DNA of 64,000 bases from Lentisphaerota bacterium. GTDB lineage: Bacteria > Verrucomicrobiota > Kiritimatiellia > PWTM01. A program made the position numbers and the translations under genes. Location: assembly GCA_016873715.1 (NCBI GenBank), contig VGWF01000003.1:4907-68906 (forward strand), given 5' to 3'. Position 1 is the first letter of the stretch, and each line of letters starts with the position of its first letter. Positions 1 to 64,000 of the stretch are shown here, one piece after another. Under the pieces are notes generated by a model. It was given only the letters and a program-made list of their open reading frames with translations, had not been told where the DNA came from and made no database searches.

Positions 1-1
1 G

Positions 2-145
2 GACTCCCCGACCACCGGAACCTGGACCGCCGTGAACGGCTTCGGACGCGTGGAGGGCGGGGGGCAGACGGTGATCCACACCAACGGCCCGTCGGATCCG
101 TTCCGCGCGTACCGGGTCCGCGCCTGGATCGAGAACCGGCCGTGA
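2..145 (+). CDS. 3' end of a gene entering the window; C-terminus resembles the tail of PVC secreted proteins
   Basis: Open frame 2 reads DSPTTGTWTAVNGFGRVEGGGQTVIHTNGPSDPFRAYRVRAWIENRP*. TGA at 143-145 overlaps the next GTG (GTGA). Confidence 0.6.
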   Translation, partial: DSPTTGTWTAVNGFGRVEGGGQTVIHTNGPSDPFRAYRVRAWIENRP

Positions 146-903
146 GCCGGAAGGGAGACCCCATGGCCGCATCGCGCACCCTGGCCGCCCTCGCCCTGTC
201 CGCCGCCCTCCCCTGCCTCGCCGCGCACGCCGCCGGCGACGCGAAGCCGAACATCCTGATCCTCGGCGATTCGATCTCGATCGGCTACACCCCGCCGCTG
301 ACGCGGCTGCTCGGGGACCGCGCGGTCGTCGTCCACAACCCCGGCAACGCGGCGCACGCCCGCAACGGGGCGGAGAAGATCGATGCGTGGGTCGGCACGT
401 CAAAGTGGGACGTGATCCACTTCAACCACGGGCTGCACGATCTCAAGTACATCGACGACCGGGGCAGCAACGTGATGCGGCAGGCGGACGGTCACCGGCA
501 GGTCGACCTCCCCGAGTATGCCGCCTGCCTGGAGACGATGGTCCTGCGCATGAAGCAGACCGGCGCGAAGCTGGTCTTCGCGACGACGACGCCGTTCCCC
601 GAGGGAACGAAGCCGGTGCGCATTCCGGCGGACTGCGCGCTCTACAACGAGGCGGCGCTCGCGGTCATGAAGAAGCACGGCGTCGCGATCAACGACCTCT
701 GCGCGTACGCCGCGCCGCACCTCGCCGAATGGCAGAAGCCCGTGAACGTCCATTTCCTGGACGAGGGGTCGAACCAGCTCGCGCTGGAGGTGGCCCGGCA
801 GATCTGGAAGGCGCTCGGCCGCGACCCGGCGGAGCTGCCCTCGAAGGTCCCCCCGGCGCCCGGGGCGGAACGGCCGGGCAGGGCCGCGCCGGCGAAGAAG
901 TAG
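142..903 (+). CDS. SGNH/GDSL hydrolase family protein, secreted
   Basis: Signal peptide, block I ILGDSIS, block III FNHGLHD, C-terminal NVHF. Alternative start ATG 163. Confidence 0.9.
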   Translation: MSRKGDPMAASRTLAALALSAALPCLAAHAAGDAKPNILILGDSISIGYTPPLTRLLGDRAVVVHNPGNAAHARNGAEKIDAWVGTSKWDVIHFNHGLHDLKYIDDRGSNVMRQADGHRQVDLPEYAACLETMVLRMKQTGAKLVFATTTPFPEGTKPVRIPADCALYNEAALAVMKKHGVAINDLCAYAAPHLAEWQKPVNVHFLDEGSNQLALEVARQIWKALGRDPAELPSKVPPAPGAERPGRAAPAKK

Positions 904-987
904 CCCGCCGGCGATCGCCTTCTGCCATCACCGCTCGCGGGGTCGTCCCGTTTGTCGGCGGCGGCAGGCGGCGGTAGGATGTCCGGC

Positions 988-1776
988 ATGACATCGCACG
1001 CGTCCAGCTTCGCGCGCGGAGGGGCTGTCCTTTCCGCCGCCCTCGCCGTTGCGGCGGGGCTTGGTCCGGCCGCCGCGCCGGCGCAGTCGACGGTCTCCAA
1101 CCTCCTCGCCTCCTACGCGACCGTGGACCGCATCGAGTGCGACGTCCGGCGCGACACGGAGGCGGGGACGCGCCGCGGCCGGAAGTTGAGCCGCGTCAGC
1201 TTCGCCCGGCCGGACCGCCTTCACGTCGAGAACGTGGCGCCGCTGCGGAGGCGGATCGTGTCGGACGGGACCAACTTCTTCAGCTACATCGAGGGCGACC
1301 CGATGGGGTTCATGCGGCCCGTCGCGGACTTGGACGGGCCGATGCGCGAGGGGCTGCGGGCCGTGCCGGGCACTGCGATGGAGCACCTGCTCCGGCTGCA
1401 GGACCGTCCCGAGACGAACCTCCCGGCGGCGCCCGGATTCGCGCGATGCGTCCGCATCCTCGGCCCGCCCCCGCAGGCGACGCTGGCGTTCGACGAGCGG
1501 GGACGGCTCGTGCGCCTCGAGGTCTTCGCGGGATCCGACGATGCCGGGGCGGTCGCGGCGTGGGACTACTCGGAGTTCCTCGAGGCCGCGCCGGGCGTGT
1601 GGATCCCGACCGTCCACCGGGCCGTCATGCAGATGGGACCGGGCGGCGCCGCGCGCGAGACGGCACGGTTCGAAAACTACCGGATCGGGGTCACGATCGA
1701 CCCCGCGCGGTTCGACCCGGCGCGGTTCTTCCCCGACGTGCGGTTCACGAACTCGATCGAGGCCATCTACCGGTAA
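988..1776 (+). CDS. LolA-like outer-membrane lipoprotein carrier/sorting fold protein
   Basis: Signal peptide, FARPDRLHVE and IVSDGTNFFSY motifs, C-terminal RFENYRIGVTIDPARF. Start chosen from promoter spacing (ORF track start 952). Confidence 0.65.
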   Translation: MTSHASSFARGGAVLSAALAVAAGLGPAAAPAQSTVSNLLASYATVDRIECDVRRDTEAGTRRGRKLSRVSFARPDRLHVENVAPLRRRIVSDGTNFFSYIEGDPMGFMRPVADLDGPMREGLRAVPGTAMEHLLRLQDRPETNLPAAPGFARCVRILGPPPQATLAFDERGRLVRLEVFAGSDDAGAVAAWDYSEFLEAAPGVWIPTVHRAVMQMGPGGAARETARFENYRIGVTIDPARFDPARFFPDVRFTNSIEAIYR

Positions 1777-1878
1777 CCGGGATCCGCCGCACCGTGCCCA
1801 CGGATGCGGCCGCGTCCCCGCGTGCGTCCTCCGGGTGATCGCCGGGCATCCAGGGCCCGGCCGGGGGCGGGCGCCAAC

Positions 1879-1948
1879 GTAGTCCTCACGCTCCGCGTGA
1901 GGACATCTCCGCAATCCGGATGGTCATCACGCGGAGCGTGATGACTAC
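1879..1948. repeat. GTAG-type REP doublet (inverted pair of short palindromes)
   Basis: GTAGTCCTCACGCTCCGCGTGAGGAC (1879-1904) and an inverted copy GTCATCACGCGGAGCGTGATGACTAC (1923-1948). Confidence 0.8.
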
Positions 1949-2092
1949 CCTGCGGGGCCGCCGCCGGTCTTGCGCGGAGGGATGGCGGGAGGGGCGCATC
2001 TCCGGTCCCGTGCAGCGATGACGAAGGCGCCCGCATGATCAGGTCAATGAATCGGAGATGCGCCCCCGGGGATCCGGGCGCGCGGTGCGGCG

Positions 2093-2121
2093 TTGCACGA
2101 TGCGCGCGGACGGCGTATCCT
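2093..2121 (+). promoter_or_regulatory. Putative sigma70 promoter of the peptide-YidD-TPR module
   Basis: TTGCAC-N17-TATCCT; SD AGGAGG upstream of ATG 2199. Confidence 0.5.
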
Positions 2122-2198
2122 CTCCACCATCGGGGACGGACCGGGTCCAGACGGGATTCCGGACGAGCCGCCGACACAACGCAGGAGGACGAAGGCCT

Positions 2199-2489
2199 AT
2201 GATGAAGAAGATTGCGATCGCGCTCGTCGCCGTGACGATGCTCGCGGGATCGTTGCCGGCCACGGCCGCGAATCCCCAGCGCGGCGGGTTCATGGGGTTT
2301 CTCGCCGGATGCCTGTTCGGCGTCCGCACCGCCGCGGATTACAACGACGGCAAGCAGATCCACTGGCGCGAATGGGTCATGCTCGTTCCGTTCGTGAACG
2401 TCGCGTTCGCCGTGTGGAACGGCATCGACGGCGCCGGTGGATGGACGACCAAGGACTTCGCCACCCAGTACGGCAGCCAGTACTACTGA
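2199..2489 (+). CDS. Small exported hydrophobic protein (96 aa), unknown function
   Basis: SD AGGAGG, signal peptide MMKKIAIALVAVTMLAGSLPATAA, typical high-GC3 codons, two Gly-rich hydrophobic segments. Confidence 0.8.
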   Translation: MMKKIAIALVAVTMLAGSLPATAANPQRGGFMGFLAGCLFGVRTAADYNDGKQIHWREWVMLVPFVNVAFAVWNGIDGAGGWTTKDFATQYGSQYY

Positions 2490-2498
2490 TCCGGGATC

Positions 2499-3050
2499 AT
2501 GCGATGGTCGACCAGGGCCCCGGCGTTCGTCGCCGGGGCCTTTGTCGTCGTCACCCTGGCCGCGGGCGCCGCGACGGACCGGACCGCGCTGGCGCGCCAG
2601 TTGCTGGAGGACGGCTGCCGGGCCGAGTGCCGCCGGGAATGCGTCCGCCTCCTGGCGGCGGCTCCCGGCGACGCCGAGGTGGCGGCGCTCCGGGACGCGG
2701 CCGCCGGTGACGGGGCCGGCGGCGCCGCGGAGCGGGAGACGGTCCGGTCGCTCCCCGGGCGCCTGCTGGTCGGGCTCTACCGGTCGGTGGTGCGGCCGGC
2801 CATCGGCGCGCGATGCGCCCTCGATCCGAGTTGCTCGGAGTACTTCCTGATCGTCAGCCGCCGCCACGGACTGCTTGGCTTTCCCATGATCGTCGACCGG
2901 TTCGTCCGCGAGCCCTCGGTGCTCCGGGCGCACCCGGTCCCCGCGCCGCCGGGCGGCAACGTCCGCGTGCCCGACCCGGTCTGCGACCACGATTTCTGGA
3001 TGTCCCCGCGCCACGCCGCGACCTGCCCGCACCGGGGTACCCCTCCATGA
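2499..3050 (+). CDS. YidD-like (haemolytic domain) protein with N-terminal signal peptide and helical extension
   Basis: LYRSVVRPAIGARCALDPSCSEYF...RHGLLG...DR matches the YidD CxxxPSCSxY motif. Confidence 0.8.
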   Translation: MRWSTRAPAFVAGAFVVVTLAAGAATDRTALARQLLEDGCRAECRRECVRLLAAAPGDAEVAALRDAAAGDGAGGAAERETVRSLPGRLLVGLYRSVVRPAIGARCALDPSCSEYFLIVSRRHGLLGFPMIVDRFVREPSVLRAHPVPAPPGGNVRVPDPVCDHDFWMSPRHAATCPHRGTPP

Positions 3051-3084
3051 CCCGCGACTCCCGTCCGAACCAGGGATTCCGCGG

Positions 3085-3975
3085 ATGAAGCCGGCGTGTC
3101 CTTCCCTTTCCGTCGTTCCATCCGTGCGAGCCCTGCCCTGCGTGGCGCTTCTCCTGTCCGGCCTCGGCGCAGCGGCCGCGGACCCGGGGCTCCGCCTCGC
3201 GATCGACCTTGCGGACCGCGGCGATGCGGGCGGCGCCGCCGTCGAGTTCCGCCGGCTGGCCCTCGATGCGGACGCGCCGGCGGCCCGGGCCGCGTTCGAG
3301 TGGGCCGCGGCGCGCGAGCATGCTCGGGACGGCCGCACGGAGGTGTCGGAGCGGATGCTCGACCGCGCCGAGGACTCCGGCGCGCCGAAGGCCCCGTGCC
3401 TCCTGCTCCGCGCGGAGAATGCGGCCGCGGCGGGCGACAGCGCGGCGGCCGGGTTCTTCTGGTCGTCCTTCCGCGAAGCGTCGACGGAGACCGACGCCCG
3501 GGCCTTTGCCGCTCGCCGGATCGCCGCGCTCCATCTCGAGGCCGACGATCCGCAGGCCGCGGCCGTCGCGCTTCGCGCGTCGCCGCGCGACGAGGCCGCC
3601 GCCCTCGCCGCCGTGGACGCCTACCGCGCCGGCCCCCGCAAGCGGCCGCTGGTCGGAGGGCTGCTGGGCCTTGTTCCCGGCCTCGGCTACGCCTACAGCG
3701 GCGAGTACGGAAACGCCGCGCGGTCCCTCCTGCTGAACGGATTGTTCATCGGGCTGATGGTCCTTGCGGCGGACGACGACCACTGGGGCGCCTTCGGGCT
3801 GGCGGGGTTCGCCGAGGTGACGCTGTACTCCGGCAGCGTCTACGGGGGCATCGATGCGGCGCACCGGTGGAACCGGCGGCGGGCGCTCGATGCCGTGCAT
3901 GCGGTCCAGGGGGAGTCCGCATGGGACGTGGATTACGGGTCGCTTCCCGTGATGAAGATCCGCTATACTTTCTGA
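3085..3975 (+). CDS. Exported TPR-like protein with C-terminal TM2/DUF5683-like hydrophobic hairpin
   Basis: Signal peptide, Ala-rich helical repeats, KRPLVGGLLGLVPGLGYAYSGEY...SVYGGIDAA, ends KIRYTF. Confidence 0.75.
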   Translation: MKPACPSLSVVPSVRALPCVALLLSGLGAAAADPGLRLAIDLADRGDAGGAAVEFRRLALDADAPAARAAFEWAAAREHARDGRTEVSERMLDRAEDSGAPKAPCLLLRAENAAAAGDSAAAGFFWSSFREASTETDARAFAARRIAALHLEADDPQAAAVALRASPRDEAAALAAVDAYRAGPRKRPLVGGLLGLVPGLGYAYSGEYGNAARSLLLNGLFIGLMVLAADDDHWGAFGLAGFAEVTLYSGSVYGGIDAAHRWNRRRALDAVHAVQGESAWDVDYGSLPVMKIRYTF

Positions 3976-3980
3976 GGCGC

Positions 3981-4616
3981 ATGAAACCTGCCCGGACCAT
4001 CCCCGTCCTGCGCACCGGAGCGGCGGTACTGGCCGCCCTTGCCTTCCTGGCGGCGCCGGTCGTTGCCCCTGCCGCCGAGAAGGGCAAGAAGAAGGCGGCC
4101 GCCAAGCCGGCGGCCAAGGCCCCCGCCGCGGGCAAGGCCAAGCCTGCCGCCGACAAGGCGCCGGCGAAGAAGCCCGCTCCGAAGTTCGTCGCGAAGCCCA
4201 GCACGGCCCCCCTCAAGGCCCTGCCCGCTCCGGAGAGCTCCGCGGGCAAGGTCGGCTCCGACCAGGCGGCGGCGTCGATGAGCATCGCCACCCGTCTCCA
4301 GGCCGAACGCGACCATGCCGAGTCCGAGCAGGCGTTTCTCCGGCTGCTGCAGGACAAGCTGCCGGTCGGACTCTGGAGTCCCGACCGCATCGCGAGCGCG
4401 GACGACGGGAACACGCTGCTCCATTACGCGGTGATGCAGGGCTGGGCGAACGCGGCGGGCTACCTCGTCGAACAGGGCGCGGATCTCGAATCCCGCAACA
4501 TCCTCGGGAAGACGCCGGCGATCCTCGCGAAGGAACTCGGCCACGGTCGGATCCTCGGGATCCTCGAGGCCGGGGCGCAGGCGCGGGACGCGAAACGGTC
4601 CGACCGGGGGCAGTGA
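3981..4616 (+). CDS. Exported ankyrin-repeat protein with Lys/Ala/Pro-rich N-terminal region
   Basis: DGNTLLHYAVMQGW...LVEQGADLESRNILGKTPAILA ankyrin consensus; signal peptide from ATG 3981. Confidence 0.85.
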   Translation: MKPARTIPVLRTGAAVLAALAFLAAPVVAPAAEKGKKKAAAKPAAKAPAAGKAKPAADKAPAKKPAPKFVAKPSTAPLKALPAPESSAGKVGSDQAAASMSIATRLQAERDHAESEQAFLRLLQDKLPVGLWSPDRIASADDGNTLLHYAVMQGWANAAGYLVEQGADLESRNILGKTPAILAKELGHGRILGILEAGAQARDAKRSDRGQ

Positions 4617-4676
4617 GGGACTCCCCGTCGTGGGCGCCGGATCCCGGCGACGTGCGATCGACCGCCTCGCTCCGGA

Positions 4677-5123
4677 TCAGGAGGCGGCCCCCGACCGGGC
4701 GAAAGTCCAGTGCCGCTGCAGCACGAACGACACGACCGCGACGGTCGCATCCGCGCACAACTTGGCCAGGGCCGGCCGTCCCGGCAGCAGCCGCGTGTAG
4801 AGTCCCACGGCCGCGAGGGCCAGCACGTAGGCCGAAGCCCACACGACCCAGAACCGCGCGAACTGCACGCGCAGCGCAAGACCGCGCCGGTCGCGGAAGG
4901 TCCAGGCGCGGTTCAGGGCGAAACTGACCAGCCCCCCGGCCGGCCGGCACACGGCCTGCGCAGCGAGCGGGCTCCATCCAAGCCCCGAGCTCAGCAGGAA
5001 GAAGGTGCCGTAGTCGGTGGCGACCACGGCGAACCCGCACAGGGAATAGCGGATCGCGTCCCGGAGAACCCCGGGACGCATGCACCCTCCCGTCTTCGGA
5101 TCGGCCCTGGACTCGTCCGTCAT
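4677..5123 (-). CDS. GtrA family membrane protein
   Basis: RYSLCGFAVVATDYG, SFALNRAWTF, SFVLQRHWTF; 4 TM; SD GGGAG before ATG 5123. Confidence 0.88.
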   Translation of the reverse strand: MTDESRADPKTGGCMRPGVLRDAIRYSLCGFAVVATDYGTFFLLSSGLGWSPLAAQAVCRPAGGLVSFALNRAWTFRDRRGLALRVQFARFWVVWASAYVLALAAVGLYTRLLPGRPALAKLCADATVAVVSFVLQRHWTFARSGAAS

Positions 5124-5235
5124 GGCACTCCCGCGAGCCCGCACAGTGCCCGATTCCGGGGCGCACGGCAACCGCCGCCCAAATCCACGGCTACGCTTGG
5201 TCGATAGGAACGAACGATGCTTCGAGGGCCCCCTG

Positions 5236-5325
5236 CACGGCGCCGACGGAGCGGCGCCCTCCAGGTCCGCCCTCTCGTATCCCCAGGAAACAGGATCTGG
5301 AGGGCCGCGCTCCGTCGCGGCCGTG
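5236..5325. repeat. GGAG-type REP-like inverted doublet
   Basis: CACGGCGCCGACGGAGCGGCGCCCTCCAG (5236-5264) versus CTGGAGGGCCGCGCTCCGTCGCGGCCGTG (5297-5325), near reverse complements. Confidence 0.75.
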
Positions 5326-5399
5326 TCCATGCGCACTTCACACGGGTGGTCACCGGATATCCGAGGCTTGGCCGAGGATTGGGGCCGCCGACAAAGGGA

Positions 5400-5428
5400 T
5401 TGAGCCGGCGGATCCGGGTCGCTACTCT
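5400..5428 (+). promoter_or_regulatory. Putative sigma70 promoter giving a leaderless transcript
   Basis: TTGAGC-N17-TACTCT-N6-ATG(5435), no SD. Confidence 0.5.
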
Positions 5429-5434
5429 GCCGGC

Positions 5435-6409
5435 ATGAGGGGAGCCCGAAACGTCCTTCCGCTCCTGCTGGCTGTCGGCCTCGGGGCCGTGCCGGCCGCG
5501 GTCCGCGCCGCGCTCCTCGCCTACGAACCGTTCCTCGCCGGCGGGGCGTCGCCCAACCTCGCCGCCGGACAGTACACCAACGGCGTCGCCTATCCGGGTG
5601 ACCAGCTCCTCGGCCAGGGTCCCGCCGCCCTCGGGTTCGGCGCCGGATCGGCGTGGACCAACAACTCCGGCAGCGGCTACAACGCCAACGTCTACTACCG
5701 CACCGAGGCCGACCAGGGCGGCTACACCGACGGCAACGGCCGCCAGCTCGTCACCGCCGCCGGCCAGCTCAATCTCCAGCGCAGCTCCGGCGCCCCATCC
5801 GACAGCGACAAGAACGCCGTGCGCACCCTCGCGCTCGGGGGGAACCTCCCGGGCGTCATCTACATGAGCTTCATGGCCAGCATGACCGTCGGCGACCATG
5901 TCCGCCTCTCGTCCGGCGCGACGGACGGCTCCAGCGCGCAGCGGTTCTTCTTCGGCGCCAGCACCACGCGCAACCCCTTTGTGAGCGGCTGGAACGGCTC
6001 CGCCTACAGCAACGTCGTCAACACCGGCATCGCCATCTCGACGAACACGATGCACCTGTTCGTCGCCCGCATCCGCGACAACGGCGACGCCGTCCACGAC
6101 GAGATCGCCCTCTTCTTCGATCCTCTTCTCGCCTCGGAGGGCCTCAACACCCCGACCGCGGAGCTTACCCTCGGCAACTTCTACGTCGCCGGCAACGCCG
6201 GATGGACTCTCGTGGACACCTATATCCGCGGTCGTGCCGTCGACGCCCCGTCCTCGGTCCGCATCGACGAAATCCGCATCGGCACCACGTGGGCGGACGT
6301 CACACCGAACATCATCCCCGAGCCGTCGACCGCCGCCACGCTCCTTGCCGGTGTCCTGCTCCTCGCTCGCCGACTTCGCGGCGGCCGCCCGGACAGCCGC
6401 CTGCCGTGA
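5435..6409 (+). CDS. PEP-CTERM sorting-domain surface protein
   Basis: Signal peptide; DEIRIGTTWADV then IPEPSTAATLLAGVLLLARRLR. Confidence 0.92.
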   Translation: MRGARNVLPLLLAVGLGAVPAAVRAALLAYEPFLAGGASPNLAAGQYTNGVAYPGDQLLGQGPAALGFGAGSAWTNNSGSGYNANVYYRTEADQGGYTDGNGRQLVTAAGQLNLQRSSGAPSDSDKNAVRTLALGGNLPGVIYMSFMASMTVGDHVRLSSGATDGSSAQRFFFGASTTRNPFVSGWNGSAYSNVVNTGIAISTNTMHLFVARIRDNGDAVHDEIALFFDPLLASEGLNTPTAELTLGNFYVAGNAGWTLVDTYIRGRAVDAPSSVRIDEIRIGTTWADVTPNIIPEPSTAATLLAGVLLLARRLRGGRPDSRLP

Positions 6410-7110
6410 GCGTTCCGGCCTCCACGCCCCTCGGCGGCCCCGAGTCGATCTCCATCCGGGTCTCGATCGGGGACGACCTCCGCGCGCTCTGCCCCCGCAT
6501 CGCCGTCGGGCTCGTCGAGGCGCTCGTTCGCAACGACCGCCCCGCCCCCGATCTCCAGGCCGACATCGACGCCGCCCTCGCCGGCTTCGCGGATCATCCG
6601 CTCGAACGCATCAAGGAGCACCCGGCCATCGCCGCCACGCGCGCCCTCTACCGCGCCTGCGGCAAGGAGCCGAACCGCTACCGGCCCGCGGCCGAGCAAC
6701 TCCGCCGCCGCGCCGCCCAGGGCAAGGGCCTCTACCGGATCAGTCCCCTCGTCGATCTCGTGAACCTCGTCTCGCTCCGCACGGGGCTCTCCATCGGCGC
6801 GTTCGACCTCGACGCGGTCGACGGCGACGCCGAGTGGGGCGTCGGCCGCGCGGACGAACCCTACGAGGCCATCGGCCGCGGCCCCTTCAACATCGGGGGC
6901 ATGCCCGTTCTCCGCGACCGACGCGGCGCCTTCGGATCCCCGAGCAGCGACTCCGAGCGCACCAAGCTCCGCCCCGCGACCGTCCGGTTCCTGCTCAACA
7001 TCAACAGCTACGCCGGCCCCGATCCCGCCGTCGCCGCCATCGAACTCGCCTCCGGCCTCCTCCGCCGCCACGCCGACGCCACCGGGATCCGCAGCGCAGT
7101 CGTGCGCTGA
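6406..7110 (+). CDS. Stand-alone B3/4 domain protein (PheRS beta-related)
   Basis: YRACGKEPNRYRPAAEQLRRR, ISPLVDLVNLVSL, IGAFDLD, GSPSSDSERT. GTG overlaps the upstream stop. Confidence 0.88.
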   Translation: MSVPASTPLGGPESISIRVSIGDDLRALCPRIAVGLVEALVRNDRPAPDLQADIDAALAGFADHPLERIKEHPAIAATRALYRACGKEPNRYRPAAEQLRRRAAQGKGLYRISPLVDLVNLVSLRTGLSIGAFDLDAVDGDAEWGVGRADEPYEAIGRGPFNIGGMPVLRDRRGAFGSPSSDSERTKLRPATVRFLLNINSYAGPDPAVAAIELASGLLRRHADATGIRSAVVR

Positions 7111-7123
7111 GCCGGGGAACGGA

Positions 7124-7256
7124 AGCGGAGAGCACAGAGCGAAGAGCACAGAGCGGAGAGCAGAGAGCGGAGAGCAGAGAGCGGAGAGCCCCGAGCGGAG
7201 AGCACAGAGCGGAGAGCGTAGGGCGGAGAGCGCAGAGCGGAGAGTCGGGAGTGGGA
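7124..7256. repeat. Heptamer tandem array AGC(G/A)(G/C)AG, 17 units plus 2 degenerate
   Basis: Counted units AGCGGAG/AGCACAG/AGCAGAG..., with alternating 14-bp periodicity. Confidence 0.95.
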
Positions 7257-7269
7257 ACCAAAGGCCGCC

Positions 7270-7388
7270 GTTGGTTGTTGGCTGTTGGATGTTCGATGGT
7301 GGTAGTTCGTTGTTGAATGTTGGTTGTTCGGTGTTCGATGTTGGATGTTCGATGTTGGATGTTGGACGTTGGTTGTTGGTTGTTGGCT
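7270..7388. repeat. Heptamer tandem array GTT(G/C)G(A/T)T, 17 units
   Basis: Counted units GTTGGTT/GTTGGAT/GTTCGAT... Confidence 0.95.
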
Positions 7389-7480
7389 GCCGAGTCCGGC
7401 TGTCCCGCCCCGGTTCGCTTGCGCTATACTGTGCGCCTGACCGCGTCGGTTGACACCGGGGACCGGATCGGAGACTCCGT

Positions 7481-8704
7481 GTGAGCGCACGTCCAGACAG
7501 CATCGACGATCTTCGCATCGACCGGACCGGCGAGGACGCCCCCCGTCCCCGCATCGGTACGGTCGTGGCCGTGATCGTCGTCCTCGCCCTCCTGGCGGCC
7601 GCCGCCTTCGGCCTCTCCGCCGGCCGCGGCCCCGAGGTGCGCACCGTCGCCGCCCGCGAGGCCGCGGCGGAATCCGGCGGCCCCCGCACCGTCCTCAACG
7701 CCTCGGGCTACGTCGTCGCGCGCCGCCAGGCCACGGTCTCGTCGAAGATCACCGGCAAGGTCATCGAGGTCCTCGTCGAGGAGGGCATGAAGGTCGCCGA
7801 CGGCCAGGTCCTCGCCCGCCTCGATGACGCCAACGTGCGGACCGGGCTCAACCTTGCGGAATCGGAGCACACCGCCGCACGCGCGGCGCTGGCCGAAACC
7901 CGCGTCCGCCTCGACGAGGCCCGCGTGGAGTTCGGCCGTATCCAGCGGCTCGCCGCGGCGGACCTGACCACCACCTCGGAGCTCGACCGCGCCCGCGCCT
8001 CGGTCCAGTCGCTCGAGGCGCGCATCGAACAGCAGGACGCGCAGGCGCAGGTCGCCGGCCGGCAGGTCGACGTCTGGAAGCAGCAGGTGGAGGACGCCGT
8101 CATCCGCGCGCCCTTCTCCGGCATCGCCACCTCCAAGAACGCCCAGCCGGGCGAGATGATCTCCCCCGTCTCCGCCGGCGGCGGCTTCACGCGCACGGGC
8201 ATCGGAACCATCGTCGACATGGATTCCCTCGAGATCGAGGTCGACGTCAACGAGAGCTACCTTCACCGGGTCCGTCCCGGCCAGCCGGTCGAGGCCTCGC
8301 TCGATGCCTATCCGGACTGGAGGATCCCCTGCAAGGTCTTCGCGATCATCCCCACGGCCGACCGGCAGAAGTCGACCGTCAAGGTCCGCGTGAAGTTCGA
8401 CCGCCTCGACCCGCGCATCCTGCCCGACATGGGCGTGAAGGTCGCGTTCCAGGGCGCCCCCGGCGATGGAACTCCCGCCGTGGCCACGGTCCTCGTGCCC
8501 GAGGCCGCCATCCGGCACGTCGACGGCCGGGCCACCGCATGGGTCGTCGGGAACGGCCACCTCCAGCTCCGCGCCCTCACCGTGGAGACCGCCCGCGCGG
8601 GCCAGGTTTCCGTCACGTCCGGCCTGAAGGCGGGCGAGCGGGTCGTCGTCGACGGCCCCGCCTCCCTCCGGGAGGGCGGCCGCGTGCGCGAGGCGGCACG
8701 ATGA
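7481..8704 (+). CDS. Periplasmic adaptor (membrane fusion protein), MacA/HlyD family
   Basis: N-terminal [19 protein letters not shown], helical hairpin, [16 protein letters not shown]. Confidence 0.93.
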
Positions 8705-8738
8705 GCGCCCTGCGGGCGGCGCGGGGCGGGCCGGTCGC

Positions 8739-9452
8739 ATGAACGGCGCGGCGCCGGCCCCGGCGGACGATCTCCTCGTCCGGGTTGAGGACGTCGAGAA
8801 GGCGTTCCATCGCGGCGAGGAGGTGATCCACGTCCTGCGCGACCTCCACCTGACCATCCCGCGCGGCGAGTTCCTTGCGCTGATGGGTCCCTCCGGCTCC
8901 GGCAAGAGCACGCTGCTCAACCTCCTGGGCGGCCTCGACCGGCCCACGCGCGGACGCGTGATCGTCGACGGCCGGCGGATCGACCGTCTCTCCGACCGCC
9001 AGCTCGCGGCGTGGCGCGCGCGCCACGTCGGACTCGTCTTCCAGTTCTACAACCTGCTCCCCGTCCTGACCGCCGAACGCAACGTCGAACTCCCGCTGCT
9101 GCTCGCGCCGCTCACCCGCGTCCAGCGCCGCCGCCACGTCGCGGCCGCGCTGGGCATCGTCGGCCTGTCCCACCGCGCGCGCCACTACCCGCGGCAGCTC
9201 TCCGGCGGCGAGCAGCAGCGCGTGGGCATCGCCCGCGCGCTGGTGACCGACCCGAGCCTGCTGCTGTGCGACGAACCCACCGGCGACCTCGACCGCCGGT
9301 CCGGCGACGGGATCCTCGACCTCCTCCAGGCCCTCAACCGCGAACACGGCAAGACCATCGTGATGGTCACGCACGATCCCCACGCCTCCGCGCGCGCCAC
9401 GCGCGTGGTGCACCTCGACAAGGGCCGCCTCGGCACGGAGGCGCCCCCGTGA
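8739..9452 (+). CDS. ABC transporter ATP-binding protein, LolD/MacB type
   Basis: Walker [31 protein letters not shown]. Confidence 0.96.
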
Positions 9453-9477
9453 ACGCCGCCCGCATCCGCCCCGGCCC

Positions 9478-10632
9478 ATGAAGTACCTCCCCCTCGTCTG
9501 GGCCGGCCTCCGGCGCCGGAAGCTGCGGTCGCTGCTGACGCTGCTCTGCATCCTCGTCGCGTTCGTCCTCTTCGGCTACCTCTGCGCCATCGGCCGCGCG
9601 ATGGACCAGGGCGCCAGCGTCGCCGGGGCCGACCGTCTGATGGTCCGCCACCGCGTCTCGATCACGCAACCGCTCCCCGTCAGCTACAAGGCGCGCATCG
9701 AGCGCATCCCCGGCGTCGCGCTTGTCGCGCATTTCTCCTGGTTCGGAGGCATCTACCGCGAACCCGGCAACTTCTTCCCCCAGATGGCCGTCGAACCCGG
9801 CCCCCACCTCGCCATGTACCCGGAGTACCTGCTGCCGGAGGACCGCAGGCAGGCGTGGCTCGCCACCCGCACCGGCGCGATCGCCGGCCGCAGGACCGCG
9901 GAGAAGTACGGGTGGAAGGTCGGCGACCGGATCCCGATCCAGGCCACCGTCTGGCGCCGGATGAACGGCGACACCACCTGGGAGTTCGACCTCGTCGGCA
10001 TCTTCGACGGCGCGAAGCCGGAGACCGACACCACCGGGTTCTTTTTCCGCTACGACTGCCTCGACGAGGGGCGGCTCTTCGGCAAGGGGATCGTCGCCTG
10101 GTACACCGTCCGCGTCTCGAACCCGGAGGAGGCCGCCGACGTCGCGCGGCGGATCGACGAGGAGTTCGCCAACGCCTCCGCCGAGACCAAGTCCGAGACC
10201 GAGGGCGCGTTCCTCCGCGGCTGGGCCCGGCAGATCGGCGACATCTCCACGATCCTCGCCTCCGTCCTCGGCGCCGTCTTCTTCACCATCCTCCTCGTCG
10301 CCGGCAACACGATGGCGCAATCGGTCCGGGAGCGAACCTGCGAGATCGGCGTCCTCAAGGCCCTCGGGTACACCCATGCCGGCGTGCTCTCGCTGGTCCT
10401 CGCGGAGTCGTGCCTTCTCTCCGTCCTCGGGGCCGCGGGCGGACTGGCCGTTGCCTCGGTCCTCGTCGCCGCCGGCGATCCGACCCGCGGCGCGATGCCG
10501 ATGTTCCACTTCCCGGCCGCGGACGTGCTCGCCGGCCTCGGGTGGGCGCTGGCGCTGGGCGTCGTCGCCGGGCTCCTGCCGGCGCTCCACGCGATGCGGC
10601 TCCGCGTGGCCGACGCGCTGCGGAGGACCTAG
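9478..10632 (+). CDS. ABC transporter permease, MacB/FtsX family
   Basis: RRKLRSLLT, periplasmic domain, NTMAQSVRERTCEIGVLKALG. Confidence 0.93.
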   Translation: MKYLPLVWAGLRRRKLRSLLTLLCILVAFVLFGYLCAIGRAMDQGASVAGADRLMVRHRVSITQPLPVSYKARIERIPGVALVAHFSWFGGIYREPGNFFPQMAVEPGPHLAMYPEYLLPEDRRQAWLATRTGAIAGRRTAEKYGWKVGDRIPIQATVWRRMNGDTTWEFDLVGIFDGAKPETDTTGFFFRYDCLDEGRLFGKGIVAWYTVRVSNPEEAADVARRIDEEFANASAETKSETEGAFLRGWARQIGDISTILASVLGAVFFTILLVAGNTMAQSVRERTCEIGVLKALGYTHAGVLSLVLAESCLLSVLGAAGGLAVASVLVAAGDPTRGAMPMFHFPAADVLAGLGWALALGVVAGLLPALHAMRLRVADALRRT

Positions 10633-10655
10633 CGGGCGCGGGGCGCCCCACGGAC

Positions 10656-10699
10656 GACGGAAGACGGAAGACGGAAGACGGAAGAACGGGAGAACGGAA
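10656..10699. repeat. Short tandem array (GACGGAA)x4 plus (GAACGGRA)x2
   Basis: Read directly between the two permease genes. Confidence 0.9.
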
Positions 10700-10704
10700 G
10701 AACA

Positions 10705-11904
10705 GTGATGGGATTCGTCAGCTGGCTCTCGCAGGTCGGCTCGGTCACGAAGCTGAGCCTCGAGACGATCGTCGAGCGCAAGGGCGCCTCGGCCGCCGCC
10801 GTCTTCGGCATCGCGGGGGTCGTCGCCGTCTTCGTCGCGGTCCTGTCCGTCGCGGAGGGCTTCCGCCGCGTGATGACCGCCTCCGGCGACCCGTCGGCGG
10901 CCATCGTGATGCGCGCCGGATCGGACACCGAGATGATGAGCATCCTCTACGGCACGGGGGTCCGCGTCATCGACGACGCGCCCGGCATCGCGCGCTCCGC
11001 CTCCGGTCCCCTCGCTTGCCGCGAGCTGTTCGTCGTCATCAACCTGCCCCGGCGCTCCAGCGGCATGGATGCCAACGTCCCGCTGCGCGGTCTCGGCGCC
11101 AATGCCTTCGAGGTCCACGACCGGGTCCGCATCGTCGAGGGCCGGCGGTTCACGCCCGGCTGCAACGAGGTGATCGTCGGCGTGGGCGCCTCGCACGAGT
11201 TCGCCGGCCTCGACCTCGGCGCCGAACTGAAGGTGGGGCGCAACCGGTGGAGGGTCGTCGGGATCTTCACCGCCGGCGGCGGGCTGCCGGAGTCCGAGAT
11301 CTGGACCGACGCCGTCGTGCTGCAGGCGGCCTACCACCGCGGCAACAGCTTCCAGACCGTCCGCGTCAAGCTCGCATCGCCCGACTCGTTCGACGCGTTC
11401 CGCGACGCCCTTCTCGCCGACCCGCGCCTGACCGTGAAGGCGATCCGCCTGCAGGACTACTACGCCGAGCAGTCGCGCACCGTCCAGAACCTGATCACCG
11501 GCCTTGGCACCCTCGTCGCGGCGCTGATGGGCATCGGCGCCTCGTTCGGCGCGCTGAACACGATGTACTCCGCCGTCGCCACCCGCACGCGGGAGATCGC
11601 CACCCTACGCGCCCTCGGTTTCGGAAGCGCCCCGATCGTGATCTCCATCCTCGCCGAGTCGCTCGTGCTCGCGTCGCTCGGCGGGCTTGCCGGCGCCGCG
11701 GTGGCCTACGGGATCTTCGACGGCTTCCGCGCCGCCACCCTCAACTGGCAGAGCTTCAGCCAGGTCGCCTTCGCCTTCGACGTCACCCCCGCCCTCCTCG
11801 CACAGGGCGGCGGCTGCGCGATCCTCATCGGCGTCATCGGGGGCCTCTTCCCCGCCCTCCGCGCCGCCCGCATCCCGGTCGCCACCGCCCTGCGCGAGAC
11901 CTGA
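10705..11904 (+). CDS. ABC transporter permease, MacB/FtsX family
   Basis: NTMYSAVATRTREIATLRALG, GLFPALRAAR. Confidence 0.93.
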   Translation: MMGFVSWLSQVGSVTKLSLETIVERKGASAAAVFGIAGVVAVFVAVLSVAEGFRRVMTASGDPSAAIVMRAGSDTEMMSILYGTGVRVIDDAPGIARSASGPLACRELFVVINLPRRSSGMDANVPLRGLGANAFEVHDRVRIVEGRRFTPGCNEVIVGVGASHEFAGLDLGAELKVGRNRWRVVGIFTAGGGLPESEIWTDAVVLQAAYHRGNSFQTVRVKLASPDSFDAFRDALLADPRLTVKAIRLQDYYAEQSRTVQNLITGLGTLVAALMGIGASFGALNTMYSAVATRTREIATLRALGFGSAPIVISILAESLVLASLGGLAGAAVAYGIFDGFRAATLNWQSFSQVAFAFDVTPALLAQGGGCAILIGVIGGLFPALRAARIPVATALRET

Positions 11905-12032
11905 CGGACCGGGCCGCCGCCGAAGCCCCGGATCGGACGCCGGATGGGGCTGCCGGATAAGGCTTGCCTTCGGCCCGCGAGGTGATGAGGATGTCGGGAA
12001 ACGCGGACGGCCACCGTCCGAAAGGAGCCGGC

Positions 12033-13031
12033 ATGACAACCCGACGCTCGAGCGTAACCGCCCTGACCCTTGCCACCCTGCTTGCCGCACCGCACGCGGC
12101 CCCGGCCATCGGCGCGTGGGACGGGCCGGAGACCGGCTCGCTCCGGATCTGGAACGCGCAGGCCGGCCTGTCCCTCCGGGGCTCGGTCGGCTATCTCAAC
12201 GGCGAGGCGCGGGAACTCGTCTACTCGGACCTCGACGGCTACCGGCACCAGGTCAGCGAATTGATCTGGGACCTCCGCGACCTGGCCATGGTCGGGATCT
12301 CCGGTTCCGCGCACTTCGCCAAGCGGTTCCACGTCCGGGCCGCGTTCTGGACGCCCGCGAACGAGGGCGGCGGCCAGATGGAGGACTACGACTGGCTGGT
12401 CTACGAGCCCGGCGCGCCGTGGACGGACTACTCGCTGAGCGACGTCGACGTCACCAGCGCGTCGATCGTGGACCTGGCCTTCGCCGTGGACATCGTCTCC
12501 TACAAGGGCTTCACCCTTCGCGGGATGGCCGGCTACAAACAGGACTACTGGGCGTGGCGCGACTATGGCCTCCTCCACGTCTACTCCTCCAACCCCTACA
12601 GCCCGGGCGGCTTCCGCGACGACGTGGCGAACGAGGACGGAGCCACCGGCATCGAGTACGAGCAGGTCTTCCGCGTCCCCTACTTCGGCGGCGAGCTGGA
12701 GTTCGCCCGCGGGGCCTGGGAGGCGAACACCTACCTCAAGTTCAGCCCGATCGTCACGGCCAACGACGAGGACCTGCATATCCACCGCAACCTGCTGTTC
12801 GAGGAGTCGTTCGACGGCGGGACCTTCGTCGCCGCGGGCGTGCAGGTCCTGCGCACCTTCGAGTCCGGTCTCTACGTTGCCGGCGCGTTCGACTTCCAGA
12901 CCATCCCCGAGTTCGACGGCGACATGACGATCACCGACTACGACACCGGGGAAGTCTCGTCGGAATCCGACAACGCCGGGATCAGCCACTTCGCGTACAT
13001 GCTGTCCCTGTCCCTTGGCTACGCCTTCTGA
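12033..13031 (+). CDS. Omptin family outer-membrane protease
   Basis: RELVY, VSELIW, MEDYDWL, WTDYS, IEYEQVFRVPY, NDEDLH; C-terminal LGYAF; SD AAAGGAG. Confidence 0.9.
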   Translation: MTTRRSSVTALTLATLLAAPHAAPAIGAWDGPETGSLRIWNAQAGLSLRGSVGYLNGEARELVYSDLDGYRHQVSELIWDLRDLAMVGISGSAHFAKRFHVRAAFWTPANEGGGQMEDYDWLVYEPGAPWTDYSLSDVDVTSASIVDLAFAVDIVSYKGFTLRGMAGYKQDYWAWRDYGLLHVYSSNPYSPGGFRDDVANEDGATGIEYEQVFRVPYFGGELEFARGAWEANTYLKFSPIVTANDEDLHIHRNLLFEESFDGGTFVAAGVQVLRTFESGLYVAGAFDFQTIPEFDGDMTITDYDTGEVSSESDNAGISHFAYMLSLSLGYAF

Positions 13032-13082
13032 TCCGGCGGTGAGGCCAGGCCCGGCCGACGGCTCGCGTGGAGTGAGGTCCGC

Positions 13083-15509
13083 ATGAGCGGGATGGTCCCA
13101 GCCGGCGGTTCCGTCCGGCCGGTCCTGATCCTCGTCGCCGCCGTCTGCGCCTTCCTCGCGTCATGGCCGCACCGGCCCGGCGTGCCGACCTGCCTGCGCG
13201 TCCGGGTCGCGATTCCCGGACCGCCGAACGCCGAGGCAACCCTGGAGGTCGTCCACGCCGGGGTATCGACCCACCTGGCGCTTCTCGACGACGGCACCGG
13301 CGCCGACGTCGCGGCGGGCGACGGGATCCGTTCGGCGGAGTGGGCCCCGCCGGGACCCGCCGTGCTCGTCCCCGTGGGCCTGTGGCTGCGCCCCGCCGAC
13401 GGCTCTCCCGCGGTGAGGGTGCACTCCGCGATCCATCCCCTGCTGCGGGGGCCGAACGACATCGCATGGGAGGTCATCGACGGCCCGTCGCCGGAGGTCC
13501 GCGAGCGGGCGCATCCCGGCCCGCGTCGTGCCGCCGCCGCCGCCGAGGGCCGCCGGACCGCGCTCAACATGGGCTTCGTTCTCGTCGCGCTGGGGGTCGT
13601 GCTGCGCTGCGTCCGCCGCCCCGTCGGGGATGGCGGGTCCCCCGGGGCCGATGAGGCCGTGGCGCGACGCATCCCGGTCCGGGTCTCCGATGCGTTGTTC
13701 TGGTTCGCCATCGCGGTCTTGTGGACATGGCCCGCGGCGCTGGGAGGACCCGCCCTCTTGATCGGCCGGCAGTTCGACACGCCGTCGACGATCTGGGTCA
13801 TGCACGCCGCCCACCGCCTGCTGCGCTCGTTGATCGATCCGTACGCCGAGTGGCCGCTGCAGGCCGACCACCACGGCCTCGACAGTTTCCTGATGCTGCC
13901 CATCGCGGCGCTGCTCCATGCGCTGCACGTGGCGCGGGTCCACGCGGGGCTGCAGATCCTCGGCGTGGCGCTGTCCGGCTGGGCGGCGCAGGGATTCGCC
14001 CGCGCCACGGGCGTGCGGCGCCCGTGGGAAACGTTCGCGGGGCTGACCTACGCGTGCTCCGGCGCCATGGCCTCCGCGCTGCTGGAAGGGCAGGTCTACC
14101 ACGCGCTGAATCCCTGGCTCCCGCTTTTCGGGTGGGCCTTCTGGCGCACGACCTCCGCCGACGCCCGGCCGCGGGACGCCCTCGCCGCGGCGGTCGCCTT
14201 TGCGCTCTGCCTGGCCACGTCCGGCTACGTCGGCGTGTCCGCGATGATCGTGGGGGCGGGCCTCGTCGCCGGCGCCGCGCGGGGCGGCGTCCGGGTGCCC
14301 CGCCGTCCGGCCGTGCTGGCCGTGGCCGCCTGCGGCGCCCTCGCCCTCGCCTACGCGCTCACGGCCTTCGCGGACGCCCCGCTGCGACGGGACCTGAGCC
14401 TGTCGTCGATGCGGCTGGCCAGCGCCCATCTCGTCAGCCTGGCCGGGCCGACGCCCGAGACCGACCGCGCGGGCCAGTCGATGGCCGCCGCGATCTCCCC
14501 GGTGGTCCTGGCGTGGCTGGTCGCCGCCTTCGCGCTCGGGCGCGCGGGACCGCGGGCACGAACGCTCCTCTGGACCGGTGCGGCAGGGCTCCTGATCGCC
14601 CTGGGGCCGGCGTGGGCCCTCGACGCGCGGGGCGCATCGGTCCCGTCGCCGCTGCGGCTGCTCGTCGGAACGCCCTTCGATGTCATTCTCCGCTTCCCTC
14701 TCCGGTCGATGGGCGTGTGGAACCTCTGTGCGGGCATCGTCGCCTTCGGCGCGGCCCAGCGGCTGGCCGGCCGCGGACGCGGCACGGCGGCCGTCGTCGG
14801 CGCCCTGGCGGTGGCGCATGCCTTCCTGATCGTCGGACTTCCCTTCCGCCAGGCCGCGCAGCCGTTTCACGTTCCGTCCGCCTACCGCGAGGCCGGCGGG
14901 CCGGTGCTGGACCTCCACCCCGACCCGCAGGGGCTGCGCGACGAGATGTGGCTGATGGCCCGCGTATGCGCATGCCAGGTCGGCCACGGCCAGCCGATCG
15001 CCGACAACGCGGCCTCCACCGAGCCCGGAGGGCTCCCGCGCATGCGCCTCGGCCGATGGCTGCGGGACGAACTGGCGGCGGGGCGGGCCGACGCCGCGGC
15101 GCGGGCGCTCGGCGCCATGGGCTTCGCGGCGGTCGCCTTCCACGGGGACTTCTTCCCCCCGGAGGAGCGGTCGGTGATCGAGAACGCCCTTGGCCGCTTC
15201 GGCACGCGCCGCACCGTGAGCGCGGACGCCGGCGAGCGCCTTGTGCTGCAGGCGGTGCCGCCGCCGCCGGAGGCGCCCGGCGCGGCGGCCCGTCGGGCGG
15301 CGTACGACGCGGCGGTCGGCGGCCGGCCCGGCGCCGGCGTCGATCGCGACTCGGTCACCGCGCGCGACCTCGACATGGCCGGCGGCATCCGCGGCCCCGT
15401 CGCGCTCGCCGGATGGCTGGCCTTCGGTGTCATCGCGGTCGCATGGGTGCGGATCACGCGGCGCGCCGCGGCGGGCGCCGGAACGGGTGCAACGGACGCA
15501 ACTCCTTGA
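13083..15509 (+). CDS. Large polytopic membrane protein, GT-C/YfhO-like, with an N-terminal DDGxxxDxxAGDG (choice-of-anchor-X-like) domain
   Basis: LLDDGTGADVAAGDGIRSAEW; more than 10 hydrophobic segments; LRFPLR; periplasmic tail PVLDLHP...QVGHGQPI. Confidence 0.6.
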   Translation: MSGMVPAGGSVRPVLILVAAVCAFLASWPHRPGVPTCLRVRVAIPGPPNAEATLEVVHAGVSTHLALLDDGTGADVAAGDGIRSAEWAPPGPAVLVPVGLWLRPADGSPAVRVHSAIHPLLRGPNDIAWEVIDGPSPEVRERAHPGPRRAAAAAEGRRTALNMGFVLVALGVVLRCVRRPVGDGGSPGADEAVARRIPVRVSDALFWFAIAVLWTWPAALGGPALLIGRQFDTPSTIWVMHAAHRLLRSLIDPYAEWPLQADHHGLDSFLMLPIAALLHALHVARVHAGLQILGVALSGWAAQGFARATGVRRPWETFAGLTYACSGAMASALLEGQVYHALNPWLPLFGWAFWRTTSADARPRDALAAAVAFALCLATSGYVGVSAMIVGAGLVAGAARGGVRVPRRPAVLAVAACGALALAYALTAFADAPLRRDLSLSSMRLASAHLVSLAGPTPETDRAGQSMAAAISPVVLAWLVAAFALGRAGPRARTLLWTGAAGLLIALGPAWALDARGASVPSPLRLLVGTPFDVILRFPLRSMGVWNLCAGIVAFGAAQRLAGRGRGTAAVVGALAVAHAFLIVGLPFRQAAQPFHVPSAYREAGGPVLDLHPDPQGLRDEMWLMARVCACQVGHGQPIADNAASTEPGGLPRMRLGRWLRDELAAGRADAAARALGAMGFAAVAFHGDFFPPEERSVIENALGRFGTRRTVSADAGERLVLQAVPPPPEAPGAAARRAAYDAAVGGRPGAGVDRDSVTARDLDMAGGIRGPVALAGWLAFGVIAVAWVRITRRAAAGAGTGATDATP

Positions 15510-15534
15510 AGCCAAGGACCGGAAGCGGTATCCT
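15506..15534 (+). promoter_or_regulatory. Putative sigma70 promoter of the oxidoreductase-rSAM-U32 operon
   Basis: TTGAAG-N17-TATCCT; GAGGG SD before ATG 15579. Confidence 0.5.
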
Positions 15535-15578
15535 TCGGCCCGGCTGCACAGCGGCCGGCGAACGAGCGAGGGCATCCG

Positions 15579-16892
15579 ATGGCGGTGGTGGTCATAGGGG
15601 CCGGGGTCACCGGCCTGACGGTCGCTCTGCACTGCCTTCGCAACGGGCATCGCGTCGTGGTCCTGGAGAAGGCCGCGGAGGTCGGCGGACTCTGCCGGAG
15701 CTACCGGTACGACGGCTTCACGTTCGACATCGGCCCGCACCGCCTCTTCTCCGGCGACCCGGAGATCGACGGCTACTTCGCCTCCATCCTCGGGCCGGAC
15801 CACGTCGCCGTGCCGAGGGTCAGCATGGTCAAGCTCAACGGCCGCTACCACGAGTGGCCGCTGAACGTGAAGTCCGTGGCCGGCATGTCGCCCGGCCTCA
15901 TGCTCCGCTGCATGGTTGACCTGCTCGGCGGCCGCGGCCGCGGCGACGACGTGCGCACGCTCCGGGACTACGTCATCTCGCGGTACGGGGAGACGATCTA
16001 CCGGACCTTCTGGGAGGGCTACACGGAGAAGTTCCTCGGGCTCCCCTGCGAACGCGTCGACGCCGAGTGGGGCAGCCTGAGCGTCGCCCGGTCGGTCGTC
16101 GACCGCGCCCGCCGCCCTCGCGGTCTGCCGGATCTCGTCCGCAGCGTCCTGCACAATTCCTCCAACGACCTCCGCTTCCGGTACCCGGCGGAGGGCATGG
16201 GCGGCTTCGCCGACCGCATGGCCGCGATGATCCGCGAGGCGGGCGGCGAGATCCGGCTCGGCGCCCCCGTGACCGCGCTGGACCTCGCCGGAGATCGGAT
16301 CCGCTCCGTCACGGCGGGCGGCGCGCGGATCGAAGCCGACCAGTTCGTCTGGACCGGCCCGCTGCCGGAGCTCTGCCGCCTCGCCGGCAGGCCCGAGCCG
16401 GATCTCCGATTCCTCGATCTGCTGCTGCTGAACGTCGAAATCGATGCCGAGCCGGCGGACCGCTGGCAGTGGATCTACTTCCCCGACAAGCGGTACGTGT
16501 TCTCCCGCGTCAGCCGCCCCTGCGCCTTCCATCGCGGCATGGCGCCGGCCGGGACGACCGGGCTGTGCGTCGAGATCACCCTGCCGGCGGGCACGCCCGG
16601 CGCGGCCGAAACGGAGGAACTCGAGCGGACGGCCGTCGCCCAACTCGTCGAGGCGCGTCTGCTTCCCTCCCCGGCCCACGCACGGCGCATCCACCGCGAG
16701 ATCGTCGCGGATGCGTACCCGATCTACCGGCTCGGATTCCGCCGCGACGTGGACGCGGCGATCGAGGGGCTGCGCCCGGTCCGCAACCTGCACCCCGTCG
16801 GACGCGGCGCGCGGTTCGAGCACGACAACATCGACGAGGCCGTCGCGTCCGCGCGCGCGGTGGCCGCGCGCCTCGGCGCCGCGGGAGCCTGA
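15579..16892 (+). CDS. FAD-dependent oxidoreductase, HemY/UDP-galactopyranose-mutase-like family
   Basis: VVIGAGVTG, VGGLCRS, FDIGPHRL, FRYPAEGMG, WIYFPD, AYPIY, GRGARFEHDNID. Confidence 0.88.
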   Translation: MAVVVIGAGVTGLTVALHCLRNGHRVVVLEKAAEVGGLCRSYRYDGFTFDIGPHRLFSGDPEIDGYFASILGPDHVAVPRVSMVKLNGRYHEWPLNVKSVAGMSPGLMLRCMVDLLGGRGRGDDVRTLRDYVISRYGETIYRTFWEGYTEKFLGLPCERVDAEWGSLSVARSVVDRARRPRGLPDLVRSVLHNSSNDLRFRYPAEGMGGFADRMAAMIREAGGEIRLGAPVTALDLAGDRIRSVTAGGARIEADQFVWTGPLPELCRLAGRPEPDLRFLDLLLLNVEIDAEPADRWQWIYFPDKRYVFSRVSRPCAFHRGMAPAGTTGLCVEITLPAGTPGAAETEELERTAVAQLVEARLLPSPAHARRIHREIVADAYPIYRLGFRRDVDAAIEGLRPVRNLHPVGRGARFEHDNIDEAVASARAVAARLGAAGA

Positions 16893-16895
16893 TCC

Positions 16896-18248
16896 GTGGA
16901 CGCCGCACCCGCCACCGCCGGCCCGGGCGCGATCCGCGCGACGCACGCCCTCTGCCCGACCTGCCTGCGCAGCGTCCCCGCGGAGGTCCGCGAGGAGGAC
17001 GGCGAGGTCCGCCTCGTGAAGCAGTGCCCCGTGCACGGCGTCTCGCGCGTGTTCCTCTCGTCCCATCCGGACTACTACCGCGACCTGAACCGGTTCTACT
17101 TCTCGGTGATGAGCCGCAGCCACCCGCAGCGCGACTACATCCTCCGCCTGACCGAGCGCTGCAACCTCGAGTGCCCGATCTGCCTCGCCGGCGCGAACCA
17201 GGACGTTCTGGCCGACTTCTCGCTCGAGGACGTGCGCCGGCTCACCCGCCGGCACCGGCGGACCAAGTTCGACCTGATGGGCTGCGAGCCGACGCTGATG
17301 GACACGCTTCCGGACATCATCCGCGAGATCGCCGCGTCCGGGAACATCTCAGCCCTCCACACCAACGGCCTCGCCCTCGAGGACCCGGCCTACGTCGCGC
17401 GCCTCAAGGCGGCGGGACTCGACGAGGTCCACCTGCAGTTTGACGGGTTCGACGACGACGCCTATCGCACGATCCGGGGACGGCCCCTGCTCGAGGGGAA
17501 GCGGAAGACGCTGGCGAACCTCGCGGCGCAGCGGATCCCGGTCGACCTCGTCATGACGATCCTGGCCGGCGTCAACGACAAGGAGATCCTCCCGGTCCTC
17601 GAGTTCGGCCTGCGGCAGCCGAACGTGAAGGAGGTCTTCTTCCTCGGCTGCCGGATGCTCGGCCGCGCCGCCGGCGGATTCGAATCGCAGCAGCTGCTGC
17701 CGGACCAGGTGATCGACCTTCTCGAGGGCGCCACCGGCGGCCGGATCCGGCGCGAGGACGTCCGCCGCTTCCAGAAGCTCTACTTCGCGATGCTCTCCGT
17801 CTTCGGCGTCCGGAAATGCCTCTACATCCAGCATTACCTGCTGATGCGCGGCCGCGACGGCGCCTACCGGACGATCGCGGAGACCCTCGACCTCGACCGC
17901 CTCGAACCCGCGCTGGAGCGCTACCGCGAACGGGTCGAGCGCGGCGGACGCCGCGGCGCGGCGGTCCGCCTGGCCCTCGAGTGCCTTCCGCTCCTGCTGG
18001 CGCCGCGCGCGCTCCCGCTGCTCGCCGAGTTCGCGGCGCTGACGCTGCTCATGGCGCTCGGGTTCAACCTCCGGCGCGTGCGCCGGCGGAGCGTGCTTCT
18101 GGGCTACATCACCGCCTGCGATCCGCTCATCTACGACGCGGACGTCGCCGACAACTGCGGCAAGGGGGAGATCTCGCGCGACCTCGGCGTCCAGGAGTCC
18201 GGCGCGCTGGCCAACGTGATGCGCGAGCACCGGTGGAGGGCGACGTGA
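16896..18248 (+). CDS. Radical SAM protein of the MJ0619/Tes (COG1964-like) family
   Basis: N-terminal CPTC...CPVHG, core LTERCNLECPICLA, GCEPT, TNG, LQFDG, GVND. Confidence 0.85.
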   Translation: MDAAPATAGPGAIRATHALCPTCLRSVPAEVREEDGEVRLVKQCPVHGVSRVFLSSHPDYYRDLNRFYFSVMSRSHPQRDYILRLTERCNLECPICLAGANQDVLADFSLEDVRRLTRRHRRTKFDLMGCEPTLMDTLPDIIREIAASGNISALHTNGLALEDPAYVARLKAAGLDEVHLQFDGFDDDAYRTIRGRPLLEGKRKTLANLAAQRIPVDLVMTILAGVNDKEILPVLEFGLRQPNVKEVFFLGCRMLGRAAGGFESQQLLPDQVIDLLEGATGGRIRREDVRRFQKLYFAMLSVFGVRKCLYIQHYLLMRGRDGAYRTIAETLDLDRLEPALERYRERVERGGRRGAAVRLALECLPLLLAPRALPLLAEFAALTLLMALGFNLRRVRRRSVLLGYITACDPLIYDADVADNCGKGEISRDLGVQESGALANVMREHRWRAT

Positions 18249-19348
18249 TCCGCATCCTCTCGCCGGTGCTCCACGCGCGCGAGGTCGGGCCCGTCGTTGC
18301 GGCCGGGGCCGCGGAGATCTACTGCGGGGTCCTGCCCGGCGCCTGGAAGAAGGCCTACTCCAACGTCGCCTCGCTCAACCGGCGCGAGTGGGCCTCGGCC
18401 AACATGGCCAGCCTCGAGGATCTCCGCGACGTCGTGGACGCGGCCCACGCGCTGCGGACGCCCGTCTTCCTGACGCTCAACGCGCTCTACACCGAGGCGC
18501 AGTACCCCGAGGTTCGGCGCGTCGTCGGGGCCGCCGCCGAGTGCGGGGTCGACGCGCTCATCATCGCCGACCTCGGGCTGCTGCTCGCGGCCCGCGACAT
18601 GGGCTGGCGCGGCGCGCTCCACGTCAGCACGGGCGGAACGACGTTCAACGACGAGGCCATCGCGTTCTACCGCGAGCTCGGCGCGGACCGGGTCATCCTC
18701 CCCCGCCACAACCGCGTCAACGAGATCGTCGCGATGGCGGCCCGCCACCGCGACATCGAGCTGGAGACGTTCGTCATGAACTCCGGCTGCATGAACATCG
18801 ACGGGTTCTGCACCCACCACCACGGCGTGAAGGAGCTGACGCGCCCCCTCGGGTGGAACATCCCGAAGATGCTCCACGCCGACCACCACGTGCTCCGCTG
18901 GCTCAAGCGCATGCCCGCCTGGCTCCGGTCCCGGGCCAGCCGCCTCGCGTCCCGCTCCGCCGACAGCTCCTGCCTGCTGGCCTACGACGTGAAGGTGACC
19001 TCGCCCACCGCGACGGACGCCGAACTCCGGCAGGTCCGCGAGTCGCTGCGGAACAGCTTCGGCGTCTTCACGGGCTTCGACACCTGCGGCGCCTGCTCGC
19101 TGTGGGACTTCGAGCACGCCGGAATCACGAGCGTGAAGATCGTCGGCCGCAACAATCCGCTCGACAAGAAGGTGCGCGACGTCCGCTTCCTGCGCGGGTG
19201 CCTCGACCTCCTCGCGGACCCCTCGCTGACGCGCGATCGCTTCTCGGACCTCGCGCGCGAGGCCTATGCGCGGATCTACGGATTCCCGTGCGACCGGTGG
19301 TGCTACTTCCCCGCGGAAGACCTCGCCCTCGCGGAGGACCACCTGTGA
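18245..19348 (+). CDS. Peptidase U32 family Fe-S protein (UbiU/TrhP/RlhA-related)
   Basis: AGAAEIYCG, LTLN, IIADLG, HVST, RVILPR, GCMNIDGFC, CGAC, SVKIVGR. GTG overlaps the upstream TGA. Confidence 0.9.
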   Translation: MIRILSPVLHAREVGPVVAAGAAEIYCGVLPGAWKKAYSNVASLNRREWASANMASLEDLRDVVDAAHALRTPVFLTLNALYTEAQYPEVRRVVGAAAECGVDALIIADLGLLLAARDMGWRGALHVSTGGTTFNDEAIAFYRELGADRVILPRHNRVNEIVAMAARHRDIELETFVMNSGCMNIDGFCTHHHGVKELTRPLGWNIPKMLHADHHVLRWLKRMPAWLRSRASRLASRSADSSCLLAYDVKVTSPTATDAELRQVRESLRNSFGVFTGFDTCGACSLWDFEHAGITSVKIVGRNNPLDKKVRDVRFLRGCLDLLADPSLTRDRFSDLAREAYARIYGFPCDRWCYFPAEDLALAEDHL

Positions 19349-20160
19349 GCGCGGCGGATCCCTATGCCGGCATCGAGCGCGCGGTCGCGTTCGCGGCGCT
19401 GGACCGCCTGCGCGCGTGGGACGGCCCCTGCGACCGCGTCTACTTCGGCCACGAGTTCTGCCAGCGCCTGCTCCCGTCGGCGGCGGACGCCGCCGCCGCG
19501 GCGCGGGCCGCCGCGGAACGGGGGCGCGCCTTCACCCTCGTGACGCCCCTGGTCAGCAACGCGGGGCTCGCGCGCGTCCGCGACCTGGTGCCCGCGGCCC
19601 GCGCGGCGGCCGGGGCGGCGGGCCTCGAGGTCGTCGTCAACGACTGGGGCCTCCTGCACTGGATGCACCGCGAGCACCCGGGTGTGCCGCTGGCGCTCGG
19701 CCGGCTGCTGACGAAGCAGAAGCGGGGCCCGCAGATCCTGCGCGTGGCCGCCCGGCTTCCGCCCCGCGCCATCGAGCATTTCCAGCGCTCGAACGTGGAC
19801 GTGCCCCACCTGGCCGACCGGCTGCAGGCGTGGGGCGTGCGCCGGGTGGAACTGGACAACCTCCTCCAGGGCCTGCGCCGCGACCACGGCCTCCCCGCGT
19901 CGCTGTACCATCCGTTCGCGTACGTCACGACGACGCGCCTGTGCCTGATGGCCGGCAGCACGCGGCCGGGCAAGAACCTCCGCTCGATGGGGCCCTGCGC
20001 GCTGGAGTGCCGGCGGTTCGAGGCCGTGCTGACGCATCCGGACATGCCGGCGCCGCTGCTGCTCAAGGGAAACACCCAGTACATCCGCAACGACCGCCTG
20101 CCCGACGATCCGGCGGGGCTGCGGATCACCCGCCTCGTGCTTCAGCCGGAACCGGCCTGA
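19345..20160 (+). CDS. Second, shorter U32-fold protein (UbiV-like partner)
   Basis: RVYFGHEFCQRLLP, VVNDWGLL, LGRLL, RVELDN, TTTRLC, CALEC, KGNTQY. GTGA coupling. Confidence 0.8.
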   Translation: MSAADPYAGIERAVAFAALDRLRAWDGPCDRVYFGHEFCQRLLPSAADAAAAARAAAERGRAFTLVTPLVSNAGLARVRDLVPAARAAAGAAGLEVVVNDWGLLHWMHREHPGVPLALGRLLTKQKRGPQILRVAARLPPRAIEHFQRSNVDVPHLADRLQAWGVRRVELDNLLQGLRRDHGLPASLYHPFAYVTTTRLCLMAGSTRPGKNLRSMGPCALECRRFEAVLTHPDMPAPLLLKGNTQYIRNDRLPDDPAGLRITRLVLQPEPA

Positions 20161-21389
20161 TCGGCGCGGCGGACGGCGTCCGCGATGCGATCGAGGTCGC
20201 GGTCCGTCAGCTCCGGATACAGCGGGAGGTGCAGGATGCGGTCCTCCACCCGCGCGGCGGACGGGCACGATGCCGCGTCGCCGCCGAGCCCCGGCAGCGA
20301 GGCGCAGTTGGACATGTAGCCCGCGGCCGAATCGACGCCCATTCCGCGCAGGCGGTGGGCGAAGCGGTGGCGGTCCGGCCGCGTCACGGCGAAGCTCACG
20401 TAGATGTGGTCGCCGCCTTCGGCCGCCGGCGAGGGGAGTCCGCCGCACCCGGCTTCCTGCAGCCGCCGCCACAGCCCCCGCCCGCGGTCGCGCCGCGCCG
20501 CGTTCTTCGCCTCCAGCGAGCGCAACTGCCGGAGGCCCGCCCGCGCCTGGGCCTCGGCGGGATGGACGCGCACCGCATCGAGCCCGGCGGCCGTCAGCGG
20601 CACCGGCGCCTCCTCGAAGGCGCGCTGGACCAGGTCCGGCCCCTCGCGGCCGGTGGCGCGGACGATCGGGCCGAGGACGGCCGAGAAGAGGGCCCGCCGG
20701 GTGGCGGCGCGCATCGCGAGGGCGCCGAGGGCTTCCTTCGCCAGCCGCTGCCGGGCCGGCGCGCGGAACCCGCGGACCGCGGCGGCAACCGCCTCGTGGG
20801 CGTCCCGGTCGCGGCAGACGACCATCCCGCCCCCGAACGTCGTGAAGTTCTTCGTCACGCCGAAGGTGAAGCAGGCGGCCCGGCCGAGGGTTCCCGCGGC
20901 GCGCCCGCCGATCCGCGCGCCGAGACACTGGGCGCAGTCCTCGATCAGGTCGATGCCCCGGGGGGCGCAGAGCGCCTCCAGCGCGGCCATGTCGCACGTG
21001 CGGCCGAACAGGTGGGTCGGGACCACGGCCCGGGTCCGTTCCGTCAGCACCGCGGCGACGGAGGCGGGCGACAGCTCGTAGGTCTCCGGATCGACATCGG
21101 CATAGACGGGCGTGAGGCCGGCGAGCCGGACGACCGCGGGCATCGCGAAGAACGTGAAGGCGGGCAGGACGACCTCCGACCCGGGCGGGTAGCCGAGCGC
21201 CCGCAGCACGAGCCAGAGCGCCATGCGGCCGGACGGAACGAAGACCGCGCGATCGCAGCCCAGATGGGAGGCGAAGGCCCGCTCGAACTCGGCCGTGGCC
21301 GGGCCGGCCGGCCCCCGGGCGCGAAGCGCGTCCGCCAGGAAGGCCAGCGTCTCGCCCCACCCCACGGTCGGCGCGAATCGCGGAATCAT
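20142..21389 (-). CDS. DegT/DnrJ/EryC1/StrS PLP-dependent aminotransferase
   Basis: PSGRMAL, PAFTF, THLFG, IEDCAQ, TFGVTKNFTTFGGG, LHLPLYP. Confidence 0.9.
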   Translation of the reverse strand: MIPRFAPTVGWGETLAFLADALRARGPAGPATAEFERAFASHLGCDRAVFVPSGRMALWLVLRALGYPPGSEVVLPAFTFFAMPAVVRLAGLTPVYADVDPETYELSPASVAAVLTERTRAVVPTHLFGRTCDMAALEALCAPRGIDLIEDCAQCLGARIGGRAAGTLGRAACFTFGVTKNFTTFGGGMVVCRDRDAHEAVAAAVRGFRAPARQRLAKEALGALAMRAATRRALFSAVLGPIVRATGREGPDLVQRAFEEAPVPLTAAGLDAVRVHPAEAQARAGLRQLRSLEAKNAARRDRGRGLWRRLQEAGCGGLPSPAAEGGDHIYVSFAVTRPDRHRFAHRLRGMGVDSAAGYMSNCASLPGLGGDAASCPSAARVEDRILHLPLYPELTDRDLDRIADAVRRADQAGSG

Positions 21390-21421
21390 GTACCGGCCGC
21401 CTCCTCCGCGTCCGGCCGCGG

Positions 21422-22762
21422 TCAGTTGATCTTCCCGACGCGCCGGTAGGAGCCGTTGTACTTCTTCGTGAACGCCTGCAGGAAGTCGCCGCCGTCCTTG
21501 TCGATCGCGTAGCCGATCGTGTGGACGATCGGCGGCTTCTTGCCCTTCTTCACGTAGCACTGCTCGTTCAGCAGCGTGAAGTGCTCGATGAAGTCCTCGA
21601 TGGACCACCACCGCATGTTGTCCGGCATCCCCGGCGGCTGCGGCCGGTGCGGAAGCGGGCGGACCGGCGTCCGACGGTTCTCGAAGTGCCCCTCGCGCGC
21701 GCCGTGGACGGCGCCTTCCCTGATCGACGCCCCGCGCGGCGGAACCCAGACGCGTTCGGTCCGGTACTCCATCCCCGCGGCGGCCTGGTCGTAGGCCGCC
21801 AGGGCGTCCGCATTGGCCTTGCGCCACTCCTCCATCCTGGCGTTCCACGCGGCCTGCTGGTCGGCGGTGAGGCTCTTGCTGACGCGCGGGATGCCGTCGG
21901 AGATGATCAGGATCGTGTCGGCCCCCTGCAGGAACGCGGCGGTGAGGGCGAGGTCGAGGCGCGTCGTCCCGCCGCCGGCCTTGAGGCCCAGGTCGACGGA
22001 CTTGATGTTGCCGGAATCGAGCCCGTAGTTGTTCTTGGTGTTGTACGGCTGGAGGAACTTCTTCGCGTCGCGCTTGTTGTCCTCCGTCGCGGGGACCATC
22101 TCGTCCTTGAAGGTCTGCCCGGCGTCGGCGAACGCGACGACGTTGAACAGCGTCTTCTCGTTCAGCGCGTCCATGACGCTGCGAAGGCGCGACTTCACGC
22201 GCTCGAAGCCGTCGAATCCGCCGCGTTCCTCCTCGATCATGCTGACGGACACATCGACGCAGACCATGATCTTCTCGCCGCGCCCGCGGATGCCGAAGAA
22301 GTCGAAGGCCGACACGCCCTGGCCGAAGCCGCCGAGGCCGTAGCCCGTGCCCAGGCCCGCGCCCAGCCCGACGCCCGTGATCGCCTTGAACTTGGGCTGG
22401 AAGGAGGTGCGGACGACCTTGGGGTCGACCTTGATCTCCGGCAGCGCGAAGTTCGAGGGCTTCGTCGCCACCAGCCGCGGCATCACCGCCGGGCGGCTGG
22501 AACTGCGCTGGCGCTTGGAGACCTTGACCTGGTGCTCGAGCTTGCGCGGCTCGTAGGTCTTGATCGGCGGCGGGGCGGTGAACACGGTGCGCTCCTCCAG
22601 GAACGACCGGATGACCACCCACGAGCCGAAGATCAGCATGCCGACGACATGGACGGCGAGGCTGATGCCGGCGACGATGAGCAGCGTCTTGCGTCGCTGC
22701 CGCGACAACCGGGCATACCCCCACCCGGAGAGGATGAGGTTAAGATCCAGTTTCGGCTTCAT
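21422..22762 (-). CDS. Single-TM protein with Pro/Lys-rich linker and C-terminal VWA domain
   Basis: TM ISLAVHVVGMLIF; MIDAS DVSVS, GGGTT, IISDG; VHTIGY. Confidence 0.85.
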   Translation of the reverse strand: MKPKLDLNLILSGWGYARLSRQRRKTLLIVAGISLAVHVVGMLIFGSWVVIRSFLEERTVFTAPPPIKTYEPRKLEHQVKVSKRQRSSSRPAVMPRLVATKPSNFALPEIKVDPKVVRTSFQPKFKAITGVGLGAGLGTGYGLGGFGQGVSAFDFFGIRGRGEKIMVCVDVSVSMIEEERGGFDGFERVKSRLRSVMDALNEKTLFNVVAFADAGQTFKDEMVPATEDNKRDAKKFLQPYNTKNNYGLDSGNIKSVDLGLKAGGGTTRLDLALTAAFLQGADTILIISDGIPRVSKSLTADQQAAWNARMEEWRKANADALAAYDQAAAGMEYRTERVWVPPRGASIREGAVHGAREGHFENRRTPVRPLPHRPQPPGMPDNMRWWSIEDFIEHFTLLNEQCYVKKGKKPPIVHTIGYAIDKDGGDFLQAFTKKYNGSYRRVGKIN

Positions 22763-22775
22763 GGTTCCGCGTCCT

Positions 22776-23213
22776 TCATTCGCCGCCCGCGGCGAAGGTC
22801 ACGTTCTTGATCCCGGCCCTGGCGCATGCGTTCATCACGTCGATCATGCGCTGGTGCTTCGTGGCGTCGTCGCCCTGCAGCGTCACCATCGGCTCGGCCT
22901 TGGCGGCCGACGAGGCCATCCGGTAGCGCGTCAGCGTGGAGACGAGTTGCGGCAGGTCTACCGAGTCCGGCGCGTCGAACTCCAGGCCGTTGAGCACGAC
23001 CCGGCCGGTCTCGCGCACCTCGATGACCTGTTCGTCCGCCATGTCCACCGACTGCGCCTGCGCGAGCATGCCGGGCAGGCGGATGCCGAGGTCGGCCTCG
23101 GACCGGACGAGGCTGGCCGTGGCGATGAAAAAGGCGAGCAGCAGGAAGACCATGTCGATCAGCGACGACACGTTGATGTCCGGCTCGTCGACCTCGTAGG
23201 TGGGCAGTTTCAT
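22776..23213 (-). CDS. exbD: ExbD/TolR family protein
   Basis: INVSSLIDMVFLLLAFF with the TM Asp; LQGDD...VMNAC. Confidence 0.92.
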   Translation of the reverse strand: MKLPTYEVDEPDINVSSLIDMVFLLLAFFIATASLVRSEADLGIRLPGMLAQAQSVDMADEQVIEVRETGRVVLNGLEFDAPDSVDLPQLVSTLTRYRMASSAAKAEPMVTLQGDDATKHQRMIDVMNACARAGIKNVTFAAGGE

Positions 23214-23635
23214 GGCGCCGCCTCCAGTTCCGAGGGCGCGTACACGCCGAAGATGAAGTCGTCGACGCCGATCGCGGCCATGGCGGTGAGGACCTTCTTG
23301 ACCTCCTTGTGCTTCACGTTGGCGTCGGCGCGAACGTAGACCTTGGTCTTCGGCTCGGTCTTGAGCCGCTCGGTCACCTCGGCCTTGAGTTCATCGAGCG
23401 TCGCGGCCTTGTCGCCGCTGAAGATGGAGCCGTCGGCGAGGATGTTGACCGTCCACCGGTCGGGGCGCTCCTTGGGGACGACGCCCTTCGAGGCGACGGG
23501 CATCTCCATCTTCATCGTCCGGTTCTGGCTGACGGACGAGGCGCACATGAAGAAGATGAGCAGGAGGAAGACCATGTCGATCATGGGCGCCATCTGGAAC
23601 TTGGCTTCCTCGGTATCTTCCTGCACGAAGCGCAT
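23210..23635 (-). CDS. exbD: ExbD/TolR family protein
   Basis: FQMAPMIDMVFLLLIFF; VYVRAD. Confidence 0.92.
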   Translation of the reverse strand: MRFVQEDTEEAKFQMAPMIDMVFLLLIFFMCASSVSQNRTMKMEMPVASKGVVPKERPDRWTVNILADGSIFSGDKAATLDELKAEVTERLKTEPKTKVYVRADANVKHKEVKKVLTAMAAIGVDDFIFGVYAPSELEAAP

Positions 23636-23651
23636 GGCGCGTCTCCGGGGA

Positions 23652-24524
23652 TCAGGACTGGGGCTGGGCCGGGGCGGCCGGCGCGGCGGCCGGCTGCGGC
23701 ATCGGCGCGGTCAGATCGGGAAGCGTGACCTGGTCGAGCGGAAGCTCGCCGGCGCGCAGCCGGTCCATGATCGCGGAGAGATGGTGCGTCAGGTTCCCGG
23801 CGAGACGGCCGATCCGCGCCATGTTCCCCTGGAACCGGGACTTCAGGTAGAAGTAGAAGAACATGAACGGAATGCCGACGATGAGGCCGAACGCGGTCGT
23901 GATCATGGCCTCGCCGATGTCGTTGGCGAGTTTCTCGGGGTCGCCCATCGCGCCGAGGCCGATCTTCTGGAACGCCTTGATCATTCCGCTGACCGTGCCG
24001 AGAAGCCCGAACATCGGGGCGACGGAGGCGATGATCGAGAGGTAGCTGATCGGGCGCAGGCCGTTGGTGTTCTCCTCGACGGCGGCCTCCTCCATGGCCT
24101 TCTCGATCGTGGCGACGTCGGTGATGCCGTCGCTCAACCGGAGCAGGCCGGCGTTCAGGATGTTCGAGAAGACGCCGGGCGTGCCGCTGCAGGTCGCGCT
24201 CGCGTTGCGGAAGTCGAGGTTCGTGATCAGGTTCTGGAGCACGGGTACGAGGGACGACTGGACCATCTTCGGCTCGCGCAGGAAGATGAACCCGAAGATC
24301 GTCAGCGCGGCGCCGGCGATCGACAGCGCGCCGATCGGGTACATGGCCCATCCGCCGGTGACCCACATCCCCCACAGGGTGACGGACTGATCCTTCGCGG
24401 CCGCGGCGGCCGGCGCCGCGGCGGCGGCGGCAGCGGCGGGCGCCTGCGCGAAGACGGCCTGCGCGAGGGCGCCGACCGTGACGGCGGCGAGCAGGAAGAA
24501 CACGGAACGGGTTCGGGTGGTCAT
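23652..24524 (-). CDS. exbB: MotA/TolQ/ExbB proton channel protein
   Basis: GGWAMYPI, APMFGLLGTVSGMI, IGEAMITTAFGLIVGIP. Confidence 0.93.
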   Translation of the reverse strand: MTTRTRSVFFLLAAVTVGALAQAVFAQAPAAAAAAAAPAAAAAKDQSVTLWGMWVTGGWAMYPIGALSIAGAALTIFGFIFLREPKMVQSSLVPVLQNLITNLDFRNASATCSGTPGVFSNILNAGLLRLSDGITDVATIEKAMEEAAVEENTNGLRPISYLSIIASVAPMFGLLGTVSGMIKAFQKIGLGAMGDPEKLANDIGEAMITTAFGLIVGIPFMFFYFYLKSRFQGNMARIGRLAGNLTHHLSAIMDRLRAGELPLDQVTLPDLTAPMPQPAAAPAAPAQPQS

Positions 24525-25594
24525 GGCTTCTCTCCTTGCGCGCCGGCGGGCGACGCGTCCGGCGCGGCTTTCGGTTCGGACTCCTTCAAGTACTTCGTCG
24601 AGAGGGCGTTCATGTCCTCCTCGGTGCCGAAGAAGATCCCGGCGATGTTGGGATCCTCGCCCGCGGCGGTCATGCCGTTCTCCATGATGAACTTCAGGCG
24701 GAGGCGGGCCTCGTCGCCCCAGTCGGTGCCGGTGAAGAGCCGGGCGACCTCGTAGTAGACGTCGCGCGCGCGGTGCGGCTCGTTGACGTCCTCGTAGCAC
24801 TGCGCGGCGAGCATCAGGGCGTCCGGGAAGGTCTCGACGTCCTTGTTCTCGTGGATGACCGACTGCACGGCGGCGTCGAGGGCCTCGCGCGGCTTCTCCT
24901 GCGCGTAGAGGAGCCGGGCCTTGGCGAGCCAGTAGATGCCGTAGGATGCGTCGCCCGGCGACGGTTCGCGGGCGGCGGCCAGGCCCTTCGCCGCCTCGTC
25001 GAGCTTGCCGATCTCGACCAGGCACATCTGGGCGCGGATCACCGAGGACTCGCCGTACGGGTGCCAGTTGGCCGAGCGCCCGGCGGCGGCGAAGAGCGCG
25101 AAGGCGTAGCCGTACCATTTCTCCGCCTCGGGACGGCCGGCCTCGCCGCGCTTGGCCGCCTGCTGGGCGGCGCGCAGGTAGTAGCGGCCGGCCGCCATCA
25201 CGGGCTCGGTCGCGTTGTTCTCCCGCAGGTCGAGGAACGCGAAGGTCGGCATCAGCGCGCCGTGCAGCAGCACGGCGGCCTGCGCCCAGCGGCGCTGGGT
25301 CGCGGCGGCATAGGCCTTCTCCTCGGGGACGGCAACCTTGAACTCCGCGTCGTCGAAGGCCTCGACCTTGAAGGACGACAGGACGCCCGGGGGCGAGTTC
25401 GTCATGCGGAAGTAGATGTCGGGGCCCTCGCGCTTGACGAGGATGACCTCGCGGATCGCCTCCCCTTCCTTGCCGAGGCGGACGAGGACCCCGTCCGGCG
25501 CGGCGGGCTTCGCGGGGGCGTTGGTCTGCGCCCGCGCGCAGAGGCCGGCGGCCGCCAGGGCCGCGACTGCGATCGCTGGAAGGTGACGGGTCAT
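24521..25594 (-). CDS. Exported TPR protein
   Basis: Signal peptide MTRHLPAIAVAALAAAGLCARA; TPR-like helices (PDALMLAAQCYE...YYEVARLF); coupled at both ends. Confidence 0.82.
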   Translation of the reverse strand: MTRHLPAIAVAALAAAGLCARAQTNAPAKPAAPDGVLVRLGKEGEAIREVILVKREGPDIYFRMTNSPPGVLSSFKVEAFDDAEFKVAVPEEKAYAAATQRRWAQAAVLLHGALMPTFAFLDLRENNATEPVMAAGRYYLRAAQQAAKRGEAGRPEAEKWYGYAFALFAAAGRSANWHPYGESSVIRAQMCLVEIGKLDEAAKGLAAAREPSPGDASYGIYWLAKARLLYAQEKPREALDAAVQSVIHENKDVETFPDALMLAAQCYEDVNEPHRARDVYYEVARLFTGTDWGDEARLRLKFIMENGMTAAGEDPNIAGIFFGTEEDMNALSTKYLKESEPKAAPDASPAGAQGEKP

Positions 25595-28398
25595 AGGCGC
25601 GCCTGGAACTTCTGCCGCAACTCCTTCGCCGCCTCCGTCTCGGGCAGCTGCGCCCACTCGGCGCGGCTCAGGAACTCGTCGAGGGTCTCCGCCGCCGACT
25701 TGAACTGGCCCAGCTTGCCGAGGCACTCCGCCCGGGCGATGTAGGCCCTGCCGACCCAGTCCTTGTGTCCGGCGTAGAGGACGTAGATGCGCTCGAAGTA
25801 GGCGGCGGCCTGGTCGTACTTGCGCTGGGCCTGCCACAGTTCGCCGCGGCCGTAGAGGGCGGCGGGCCACAGCGCCTTCCATTCCTTCGCGCCGAGCAGG
25901 TCCTTGTAGGAGGCGTCGGCCTTCTCGGCGTCGCCCTTTTCGCGGTAGAGGCGGCCGAGGACGAGCAGTGCCTGGGCGGCGTCGTCGGAACTGGCGTAGA
26001 CCTCGCGGATGATGTTGTACTGGACGATCGCATCGTCGAACGCGCCCGCGTCCATGGCCTGCTGCGCGAGGAGCCGGCGGGCGGTCAGCGCGTAGTCCGT
26101 CTCCGTGAACTCGCGGATGATCGTCTCGGCCGCGGCGCGGGCGAGGTCCGCGTTCTTCGCGGCGACGGCGGCGTCGACCATCCACTCCAGGACGCCGGCG
26201 CTGGCGTACGGGAGGTTGTCCGCCCGGAGCATGAACTTCTGCATCGCGGCCTTCTCGGCGTCGGAGGCGTTCGGATCGTACTGGATGATCCGCTCGAGGC
26301 GGAGCGCGAGGACGTAGTCCTTCTCCGTCAGGGCCTTCTTCAGCAGTTCGCGCGCGTCGAGCCACGCCTTCTCGCCGTGGACCTTCCCGGCGCCGCGGGT
26401 GCGGTCGACCCATTTCTCGAGGATCAGGTCGACGCCCAGTTCCTTGCGGTCCTTCCCGTAGCGCGACAGGGCGTCCATGAAGAACTTGAGCGTCACCTCC
26501 GGCTGGCCGAGGTCCCAGTAGGCCTCGCCGATCCAGTAGACCGCGAGCGGCACGTTGGATTCGGGCTTCGCGCGCTGGATGTAGGCGGTGAAGTGGTCGA
26601 TGCACTCCTGGTACTTCTTCAGCTCGCGCAGCATCTCGCCGCACCGGAACGCGGCGTAGTTGTAGAGCTCGATGTTGAGCTCCATCGGCAGGGCCTTCTG
26701 GTAGCGGCGGACGGCCTCGTCCAGCTCGCCGACCGCGCCGGAGACGTCGCCGAGGATCACGTAGGCCTCGCCGAGGAGCTTGCTCTCGGGGTAGCGCTGC
26801 ACGAACGCGAGGAGCTTGCGCTCGGCGTCGTAGAACTGGCTCAGGCCGAAGTCGCAGGTCGCCGAGCGGAAGGAGGCGTCCTCGGCGAACACCGAGGTCC
26901 CGAAGTTCTGCACGACCTTGTCGAAGTTCGGGAGCGCGTCCTCGTACTTCTTGTCGAAGAGGAAGGCCATGCCGAGCCAGTAGCGGCTGTCCGCCTCGCG
27001 CTCGCTGTCGGGGAACTCGCCGACGATGCGGCCGAAGTGCCGCTGCGCGTCGGGCATCTTCTCCTCCATGAACGACGCGTAGCCGAGCAGGAAGAGGACC
27101 TCGACGATGTCCTCGTGCTTCGGGCTCACCTCGAGCGCCTTCCCGAGCACCTGGAGGACCTTCGGCCAGTTCTGGGCGCCGGCGTAGATCTGGCCGACGG
27201 TCAGCGAGACCGTGTCGTAGTGCGGCCCGCCGGGGAAGTTGTCCATGTACTCGTGGCCGCGGGCGAGGCACTTGTCGTTGGGCTTGATGCGCGAGGCGCA
27301 CAGGAACGAGAAATAGAGGTTCTCCTCGCGCTTCTCCTCGAGGCCCTCCTGGAAGAGGTTGTAGAACATCTCGCCGGCCTCGCGCAGGCGGCGGGTCTCC
27401 ATGTAGGAGCGCGCGATGCGGTAGAACAGCTCGGGGTCGTAGTTCGGGATCTTCTCCAGGCCCTGCAGTTCGTTCTCGATCTCGGAGACGGTCTCCTGGG
27501 CGCGCAGCAGTTCGCGCGGGAGGCCGGGCGTCCGCTGGAGTCGCTTCACGCGCATCTGCCAGCGCGCGAGCTGGTCCTCGCAGTTGAGCTTGAGGGTGTC
27601 GTGGGGGTGGACGAGCCGGTAGACCCACAGGGCGTCGCGGTACTTCTCGTCGGCGAAGATCTCGTCCCCGGCCTGCAGCGCGGCCATGTTCATCGCGACG
27701 CTGCGCGACGCGAAGGAGCCGGGCTGGAGCAGCAGCGGGACCATCGGGTAGACCTTGTCGACGGTCAGGTCCTTGAAGTAGGAGGTCGCCAGCATCGCGG
27801 CCGCCCAGTTGCGGCGCATGGGGTCGGGGGCGGTGCGGTAGATCTCGATCAGCAGCGGCTCGGCCGGGGCCCACTTCTCCTCGGCGAGGTGGCAGCGGGC
27901 CATGCAGACGAAGATGTCCGTCCGCATGTCGAGCGGGTACTGGTAGGCCTTCAGCGTCTTCTCGTAGGCCTTCAGCGCGTCGGCGTACTTGCCCTCGTAG
28001 CGCCACGTGTCGCCGATGAAGATGCCGACGAGGGCCGAGTTGGCGCCGTACTTGAACTTCTTCAGGTACGTGTCGAAGACCGTCCGGCACTCCTTGAACT
28101 GGGCGAGGAAGAGATGGCAGAGGCCGAGGCGGAAGTAGATGTCCTCCATCTCCGCCTTCATGCTGTCGTTGGGGGACTCGCCGAACCACTCGATCAACTG
28201 CTGGAGGGGCGGAATGGCGTCCTCGTAGGCGCCGACCGCCAGGGCCGCCTGGGCCTTGGCCCGGACCTCCTTGACCGTGTCCTGCGCCGGCGCCGCGACG
28301 GCGCACACGCCGAGAACCGCGGCCGCGGCCAGCATGCGCAGCGCGCCGGGGACGGCGCGCCGGGGCGCGGGCTCCCGGATGGTCTCACACAACAACAT
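25591..28398 (-). CDS. Large exported TPR protein (BamD/CpoB-like repeats)
   Basis: Many repeats such as YFRLGLCHL, YWLGMAFL, YWIGEAYW, each followed by FP/YP turns. Start could be 28335. Confidence 0.85.
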   Translation of the reverse strand: MLLCETIREPAPRRAVPGALRMLAAAAVLGVCAVAAPAQDTVKEVRAKAQAALAVGAYEDAIPPLQQLIEWFGESPNDSMKAEMEDIYFRLGLCHLFLAQFKECRTVFDTYLKKFKYGANSALVGIFIGDTWRYEGKYADALKAYEKTLKAYQYPLDMRTDIFVCMARCHLAEEKWAPAEPLLIEIYRTAPDPMRRNWAAAMLATSYFKDLTVDKVYPMVPLLLQPGSFASRSVAMNMAALQAGDEIFADEKYRDALWVYRLVHPHDTLKLNCEDQLARWQMRVKRLQRTPGLPRELLRAQETVSEIENELQGLEKIPNYDPELFYRIARSYMETRRLREAGEMFYNLFQEGLEEKREENLYFSFLCASRIKPNDKCLARGHEYMDNFPGGPHYDTVSLTVGQIYAGAQNWPKVLQVLGKALEVSPKHEDIVEVLFLLGYASFMEEKMPDAQRHFGRIVGEFPDSEREADSRYWLGMAFLFDKKYEDALPNFDKVVQNFGTSVFAEDASFRSATCDFGLSQFYDAERKLLAFVQRYPESKLLGEAYVILGDVSGAVGELDEAVRRYQKALPMELNIELYNYAAFRCGEMLRELKKYQECIDHFTAYIQRAKPESNVPLAVYWIGEAYWDLGQPEVTLKFFMDALSRYGKDRKELGVDLILEKWVDRTRGAGKVHGEKAWLDARELLKKALTEKDYVLALRLERIIQYDPNASDAEKAAMQKFMLRADNLPYASAGVLEWMVDAAVAAKNADLARAAAETIIREFTETDYALTARRLLAQQAMDAGAFDDAIVQYNIIREVYASSDDAAQALLVLGRLYREKGDAEKADASYKDLLGAKEWKALWPAALYGRGELWQAQRKYDQAAAYFERIYVLYAGHKDWVGRAYIARAECLGKLGQFKSAAETLDEFLSRAEWAQLPETEAAKELRQKFQARL

Positions 28399-28468
28399 CG
28401 GGGGCATTGTTGCGGCATCGGGACGCCGCATGCAACAAGAAAGAGGGCCGGGGAAGCCCCCGGACCGG

Positions 28469-29425
28469 TCATCCGGCCCGGGGCGGACCGGCCGGGTCGC
28501 ACGAGGCGGCGATCGTGCGGGCGAGTTCGACGTCGATCGCGATCCGGGCGCGCAGCGCGGCGGCGTCGGGGAAAGCCTCGTCGCCCCGGATCCGATGGAG
28601 GAAGGCGACCTCGACCGTGCGTCCGTAGAGGTCGCCGTCGAAGTCGAACAGGAAGACCTCGAGCACCGGGCGCCCGTCCGCGCCGAACGTGGGCCGGGTT
28701 CCGATGTAGGCGGCCCCCCCGCCCCGGACGCCGTCGCGCACCGTGTGGACCGCGTAGACGCCGGGCGGCGGGTGGAGCTCGCGCAGGGCGTCGATGTTGG
28801 CCGTCGGGAAGCCCAGCTCGCGCCCGACGCGACGGCCGGGTTCGACCGTTCCCTCGACGCCGAACCATCGACCGAGCAGGGAGGCGGCGCCGGCCATGTC
28901 CCCGGCCGCCACGGCCTGGCGGACGCGGGTGCTCGACACCGGCGCGCCGCCGGACTCGACGGGCGGGACGAGGTCGACCGCGAAGCCGAACCGGTCCGCG
29001 AGGCGGAACAGCATCGCCGCATCGCCCGCGCCCCGGTGGCCGAAGCGCCAGCCCTCGCCGACCGCGATGCCGGCAAGGCCCGGCAGGCCCGAGGCCAGCC
29101 CGGCGACGAAGGCCTCGGGCTCGAGACGCGCGAACTCCGGCGTGAATTCGCGCACGAGGCATCCGTCGACGCCGAGTCCGTCGAGCAGCCGGAGCTTCAT
29201 CGGCAGCGGGGTGATCAGCGGCGGGGCGGCGTCGGGACGGAGCACCCGCAGCGGGTGGGGATCGAACGTCAGCACCCAGGCCTGCCCGCCCGCGGCCCGG
29301 GCGCGGCTCCGGGCGGCGTCGATGACGCGCCGGTGGCCCAGGTGGAGACCGTCGAGGAAGCCCGCCGCAAGCGCCACCGGCCCCGCCTCGCGGGGGACCT
29401 CGGACGCCTGGCGGACCACGCGCAT
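28469..29425 (-). CDS. ribF: Bifunctional riboflavin kinase/FAD synthetase
   Basis: GFLDGLHLGH, TFDPHP, VSSTRVR, GRELGFPTAN, GTRPTF. Confidence 0.96.
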   Translation of the reverse strand: MRVVRQASEVPREAGPVALAAGFLDGLHLGHRRVIDAARSRARAAGGQAWVLTFDPHPLRVLRPDAAPPLITPLPMKLRLLDGLGVDGCLVREFTPEFARLEPEAFVAGLASGLPGLAGIAVGEGWRFGHRGAGDAAMLFRLADRFGFAVDLVPPVESGGAPVSSTRVRQAVAAGDMAGAASLLGRWFGVEGTVEPGRRVGRELGFPTANIDALRELHPPPGVYAVHTVRDGVRGGGAAYIGTRPTFGADGRPVLEVFLFDFDGDLYGRTVEVAFLHRIRGDEAFPDAAALRARIAIDVELARTIAASCDPAGPPRAG

Positions 29426-30156
29426 CACACCGCCGGGAGCAGAACGGTCAGCGGGAGAAGCGAGGCCGCGAGATCCTCGCGGGTACCCTGCAGGATCGCG
29501 TCGAGCGGCCGGGCGTCGCCCACTTGGAACGAGCCCGAGGCCGAGCGCCGGAGGGACTCGAGGAAGGCCCCGCACCCGAGCTCGCGGCCGATGTCGGCGC
29601 AGAGCGTCCGGACGTAGGTGCCCTTCGTGCATCGCAGCCGGAAGACGGCGCGGGGCGGGTCGAACCCGAGGAGGGAGAAGTCGTAGACGTGGATCAGGCG
29701 CGGCTCGCGCGGGACGGTCTGCCCGCGACGGGCGAGCTTGTAGAGCGGCACGCCCTCCTTCTTGATCGCGGAGACCATCGGCGGGGTCTGCATCTGGTCG
29801 CCGCGGCGCGTCTCCATCGCGGCGCGGAGGGCGGCCTCCGTCACGCCGGCCGGGTCGCGTTCGGCGGTGACGCGGCCGTCGGCATCCTCGGTGTCGGTCT
29901 CGACGCCGAGGCGCATCGCGCCCTCGTAGGTCTTGTCTGCGCCCATCACGCGGTCGGAGACCTTGGTGCCGCGCCCGATCAGGAGCACGAGCAGTCCGGT
30001 CGCCATCGGGTCGAGGGTGCCGCCGTGGCCGACCTTGCGGAAGCGGAAGCGGCGGCGGACGGCGTCGACGACGTCATGGGACGTCATCCCGCCGGGCTTG
30101 TCGACCATCAGCAGGCCGTCGGGATCCGGAAGGTCGGAAGGCGGCGGTCGTCGCAT
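29425..30156 (-). CDS. truB: tRNA pseudouridine(55) synthase
   Basis: DKPGGMTSHDVV, KVGHGGTLDPMATG, QTPPMVSAIK, CTKGTYVRTL. Confidence 0.97.
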   Translation of the reverse strand: MRRPPPSDLPDPDGLLMVDKPGGMTSHDVVDAVRRRFRFRKVGHGGTLDPMATGLLVLLIGRGTKVSDRVMGADKTYEGAMRLGVETDTEDADGRVTAERDPAGVTEAALRAAMETRRGDQMQTPPMVSAIKKEGVPLYKLARRGQTVPREPRLIHVYDFSLLGFDPPRAVFRLRCTKGTYVRTLCADIGRELGCGAFLESLRRSASGSFQVGDARPLDAILQGTREDLAASLLPLTVLLPAV

Positions 30157-30157
30157 C

Positions 30158-30571
30158 TCAGGGCTCCTCGTCCGCCCCCGGGGAGCGGGGCGCATCGCGG
30201 GGGTCCGGCGCCGCGTCGTCCGCCGCCGGCTCCATCTCGGAGAGCAGCGCGAGGACGCGGTCGCCGCGTTCGATCGCAAGGTCGCGCTCGAAACGGAAGA
30301 CCGGCGTGTACTTCAGCTTCACGGCGCGGTGGCAGAGGTCCTGCAGCCTCCCGCGGTGGTGGTTCAGGTGGCGGAAGACGCGGGAGGCCTCGGCGTCGTC
30401 GCCGCGCACGGACACGAGGACCCGCGCCTGGCGGAGGTCCGGGCTCGTCTCCACGTGCGTCACGGTGACGGCGGCGAAGTCGAACGACTCGCCGGCCATC
30501 TCCCGGTACAGCACGGTCGCAAGCTCCCGCTTCAGGAGCTCGTTGATGCGGGTGATCCGCTGGCTCTGCAT
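30158..30571 (-). CDS. rbfA: Ribosome-binding factor A
   Basis: RITRINELLKRE, VTHVETSPDL, LKYTPVFRF. Confidence 0.95.
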   Translation of the reverse strand: MQSQRITRINELLKRELATVLYREMAGESFDFAAVTVTHVETSPDLRQARVLVSVRGDDAEASRVFRHLNHHRGRLQDLCHRAVKLKYTPVFRFERDLAIERGDRVLALLSEMEPAADDAAPDPRDAPRSPGADEEP

Positions 30572-30587
30572 CGCCCGGCCTCCGGCG

Positions 30588-32678
30588 CTACAACTCCTGG
30601 GCGATCTTCTGCACGTCGTAGGCCTCGATGAGGTCGCCGGCCTGGTAGTCCCCGAAGTTGTCGAGGCGGATGCCGCATTCCTGGCCGTCGCGCACCTCGG
30701 AGGCGTCGTTCTGGAACCGCTTCAGCGAGGCCAGGGCGCCCTCGAAGATGACGTCGCCCTGGCGCCGCACGCGGGCGCGGGCGCGGGACGTGATCTTGCC
30801 GCCGCGCACGATGCAGCCGGCCACCGCCCCCTTCTTGCTCAGCTGGAAGACCTGCTTGACCATCGCCTGCCCCAGCGGGATCTCCTTGATCACCGGCTCG
30901 AGCAGTCCGGCCATCGCGTTGCGGACCTCGTCGATCAGCTCGTAGATGATGCTGTAGTGGCGGATCTCGACGCCCTCGCGCTTCGCGACCTTCTCGACCC
31001 CCGTCTCGTTCGCCACGTGGAAGCCGATGATGATCGCGTTCGAGGCCTTCGCCAGCAGCACGTCGTTGGCCGAGATGTTGCCGACGCCCGTCAGGATGAC
31101 CTTCTGCGACACCTTCTGGCTCTTGATCTCGGAGAGGGCCTGCTGGATGGCCTCGAGCGTCCCCTGCACGTCGCTCTTGAGCACGATCGACAGCTCGACC
31201 TTCCTCGTCGCGTCCGTCTGCGTGAGCAGGTCGTCGAGCGACATCCCCCGCCGCGGCGCCTGCAGCGACTCGAGCCGGCGGGCCGCCAGCTTCTCCTCCG
31301 ACGACTGCTTCGCCTCGCGGTCGTTGGCGACGACGCTGAACTCCGAGCCCGCCTCGGGCACCGCCGTCAGGCCGAGCATCTGCACCGCGAACGACGGCCC
31401 CGCCGTGCGCACGCGGACGCTGCGGTCGTTCTCGAGGGACTTCACGCGGCCCCAGTAATCCCCGCAGACGACCGCGTCGCCGACCTGCAGCGTGCCGGAC
31501 TTCACCAGCACCGTCGCCACCGGGCCGCTGCCCGGGGCCATGCGCGCCTCGAGCACGAAGCCCGACGCCCTGCGGCGCGGCACCGCCTTCAGGTCGAGCA
31601 TCTCGGACTGGAGCAGGATCATCTCGAGCAGGTCGTCGATCCCCTGCCCCGTCGCGGCGCTGACCGGCACGCAGACGGTCGTTCCGCCCCAGTCGTCCGG
31701 CGTCAGCCCGTTCTGCTGGAGCTGGCCCTTCACGCGGTCGATGTTCGCGCCGGGAAGATCGATCTTGTTGAGCGCGCACATGGTCGTGACGTTGGCGGCC
31801 CGGGCGTGCTGGATCGCCTCCAGCGTCTGGGGCTTGATGCCCTCCTCGGCGGAGATCACGATGACGGCGATGTCCGTCACGTTCGCCCCGCGCGCCCGCA
31901 TCTGCGTGAAGGCGGCGTGGCCCGGCGTGTCGATGAACGTGATCCACCGGTCGTGGAACTGCACCATGTAGGCGCCCATGTGCTGCGTGATGCCACCGGC
32001 CTCGCCGGCGACCACCTTCGTCTTGCGGATGTGGTCGAGCAGCGACGTCTTGCCGTGGTCGACATGGCCCATGAAGGTGACGACCGGCGGGCGCTGGATC
32101 AGCTCCTCGGGCCGCTCCACGACCTCGGGCTTCGCCTCCACCTTCTTCTTGGGCGGAGCCGGCTTCTCCTCCTGGACCTTCTTCTCGTGCTCGACGCGGA
32201 TCCCGTGCTTGAGGCCGAGCTGGTGGGCCACGCGGAACTCGAGCCGCTCGTTGATCGACGCGAACACGTTCATCCGCATCAGCTCGGCGATCATCACGTT
32301 CGGCTTGAGGCCGAGCTGGACGGCGAGCTCCTTGACGATGATCGGTTCGCGCACGCGGATGATCGACGGCTTCTCGGGCTCCGGCGCGTGCGCCGGGGCC
32401 GCCGGCGCCGCGGCCAACGACGCGGCCGGCGACGGCTCGGGCGGCGGCGGGGGTTCCGCCGGGGCCGGGACGGGTTCCGCGACGGGAACGGCGGCGACCG
32501 GCTCGGGCCCGGGGGCCGCGGCCGGCGCGGCACCGAACATCGCGCGCGCCTTCCGGACCTGCGTGACCGATGCGTTCGCCGAGGGGTTGGCGGTGACGTC
32601 CTCCCCGTCGGCGCGGAGCCGGTCCATCAGCTCCTTCGTCGCAACGTTCAGTTCCTTCGCCAGTTCGTACATTCTCAT
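30588..32678 (-). CDS. infB: Translation initiation factor IF-2
   Basis: [43 protein letters not shown]. Confidence 0.98.
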
Positions 32679-33940
32679 GGCTCGATCACACCGTGCTTTC
32701 GCTCGTATCCCGCCTCGGCCGCCCGGTGCACCGACGCGGCCGCGGCCGCGTCGAAGCCTTCCACCGCCTCCAGGTCCGCGATGTCCGCCGCGAGGATGCC
32801 CTCGAGCGTCAGGAAGCCCGCCTGCACGAGCGCCTCGGCCTTCTCCGGGCCGATGCCCTCGACGGCCGCCAGCTCGGCGATCGCCTTCGCGACCTTCTCC
32901 TCGAAGCTCACGTCGGCGGCCTCGCGCTCGATGTCGACGCGCCAGCCGGTCAGCTTCGACGTCAGGCGCGCGTTCTGCCCCTTCTTGCCGATCGCAAGCG
33001 AGAGCTGGTCGGCCGCGACGACCACGTTCACCGTGCGCGTCGTCTCGTCCGCCGTGACCCGGGTCAGCCTGGCGGGCTGGAGGGCGTTGGCGACGTACTG
33101 CTTGATGTCCTCGTGCCAGCGGACGATGTCGATCTTCTCGCCGGAGAGCTCGCGGACGATGTTCTTGACCCGCATGCCGCGCATGCCGACGCAGGCGCCG
33201 ACGGGGTCGACCTTCTCGTCCCGCGAGGCCACCGCCAGCTTCGTCCGAAAGCCCGGCTCGCGCGCGATGCCCCGGATCTCCACCGTGCCGTCGGCGATCT
33301 CGGAGACCTCCAGCGCAAAGAGCCGGCGCACGAAGTCGGGATGGGAGCGCGACAGGACGATCATCGGCCCGCCGGACGTGTTGTCCACCTTGAGAACCAG
33401 CGCCCGGATGCGGTCGCCGACCTGGTATTGCTCCGTCACCGGCCGCTCGGAGCCGGGCATCGTCGCCTCCGCCCGCTCGAGCTCCACGACCACGTCGCTG
33501 CGCTCGAACCGGCGCACCGTCCCGCTGACGATGTCGCTGGTGCTGTTCTTGTACTCCTCGAACATGCGCTCGCGCTCCGCCTGGCGGATGCGCTGCATGA
33601 TCGCCTGCTTCGCGGTCTGCGCCGCGATGCGCCCGAGGGTGCCGGGGCTCTTCTCCACCTCGATCGTGTCGCCGATCCGGGCGTCGGCCTTGATCCGCCG
33701 CGCGTCGGACTGCAGCATCTCCTCGCCGGGGGAGCGGACGGCCTCAACGACCCGGTACTTCGCAAACGTCTTGCTCTCCAGAGTTTTGCGGTCGATCTCG
33801 ACCCGCAGGTCGGTCGCGTCGCGGACGGTCTTGCGCGCCGCGGCGGCGAGCGCATCCTCGACGGCGCGAATGATCGTCTCGCGGTCGAGCCCACGCTCCC
33901 GCTGCAAGTACTCCAGCATCGCCAGCATTTCGTTGTTCAT
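32675..33940 (-). CDS. nusA: Transcription termination/antitermination factor NusA
   Basis: [40 protein letters not shown]; SD GGAGG. Confidence 0.97.
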
Positions 33941-33994
33941 ACCGACACACTCCTCCAGGCCCTGCCCGGGGCACCCTGCATATGGCAGAATGAC

Positions 33995-34045
33995 AAAGAA
34001 CCCCCGCTCCCCCGATCCTGCGTCGACCGGGGGGACGGAGATTTC
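33995..34045 (-). terminator. Hairpin with short U-tract in the nusA leader (putative attenuator)
   Basis: Minus strand GAAAUCUCCGUCCCCCCGGUC-loop-GAUCGGGGGAGCGGGGGUUC followed by UUUGUCAUU. Confidence 0.55.
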
Positions 34046-34064
34046 CCAAAGTCCACAAGATTTC

Positions 34065-34094
34065 ATAGTAAGCCGCACCGGCAAGTCCCGTCAA
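34065..34094 (-). promoter_or_regulatory. Putative sigma70 promoter of the nusA operon
   Basis: TTGACG-N18-TACTAT on the minus strand. Confidence 0.6.
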
Positions 34095-34197
34095 CTGCGA
34101 AGAAACGGAAAACGTCCGGCCGGAGGGCCTTGGGGAGGGCCCGCACCGTCGCGGCGCGACGGCTCGCGCGGCCGCCGCGGCAACCGCCCGGGCCGGT

Positions 34198-34491
34198 TCA
34201 GCCGTCCGGGCGCGACGGATCCCGGGGCCCCGGGGGACTTCCGCGGGGGTCGGCCCCCCGTCCGCGGCCTCCGCCCCAGGGATCGACGGTGCGGAGGGGG
34301 CGGTGGACCGATCGCAACTGCACCGTGAGCCGGAGGATGTGCGCGGCGGAGAAGAGGACGAACATCACGACCATCAGGAGGAATCCCGCGGTGCGAAGGC
34401 GGCTTGCGGCGTCCGCCGTCCAGACCAAGGCGACGCCGGCCAGCCCGCACGCGTAGGCGGCGATCCTCAACCAGAACTCGATCCGCTTCAT
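34198..34491 (-). CDS. Small two-TM membrane protein
   Basis: MKRIEFWLRIAAYACGLAGVALVW...GFLLMVVMFVLFSAAHIL; fills an otherwise empty gap. Confidence 0.6.
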   Translation of the reverse strand: MKRIEFWLRIAAYACGLAGVALVWTADAASRLRTAGFLLMVVMFVLFSAAHILRLTVQLRSVHRPLRTVDPWGGGRGRGADPRGSPPGPRDPSRPDG

Positions 34492-34530
34492 GCTTGGTGC
34501 GTAGCAGAACCGGGCGATGCAATCAACTGG

Positions 34531-34559
34531 TTTACAGACGCCAACACTTAGCCTACTAT
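34531..34559 (+). promoter_or_regulatory. Putative sigma70 promoter of the kinase gene
   Basis: TTTACA-N17-TACTAT; SD GGAGA before ATG 34588. Confidence 0.55.
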
Positions 34560-34587
34560 CCGCCGCGGGTCGGGAGACCCGAACGAT

Positions 34588-37500
34588 ATGCAAGTCAGTT
34601 TCCGCTGTCCCAACTGCCAGTGCAAGATGGCGATCGACGCCGCGGCGGCTGGGGAAGCGGTGACGTGTCCCCAATGCAGGGCCAAGGTCACCGTTCCCCA
34701 GGCGCGTCTCGGCCCGGGCGTCACGCTGGGCGGCTTCAGGATCGAGCGCCTGGTCGGCGCCGGCGGCATGGGCGAGGTCTACCTGGCCCGGCAGCTTTCG
34801 ATGGACCGGCCCGTCGCCCTGAAGATCCTGGCCGCGCACGCGCGCAGCCGCGAGGACAAGGAACGGTTCATCCAGGAGGTGCGGACGCTCGCGCGCCTCG
34901 AGCATCCGAACATCGTCACCGCCCACGAGGCCGGCGAGGACGGCGGGCACCTCTTCCTCGCGATGGGCTACGTCAACGGCGAGGCGCTCGACCGCCGGCT
35001 GGCATCGCAGGGCCGCATCCCCGAGCGCGAGGCGCTCAAGATCGTGCGCAAGGTCGGCAAGGCCCTGGAGTACGCGTGGTCCGAGCACCGCCTGCTGCAC
35101 CGCGACATCAAGCCGGGCAACATCCTGATCGACGCGCATGGCGAGCCGAAACTCGTCGACCTCGGCCTCGCCCACTCCGTGCAGAGCGCGGAGTCCGGTC
35201 GGGCCGAGAAGCCGCGCGCCGCCGGCACGCCGAACTACATGAGCCCCGAGCAGGCCGAGGGGCGCGACGACCTCGACTGCCGGTCCGACATCTACGCGCT
35301 CGGCGCCACGCTCTACCACACGATCACGGGGCAGCTCCCCTACGCGGCGGACACGCCCGACGAGACGCTCCGCCTCAAGTTCGCCGAGCCGCTGCCGGAC
35401 CCGCGGAGCCTGAATCCCCAGGTGACGCCCTCGTGTGTCGCGCTGCTGACGGGCATGCTGTCGCACGACCGCGCGGAGCGCTATTCGACGTGGAAGGAAC
35501 TGCTGACGGACGTCGACCGCGTCCTCTCGGGCAAACCCCCCGCCCACAGCGCGCTTCCCGGCGAGCACACCAACCGCGTGCGCCTCACGGCCGCGGAGGT
35601 GCAGGCTCTCCAGGACAGCGCCCGGTCCGCCCGCCGGGAATCGCCCATCAAGATGATCCTCACCGTCGCGGCCACGGTCCTCGTCGTGGGCGGCGGCATC
35701 GCCGTCGCCCTCTGGCTCCGCGACCGCATGGAGACGCCGCCGCCCACCCCCCATCGCACCCCGCAGGAACTCGCCGCGCTCAAGGCCGAGGAGGATGCCC
35801 GCGTCCGCCTGGCCGCGCTCGAGGCGCGGTACCGCGAGACCCTCCAGTTCCACGAGGCCCACGCCGACGACATCCCCGCCTGCGTCCAGCGGTGGAAGGA
35901 CCTCGCCCGGGACGCCGAACGGACCGAATGGGGCGCACTCGCCCAGAAGGAAATCCAGAAGCTCGCCCGGCGCGCGGAGGAGGAGGCCGCCAAGGCCTAC
36001 GCCGCGCTGGCGGCGTCCGTCCAGCCCCTCGTCGAGGCCGGCGAATCCGACGCGGCCATCCTGAAACTCGAGGCCTATACCGGCCCCTATGCCGCGGAGA
36101 CCCTGGCCCAGCGGACCGCCGAGGCCGACCGCATCCGCGCGCGCGCCGCCGCGATGGCCGCGGAACGCCAGTCCAGCGCCGCCAAGGCCTTCGACACGGC
36201 CCGGCGCGACGCCATCGCCCGGCTCGTGAAGCTCGATTACGCCGGCGCCCTGAGTTCCTTCGAGACGGCCTGCCGCTCCGGCGGCCTCGATCCCGCCGCC
36301 GGCGAATGCGTGCGATGGCGCAACACCATCCTGGCCGCCCAGCGTCAGAAGGACATCGTCCTCGAATCCGTCCGCGGCGACAGCGGGAAGACCGTGGAAC
36401 TCCAGCTCGCCGGAGGGCCGGAAAGCTGGGAGATCACCGGCATCGAGGGCGGCGCGATCCAGGCCCGGCGCAAGGTCGGCGGAGGCTACATGGCCCGCAC
36501 CATCGCCTACACGGAACTGCACCTCGTCGAGAAGTACCGCCGCCTCGAGCGCATCCCCGCCCCGGCGAACCGCATCCTCCAGGCCCTCCTGCTGATGGAG
36601 GCCGGCAACCCCGCCATGGCCCGCAAGACGCTCGAGCCGTCCGAGGACGAGGTCGCCCGCGCGCTGCTCGACGCGATGGACACCGAGGCGCGGGCCTCCG
36701 CGGAGACCACCGCGGAGCGGACGCTCGCCCTGCTGCTGAAGCGACTGGGGATCCCGGAGGGAACCGGAACGGCCGAGGCCGCCTCGCGGATCCGCCGGAC
36801 CCCGTTCACCGCCGTGGACGTCCAGACCCTCCGCGCCGCGGCCGCCGACTTCCGTCGGGTCCACGGCGGAACCTCCTACGCCGCCCGCACGGACGAGATC
36901 CTCCTCGCCATCGAGAAGGTCAACACCTACCCGCGCGAGGTTGATTCCGCCGCCGTGGGCCGCGCGATCGACAACCTCAAGCGCGCCAACCCCGGCTCCG
37001 CCGCCCACCTCGACGAGTCCCTCCGACAGACCGGCGACGGCCTCGAGTTCGTCGCCGAGGGCGCGGCCGCCGCCGGCCTCAGCAGCCTCGCCCCCCTCGC
37101 GGGCCTGCCGGTGGTGCGGATCGTCCTGACGGCCCCCGCCCTCCGCGATCTCGCCTCGCTGCGCGGACTGCCGCTCCAGGAGATCGAGATCCGCGGCGCG
37201 CGCATCGAGAACCTCGACGCCCTGCGCGGGCTCCCGCTCAAGCGGCTGGCGCTCGTCCGGTGCGGCATCGAGAACCTCGCCCCGCTGACGGGCCTCGCGC
37301 TGGAATCGCTCGATCTGTCGCAGAACCGCATCGCCTCCTTCTCGCCCCTGGCGGGCATGCCGCTGAAGCGGCTCGTCCTGAGCGACAACACCCAGATTGC
37401 GACGCTGCGCTACGTGTCGGGCATGCCGATCGAGGAACTCGCCTGCGACAACTGCGCCAAGATCGACGACCTCAAGCCGCTCCGCGGCAGCCCGCTCAAG

Positions 37501-38172
37501 TCCCTCTCCATCGAGAACACCGCCGTCGCCGATCTCTCGGCCCTCAAGGATTCCACCATCGAGACGCTGAACATCGGCGGCTGCCGCCAGGTGAAGGACC
37601 TCGCCCCCCTCAAGTCCATGCCCCTGCGCAAGCTGACCATCTGGGGCCTTCCGCTCGAGGACCTGGGCGCGCTGGACGGCCTGGCGCTGCAGCACCTCCA
37701 CGCCGCCGACATCCCCGCCCTCGCGTCGATCGCCGGGTTGCGCGGGATGCCGCTGGAAAGCCTCACGCTGCGCGACACGGGCGTCACCGACCTCACCCCG
37801 CTCCAGGGCATGCCCCTCAAGCGGCTGGTCCTCGCCCGCACGCCCATCACGGAGGTCGCCGTCCTCGCCGACCTGCCGATCGAGTACCTCGACATCAGCC
37901 ACTGCGATCGGATCCGCGACCCCACGTCCATCGAGAAGTGCGCGTCGCTCACGACGATCGTCATCCCCGACCGCCCGCGCTACCGGTACATGCTGCGCAC
38001 GATGAAGTCGCTGAAGTACGCGGGGACCTCGTCCGACACGCTTCTCCCGATCACGGAGTTCCTCGGCGAGTCGGAGGAGGCCCTGCGGGCCGCCCCGGCG
38101 GCCCAGCCGCCGGCCGAGGCCCGGCCGCCCCGCCCCGCCGGCGCGCGTCCGCCGCGGCCCGCCGCGCCCTGA
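34588..38172 (+). CDS. Hanks-type Ser/Thr kinase with N-terminal zinc ribbon, TM and C-terminal leucine-rich repeats
   Basis: CPNC/CPQC, GAGGMGEVY, VALK, HRDIKPGN, DLG, GTPNYMSPEQ; TM ILTVAATVLVVGGGIAVALWL; about 13-14 LRRs (DLxPLxGMPLxxL). Confidence 0.93.
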   Translation: MQVSFRCPNCQCKMAIDAAAAGEAVTCPQCRAKVTVPQARLGPGVTLGGFRIERLVGAGGMGEVYLARQLSMDRPVALKILAAHARSREDKERFIQEVRTLARLEHPNIVTAHEAGEDGGHLFLAMGYVNGEALDRRLASQGRIPEREALKIVRKVGKALEYAWSEHRLLHRDIKPGNILIDAHGEPKLVDLGLAHSVQSAESGRAEKPRAAGTPNYMSPEQAEGRDDLDCRSDIYALGATLYHTITGQLPYAADTPDETLRLKFAEPLPDPRSLNPQVTPSCVALLTGMLSHDRAERYSTWKELLTDVDRVLSGKPPAHSALPGEHTNRVRLTAAEVQALQDSARSARRESPIKMILTVAATVLVVGGGIAVALWLRDRMETPPPTPHRTPQELAALKAEEDARVRLAALEARYRETLQFHEAHADDIPACVQRWKDLARDAERTEWGALAQKEIQKLARRAEEEAAKAYAALAASVQPLVEAGESDAAILKLEAYTGPYAAETLAQRTAEADRIRARAAAMAAERQSSAAKAFDTARRDAIARLVKLDYAGALSSFETACRSGGLDPAAGECVRWRNTILAAQRQKDIVLESVRGDSGKTVELQLAGGPESWEITGIEGGAIQARRKVGGGYMARTIAYTELHLVEKYRRLERIPAPANRILQALLLMEAGNPAMARKTLEPSEDEVARALLDAMDTEARASAETTAERTLALLLKRLGIPEGTGTAEAASRIRRTPFTAVDVQTLRAAAADFRRVHGGTSYAARTDEILLAIEKVNTYPREVDSAAVGRAIDNLKRANPGSAAHLDESLRQTGDGLEFVAEGAAAAGLSSLAPLAGLPVVRIVLTAPALRDLASLRGLPLQEIEIRGARIENLDALRGLPLKRLALVRCGIENLAPLTGLALESLDLSQNRIASFSPLAGMPLKRLVLSDNTQIATLRYVSGMPIEELACDNCAKIDDLKPLRGSPLKSLSIENTAVADLSALKDSTIETLNIGGCRQVKDLAPLKSMPLRKLTIWGLPLEDLGALDGLALQHLHAADIPALASIAGLRGMPLESLTLRDTGVTDLTPLQGMPLKRLVLARTPITEVAVLADLPIEYLDISHCDRIRDPTSIEKCASLTTIVIPDRPRYRYMLRTMKSLKYAGTSSDTLLPITEFLGESEEALRAAPAAQPPAEARPPRPAGARPPRPAAP

Positions 38173-38184
38173 CCGCGCGCCGCC

Positions 38185-39414
38185 CTACCCGCCCAGCGCC
38201 ATCTGCAGCGCGATCAGCGCGTACGACGTCACCAGGACCGGATCGGACTCCCAGTAGCGGCCCACCTCGTTGATCCAGAAGCCCTGCCCCGTCTTCGGGT
38301 CCGTCTTCTGCAGGCTCACGAGCGCCTCGACCATCTGGGTCCGCCAGTGGAAGGGCTCCCGCCCCGCCGGATGAAACACGTCCTGCCCGTACGCGGCCAG
38401 CCCCTTCGACATGACGTTCAGGAGGTAGTACAACCCCTCCTTCTCGTCCTTCGTGTCGAACGACTCGGCGCCGCCCGACACCCGGTTGTTCGCGTCCAGC
38501 CCCCAGTGGCTCACCGCCCAGTTGATCGTCGCCTCGACCCGCGGATCCGTCCGGTCGACCTCCGCGTAGATGTAGCTCAGGAGCCCCGCGTAGGTCATGC
38601 CCTTCATCGAGCGGAACTTCACCACGCCCGCCGCGTTCGTCCGGGTGCCGGAGCGCGTCTGCCCGGGATGGTAGACGAACCCGCCCCGGTCGGCGGGATC
38701 GTCGCTCGCCCACGTGGCGGTGTTGAACCGCGCGTCGTTCTGCGTCCGCTGCACGAACGCCTCCGCGGCCTTCCAGTCCAGGTCGGCCCTCGCCCCGCCG
38801 TCCTTGCGCAGGTCCTCGGCCGACTGCGTCGCGCGCATCGCCTCGAACGCGATGTAGGAGTTCGAGAGGTCGGCGTACGGCCGCCCGGTATCGACGTCGT
38901 AGCCCATGCCGCCGTGGTAGAGATCGCCCCCCAGGTGCTGGCTGCGCGCGACGTAGCGGCGGGCCTTGAGCACGACCGGCGCCGCGCGGGAATCCCCGCT
39001 GAGGTGCAGGGCCACCATCGCGATCGCGGTGTTGTAGTTCGGCATGCCGCCGCCCTTGACCTGCTCCTTCGGCTCGCGGTAGATCGCGCCGTTCTCGTGG
39101 GCGCACGAGAGAAGGAAGTCGACCGCCTTCCGCGCGGCCGGCGTGTCGGCCCGCCCCGCGCGCGCCAGCGCCCAGAGCGGCAGCGCCGTCAGCGCCGGGA
39201 ACTGCTCGTTCGACCAGTGCCCGCCCGCGTTCTGCTGCGCCAGGAGCCACGCGATCGCGCGGTCCGACGCCGCGCCGGGGTCGCGCCGGAGCGATTCGCC
39301 GATTCCCTGCGGCCCGCCCCGCGTCGTCAGCACCGTGGCATCGTTCGTCGGCGCGGCCGCCACCGAACCCGCCCACGCCGCCGCCAGCACCGCCATCGCC
39401 ATCGTCCGGTTCAT
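38185..39414 (-). CDS. Exported prenyltransferase/squalene-cyclase-repeat (QW motif) protein
   Basis: Signal peptide; WLLAQQNAGGHW, FVQRTQN...GGFVY, LVSLQK...GFW. Confidence 0.85.
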   Translation of the reverse strand: MNRTMAMAVLAAAWAGSVAAAPTNDATVLTTRGGPQGIGESLRRDPGAASDRAIAWLLAQQNAGGHWSNEQFPALTALPLWALARAGRADTPAARKAVDFLLSCAHENGAIYREPKEQVKGGGMPNYNTAIAMVALHLSGDSRAAPVVLKARRYVARSQHLGGDLYHGGMGYDVDTGRPYADLSNSYIAFEAMRATQSAEDLRKDGGARADLDWKAAEAFVQRTQNDARFNTATWASDDPADRGGFVYHPGQTRSGTRTNAAGVVKFRSMKGMTYAGLLSYIYAEVDRTDPRVEATINWAVSHWGLDANNRVSGGAESFDTKDEKEGLYYLLNVMSKGLAAYGQDVFHPAGREPFHWRTQMVEALVSLQKTDPKTGQGFWINEVGRYWESDPVLVTSYALIALQMALGG

Positions 39415-39425
39415 GGCATCCCCGC

Positions 39426-40100
39426 CTATTGCTGTGTGACGGCCTTCGATCCGCTTCCGCCACCCGAGGTCGTCACCCGGATCGTCTGCTGCCCGTCACT
39501 GTTGTTGGCCACGTAGAGGCCGGTGGCGCCCGAGCCCGTGATGGTTCCGAGGCTGCTGTTTCCCACCGTCCATGTGTAGGTGCCCGAACCGCCGCTGGCC
39601 GTGTAGGTCGTCGTGGAGTTGTTGGACACGGTGCTCGACCCGGTGATCGTGATCGTGCCCCCGCCGCCCCCGTTGGTGGGGACGGTGGCCGTGCCGTAGA
39701 CCGTTCCGTAGAGGGTGGGCTCGATCCAGGTCCCCTGCATCGTCGCGCTGCCGCCCGACACGGTGACGACCGCCTGGAGGATGCCCTGGGCCCCGGCCGA
39801 GGTCAGGCCGGTGAGCTGGATCCGCGCCGAACTCTCGGACGCCTGGGAGACGCTGCCGCGGAGGATGCGCCCGTTGTTGTCGATCGCCTGAAGGTCGGAT
39901 CCATCCTGGATGAGGTTGAGGGTCGTGATCGCCGCCCCCGTGTTCGCCGAGACGATGTTCCCGCCGGAATTGGCGTAGAAGCCGGCGATGATCAATCCGA
40001 CCTGGCGGATGACTGTGTCGGGCGAACCGACCTCGCATCCGACGAGCACCGCGCCCGCCACCGCCGCGACCGCAAGCCCCGCGCCCAGGATCTTCTTCAT
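39426..40100 (-). CDS. Lipoprotein, Thr/Gly/Ser-rich, with an Ig-like C-terminal domain
   Basis: MKKILGAGLAVAAVAGAVLVGC lipobox; YTASGGSGTYTWTV. Confidence 0.75.
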   Translation of the reverse strand: MKKILGAGLAVAAVAGAVLVGCEVGSPDTVIRQVGLIIAGFYANSGGNIVSANTGAAITTLNLIQDGSDLQAIDNNGRILRGSVSQASESSARIQLTGLTSAGAQGILQAVVTVSGGSATMQGTWIEPTLYGTVYGTATVPTNGGGGGTITITGSSTVSNNSTTTYTASGGSGTYTWTVGNSSLGTITGSGATGLYVANNSDGQQTIRVTTSGGGSGSKAVTQQ

Positions 40101-40337
40101 GGCACCCCGTTCATCGTCGTTGCGCCGGCGACATGCCGGCGCCGGACAGTGTAGGCACGGGGCACCCCCGGCGCAACCCCGGCGGGCAGCGGGGACGGAT
40201 GGATGGAGGCGTCGACGACCCGGAGGAAGTGCCCATCGCCACGGCGCGCCCCCTCGCCCTCCATCCGCCCCCCCGTCCCTCCCCTTCTCCTCCGCTCCGG
40301 GGGCGACACGACCCGGCATCCGCGGTATGGTTCCGGC

Positions 40338-40859
40338 ATGACGACGTTCCGGACGTTCGAGGAGATCGAGTGGAGCGGCTGGGAGCCGGCGCAGCGCGCG
40401 ACGCTGCTGTTCGTGCGGCGCGACGGCCGGCTCCTGCTGATCGAGAAGAAGCGCGGACTCGGCGCGGGCAAGATCAACGCCCCCGGCGGACGGATCGAGC
40501 CCGGGGAGACGCCCGTCGAGGCCGCCATCCGCGAGGTGCAGGAGGAGGTCCGCGTGACGCCGCACGCGCCGGTCGAACGCGGCCGCCTGCGGTTCCAGTT
40601 CGCCGACGGCTTCTCGATCTCCGGCGCCGTCTTCCTGGCCGAGGGCTGCGACGGCGAGCCGCGCGAGACGGACGAGGCGGTGCCGCTGTGGATCGCCCCC
40701 GCGGACATCCCCTACGCGCGCATGTGGGCCGACGACCGGGTCTGGATCCCGCACATGCTCGGGGGGCGGTGGTTCGACGGCCGCTTCCTGTTCGACGGCG
40801 ACGCGATGCGCGGCTACCGGCTGGAGGCCGGTCCCGGCGCCTTCACGACGCGCGGCTGA
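40338..40859 (+). CDS. NUDIX hydrolase, 8-oxo-dGTPase (MTH1-like)
   Basis: KKRGLGAGKINAPGGRIEPGETPVEAAIREVQEE Nudix box; MWADDRVW. Confidence 0.92.
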   Translation: MTTFRTFEEIEWSGWEPAQRATLLFVRRDGRLLLIEKKRGLGAGKINAPGGRIEPGETPVEAAIREVQEEVRVTPHAPVERGRLRFQFADGFSISGAVFLAEGCDGEPRETDEAVPLWIAPADIPYARMWADDRVWIPHMLGGRWFDGRFLFDGDAMRGYRLEAGPGAFTTRG

Positions 40860-40929
40860 CGAGGAAGTCCGCCGGGCCGGGCAGGCCCCTCCCGGCGCCG
40901 CCCCCGCGGCGGCCTCGACGACGGCCGGC

Positions 40930-41985
40930 TCACGCCGGCGGGGGAAGGCGGCGCTCGAGTTCGGCCACGCGCCGGACGAGGCCGAGGAGCTGCTCGCGCA
41001 TCTCCGGAAGCCGCATCGTGTAGGCATGGATCCGCTTCGCGCGGTCCATCGGCATCGCGGGCGAACCGAGAACCATCGCGCCCGCGGGGACGTCCTTCGA
41101 AACCCCCGCCTGCGCCCCGATGATGGCGCCCTCGCCGACCTCGAGATGGCCGGAGATGCCGACCTGGCCGGCCAGCACGGCGCGCGCCCCGATGGACGAA
41201 CTGCCGGCGATGCCGACCTGGGCGACGATCACGGCGTGGTCGCCGATGACGACGTTGTGGGCGATCTGCACGAGGTTGTCGACCTTGACGCCCTGCCCGA
41301 TGACGGTCTTGCCGAAGCGCGCGCGATCGACCGTGACGTTGGCGCCCAGTTCCACGTCGTCGCCGATCACGACGATGCCGAGCTGCGGGATCTTCGTGCG
41401 CACGCCCTTCTCATCGGCGGTGTAGCCGAACCCGTCGCTGCCGACGACGCAACCGTTGTGCAGGATCACGCGGGCGCCGATCCGGCAGCGCTCGCGGATG
41501 GACACGTTCGGATAGAGGCGGCAGTCCTCGCCGACGACCGCCTCGTGGCCGACGTAGACGTGCGCTCGGAGCACGGTGCGCGCCCCGATGCGGGCGCCGG
41601 GTTCGACGACGACGAACGGGCCGATGCGGACCCCCTCGCCCACGGCGGCGTCCGGCGCGATGACCGCGGACGGGTGGATGCCCGGCGGGTCGGGAACCGG
41701 CGGCGGCGCGAACAGGGACGCGGCGTGCGCGAAGGCGGCGTCCGGGTTGTCGACGCGGATCAGCGCGGCGGGGCTGGGCCGGTCCCAGGCCTTCGCGACG
41801 ATGACGGCGGCGGCACGGGTGACGGAGACGTCGCCGGCGTAGCGGAGATTGGCGACGAAGGCGACCTCGCCGGGCCGGGCGTCCCGGATGCCCGCGACAC
41901 CGGTGATGACGGGCGTGCCGTCCCCCTCGCAGCTCCCGCCCAGCCGGGCGGCCAGTTCTGCGACCGTCAGCACGGGGCGATCCAT
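40930..41985 (-). CDS. lpxD: UDP-3-O-acyl-glucosamine N-acyltransferase
   Basis: Hexapeptide repeats, [25 protein letters not shown]. Confidence 0.96.
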
Positions 41986-42627
41986 CTACTTCTTGTCCCC
42001 GTCCTTGGCGGCGGCGGGCTGGAGCGGCGGCGGGATGTTGGCCGGGGCGCCCTTGTTCAGCAGCGCGACGACCTCCTCGGTGATGTCGTTCTTCGTGTCG
42101 ACGTAGAGGACGCTCTCGACGCCGTTGAGGCTGGCGCCGGAGGAGTCGAGCACGGCCTCGTAGCTCTTGTCCCGGGCGTGCGTCCGGACGATCTCGCGGA
42201 TCTCGCCGACGAGGCCGCGGCGCATGCGGCGGCTCTGCTCCTCGAGCTGCTTGCCGCGGCGCTCGCGGAAGCCCTGGATGCGGGTCTCCTGCTCGCGGAT
42301 CCCCATCACCTTCTCCTCGGCCGCGTTGCGCTTGGCGGCGCGGACCTCGTCGCTGAGCGCCGTGTTCTGCGACTCCTCGCGGAGGGCGTTGAACTCCTTC
42401 TGCAGCTTCTCGCCGTCGGCGACGAGCTTCTTGAGTTCCTCGTCGAACTCCTTCGCCTGCGACTTGAGCTGCGCGTCGGCCACGCGGGTCTTGTAGTACT
42501 CGTTGAAGCACCGGTCCAGGTTGATGAACGCGATGGTGCCCTTCCGGTCCTGCGCGCCCGCCGCGGTCGCCAGCCCGATCACCACCGCCGCCAGCACGCC
42601 CGCCGTTCCCTGCATCGTCCTTCGCAT
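41986..42627 (-). CDS. skp: Skp/OmpH periplasmic chaperone
   Basis: Signal peptide, IAFINLDR, coiled coil, YEAVLD...DITEEV; lies between bamA and lpxD. Confidence 0.92.
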   Translation of the reverse strand: MRRTMQGTAGVLAAVVIGLATAAGAQDRKGTIAFINLDRCFNEYYKTRVADAQLKSQAKEFDEELKKLVADGEKLQKEFNALREESQNTALSDEVRAAKRNAAEEKVMGIREQETRIQGFRERRGKQLEEQSRRMRRGLVGEIREIVRTHARDKSYEAVLDSSGASLNGVESVLYVDTKNDITEEVVALLNKGAPANIPPPLQPAAAKDGDKK

Positions 42628-42658
42628 GCGCCGTCCCTTTCGCCCCCGGGATGGTTCC

Positions 42659-44941
42659 CTAGAAGGGGTAGCCGAACATGATGTTGAACCGTCCGTTGTC
42701 GTCCTCGTTGTAGTCGTCGGCATCGATCTGCCACGCGTAGTCGAGCCGCAGCGGCATCATCGGGATGTCGAGACGTATCCCGACACCGTAGCCGGTATTC
42801 CAGTCGAGATCAAACTCGAAGGGGTCCTCCCAGACCATGCCGCCGTCGACGAAGGCGGCGAGGCGGACCATCTTGTAGACGGGCACGGTGTACTCGGCCG
42901 ACGCGAAGGCCATGCTCCGGCCGCCGAGGGGCTCGCCCTCCTCGTCCGACGGGCCGATGTGGCGGTATTCGAAGGCGCGCACGGTGTAGAGGCCGCCGAG
43001 GAAGAACCGGTCGAAGAGCGGCACGCGAGTGGCGTCGCCGTACTCCTCCATGAAGCCGACGTGGCCGCGGAGGAGGAAGACGTGGCCGAACCAGAGGGGG
43101 ATGTACTGGCTGCTGCGGAGTTCCAGCTTGTACCAGTCGGTGTCGGCGCCGAGCGGGCCGCCGGCGAGCGTCGAGCTGAGCCGCGTCTGGTTGCCGCGCG
43201 TGGTCAGGCGGGTCCGGTCGCGGGTGTCGCGCACGAGCGAGAGCTCCAGCGAGCTCTTCATGCGCGTGCCCTCCTCGGCCTGGATGGCGGCGCTGGCGTC
43301 CTCGTCGACGTCGGAGATCTCGATCTCCTCGAGCCCGTAGGTGGCGCCGACGGAGTAGAAGCGCGCGAGGGACTTCTCGAGCGAGAGCTGTCCGCCGAGG
43401 CGGCCGACATCGTAGAGGGAGCTGTAGTAGCTCGCCTCCCGGCTGTAGAGATCGACGCCCAGGCGCAGGCGCTGGTCGAGGAAGTAGGGCTCGATGAAGC
43501 TGAGGTAGTAGTCCTGGCGGCGCGTGCCGATCTCCGCGCCGAGGCGGACCTTCTGGCCGGCCCCGAACGGGGGCCACGACCCGAGGTCGACGTTGCCGTG
43601 GCCGATCTCGACGCGCCCGACGAGCCGGTCGATGCTCGAGAAGGCCACGCCGGCCTCGGCGGTGCCCATCCGGTCCTCCTCCACGTCGAGCACGAGGTCG
43701 TGCCATCCGGCCTCCTCGGCGGGTTCCGGGGTCGCGGCGACGTAGGAGAAGTAGCCGAGGTTGCGGACGCGGTTCTCGCTGGTCCGCACGCGCGACCGGT
43801 TGAACGGCTCGCCGGGGGCGACGACGAGTTCGCGGCGGATGACCTCGTCGTGGGTCACGACATTGCCCCGGATCTTGATGTCGCGGATCTTCGACTTCGT
43901 CCCCTCCTTGACCTGGAGGCGGAGGTCGGCCTTCCCCGACTCGGCGGCGGCGTCGATCGCCGGCCGGACCTGCGTCAGGATGTAGCCGCGGTTCCCGTAG
44001 TAGTCCAGGATCGCCTCGCGCGCGGCATCGATCTCGGCCATCGAGGCGGGACCGCCGGGCGCGAGCCGGGCGACGCGGGCGATGTCGTTCGACGGGAAGA
44101 GCGTGACGCCCTCGATCGCGACGGAGGCGAGCCGGTACGACACGCCCTCGGTGATCCGGAACTGCAGCGCGACGCGGTCGCCGCCGCTGCGGACGTACTC
44201 GGGGCCTTCGACGCGCGCATCGAGATGGCCCCGCTCGGCGTAGAGGCGCTGCAGGGCGTGCGCGTCGGCGCGGATGTCGTCCTCGCTCAGCCGTCCCGCG
44301 CCGGTGAACCAGTGGACGGGATTGTACCAGCGGAACCGTTTCTGCTTCATCCGCTCCGTCAGGTCCGACTCCGCCACGACCTTCGCGCCGGCGAAGCGGA
44401 TGGCCGACACGCGGGCCCGCAGGCCCTCCTTGACCGTGACGGCGACGCGGACGGTGCCCGGCGCGGCGCCCGGCGTCATCGTCCACGTCAGCCGCGCCTC
44501 GGGATAGAACGTCTTCGCGTACTCGTCCTGAATGCGCCGCGCGGCGGCCGCCAGCTTCGCGTCGTCGACCAGGTCGCCGACGCCGAGGGCCAGCCACTCC
44601 CGGACCTTGCGGTTGCCGACCTCGTCGGCCCCGGCGATCTCGAGCCGCTCGATGGTCGGGCGCGCGTTGACGGAGAAGACCACGGCCACGGCGCCGTCGC
44701 CCGCCGGCTCCGCGCGCACGGCGACGGAGCTGAACCGCCCGGTCCGCTCGAGGGCCCGCACGTCGCGCGCGGCGCGATTGACGTCGAACGGCATCCCGGC
44801 GCGGGTCTCCACGACGGACTGCACGTAACCCGGGTCGGCGGGGGCGTCGCCCGCCTTCTCGACGCGCACCTCGCGCACCGACTGCGCGGCGGCGGCGGCG
44901 GCGATCAGGAGGACGGCGGCGGCGGCGGACATCGTCTTCAT
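42659..44941 (-). CDS. bamA: Outer-membrane protein assembly factor BamA
   Basis: POTRA repeats (IRGNVVTHDEVIRRE, RNLGYF), FFLGG..VRAF, PLRLDYA, C-terminal F. Confidence 0.95.
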   Translation of the reverse strand: MKTMSAAAAVLLIAAAAAAQSVREVRVEKAGDAPADPGYVQSVVETRAGMPFDVNRAARDVRALERTGRFSSVAVRAEPAGDGAVAVVFSVNARPTIERLEIAGADEVGNRKVREWLALGVGDLVDDAKLAAAARRIQDEYAKTFYPEARLTWTMTPGAAPGTVRVAVTVKEGLRARVSAIRFAGAKVVAESDLTERMKQKRFRWYNPVHWFTGAGRLSEDDIRADAHALQRLYAERGHLDARVEGPEYVRSGGDRVALQFRITEGVSYRLASVAIEGVTLFPSNDIARVARLAPGGPASMAEIDAAREAILDYYGNRGYILTQVRPAIDAAAESGKADLRLQVKEGTKSKIRDIKIRGNVVTHDEVIRRELVVAPGEPFNRSRVRTSENRVRNLGYFSYVAATPEPAEEAGWHDLVLDVEEDRMGTAEAGVAFSSIDRLVGRVEIGHGNVDLGSWPPFGAGQKVRLGAEIGTRRQDYYLSFIEPYFLDQRLRLGVDLYSREASYYSSLYDVGRLGGQLSLEKSLARFYSVGATYGLEEIEISDVDEDASAAIQAEEGTRMKSSLELSLVRDTRDRTRLTTRGNQTRLSSTLAGGPLGADTDWYKLELRSSQYIPLWFGHVFLLRGHVGFMEEYGDATRVPLFDRFFLGGLYTVRAFEYRHIGPSDEEGEPLGGRSMAFASAEYTVPVYKMVRLAAFVDGGMVWEDPFEFDLDWNTGYGVGIRLDIPMMPLRLDYAWQIDADDYNEDDNGRFNIMFGYPF

Positions 44942-46428
44942 TCGTCGGTTCCTCCCTCGCTCGGCCGGATCGGAGCCCCCGCGTCGGTGCCCTCGTTCCG
45001 GAGATCTCCGAAGCGGGTGAGCTGTTCGTCGAAGTGCAACTCGACCTCGCCGACGCGTCCGTTGCGCTGCTTCGCGACGTCGACGATGGACAGCCCCGGG
45101 TTGATCTCGGCGTCGCCGTAGCGCGGGTCGCCCTTGTTCCGGATGGGGCGCCGCAGCAGCATGACGACGTCGGCGTCCTGTTCGATCGAGCCCGAGTCGC
45201 GCAGGTCGGAAAGCTTGGGCACGCCGCTCTTGTCGCGCAGTTCCGGCTGGCGGTTGAGCTGGCTGAGCACGAGCACGGGGATGCGCAGCTCCTTGGCCAT
45301 CGCCTTCAGCGTGCCGGAGATGGCCTGCGTCTCGCGCTGGCGGCCCTCCTTCTCGAAGCCGGGATAGTGAAGCATCTGGAGGTAGTCGACGACGACCAGG
45401 CCGATGTCGTGCATCTTCTTCATCCGGCGCGCGCGGGCGCGGAGCTGGGGCGCGTCGAGGCCCGGCGTGTCGTCGACGTGGATGCGGGCCTCCATCAGGT
45501 CGCGGGCGGCGGCGACGAGGCGGCGCTGCTCGTCCTTGTCGCAGAAGCCCTCGACGATCCGCTGCCACCCCACGCCCGCGCGCGAGCACAGCATGCGGCG
45601 GACGAGCGCCTCGGCGGACATCTCGAGGCTGAACACGGCCACCGCGCGCGGGCGCCGGTCGCGGGGTCCGTAGCCGGTCGACGGGTTTCCGCCGCACGCG
45701 ACGTTCTCGGCGATGTTCATGGCCAGCGACGTCTTCCCCTGCGAGGGGCGCGCCGCGAGGATGATCATCTCCGAGGGCTGCAGCCCGAGCAGGATCTTGT
45801 CGAGGTTGCGGTAGCCCGTGCTGAGCCCCGTCAGGGTGTTGCCGCCCTCGGCGAGCAGCTGGCCGATCTCCTTCGAGACCGTGTCGACCTGCTGGGGCCA
45901 GGAGGCCTGCGCGGGGCCCTGGAAGTCGCCGATCTCGAGGACGGTCTGCTCGGCGCGGCCGAGGACCTCCATCGCGTCGCGGTCGCCGGCGCCGTAGCAG
46001 TCCTCGGCCACCTGGCGCACGCGGTCGAGCAGCGAGCGCAGGACGAACTTCTGGAGGACGACCTCGATGTAGTAGGCGGCGTGCTCGACGGTGGGCGTCT
46101 GGTCGACCAGCCGCTGGAGATAGGCGTCGCCGCCCAGGGCGTCGAGTTCGCCGAGATCCCGCAGCCGGGCGGCCAGCGTCAGAAGGTCCACCGGCTGCTG
46201 CCGCTGGTCCATCTCGGCGCAGACCGCGAACAGGCGCTGGTGGACCGGGCTGTAGAAGCAGTCGGGCCGGATCCGCTTCGAGGCGCACAGGTCCAGGACG
46301 CGGGCGGCGTCGAGCAGCACGCTGCCCAGAAGCCCCGTCTCGGCCTCCGAGCTGTTCGGCGGGACCCGGAGGGCGCCCGCAGGCGACCCCCCGCCCCCGT
46401 CTGCCGCTCGGGACGCCGGGCGGGCCAT
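44938..46428 (-). CDS. dnaB: Replicative DNA helicase
   Basis: AARPSQGKT, FSLEMS, VDYLQ, LSQLNR, SDLRDSGSIEQDAD, KQRNG. Confidence 0.97.
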   Translation of the reverse strand: MARPASRAADGGGGSPAGALRVPPNSSEAETGLLGSVLLDAARVLDLCASKRIRPDCFYSPVHQRLFAVCAEMDQRQQPVDLLTLAARLRDLGELDALGGDAYLQRLVDQTPTVEHAAYYIEVVLQKFVLRSLLDRVRQVAEDCYGAGDRDAMEVLGRAEQTVLEIGDFQGPAQASWPQQVDTVSKEIGQLLAEGGNTLTGLSTGYRNLDKILLGLQPSEMIILAARPSQGKTSLAMNIAENVACGGNPSTGYGPRDRRPRAVAVFSLEMSAEALVRRMLCSRAGVGWQRIVEGFCDKDEQRRLVAAARDLMEARIHVDDTPGLDAPQLRARARRMKKMHDIGLVVVDYLQMLHYPGFEKEGRQRETQAISGTLKAMAKELRIPVLVLSQLNRQPELRDKSGVPKLSDLRDSGSIEQDADVVMLLRRPIRNKGDPRYGDAEINPGLSIVDVAKQRNGRVGEVELHFDEQLTRFGDLRNEGTDAGAPIRPSEGGTDE

Positions 46429-46434
46429 GGCGCG

Positions 46435-46884
46435 TTACTCCTCGACGACCCAGACCTTGAGCGTCGCGACCAGTTCCGGAAGCAGGCGCACCGGCACGGC
46501 GAAGACGCCGAGCTCCTTGATCGGATCGGCCAGTTCCACCTGGTGGCGGTCCAGCTCGATGCCCTGGAGCTTCAGCGAATCGGCGATGTGGGCGGAGGTG
46601 ACCGCGCCGAACATCTTGTCCTCGGCGCCGGTGCGGACGGTGATCGTCACGGACGCGGATCCGATGCGGTCGGCGAGTTCCTTCGCCGCGCCGAGGCGGG
46701 CGGTCTCCTTCGCCGCGCGGTCCGCGCGGATCTTCTCCAGGCGGCGGCGGGTGGCGGCCGTCACGGGCGCGGCGAGGTTCTTCGGGAACAGGCAGTTCCG
46801 GGCGTAGCCGTCGGACACGCGGACGACGTCGCCGTCGACGCCGAGCCCGTCCACCGCCTGCAAGAGAATGACTTCCATGGCCAT
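46435..46884 (-). CDS. rplI: 50S ribosomal protein L9
   Basis: MEVILL, GYARN, KMFGAVT, PIKELG. Confidence 0.97.
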   Translation of the reverse strand: MAMEVILLQAVDGLGVDGDVVRVSDGYARNCLFPKNLAAPVTAATRRRLEKIRADRAAKETARLGAAKELADRIGSASVTITVRTGAEDKMFGAVTSAHIADSLKLQGIELDRHQVELADPIKELGVFAVPVRLLPELVATLKVWVVEE

Positions 46885-46900
46885 GTTCGTGGTCTCCGGT

Positions 46901-47128
46901 CTAGGGCAGGAGGCCCAGGACGCGCGCGCGCCCGATGGCGCGGCGGATTTCGCGCTGCTGTTTCGCGGTCGTTCCGGTCAGCCGCCGGGGCATGACCTTG
47001 CCGCGTTCCGTCATGAACTTGCGGAGGAGCTCGCAATCCTTGTAGTCGATGCGCGTGACGCCCTCGAGGTAGCGCACGCCGCGCTTCGGCCCCGCATCCT
47101 TCATCATCATCTGCTCTCGTCGGCTCAT
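46901..47128 (-). CDS. rpsR: 30S ribosomal protein S18
   Basis: [27 protein letters not shown]. Confidence 0.96.
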
Positions 47129-47161
47129 TCGTTCTCTCCTGAATCGGTGCTGTCCGCCGTC

Positions 47162-47632
47162 CTAGAACGGCAGATCGTCCTCGTCCCCGCCGCCCTTCGC
47201 CGCCGGCGGCCCGTCCGCCGGGGGCGCATCGCCCTCGTCCACGGCCGGACGCCCCCGCGGCGCCGGCCCGTCCCCCGTCTCGCCCCCGCCGCCGGAGCGG
47301 CCGCGGGCGGATTCCATGAACTCGAAGTTCTCGGCGACGACGCTCAACCGGCTCTGCTTCTTCCCGTCCTTCTCCCATTCCTCGAACCGGAGGCGCCCCT
47401 CGATGAAGATGGGCGACCCCTTCTTGAAGTAGCGGCCGATCACCTCGCCGCGCTTCCCGAACATCGAGACGCGGACGAAGCAGACCTCCTCGCGATCCTC
47501 GCCCTGCTTCGACTTGTAGCGGCGGTTGACGGCGACGCTGAACTCCGCGATCGGGTCGCCGGAGGGCAGGTAGCGCACCTCCGGGTCGCGCGTCAGGTTG
47601 CCGATCAGCAGGACCTTATTGAGCGACGCCAT
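47162..47632 (-). CDS. ssb: Single-stranded DNA-binding protein
   Basis: NKVLLIGNLTRDPE; acidic tail DDLPF. Confidence 0.97.
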   Translation of the reverse strand: MASLNKVLLIGNLTRDPEVRYLPSGDPIAEFSVAVNRRYKSKQGEDREEVCFVRVSMFGKRGEVIGRYFKKGSPIFIEGRLRFEEWEKDGKKQSRLSVVAENFEFMESARGRSGGGGETGDGPAPRGRPAVDEGDAPPADGPPAAKGGGDEDDLPF

Positions 47633-47957
47633 CGCGGGCTCCCTCCGCCGGGGCGGCGGCCGCGGCCGGGGCTTCCTCGGCCGCGTGGATCTGCACGCGG
47701 ACGATCTGCTCGGACAGGCGGTAGCGCTCCAGCAAGCCGGCGATCCTGTCGCCGCCGGCGCGGAATCCGATCACGATGTAGTGACCGCCTTCCATCTTCT
47801 TCATCGGGCGGGCGAACGTGCGCTTGCCGAGGCGGGTCGTGTTGTCGATCGTCCCGCCGGCCTTCTCGATCTCCTCGCGCACCACCGCGATCGCGGGATC
47901 CAGCTGATCCTCCTTGATCGACTCCGGAAAGATGAACATCGCTTCGTACCGATTCAA
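47616..47957 (-). CDS. rpsF: 30S ribosomal protein S6
   Basis: RYEAMFIF, GKRTFARPMKK; TTG start with SD GGAGG. Confidence 0.93.
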   Translation of the reverse strand: MNRYEAMFIFPESIKEDQLDPAIAVVREEIEKAGGTIDNTTRLGKRTFARPMKKMEGGHYIVIGFRAGGDRIAGLLERYRLSEQIVRVQIHAAEEAPAAAAAPAEGARDGVAQ

Positions 47958-48544
47958 GGCTGTCCTCCCGCGTTCGTGTCCCGATTGAACTCGTTCATTG
48001 CCCGTTCCACACCGTCCCGCACCACCGCCCTCACCGCATCCGCCGCCCGCTCGACGGCCGCCTCGATCGCGGGCCGTTCCTCGCGCGCGAACGCGGAGAG
48101 CACGTGGTCGACCATGTCCCGCTGCTCCGGCCCGCGGCCCACGCCGATCCGGACCCTTGCAAACCCGTCCGTGCCCAGGCGCTCGATCACCGACCGCACG
48201 CCCTTGTGGCCCCCCGCCCCGCCCTTCGGCCTCAGCCTCAGCGAGCCGACCGGAAGATCCACGTCATCGTACACCACCACCAGGTCCGCCGGGGCCGCCC
48301 GGTGCCACCGCAACAGCGCCGCCACCGCGTCGCCGCTCGCGTTCATGTACGTCAGCGGCTCGACCAGGACCACCCGGCCCGCGCCCACGACGTCCGCCGC
48401 GGCGCATCGCGCCTCGGCCCGGTGGCTCCGTCGGAGGACCGCGCCGGCGGCCTCCGCCAGGCGCTCCACGACCATGAACCCGACGTTGTGGCGCGTCCGC
48501 TCGTATTCCCTGCCCGGATTCCCCAGGCCGACGACGACCTTCAC
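47954..48544 (-). CDS. pth: Peptidyl-tRNA hydrolase
   Basis: VGLGNPG, TRHNVGF, TYMNASG, YDDVDL, GGHKG. Confidence 0.97.
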   Translation of the reverse strand: MKVVVGLGNPGREYERTRHNVGFMVVERLAEAAGAVLRRSHRAEARCAAADVVGAGRVVLVEPLTYMNASGDAVAALLRWHRAAPADLVVVYDDVDLPVGSLRLRPKGGAGGHKGVRSVIERLGTDGFARVRIGVGRGPEQRDMVDHVLSAFAREERPAIEAAVERAADAVRAVVRDGVERAMNEFNRDTNAGGQP

Positions 48545-48585
48545 CGCGCCCTACCCCGATGTTCGGCCGGCAGCGCCGGACCCGC

Positions 48586-49428
48586 TCACTTCTTCTCGGA
48601 CTTCTCCTTCCCGGCCTTGGGCGCGGCTTCCTTCGCGGGAGCGGCACCCTTCGCGGCGGGAGCGGCACCCTTCGCGGCGGGAGCGGCACCCTTCGCGGCG
48701 GGAGCGGCCCCCTTCGCGGCAGCGGCGCCCTTCGCGGGAGCGCCCTTCGCGGCGCCTTCCTTGCCGCCCTCGGCTTCCTCGCCCTCCTCCGGCTTCTTCG
48801 CCGTGATGACCTCGGGCTCGGCGGCGGCCTCGCCCTCGGCGGGCGCGGCGACCTCTTCCTCGGCCTTCGGCATCGACACGGCCGCGATGGCGACATCGGC
48901 GCCGGTCACGATCGCGTACTTGGCGGGGTCGAGCTTGATGTCCTTCACCGAAAGGTGCTTTCCGACCGCCAGCCCCGCGACGTCGATCGGGATCTCCTCG
49001 AGGATGTCCGCCGGCAGAGACTCGACCTCGATCGTGCGGAGCAGGTGGTCCAGGATGCCGCCCTCCTGCGTCACGCCGACCGGTTCGCCCACCAGCCTCA
49101 GCGGCACGGAGACGCGCAGCTTGCGGGTCATCGACACCTCGTAGAAGTCGATGTGCGTCACGCGCCCGTCGATCGGGTGGTGCTGCATCGCCTTGAGCAG
49201 GACCTTGCGGGGCTTGCCGCCCGCGACGTCGAGGTCGACGAGCATCTGCTCGCTGTGGTGGCGCTTCATCATCTGGGCGAAATCATGCGCGACGATCTGC
49301 ACGTTCTCGCCGGCCCTGCCCTCGCTGTACACGACGGCGGGGATCCGGCCCTCGCGGCGCAGGCGCCCCATGGCCGAACTCCCGACCCGGTCCCGGGGCT
49401 CCGCCTTGACGGTGATGGTTTCCTTCAT
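48586..49428 (-). CDS. rplY: 50S ribosomal protein L25/Ctc with an AAKGAAP repeat tail
   Basis: RLRREGRIPAVVY, HIDF, GVTQEGGIL, EPEVI. Confidence 0.96.
   Translation of the reverse strand: MKETITVKAEPRDRVGSSAMGRLRREGRIPAVVYSEGRAGENVQIVAHDFAQMMKRHHSEQMLVDLDVAGGKPRKVLLKAMQHHPIDGRVTHIDFYEVSMTRKLRVSVPLRLVGEPVGVTQEGGILDHLLRTIEVESLPADILEEIPIDVAGLAVGKHLSVKDIKLDPAKYAIVTGADVAIAAVSMPKAEEEVAAPAEGEAAAEPEVITAKKPEEGEEAEGGKEGAAKGAPAKGAAAAKGAAPAAKGAAPAAKGAAPAAKGAAPAKEAAPKAGKEKSEKK
48637..48720. repeat. Coding 21-bp tandem repeat x4 in the rplY tail
   Basis: GGGAGCGGCACCCTTCGCGGC, three perfect copies and one with a single mismatch; degenerate copies continue to about 48753. Confidence 0.93.
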
Positions 49429-49453
49429 GCTCCGTTCGTCCTCTCTCTCGTCC

Positions 49454-50380
49454 CTACACCTTGAACAGGGAGGTGACCGACTGGTTGTTGTGGATGCGCA
49501 GGATGGCCTCGCCGAGCAGCTCCGCGATCGAGAGCACCGAGACGGGGAACCCGCCCCAGTCCTTCGCCGGGACGCTGTCCGTCGTGATCAGTTCCTCGAT
49601 CGCCGAGTGCTTCAGGCGGTCCACGCCCTCCGCCGTCACCAGCGAGTGCGTGACCATCGCCCGGATGCTCCGCGCCCCGTGCTGCCGCAGCAGGGCCGCC
49701 GCCCCGCAGAGGGTTCCGGCCGTCGTGACCAGGTCGTCGACCAGGATCACGTCGCGGTCCTTCACGTCGCCGACCACGTTGATCGACTCCACCTCGCGGG
49801 CGTTCTTGCGCTGCTTCGCCGCGATCGCCAGCCCGCACCCGAGCTTCTGCGCGTAGGCGTAGGCCGTCTTCACGCCGCCCGTGTCCGGCGCCACGATGAC
49901 CATCTCGGCGAGGTTCTTCGCGCGAAGCGCCTTCACCATCACGGGCGAGGCGGTCAGGTGGTCCACGGGGATGTCGAAGAAGCCCTGGATCTGCTGGGAG
50001 TGGAGGTCCAGCGTCAGCACCCGGTCGGTCCCGGCGGCGACGAGGAGATTCGCGACGAGCTTCGCGGTGATCGGGACGCGGGGCTGGTCCTTGCGATCCT
50101 GCCGGGCGTAGCCGAAGTACGGGAGCACGGCGGTGATCCGCGCGGCGGAGGCCCGCTTCGCCGCGTCGATCATGATCAGCAACTCCATCAGGTTCTCGTT
50201 CGGAGGATTGCAGATCGGCTGGATGACGAAGAGGTCGCGGCCGCGGATGTTGTCGACGATCTTGACGAAGACCTCGCCGTCGGGGAAGCGGCGGACGTCG
50301 ACGCCGCCGAGCGGCTCGCCCAGGTAGGAGGCGAGCCCTTCCGCAAGCTGCGGATGCGCTGTGCCGGACAGGATCTTCAC
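49454..50380 (-). CDS. prs: Ribose-phosphate pyrophosphokinase
   Basis: FPDGE, PYFGYARQDRK, DLHSQQIQGFF, VDDLVTTAGT. GTG 50380 with SD GGAAGG. Confidence 0.97.
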   Translation of the reverse strand: MKILSGTAHPQLAEGLASYLGEPLGGVDVRRFPDGEVFVKIVDNIRGRDLFVIQPICNPPNENLMELLIMIDAAKRASAARITAVLPYFGYARQDRKDQPRVPITAKLVANLLVAAGTDRVLTLDLHSQQIQGFFDIPVDHLTASPVMVKALRAKNLAEMVIVAPDTGGVKTAYAYAQKLGCGLAIAAKQRKNAREVESINVVGDVKDRDVILVDDLVTTAGTLCGAAALLRQHGARSIRAMVTHSLVTAEGVDRLKHSAIEELITTDSVPAKDWGGFPVSVLSIAELLGEAILRIHNNQSVTSLFKV

Positions 50381-50401
50381 ATCAACCTTCCATGCTGCAA
50401 C

Positions 50402-50475
50402 TGGTTGCCCGACCAGGATTCGAACCTGGACTCTGGCCTCCAAAGGGCCGTGTGCTGCCGTTACACCATCGGGCA
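50402..50475 (-). tRNA. tRNA-Gln(UUG)
   Basis: TGCCCGA-TG-GTGT-AACGGCA-GCAC-A-CGGCC-CTTTGGA-GGCCA-GAGT-CCAGG-TTCGAAT-CCTGG-TCGGGCA-A-CCA cloverleaf with encoded CCA. Confidence 0.96.
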
Positions 50476-50493
50476 GGCCGGGCAAAACGCGGG

Positions 50494-50522
50494 ACCGTAC
50501 CGGGTTCCACCCCGGAAGTCAA
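50494..50522 (-). promoter_or_regulatory. Putative sigma70 promoter for the tRNA-Gln/prs operon
   Basis: TTGACT-N17-TACGGT followed by a GC-rich discriminator CCCGCG. Confidence 0.6.
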
Positions 50523-50646
50523 TGCCCGAGCCGCACGAACCCGCCCGGAGCCGCGGCGGGACAGGCCTCCGCGGCGGACGGAACATCCTAGCGGTCCGGG
50601 GGCGGGGTGTCGAGCCGGGCCGAAGGCCGGTCCGGCCGGTCTGCGA

Positions 50647-51957
50647 TCAGCCGGCGCCCGTCCGTCGCGCGGACTCGGCCCGGTAGAGAAGGATGCCCTT
50701 GAGCACGTCGACGGCCCGGTCGAGCTGGACGTCCCTCGGGGCGGCCCGGGACGCCCCGGCGGGCGGCGATGCGCCGGGGACCGGGTCCGCCTCCGCCCTC
50801 GCGCGGAGGATGCGGGCCCAGTCCTCGGCCGGAACGGGGATCAGGATGTCGGGCTCGATGCCGTAGTCGTGGATCACCCGGCGGCCGGGCGTGTAGTACT
50901 TCGAGGTGGTCAGCCGCAGGGCGGACCCGTCCTCCATCGGGAGGATCGTCTGCACCGACCCCTTGCCGAACGTCCGCTGGCCGACCAGCACCGCCCGCTT
51001 GTGGTCCTGCAGCGCGCCGCCGACGATCTCGGCCGCGCTGGCGCTGCCCTCGTTGACCAGCACGACGACGGGCCACTCGAAGGACTTCGGCGCGCCGCGG
51101 ACGAGGAAGGTCTGCCGCTGCCGCTCGTCCCGGCCCTGGGTGTAGACGACCATCGCCCCGCGCGGGAGGAACCGGCTGCAGACCTCGACCGCCGCCTGGA
51201 GGAGCCCGCCGGGATTGTTGCGGAGATCGATGACGAGCGCCCGCGCGCCCTGCTTCTCCAGGGTCCCGAGCGACGCGTCGAGGGCGCTGGCGGTCCGCTC
51301 GTCGAACTGCACCACGCGGAGGTACCCGATGCCGTCCTCGATCAGCCGGGCGTCCTTGACGCTGGCGACGCTGATGATGGCGCGCTCGATCTCCAGCGTG
51401 CGCACGTCGGTCGCCCCCTCGCGCAGGATCCGGATCTTCACGCGGCTCCCCGGGGGGCCCCGCATCAGCTTCACCGCCTCGCCGAGGTCCATCATGTCGG
51501 TCCGCTGCCCGTCGATCTCGACGAGCCTGTCGCCCGCCATCAGCCCCGCGCGGAAGCCCGGCGTGTCCTCCATCGGGGCGATGATCGTGAGGACCCCGTC
51601 GCGGACGCCCACGACGACGCCGATGCCGCCGAACCGGCCGGCGGTGTCCTCCTGCATCGCCTTGTACTCCTCCGGATCCATGAACTCGCAGTGCTCGTCC
51701 AGCGACGCCATGAGGCCGCGGAGCGCCCCGTAGGTCAGGTCCTTGAAGCCGGTGCGGCCCGGATCGACGTAGTTCCGGCGGACCTGCTCGAGGACCCGCG
51801 TGAAGGACGCCATGCTCTCGTAGGCGTCCTCGCGCGGCGCGGCGGGCGCCTCCTTCGAATGGATGCGGTGGCCGACCAGGAGGTTGGCCATGAGGATCGC
51901 GGCGGCGCCGGCAAGACCGGCGCCCCGCACCAGGGATCGGCGCAGGCTCATCCGCAT
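50647..51957 (-). CDS. ctpA: S41A C-terminal processing protease with PDZ domain
   Basis: FGGIG, IDLRNNPGGLL, SASAAEIV, TFGKGSVQ, GIEPD. Start uncertain (51951-51966). Confidence 0.94.
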   Translation of the reverse strand: MRMSLRRSLVRGAGLAGAAAILMANLLVGHRIHSKEAPAAPREDAYESMASFTRVLEQVRRNYVDPGRTGFKDLTYGALRGLMASLDEHCEFMDPEEYKAMQEDTAGRFGGIGVVVGVRDGVLTIIAPMEDTPGFRAGLMAGDRLVEIDGQRTDMMDLGEAVKLMRGPPGSRVKIRILREGATDVRTLEIERAIISVASVKDARLIEDGIGYLRVVQFDERTASALDASLGTLEKQGARALVIDLRNNPGGLLQAAVEVCSRFLPRGAMVVYTQGRDERQRQTFLVRGAPKSFEWPVVVLVNEGSASAAEIVGGALQDHKRAVLVGQRTFGKGSVQTILPMEDGSALRLTTSKYYTPGRRVIHDYGIEPDILIPVPAEDWARILRARAEADPVPGASPPAGASRAAPRDVQLDRAVDVLKGILLYRAESARRTGAG

Positions 51958-51982
51958 AGTCTCCAACGCCCCGCGCCCGGCG

Positions 51983-53752
51983 TCAAACCACGAACGTCTC
52001 GCGGACGCGGGCCGAGGAACGGAAGTACGGGATCATGGCGGCGGCCGCCGCGACGCTGATCGCGAGCAGGACCAGGTAGATCCACGCGGCCGGCGGACCG
52101 CCGGGGACGGACCGTCCGACGAGGAACACGGCCGCCGCCAGGATCACCTGGACGACCTGCAGGGCGATCATCAGGCCCGGGGCGTTGCGACGCCGATCGA
52201 AGAACCGCGCGGCGGCCACCAGCATCAGCACCACGAGGAGCCCCTGCGCCGCCACGCTGGTCCCGAGGAACATCCGCGCCACGCCGGCCGTGTCCGCCGT
52301 CGCCTGCGCGAGCGTGAGCACCAGGGTGACGATGGCGACCAGCGGCACGAGGATGAGGGCCGAGGCGGGCACGAGCAGCCAGCCGTCGAGCCCCGCGAGC
52401 GGCGAGGCAGCCGGCGCGCCGGCGATCGCGACGGGCGTTTCCCGCGCCGCCTCCGACGCGTCGGGCTCCGTCGCCCCGCCCCCGACCGCGACCGTGCGGA
52501 TCCGCGGCACGAGCAGGTGGATCACCGCGAACGCGAGCAGGTACGCCGTCGAGCCGATCAGGAAGAGCAGCCAGTACTGGCCGGTCTTCTGCAGCACGCG
52601 CCCGACGAACTCCGCGAAGAGGATCGCGCCGATCGAGCCGGCCATGCCGCCGAGCCCGACCACCGAGGCGACCGCGTTCTTCGGGAAGCAGTCGGACACC
52701 AGCGTGAACAGGTTCGCGGACCAGCCCTGGTGCGCCGCGGCCGCGAGGCCGACGAGCAGGACCGCCAGCCACACGTTGCCGACCTGCGTCACCGCGAAGA
52801 TCGGCACGACGAGCGTCGCGCAGATCAGGAACGCCGCCTTGCGGGCGAAGTTGACCGACCGGCCCGCGTTGATCAGGGCCGACGAGATGTAGCCGCCGCC
52901 GACGCTGCCGACCGTCACGAAGGTGTAGACGACGATCAGCGGCCAGCCGAGGCTGCCGAGGTTCAGGTTGAAGTCCTTGGCGAGCCACTTCGGCAGCCAG
53001 AAGAGGTAGAACCACCAGATCGGGTCGGTCATGAACTTGCCGAGGATGAAGGCCCAGGTCTCGCGGTACCGCAGCAGGTCGCGCCACGGGATCTTCGCCT
53101 GGCCCGCGCCTTCGCCGCTGTCGCTGAGGATGTGCTTCAGTTCCGACTGCAGGACGCCCTTGTGGTCCTGCGGCCGCCGGTAGAGCGGCCACCACAGCGC
53201 GACGAAGACGAAGTTGATGCTCCCGCCCACCACGAAGGCCCACTGCCACCCGTAGTTGATCGCCAGCCAGGGGATCAGCGCGGGCGTGATCACCGCGCCG
53301 ATGTTCGCGCCGGAGTTGAAGATGCCGGTCGCCAGCGCGCGCTCCTTCTTCGGGAACCACTCGGTGATCGCCTTGATCGCCGCGGGGAAATTGACCGCCT
53401 CGCCGAGGCCGAGGATGAAGCGGACGATCCCGAAGTGCAGCGCGCGGCTGCAGAAGGCGTGCCCGTAGGCGGCGAAACCCCAGAAGATCGTCGCCCAGGC
53501 GTAGGTGGCCCGCGTGCCGAACCTGTCGACGAGGCGGCCGAAGAACGGGAGGCCGAGGGCGTAGGCGACCTGGAAGGAGATCACGACGCGCGCCCAGTCC
53601 AGTTCCGACCACCCGTACTTCTTCTCGAGCATCGGCACGAGGATGCCGAGCATCTGCCGGTCGAGGTAGTTGTTCGCGGTGTTCGCGAACAGCAGGAGGC
53701 AAATGAGCCATCGATACTTGCCGACCGTCTTCGCCACGCTGTCTGCCGTCAT
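51983..53752 (-). CDS. ExuT-type hexuronate MFS transporter with an extra C-terminal DUF2569-like membrane domain
   Basis: NYLDRQ, EAVNFPA, EWFPKKERALATGIFNSG, TDPIWWFYLFWLP, AAHQGWSAN; tail GLDGWLL...PYFRSSARVRETF. Confidence 0.88.
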   Translation of the reverse strand: MTADSVAKTVGKYRWLICLLLFANTANNYLDRQMLGILVPMLEKKYGWSELDWARVVISFQVAYALGLPFFGRLVDRFGTRATYAWATIFWGFAAYGHAFCSRALHFGIVRFILGLGEAVNFPAAIKAITEWFPKKERALATGIFNSGANIGAVITPALIPWLAINYGWQWAFVVGGSINFVFVALWWPLYRRPQDHKGVLQSELKHILSDSGEGAGQAKIPWRDLLRYRETWAFILGKFMTDPIWWFYLFWLPKWLAKDFNLNLGSLGWPLIVVYTFVTVGSVGGGYISSALINAGRSVNFARKAAFLICATLVVPIFAVTQVGNVWLAVLLVGLAAAAHQGWSANLFTLVSDCFPKNAVASVVGLGGMAGSIGAILFAEFVGRVLQKTGQYWLLFLIGSTAYLLAFAVIHLLVPRIRTVAVGGGATEPDASEAARETPVAIAGAPAASPLAGLDGWLLVPASALILVPLVAIVTLVLTLAQATADTAGVARMFLGTSVAAQGLLVVLMLVAAARFFDRRRNAPGLMIALQVVQVILAAAVFLVGRSVPGGPPAAWIYLVLLAISVAAAAAMIPYFRSSARVRETFVV

Positions 53753-53837
53753 CCGGTGACTCCCTTCCCCGGGTCCGCCCGGCCCGCCGCGCCCCGCCCG
53801 CCGGGGGACGTGTGGGCGCAGAGTACACAGGCCCCGT

Positions 53838-56618
53838 TCAATTCGTCCACTCCAATTCCATCCGCCGGGTTCCCGGCGCGGGGATCAGCCACGCGCGGGT
53901 CCCGTCGCGTTCGATCTCCGGGGCGACCGCCGGGGCGCCGTCGGCGGCCGTCGCCGCCCGCCGCACGACGCGGGAACCCGGCGGCAGGAAGCGGGGGCCG
54001 GCGCCGACCCGCGACGCCTCGCCGGGGAACCAGAAGGACAGGACCCGGCCGCGCCCGGTCGCGTCGGTCCGCACGACGACGGGCCGCGCGCAGGCGAGGT
54101 CCATCGCGAAGGCCTCCCCTTCCCCGCCGTCGTGGTAGTCGTACTCCGGCGCGCGGACGTACTCGATCCGGCGCCCGCCGGCCGTCGCCGACGCGCACGC
54201 GAAACCCGGCCCCGACGCATGCCAGCCCGAGGCGGGCAGCGTCACCAGATCCGCGCCGACGCGCACCTCCCACGGCGCATCGGATCCGTTGATCCAGATC
54301 TCGAGCCCGTCCCGGTACCGGAGGTAGAGCATCGATCGCCGCCACAGCCCGCTCGAGAGCGCGTCCGCGTCGGACATCAGGACGCGCCCGTCGCCGTACG
54401 CGATGCGCTCGACCGCGCCCAGGGCCTGGCGCCGGTGCAGCGCGGCCGACAGGAAGGCGATGCGCCACAGGCGCGGGTCGCCCGCGTCCAGGGCCGGCAG
54501 CCGGGGCGCGAGGCCGTGCGCGAAGGCGGCGGCCAGGTAGCGCCGGTCCGCGTCGCCCGCCTCCCCCCCGCCCTGCGACGGCGGCGGCATCGGCGGGCCG
54601 ATGCCGGGCACGACCGGATTCAGTCGAAGCAGGGGCACGAACGGAAGCCAGCCGCCCTCGCGGGGGTCGTCCGCCCCGCCGGGGATCACGGCGTAGGCGT
54701 CGGCCGCGCCCGCGTAGAGCCACGTCCACGGTCCGTCGGCGACGGCCGGCGCACCCGACCGGACCGAAAGGCCCCGCATCGCCTCGAGCAGGCCGCCCCA
54801 CGCGGCGCGGAACCCGGCGGCCCCGCGCGTGCGCGCGTCGAAATCGGTGTAGGCCCAGGGCGGGAGCGACGTGGTCCGGGCCCGGACCGCCACGCTCACG
54901 CCGGCGGGGCCGGACCCGGGCCCGGCCCCGGACAGCGCCCGCAGGAACGTCGTCTTGACCGCGAACCGGCCCTCCGCGTCGCCGGCGACCCACGCGCCGT
55001 CCGGCGCACGGCGGACCAGGTCTCGGCTCCACCGCGGATCCAGGCAGTCGATCGAGTCCTCGCTCGACGACTCGTCCCGGATCCCGGACGGCAGCAGCAG
55101 GAGCGGACCCGCTCCCGCCGCGTCCCACGCCTCGCCCAGGCGGCCCGTCCCCATCGCCGGAACATCCATCCACAACGCCATCGCCGCGTCCGGCGCACGG
55201 CGTCCGGCCACCGGCGCCACCGGCGGAAGCACCTCGCCGGGACGCGCGGAAAGCACGAGCCGGAAGACCTCGCGGACCGGCGCGCGGCGGCCGTCGGTCG
55301 CGGCTTCATAGACGACCCCGCCCGGCCGGTCCGCATCGGCCTCGCCGCCGAACTCCATCCGCGACGCGCCCGATTCCGCGGGGTCGAAGCCCGCCGTCGC
55401 GAAGACCGGCGTGCCGACCGGGTCGCTGCAGCGCCACATCAGCAGGCGCGGACCGGGCAGCATCGGCAGGCGGAGACTCCCGAGCGGCGAGGACGACCGG
55501 AGTTGCCCGGCCCGGATCGCGCGGATCGCCCCGCCTCCGCCCTCCATCGAAACGCACAGCGCCCGTCCGTCGAGGCGGAAACAGACCGACAGCCCGCCCG
55601 CCGTCTCGATGCGGATCCGGTCGTCCACCACGGCGGCGAGCCGCGGCGTCGCATCGAAGCCCTCCGCCTCGATCTCCCACCCGCTCCAGCGCCCGCAGGT
55701 CCGCCCGTTCCACTCGAGGCCGCCGCCCCGAAGCCAGTCGGCCGCCTCGATCGTGTAGGCCGTCTCCCCGGCATCGTCCGTCGCGCCCAGGCGGTACCGG
55801 CCGGGCGCGACGGTCTCGACGCGCGTCCGCACCGGCGCGGCGGCGGACGCGACCCCGGTCGTCGCGCCGCCGTCGCGGGCGGCCCGGACGATGCGCCGGA
55901 AGGGAGGTTCCCACCTCGCCCGCCAGTCGGGCGTGCGCCACTCGGGCGCGATGGGCACCCCCTGCTCGAGGTAGGCGCTGAACCCGGCGAGGAAGAGCGC
56001 ATCCGCCTCCGGCGCGCGCCAGTCCGCGACGACGAACGACACGACGCGGTACGGCGGATGCGACGTCCGCGCGAACGCGGCCGGGATCCGGGCGTGGGCG
56101 ATCGTCCACCGATCGCGCGGAAAGGCGCCGAGCGGGACGCGGAGCCCCGCGCCGCGGTCGTCCTCGATCCGCACCTCGATGCGCGCGGGGGGCCCGGTGC
56201 GCGGCTCCGGGGCCCCGGCGGCCGGCTGCGACCCGACGCGCATCTCGAGCGAATCGAACGGCTCGCGCAGGACGATCTTGCCCGGGGGAAGCAACTCGAC
56301 CGCGGCCACGGGCACGGCACTGGTGGCCGTCAGCCGGGCCGCGGGATGGCCGCCGGTGAACGGCCCGGTGGCGCGCTCGATGCGGCACGTGGCGCCGGGC
56401 GGATCGGTCACCGTGGTCCAGCCCGCGAGGCGGCGGAACGCGGTCGCCGGCGTGCAGGCGTCGTCCCAGCCGGTCCACGGCGACCCGAGGGCGAGGTCGG
56501 GTTCCGGCGGACCGCCCGTCCCGCTGCCGCGCACGGGCACGTCCTCCGGCGGCTGCACGATGCAGCCCGCCGCAAGCACGACGCCGAGCGCCGCGATCAG
56601 CCGAGGAAGACAAACCAT
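53838..56618 (-). CDS. Large putative lipoprotein, possibly glycoside-hydrolase-like
   Basis: MVCLPRLIAALGVVLAAGC lipobox; beta-rich N-terminal modules; PPWAYTDFDAR segment. True start lies inside the longer track ORF. Confidence 0.6.
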   Translation of the reverse strand: MVCLPRLIAALGVVLAAGCIVQPPEDVPVRGSGTGGPPEPDLALGSPWTGWDDACTPATAFRRLAGWTTVTDPPGATCRIERATGPFTGGHPAARLTATSAVPVAAVELLPPGKIVLREPFDSLEMRVGSQPAAGAPEPRTGPPARIEVRIEDDRGAGLRVPLGAFPRDRWTIAHARIPAAFARTSHPPYRVVSFVVADWRAPEADALFLAGFSAYLEQGVPIAPEWRTPDWRARWEPPFRRIVRAARDGGATTGVASAAAPVRTRVETVAPGRYRLGATDDAGETAYTIEAADWLRGGGLEWNGRTCGRWSGWEIEAEGFDATPRLAAVVDDRIRIETAGGLSVCFRLDGRALCVSMEGGGGAIRAIRAGQLRSSSPLGSLRLPMLPGPRLLMWRCSDPVGTPVFATAGFDPAESGASRMEFGGEADADRPGGVVYEAATDGRRAPVREVFRLVLSARPGEVLPPVAPVAGRRAPDAAMALWMDVPAMGTGRLGEAWDAAGAGPLLLLPSGIRDESSSEDSIDCLDPRWSRDLVRRAPDGAWVAGDAEGRFAVKTTFLRALSGAGPGSGPAGVSVAVRARTTSLPPWAYTDFDARTRGAAGFRAAWGGLLEAMRGLSVRSGAPAVADGPWTWLYAGAADAYAVIPGGADDPREGGWLPFVPLLRLNPVVPGIGPPMPPPSQGGGEAGDADRRYLAAAFAHGLAPRLPALDAGDPRLWRIAFLSAALHRRQALGAVERIAYGDGRVLMSDADALSSGLWRRSMLYLRYRDGLEIWINGSDAPWEVRVGADLVTLPASGWHASGPGFACASATAGGRRIEYVRAPEYDYHDGGEGEAFAMDLACARPVVVRTDATGRGRVLSFWFPGEASRVGAGPRFLPPGSRVVRRAATAADGAPAVAPEIERDGTRAWLIPAPGTRRMELEWTN

Positions 56619-57091
56619 TTGCGGCCCGCGAAGTTGACGAGCAACGAAGCCAGGACCTTCATCCCGTACGAGAGGGAGGTGCTCCACCCGGCCCACCGGA
56701 TCAGGGCCCAGCCGACCGCCGCCCCGATCCCGACGCTGGCGGCGGACACCGCGAAGAAGAGGGCCATCTCGGCCCCGCGCCCGTGACGGCCGGGCGTGAA
56801 GACCCACGCGGCGTTGAGCGCGTAGGCGGTGAGGTTCGAGAAGACGAACGCGACGGCCGTGTTCACGAGGAAACGGAAGGCGCGCGCGGTTTCGTCCACC
56901 GGGCGCACGCGCAGGTGCAGACGCACCGCGAGGGGATCGGTCGCCCGCAGCGCGGGCAGGATCCGCCACGCCATGAGGAAGAAGACGGCCATGTCCACCG
57001 CCGTTGCGAGGCCGCCGCAGAGGGCGTACTTGATGAACTGCACGACCGGCCCGGACTCACGCCCGGCGAACTCGGCCCACAGCCCCGTCAT
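56597..57091 (-). CDS. GtrA family membrane protein
   Basis: QFIKYALCGGLATAVD, YALNAAWVF, NFAGRKWFVF; ATGA overlap with the greA stop. Confidence 0.88.
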   Translation of the reverse strand: MTGLWAEFAGRESGPVVQFIKYALCGGLATAVDMAVFFLMAWRILPALRATDPLAVRLHLRVRPVDETARAFRFLVNTAVAFVFSNLTAYALNAAWVFTPGRHGRGAEMALFFAVSAASVGIGAAVGWALIRWAGWSTSLSYGMKVLASLLVNFAGRKWFVFLG

Positions 57092-59250
57092 GCCCCGCCC
57101 CGGACCCAGCCCCGGACCTCGTCCGACAACGGCAGCACCGCGGCGACGCGCGCCGGACGGTCGCCGTCGACGCCCGGCACGGCGACCTCGTCGCCCGCCA
57201 CGCGGCCCTCGACGGCCTGCGCGAGACGGGTGTCCGACGAGATGATGCCGAGCGCCTCGTCGCGGTCCCACGCGCCGAGGATGTAGAACCGCTCGCGGTG
57301 CCCGTCGGCATGCTCGATCTCCACGCCCGCGCCGGGACCGGCGCGCTCGGGGACGGGGCCGTCGAACCCGGTCGGCTGGACCTGCTTGAGCGCCGACTCC
57401 AGCTCGCCCCGCCGCCGCATCAGGATGCCCTGGGCCTCCTTGGCGGCCTTGTATTCGAAGTTCTCGCGAAGGTCGCCGTAGCTGCGCGCGACGCCGATGT
57501 CGCGGCTGTTCTGCGGGATGTCGACCTCGACGATCCTGAGGAGCTGCGCCTGGCGTTCGAGGTAGCTGCGGGTGGACGTCACGGGGAGCTTCCGGGCCGG
57601 AGTCGGCGCGCCGCCGCGGAGCAGGTCCTCCATCTCCGGGCGCACCTTGACGATGCGGCCGAGGATCGCCTGCCGCTCGAGCGGCGGCCACGCGGTGGTC
57701 TCCTTGAGCCGGAGGAACATCTCGCGGCGGCCGTCGTCGTCGAGGCCGTCGAAGAGGTCCTTGAGCCACTCGGTCTTCGCGAACCGCTCGCGCAACGCGT
57801 TCTGGGCCTTGAGCCGCTCGCCGCAGTGGTCCTTCTCCAGCGCCGCGACCGCGAGACGCGCGTAGTCGAACCAGCGGCCGAGCGCCCACGACGTCCAGCG
57901 GTCCGGATTGCGGTGAAGCCAGAGGAGGACCTCGACGTCGGCCAGGCGGGACCCGACCAGGCCGCGGATCCGCTCGGCGCACGCGGCCTCATGACCGCCG
58001 GCGAGAAGGAGTTCGAGGATGTCGGACAGGACGGGGGCCTTGACGGCGTCCAGCGCGGCGACCAGCGTGCCGACGAACTCCGGGCCGGCGCGACGCAGCA
58101 GCATCGTGAGGAAGGGCTGGATGTCGCGGGCGGGCAGGTCGTGGACGGCCGCCACGAAGGCCTCCGGCCGGCGCCAGTCCTCGATGCGCGCCCCGGTCGG
58201 CAGGGCCGCCTCGTCGAGGCCCATCCGGTCCGCCGCGAGCACGGCGCGCACGACGAGGCCGGGATGCCGGCCCTCCGCGCCCTTGATGACGAACGCCAGG
58301 CGGCTCGCGACGGCCTCCCGGGCCTCGGCGTCGGCCGCATCGACCTTGCCCTCGTCGAGGGCGGCGCCGACCCGCACGAGGATCGACGCCATGTCGCGGT
58401 CGGCCGCAAGATCCGCGATCCACCCGCGGTCGCCCTCCGGCGGCGCCTCCCGCAGGCGCAGGGGCTCGGTGCGCTTCGCGGGGATCTCGACGGTCCCGTC
58501 CTTCTTGAGCGCCTTGCGCGCGCCGTCCCAGAAGGCCTTCCAGTCCGCCTCGGGAACGATCCGCGGGGACAACCGCTCCTGCAGCTGGATCACCACCATG
58601 GGGCCGAAGCTCGCCACGGCGAGGCGGACGATCTCGCCCGGGCGCTCGCGGACCGCCGCCCGGATGCCGTCGGGGTCGCGGTGGAACCGGGTCAGCAGGT
58701 GCGACTCGCCCAGCGGCTGGAGCGTCTCCGCCGCGTAGGCGTAGGTCATGCGGTGGCCGGCCTTGGTCTCGAAGTCGATCTCGACCCGCTTCTCGAAGTG
58801 GTCCATCCGTCGCACAAGGCCGAAGCCCCAGGTCTTGTCGTAGCAGGGCGAGGCCTCGCGGAGCGCAACGAGCGTGGCCAGGCGGCGCACCGCCTCGACC
58901 GGCGCGACCCTGCCCAGCCCGACGTGATCGACGAGAATCCGGCGCTCGGTGTCGGGACCGGCCATCGCAAGCCACTCGTCGCGCACCGCGTTCTCGGAGC
59001 CCTTGTCCGCCCCCATCCACGACGCGCGCAGGCGGAGGACGCCGAGGGCTTCGAGAACCATGCCGCGCTCGAAGAGCACATCCTGAAGCAGCTTGCCCCG
59101 CGAGTCGGCCTGGGCCACCGCGGCACGGCCCGCGAGGCCTTCCAGGGAGGCGGTCAGGCGCGGCAGGTCGATCGTCGGACGCTCAAGCTGTTCGAGAAAC
59201 CACTCTTCGCTGTCGGGGGCGGAACCGCCCGGGAGGGCCTCGTCGTTCAT
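57088..59250 (-). CDS. greA: Long-form GreA/GreB transcript cleavage factor (720 aa)
   Basis: C-terminal ARSYGDLRENFEYKAAKE, ILGAWD, ISSDTRLAQ; N-terminal extension of about 560 aa. Confidence 0.9.
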   Translation of the reverse strand: MNDEALPGGSAPDSEEWFLEQLERPTIDLPRLTASLEGLAGRAAVAQADSRGKLLQDVLFERGMVLEALGVLRLRASWMGADKGSENAVRDEWLAMAGPDTERRILVDHVGLGRVAPVEAVRRLATLVALREASPCYDKTWGFGLVRRMDHFEKRVEIDFETKAGHRMTYAYAAETLQPLGESHLLTRFHRDPDGIRAAVRERPGEIVRLAVASFGPMVVIQLQERLSPRIVPEADWKAFWDGARKALKKDGTVEIPAKRTEPLRLREAPPEGDRGWIADLAADRDMASILVRVGAALDEGKVDAADAEAREAVASRLAFVIKGAEGRHPGLVVRAVLAADRMGLDEAALPTGARIEDWRRPEAFVAAVHDLPARDIQPFLTMLLRRAGPEFVGTLVAALDAVKAPVLSDILELLLAGGHEAACAERIRGLVGSRLADVEVLLWLHRNPDRWTSWALGRWFDYARLAVAALEKDHCGERLKAQNALRERFAKTEWLKDLFDGLDDDGRREMFLRLKETTAWPPLERQAILGRIVKVRPEMEDLLRGGAPTPARKLPVTSTRSYLERQAQLLRIVEVDIPQNSRDIGVARSYGDLRENFEYKAAKEAQGILMRRRGELESALKQVQPTGFDGPVPERAGPGAGVEIEHADGHRERFYILGAWDRDEALGIISSDTRLAQAVEGRVAGDEVAVPGVDGDRPARVAAVLPLSDEVRGWVRGGA

Positions 59251-59256
59251 CGGGGT

Positions 59257-59286
59257 AGTTTATCCAAGCGCTTCCTCCGCTGTCAA
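59257..59286 (-). promoter_or_regulatory. Sigma70 promoter giving a leaderless greA transcript
   Basis: TTGACA-N18-TAAACT-N6-ATG(59250), no SD. Confidence 0.65.
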
Positions 59287-59702
59287 ACGGGCAGCGCGGG
59301 GCAGACGCACCTCGTTCCTGTCGAAACCGGGCCGTGTGCGCGGGATCCGCAGGATTCCCCTTCCATCGCCGGGAAAGGGAGATCCCAGCCGAACGATCCT
59401 TGAATCAAGGCGAAGGCGATGCCGCGGCGCGCACCGGGTGGCCCCGAGTCCGCGAGGGGCCCGGCCGGGAACGCGGCAGACCGCCCCGGATGCAAGGCGA
59501 CGAAGGGGGCGCAGGACTTGTGTCCGCGCCCCCTTCGGCAACGCCGCAGGCGGGGCGGGATCCCGCGCGATCCGGCCGGCCTGGTGCGCGTCGCACCCCC
59601 GCAACCGCAAGGGCTCCTGCGTCCACCAGTCACTCCGCGCCCCGCCGACCGAAAGGCGCCGCGACCTCGAGGAAGATGCGTCTGCCCTGACGGGCAGCGC
59701 GG
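59287..59702. repeat. Palindromic intergenic element with terminal inverted and flanking direct repeats (MITE-like)
   Basis: DR ACGGGCAGCGCGG at 59287 and 59690; IR GGGCAGACGCA (59299) and TGCGTCTGCCC (59677); nested hairpin 59424-59594. Confidence 0.55.
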
Positions 59703-59704
59703 AA

Positions 59705-62772
<3,068 letters not shown>

Positions 62773-62776
<4 letters not shown>

Positions 62777-63861
62777 TCCCCACCTGTCACAAGGATCGCC
62801 GTCCATCCCAGCGCGGGGACGGCCTCCGCCAGCACCGTCCGGCGGCCGCCGGCGGTCTGCAGCCTCGCGCGGTTCCCGCCCTCCCGGAACAGGGTCGCGG
62901 CCAGCCGGCGGACGTTGGGGTTGGGCGACCGGAGCATGCTGTAGTCCTCGCTGCGGTAGCGGTCGCTCTTCACCGTGGTGACGTAGTGGTGGTCGGCCAT
63001 CGGGGGCATGTCCAGCGCCCGGACCGCCGCCTCGGTGGCGGCCACGATGACGCCGCGGCGATCGACCAGCGCCCACGCCCGGTCCGAGGGCTGGAGGTAG
63101 CGCTCGACGATCGCCCCGACGGTGAGGTCGATCCCGACGACGCCCTCCAGCACGTCCCCCGTGTAGACCGGCGCGATGCAGGAGACCGTCCACCCCCGCC
63201 CCGCCGGGTCCACGTAGGGCTCATCGACCCAGACCGTCCGGCGCTCGCGATTGTGCTCGGCGTCCGCCAGGTAGTAGAAGCGGAACGTAGGGATTCGCAT
63301 CTTCGCCTCGTACTGCGACAGCACGTCGAACGGAGGGAAGATCCGGATGATCGACCGGCGGTGGTTGTAGTAGGCCTGCGAGACCTCGGGCAGCGCCGCG
63401 ACGGCCGACCGCAGATCCGCGTCGAGCCCCTCCGTGACCCAGGCCGTCCGCCGGACCGCGTCGTCGATCGGATCCGCCCCCGAAACCCACAATGCCGGAC
63501 CGCTGTCGTCCACCGCCTTGTAGTAGCAGCCGTTCGGGGCCATCCGGTACTGGTTCGTCTCCACCCGCGGCAGGATGCGGTCGGCCTCGGCGTGAACCTG
63601 CGCGGCCGCCCGGGCCAGGGACGTGACCCGCGACTCGATCCGCACCGCATCGCGCCCGATCCACTGCACCACCCTGCGCAGGTCCGCGCGGTCCGCGGCC
63701 TCGTCCGGCCCCCGGCAGCCGCTGCCCGCCGCCAGCATCGCGGCCAGACCGGCCAGGACCCACCGGCCGGCGGGGACTCGCCCCCGCCCGGACGAAACGG
63801 ACGGGGCGGGGCCCGCGATGCCGCCCGCCATCCCCCCTGCCCTCTGGATCATCCGATACAT
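62773..63861 (-). CDS. Stand-alone dCache sensor-domain lipoprotein
   Basis: [11 protein letters not shown] lipobox-like; [40 protein letters not shown]. Start uncertain (63831-63861). Confidence 0.82.
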
Positions 63862-63881
63862 GCCGCCCACCCATGGGCCGG

Positions 63882-63897
63882 AGCATCCTACATGCCA
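63882..63897 (-). promoter_or_regulatory. Possible sigma54 (-24/-12) promoter
   Basis: TGGCATGTAGGATGCT: GG-N10-GC spacing upstream of the dCache gene. Confidence 0.35.
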
Positions 63898-64000
63898 GCC
63901 CGGCACGCAACCTTGCTCGCGACGCTCGAGGACATCTCCGCAGGCGGCCGGGGCCGGGCCGTACCGGAGGGCCGGAATGGGGAACGGATGCCGCACCGCG

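Follow-up and report, generated by a model that had tools for sequence, protein, structure and literature searches.

The radical SAM enzyme Tes (GDGT-MAS; structures 7TOL and 7TOM) joins lipid tails by a C–C bond. Its metal sites, which include a rubredoxin-like site and auxiliary clusters, are given in the available text of PMC13459092. A related group comprises Mss, Ger and the 'bacterial Tes homologs' of Zeng et al. 2022, the proposed bacterial enzymes of membrane-spanning lipids (brGDGT and diabolic acid); according to the main text of PMC8941075 and PMC13159169, their carriers are bacteria of anoxic habitats. UbiU–UbiV, a pair of proteins encoded by two adjacent genes, acts as a hydroxylase in ubiquinone synthesis in an O2-independent, prephenate-dependent manner. 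The available part of 10.1101/587956 describes the UbiU–UbiV heterodimer and, in UbiV, a four-Cys motif of the CXnCX12CX3C type. According to the accessible text of PMC11574389, U32 proteins act on aromatic or heteroaromatic rings, those of quinone precursors and of RNA bases, with no aliphatic lipid among the known substrates, and the accessible text of PMC10990095 proposes that prephenate is converted to phenylpyruvate in U32 hydroxylation.

The DNA analysed here, a window of 64,000 nucleotides, comes from an uncultured lake bacterium. It contains an operon in which a gene for a Tes-like protein (TesL) stands with genes for a FAD enzyme and two proteins compared below with UbiU and UbiV (U32a and U32b). 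The cassette to which these genes belong is common to uncultured bacteria of many phyla, undescribed, and predicted to be oxygen-independent; full-text literature searches found no published description of it.

The operon and its flanking genes

Four genes follow one another on the forward strand: the FAD gene (15579–16892, ATG to TGA, 437 aa), TesL (16896–18248, GTG to TGA, 450 aa), U32a (18245–19348, GTG to TGA, 367 aa) and U32b (19345–20160, GTG to TGA, 271 aa). From these coordinates follow a 3-bp gap between the FAD gene and TesL and GTGA start/stop overlaps at both TesL/U32a and U32a/U32b, in agreement with the coupling described in the original prediction. All four starts are preceded by a GGAGG-like (Shine–Dalgarno-like) motif 4–8 nt upstream, GC3 in the called frames is 0.92–0.99, and the N-termini of U32a and U32b line up with those of their homologues. 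The four operon genes are real and translationally coupled.

The operon had also been credited with its own sigma70-like promoter. A promoter-like motif, TTGAAG-17-TATCCT (15506–15534, forward strand), is indeed found at the 69-bp gap before the FAD gene, and it is the sole 8/12 match to the consensus in the region. Matches of this quality are as frequent in shuffled sequence (mean 1.05, with at least one in 70 of 100 shuffles), and a scan of 13000–21500 at 9/12 or better gave zero sites; a promoter private to the operon is not supported. Six further same-strand genes lie upstream, starting at 7481, with gaps of 26–73 bp; the transcription unit may therefore be longer than the four genes. A search of RNA runs found none that contains the stretch. 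The array at 7481–13031 (forward strand) encodes, by Pfam, a HlyD-type adaptor, an ABC ATPase, two FtsX/MacB-type permeases and an omptin-family outer-membrane protein. Its membership in the operon unit is uncertain. At the closest relative's locus, homologues of the omptin and of an 808-aa membrane protein also lie upstream (57% and 56% identity); the ABC genes are not conserved in other loci.

This 808-aa polytopic protein, with about 10 predicted TM segments, is encoded between the array and the operon (13083–15509, forward strand). It has no Pfam or NCBIfam match and just 4 relatives besides itself, and its AF2 model (pLDDT 46) is too poor for use. The description 'GT-C-like' rests on an Atlas lead to ArnT/DUF3367-type clusters (score 0.94) and on an hhalign match to a DUF2079-like family (94.2% probability, E 1.2e-7, 387 columns), one member of which matches DUF2079 at 5.4e-8. 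DUF2079 is presumably a member of the GT-C clan. Profile comparison makes the 808-aa protein a distant relative of the DUF2079-like proteins found beside U32 pairs in other genomes.

On the other side, the reverse strand encodes a 415-aa DegT/DnrJ/EryC1-family PLP aminotransferase (20142–21389; PF01041, 236.4 bits against a gathering score of 19.8), as the original prediction had it. The gene is convergent with the operon and overlaps the end of U32b by 19 bp. Its product is under every NCBIfam equivalog cut-off (best 140 bits against 375) and is the genome's only full-length match to the DegT of the Omnitrophota cassette described below. GtrA-like genes are also found in the window, at 4680–5171 and 56600–57091.

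Comparison with Tes and with UbiU–UbiV

The FAD enzyme matches Amino_oxidase (PF01593, 77.9 bits) and PF13450 (59 bits). Its top NCBIfam model is PRK07208.1-4 (184.8 bits against a cut-off of 389), and it is under all equivalog cut-offs, including those for UGM (31.8/303.75), HpnE (61.4/283) and the CrtI family (69.3/238). The closest solved structure is UDP-galactopyranose mutase (4dsg, E 1.5e-11). By these matches the first gene encodes a FAD-dependent oxidoreductase of the amine-oxidase fold, PRK07208-like.

TesL carries Radical_SAM and Zn_ribbon_HMPTM domains (PF04055, 67.2 bits; PF23545, 54.5 bits) and is homologous to Tes over nearly its full length. Its family profile matches PDB 7tol at E 8.7e-55, with profile positions 9–65 and 80–415 covered, and the single sequence does so at E 3.9e-35. 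Across 24 family members the radical SAM CX3CX2C motif (C89/C93/C96) is invariant, as are C20, C23 and C44 of the N-terminal rubredoxin-like site, with H47 nearly so; this zinc-ribbon region aligns to 7tol residues 22–78. C308, C408 and C421 are also invariant. These putative cluster ligands lie within the aligned C-terminal region of 7tol, in the region of the Tes catalytic auxiliary cluster, and no further Cys is invariant among the 24 members. TesL and Tes have in common a three-Cys-plus-His N-terminal domain, the CX3CX2C motif, an alignable C-terminal region in which TesL has its three conserved Cys, and a hydrophobic C-terminal segment.

Unlike Tes, TesL is bacterial, ca. 75 residues shorter, and embedded with FAD, U32, DegT and B12-radical SAM partners that Tes does not need. 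The alignment to 7tol leaves TesL gapped at the Cys-rich stretch of Tes before the radical SAM motif; this insert is presumably the N-terminal [4Fe-4S] site of Tes, a site of three Cys and one His, described in the available text of PMC13459092. The score of TesL with the Tes/GDGT-MAS model NF045702 is 129.7 bits against a cut-off of 450. Because TesL lacks the insert and scores below the cut-off, its chemistry may differ from that of Tes. Of the earlier label 'Tes-like radical SAM', the homology stands, but one of the two Tes auxiliary clusters is absent and the score is far below the cut-off. By sequence comparison the second gene encodes a radical SAM enzyme that resembles Tes/GDGT-MAS and has a rubredoxin-like zinc-ribbon domain at its N-terminus. 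Its top named model is the TrsS radical SAM (seleno)protein (NF045646, 181.3 bits against a cut-off of 490); TrsS is listed, with no function given, in the accessible text of the review PMC13188914.

Like Mss, Ger and the bacterial Tes homologs, TesL would carry out anaerobic radical SAM chemistry on lipid tails, and the phyla that carry those enzymes, as far as the main text of PMC8941075 and PMC13159169 gives them, overlap with those of TesL. The single-sequence match of TesL to 7tol is weaker than the 1e-50 threshold stated in the main text of those studies, which was set with another query. The text of the two papers, supplementary tables aside, mentions no synteny with U32, FAD, DegT or B12-radical SAM genes.

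U32a matches Peptidase_U32 (PF01136) with 107.1 bits, the gathering score being 22.4, and is well under the equivalog cut-offs of UbiU (83.6 bits, cut-off 440) and TrhP (59.2 bits, cut-off 534). Invariant Cys in U32a are C182 and C189 (a CX6C pair), C243, C281, C284, C349 and C353. It is, on this sequence evidence, a divergent U32 Fe-S protein, UbiU-like. Neither Pfam nor NCBIfam gives a match for U32b at E <= 0.01, and so its 'U32' label is inferred: of the family calls in the original prediction, Pfam supports those of the FAD oxidoreductase, the radical SAM enzyme and U32a. PF01136 is carried by 2 of the 120 listed relatives of U32b, and hhalign aligns U32b with U32a at 65% probability (E 5.9e-5). 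U32b is modelled as a U32-like TIM barrel, with a match to U32 that is ca. 1 Z unit above that to unrelated TIM barrels. Four Cys (C39, C200, C218 and C222) are invariant, in the pattern CX160CX17CX3C, and are putative [4Fe-4S] ligands. U32b is probably a divergent U32/UbiV-like TIM-barrel Fe-S protein.

The likeness to UbiU–UbiV extends to gene order. Here too the two genes are adjacent, the first encodes a clear U32 protein with CX6C, and the second is shorter; the Cys of U32b compare with C39/C180/C193/C197 of E. coli UbiV. The U32a and U32b genes are nearly always kept together, as are those of UbiU and UbiV, and this gene arrangement suggests that a complex may form here as well. In seven further pairs, from two other genomes, the partners are at most 2.1 kb apart and in six directly adjacent, and a U32 partner was found elsewhere in four of the five genomes without an adjacent one. 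Unlike UbiU–UbiV, the pair has no UbiT or ubi genes near it, it stands with radical SAM enzymes, DegT and polytopic membrane proteins, and some genomes hold it in multiple paralogous copies. The earlier remark that no ubi genes are nearby agrees with the Pfam results, in which none of the 52 window products scanned matches a quinone-pathway family. The pair is also distinct from the genome's ordinary U32, a canonical TrhP-like gene encoded separately on contig C167 (215 bits with PF01136, 194 bits with the TrhP model). The seven further U32a/U32b pairs adjoin polytopic membrane proteins, some ca. 620 aa long and others PMT_2-like. Two fusion proteins join U32b to class I methyltransferase domains, and one protein of 1220 aa combines it with B12-radical SAM, GT1 and methyltransferase domains.

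Partners in this and other genomes

The most compact form of the cassette is found in an Omnitrophota genome, as a cluster of 12 genes with gaps no longer than ca. 65 nt. In order, these encode a PMT_2 GT-C protein, the FAD enzyme, IorA, POR-gamma, DegT, a radical SAM enzyme, TesL, U32a, U32b, a B12-radical SAM enzyme, PEMT and another B12-radical SAM enzyme. Beyond the operon of the window, the Omnitrophota cluster adds two radical SAM genes, two B12-radical SAM genes, IorAB, a PEMT-like methyltransferase and a GT-C-type membrane protein. The source genome encodes orthologues of these partners on other contigs. Contig C25 has the small radical SAM enzyme (46% identity), two B12-radical SAM enzymes (B12a, 47%; B12b, 39%) and a second radical SAM enzyme (36–41%); an IorA orthologue is on C24 (43%) and a PEMT on C116 (38%). 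The four genes are a fragment of a larger set, with partners on other contigs. In PVC-type relatives, the small radical SAM gene is likewise on another contig (4 of 4). The nearest relative keeps the whole C25 locus, at 62–87% identity. On C25 the small radical SAM gene is adjoined by genes for a serine-palmitoyltransferase-like alpha-oxoamine synthase (382 bits) and a GNAT-like N-acyltransferase (Atlas 0.98), both retained in the nearest relative at 77–80% identity.

Conserved synteny, which had been put forward as a check on the operon, was found: the operon genes co-occur elsewhere. Of 60 TesL loci with at least 2.3 kb of downstream sequence, 16 have U32a within 400 nt downstream of TesL, and in 11 U32b is there too; these counts, like those that follow, are drawn from related MAGs and hence are not independent. 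The linked loci fall under seven phylum labels. A DegT homologue occurs in 10 of 19 U32a-bearing loci versus none of 61 others, and IorA or POR-gamma in 5 of 19 versus none of 61. The small radical SAM gene is present in 37 of 80 TesL loci and a B12-radical SAM gene in 32 of 80. A FAD homologue is directly 5' of TesL in 24 of 71 loci with at least 1.5 kb upstream, mostly with no U32 gene within 8 kb – a flank that may miss members, as in the genome of locus L005, where the U32 pair is ca. 10 kb from TesL. The cassette behaves as two sub-modules that can occur apart: FAD–TesL, mostly without U32 within 8 kb, and the U32 pair with DegT, which is present only with U32.

Among 37 loci with 6 kb or more on each side, TesL stands alone in 12, so it does not need the other enzymes. 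Four of five annotated stand-alone genes carry a hemerythrin fusion. TesL was found in none of 200 other sampled genomes of the host's own phylum, and it is therefore an accessory trait there.

Proposed pathway and alternatives

We give a probability of about one half to the reading that the four genes form the detached 'TesL–U32' arm of a widespread, uncharacterised oxygen-independent pathway, which would tailor a hydrophobic molecule of the envelope, most probably a membrane lipid that finally becomes a glycolipid. Each step is drawn from protein families and gene linkage. TesL, which appears to keep three metal sites of Tes (the rubredoxin-like iron, the radical SAM cluster and the auxiliary cluster at the C-terminus), would remove hydrogen from an unactivated carbon, alkyl or isoprenyl, and create a C–C bond. 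The radical SAM and B12-radical SAM enzymes of C25 may carry out further methylations or ring closures. U32a and U32b, as a UbiU/UbiV-like pair with two clusters, would add a hydroxyl without O2, with prephenate as the putative oxygen donor and phenylpyruvate as the by-product. This hydroxyl could serve as a handle in either of two ways: the FAD enzyme would oxidise it and DegT convert the product to an amine by transamination, or it would be O-methylated or glycosylated, the latter by the upstream DUF2079-like/GT-C-type membrane protein. Where IorAB is in the cluster, it could use phenylpyruvate to supply reduced ferredoxin to the radical SAM enzymes. In its broad form the original prediction of anaerobic tailoring, with a membrane lipid, a glycolipid or a surface glycan as the target, is still the best reading, but the four genes are not a self-contained pathway, with partners on C25, C24 and C116.

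The usual substrates of DegT enzymes are keto-sugar nucleotides. Given this role and the GT-C-type neighbours, a surface-glycan or polyprenyl-phosphate-sugar pathway fits as well, though on balance we regard it as unlikely. DegT would supply an amino sugar, enzymes of the radical SAM, FAD and U32 types would modify the sugar or its lipid carrier, and the GT-C/DUF2079-like protein would transfer it to lipid A, protein or polysaccharide in the periplasm. The family match of the window's DegT (236 bits) is consistent with this, as are the polytopic GT-C/DUF2079-like proteins that adjoin the cassette in several lineages, the GT1 domain in one U32b fusion, the GtrA-like genes in the window, and locus L003, in which DegT is followed by a Wzy_C O-antigen-ligase-like gene and GT4 genes. 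However, the annotated compact cassettes encode no nucleotidyltransferase or sugar 4,6-dehydratase, the best-supported homology among these proteins is with an enzyme that couples lipid tails, TesL also stands isolated in many genomes, and the PEMT-like and Spt-like neighbours point to lipids.

Less probable again is a pathway to an isoprenoid quinone or other aromatic cofactor, in which the U32 pair would hydroxylate the ring, methyltransferases and DegT decorate it (possibly to an amino-quinone), and the prenyl tail be the target of TesL and the B12-radical SAM enzymes. To our knowledge, GT-C-type proteins and DegT have no role in known quinone pathways, and no prenyltransferase, decarboxylase or other quinone-pathway family appeared among the 52 window products scanned or in the annotated cassettes. 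Of the named models, UbiU fits U32a best, yet the score is 83.6 against 440. The fusions of U32b to methyltransferases of UbiE/COQ5-type fold do call to mind ubiquinone synthesis, in which methylation follows hydroxylation. All characterised U32 hydroxylases in the available text of PMC11574389 use aromatic rings, and that of PMC13459092 has Tes-type enzymes working on isoprenoid chain ends.

A pathway in which the radical SAM set modifies a peptide or protein, in the manner of a RiPP or a lipoprotein, and the U32 pair and DegT do accessory tailoring is very improbable: the small radical SAM and B12-radical SAM enzymes match peptide-maturase models weakly, but the cassette radical SAM enzymes have no SPASM domain, the gaps of the Omnitrophota cluster leave no room for a precursor gene, and no RiPP-typical peptidase or transporter is conserved. 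Least credible is that chance placed a housekeeping hydroxylase of RNA or quinones beside a radical SAM gene to which it is unrelated. U32 proteins with housekeeping roles are common (the PF01136 control gave matches in 8 of 14 model genomes), but the source genome has its separate canonical U32 gene, U32a and U32b are far below the UbiU and TrhP cut-offs, the start and stop codons of the operon genes overlap, and the adjacency of TesL and U32a is kept under seven phylum labels.

Operon layout and flanking genes

The original prediction of a four-gene operon at 15579–20160 (+) was confirmed exactly, with its 3-bp gap and two GTGA overlaps. Because of the high G+C content of the window (ca. 72%), genes were called by third-position GC. 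The first gene (ATG 15579 to TGA 16892) encodes a FAD protein of the amine-oxidase fold by Pfam/NCBIfam. It is followed by the TesL gene (GTG 16896 to TGA 18248), which encodes a 450-aa radical SAM protein with a Zn_ribbon_HMPTM domain (Pfam/NCBIfam), by the U32a gene (GTG 18245 to TGA 19348; Peptidase_U32, 367 aa), and by the gene for its 271-aa partner U32b (GTG 19345 to TGA 20160), for which Pfam/NCBIfam gave no family. GGAGG-like motifs lie 4–8 nt 5' of all four starts, and the N-termini of U32a and U32b align with those of their respective homologues. A DegT aminotransferase gene (20142–21389, −) converges on the 3' end of the operon, also as predicted.

The private promoter proposed for the operon did not stand up. 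The site TTGAAG-17-TATCCT scores 8/12, and a standard scan of 13000–21500 finds no promoter there; in a relaxed scan it is one site, with a shuffle mean of 1.05. There are six genes upstream on the same strand, separated by gaps of 26–73 bp: an HlyD adaptor, an ABC ATPase, two FtsX permeases, an omptin, and an 808-aa gene (13083–15509, +) directly upstream of the operon. No RNA runs covering 13000–21500 were listed. The same stretch turned up in metagenome contigs from lake water, and several of these may be the source sample itself.

The 808-aa protein has about 10 predicted TM segments and no family match, and its AF2 model, from a 5-sequence alignment, has a pLDDT of 46 and a pTM of 0.30. 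Its profile matches a family of membrane proteins of ca. 620 aa (94.2% probability, E 1.2e-7, 387 columns), which form one family with a protein of another TesL locus (L048) that matches DUF2079. The omptin-family outer-membrane protein (11964–13031, +) is a strong match to PF01278 (E 1.2e-48); its gene follows those of the MacB-type permeases and precedes the 808-aa gene, and is kept at the same position, with 57% identity, in the TesL locus of the closest relative (L001).

Two neighbors were considered as members of the system and rejected. A 446-aa gene after DegT encodes a TM anchor and a weak VWA match (E 7e-4), and was left out because it has homologues in none of the 80 TesL loci compared. 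In this genome MacAB-type exporters adjoin each half of the system, but they are absent from the matching place in the nearest relative and from other loci, so no export role is claimed for them.

A conserved oxygen-independent gene set

Our firmest conclusion is that the operon makes up one arm of a larger system of oxygen-independent enzymes, which is conserved and includes seven radical SAM-type enzymes in this genome. One genome per species was scanned for TesL, yielding 109 loci, and the best 80 of these were searched with the window proteins and later with the proteins of contig C25 from the same genome. U32a was present in 19 of the 80 loci and U32b in 13, all within those 19. Where at least 2.3 kb of downstream sequence was available, U32a began within 400 nt of TesL in 16 of 60 loci, with U32b next in 11 of the 16. 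The FAD gene was present in 31 loci, and was directly upstream of TesL in 24 of the 71 with at least 1.5 kb upstream. A small radical SAM gene was found in 37 of the 80 loci and a B12-radical SAM gene in 32. DegT was found in 10 of the 19 U32a loci but in none of the other 61, and IorA or POR-gamma in 5 loci, each of them a U32a locus.

The most compact form is an Omnitrophota locus (L012) of twelve genes with intergenic gaps of at most ca. 65 nt. In order, these encode a PMT_2 GT-C protein, FAD, IorA (673.8 bits, above the cut-off of 650.9), POR-gamma, DegT, a 344-aa radical SAM, TesL, U32a, U32b, a B12-radical SAM, a PEMT-like methyltransferase, and a second B12-radical SAM. This cassette provides an experimental handle, open to heterologous expression.

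In the genome of the window (5.13 Mb, 289 contigs, 97.6% complete), the further members are dispersed. Contig C25 carries a small radical SAM gene (46% identity to that of the Omnitrophota cassette), a 360-aa radical SAM gene, four B12-radical SAM genes (best 47% and 39%), and a GNAT; IorA is on contig C24 (43%) and PEMT on contig C116 (38%). The C25 loci (L092:4941–18966, L090:2742–3821, and L093:1–4036) are the second half of the system. Besides the small radical SAM, they encode a serine-palmitoyltransferase-like alpha-oxoamine synthase, a 391-aa GNAT-like protein, and a 612-aa protein with 8 TM segments. The whole locus is kept in the nearest relative with 62–87% identity, including the serine-palmitoyltransferase-like gene and the 391-aa gene, which the Atlas places with GNAT N-acyltransferases; this pair may be of the ceramide-synthase type. 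An HlyD-ABC-MacB-OEP exporter interrupts the locus here and is absent in the nearest relative (L105). The small radical SAM gene is on a separate contig in all four PVC-type relatives (56–76% identity).

One other gene and one other cluster of this genome were recorded. Contig C25 also encodes a 966-aa protein (L092:1753–4650, +) with NPCBM and hydrazine-synthase-alpha middle domains (PF18582, E 6.4e-22) and a weak paired-CXXCH match. A separate cluster on contig C22 (L094:6787–11335, −) encodes LPG_synthase_TM, B12-radical SAM, radical SAM/SPASM, and asparagine-synthase-like proteins; its B12-radical SAM is 40% identical to the one labeled B12a in the Omnitrophota cassette.

Not all TesL genes keep such company. 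Of 37 loci flanked by 6 kb or more on each side, 12 had no listed partner. Five partnerless loci were annotated: four have hemerythrin fusions in unrelated contexts, and the TesL of the fifth is unfused. The four (L034, L036, L046, and L054, from Myxococcota or "proteobacteria" MAGs) are stand-alone proteins of 631–707 aa with the hemerythrin at the N-terminus, which may be oxygen-sensing or oxygen-protected variants. A quick maximum-likelihood tree of TesL, with 79 of 81 rows (two of less than 380 aa were dropped), sorts by type of neighborhood, with a stand-alone clade of 33 rows, a FAD/small-radical-SAM clade of 21 rows, and the U32-linked rows in three well-supported groups. Since related rows share labels, this is clustering, not co-evolution. 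The U32-linked rows are labeled Verrucomicrobiota, Lentisphaerota, Omnitrophota, Planctomycetota, Chloroflexota, Vulcanimicrobiota, and Bacillota. No TesL match (E <= 1e-40) was found in 200 other sampled genomes of the window's phylum, four of them from the same family, and the system is therefore accessory and patchy.

TesL and the U32 pair

A profile of 24 TesL relatives matched the solved tetraether synthase (7tol) at E 8.7e-55, over the zinc-ribbon region and profile positions 80–415 of 446. In these relatives C20, C23, and C44 never vary and H47 hardly does, the same three-Cys-plus-His pattern that passages of PMC13459092 describe for the rubredoxin-like iron of Tes. The radical SAM motif is C89, C93, and C96, and C308, C408, and C421 are conserved in the C-terminal region. 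Unlike Tes, TesL has no Cys-rich stretch ahead of the radical SAM motif in a pairwise alignment to 7tol. Its scores are 129.7 against a cut-off of 450 for the Tes model and 181.3 against 490 for the TrsS model; given these scores and the absent stretch, it was named TesL, for Tes-like, and is not called a Tes. For TrsS, a literature search for a described function gave table entries only. The family is large, with 346 proteins at E <= 1e-10 among 8000 candidates scored. Both domains are present in all 120 listed relatives, with hemerythrin added in three.

By sequence, U32a is clearly a member of the U32 family, though a divergent one (PF01136, 107 bits; UbiU model 83.6 against a cut-off of 440). 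For U32b, profile comparison with U32a gave 65% probability (E 5.9e-5), and a PF01136 match is precomputed for 2 of 120 listed relatives, of which the named ones are all "hypothetical protein". In the family alignment of U32b, C39, C200, C218, and C222 are invariant; according to 10.1101/587956, the cluster ligands of E. coli UbiV are C39, C180, C193, and C197, of which the first is widely separated, on the N-terminal side, from the other three. Searches of solved structures with the U32b sequence gave chance-level matches alone (best E 0.0067). Foldseek ranked chitinase-like TIM barrels first by E-value and 5d88 12th, with 5d88 having the highest TM-score (0.49/0.53). Among 1.84 billion representatives there are 2068 U32b relatives at E <= 1e-3, 1527 at 1e-10, and 626 at 1e-30; the ca. 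1500 representative clusters at E <= 1e-10 carry no annotation. Three library proteins join U32b to other domains, two to a class I methyltransferase; the third (P0356, a library representative of 1220 aa) has B12-binding, radical SAM, GT1 glycosyltransferase, U32b-like, and methyltransferase domains, and may be either a true fusion or an error of gene calling.

The same genome encodes a second, canonical U32 protein on contig C167 (PF01136 215 bits, TrhP 194 bits), and the pair in the window is therefore extra. Of five genomes searched in which the TesL locus showed no U32 gene within 8 kb, three carry U32b relatives elsewhere. One of these genomes had eight matches, and there one pair belongs to the TesL cluster itself at a distance of ca. 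10 kb, which means that counts from 8-kb flanks are too low. A strong U32b relative was also found elsewhere in 4 of the 5 genomes whose U32a has no adjacent U32b. Seven further U32a/U32b pairs, in six regions, have partners at most 2.1 kb apart, directly adjacent in six pairs, and adjoin the ca. 620-aa polytopic membrane proteins or a 985-aa PMT_2 protein. Two genomes, G205 (regions L100–L104) and G202 (region L103), have several paralogous pairs, each beside one to four tandem ca. 620-aa DUF2079-like proteins and some with a small radical SAM, GT2, GDSL lipase, or Rce1-like protease nearby.

Proposed chemistry and genomic context

We favor, at a probability of about one half, a mechanism in which TesL and the other radical enzymes would alter the hydrocarbon portion of an envelope lipid, and the U32 pair would then hydroxylate the lipid with prephenate as oxygen donor. 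The FAD enzyme could oxidize the new hydroxyl for DegT to transaminate, or else the hydroxyl could be methylated or glycosylated; we infer every one of these chemical steps. The pairing of a FAD dehydrogenase with an aminotransferase is known from aminoglycoside pathways. U32-type prephenate-dependent hydroxylation has been proposed, in passages of PMC10990095, to release phenylpyruvate, which would explain why the aryl-pyruvate:ferredoxin oxidoreductase is found in U32-bearing cassettes only.

The U32 substrates named in the passages of PMC11574389 on these enzymes are quinone and RNA only, and the U32 pair here is firmly tied to partners of the radical SAM, aminotransferase, methyltransferase, and glycosyltransferase types. 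Of the two main rivals to the lipid reading, we consider a glycan or polyprenyl-sugar pathway unlikely and the tailoring of a quinone or cofactor more unlikely still.

Among the major palaeoclimate biomarkers are the membrane-spanning and branched ether lipids of bacteria, and to our knowledge the genes and producers behind them are largely undescribed. The envelope-lipid mechanism has an extended form, which we hold to be quite improbable as a whole, in which U32a/U32b would be the first prephenate-dependent, O2-independent envelope-lipid hydroxylase. Chains cross-linked by the Tes-like enzyme would be taken from C–H to C–OH, C=O, and C–NH2 by way of FAD and DegT (or to O-glycosyl or O-methyl), with the phenylpyruvate by-product recycled into reducing power by IorAB. 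The full cassette, with TesL and several B12-radical SAMs, could then be the missing bacterial route to the membrane-spanning, methyl-branched or ring-bearing brGDGT-type lipids made in anoxic lakes and sediments. If true, it would bring a new class of substrate within reach of prephenate-dependent hydroxylation. In the relevant passages of PMC8941075, PMC13159169, and PMC13459092, bacterial Tes homologues have no more than candidate status for membrane-spanning lipids. With a Tes relative and several B12-radical SAMs at its core, and a distribution that falls on the very anoxic-water phyla suspected of making such lipids, the cassette gives a concrete gene set to test. Full-text searches of open-access papers found none linking U32, Tes-like, B12-radical SAM, and DegT genes, though supplementary tables may list the TesL family among "Tes homologs". 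The Mss/Ger papers gave no match to the TesL-U32 gene set.

Elsewhere in the window there are two housekeeping blocks (22776–34084, −, and 40930–50485, −). These include ExbD-ExbD-ExbB, a 946-aa TPR protein, ribF, truB, rbfA, infB, nusA, lpxD, skp, bamA, dnaB, rplI, ssb, rpsF, pth, L25, and prs. From the envelope genes among them, the host is a diderm with LPS. Two large signaling proteins, a 1194-aa Ser/Thr kinase with leucine-rich repeats (34588–38172, +) and a 1033-aa hybrid histidine kinase with two receiver stretches (59705–62806, −), are not related to the operon.
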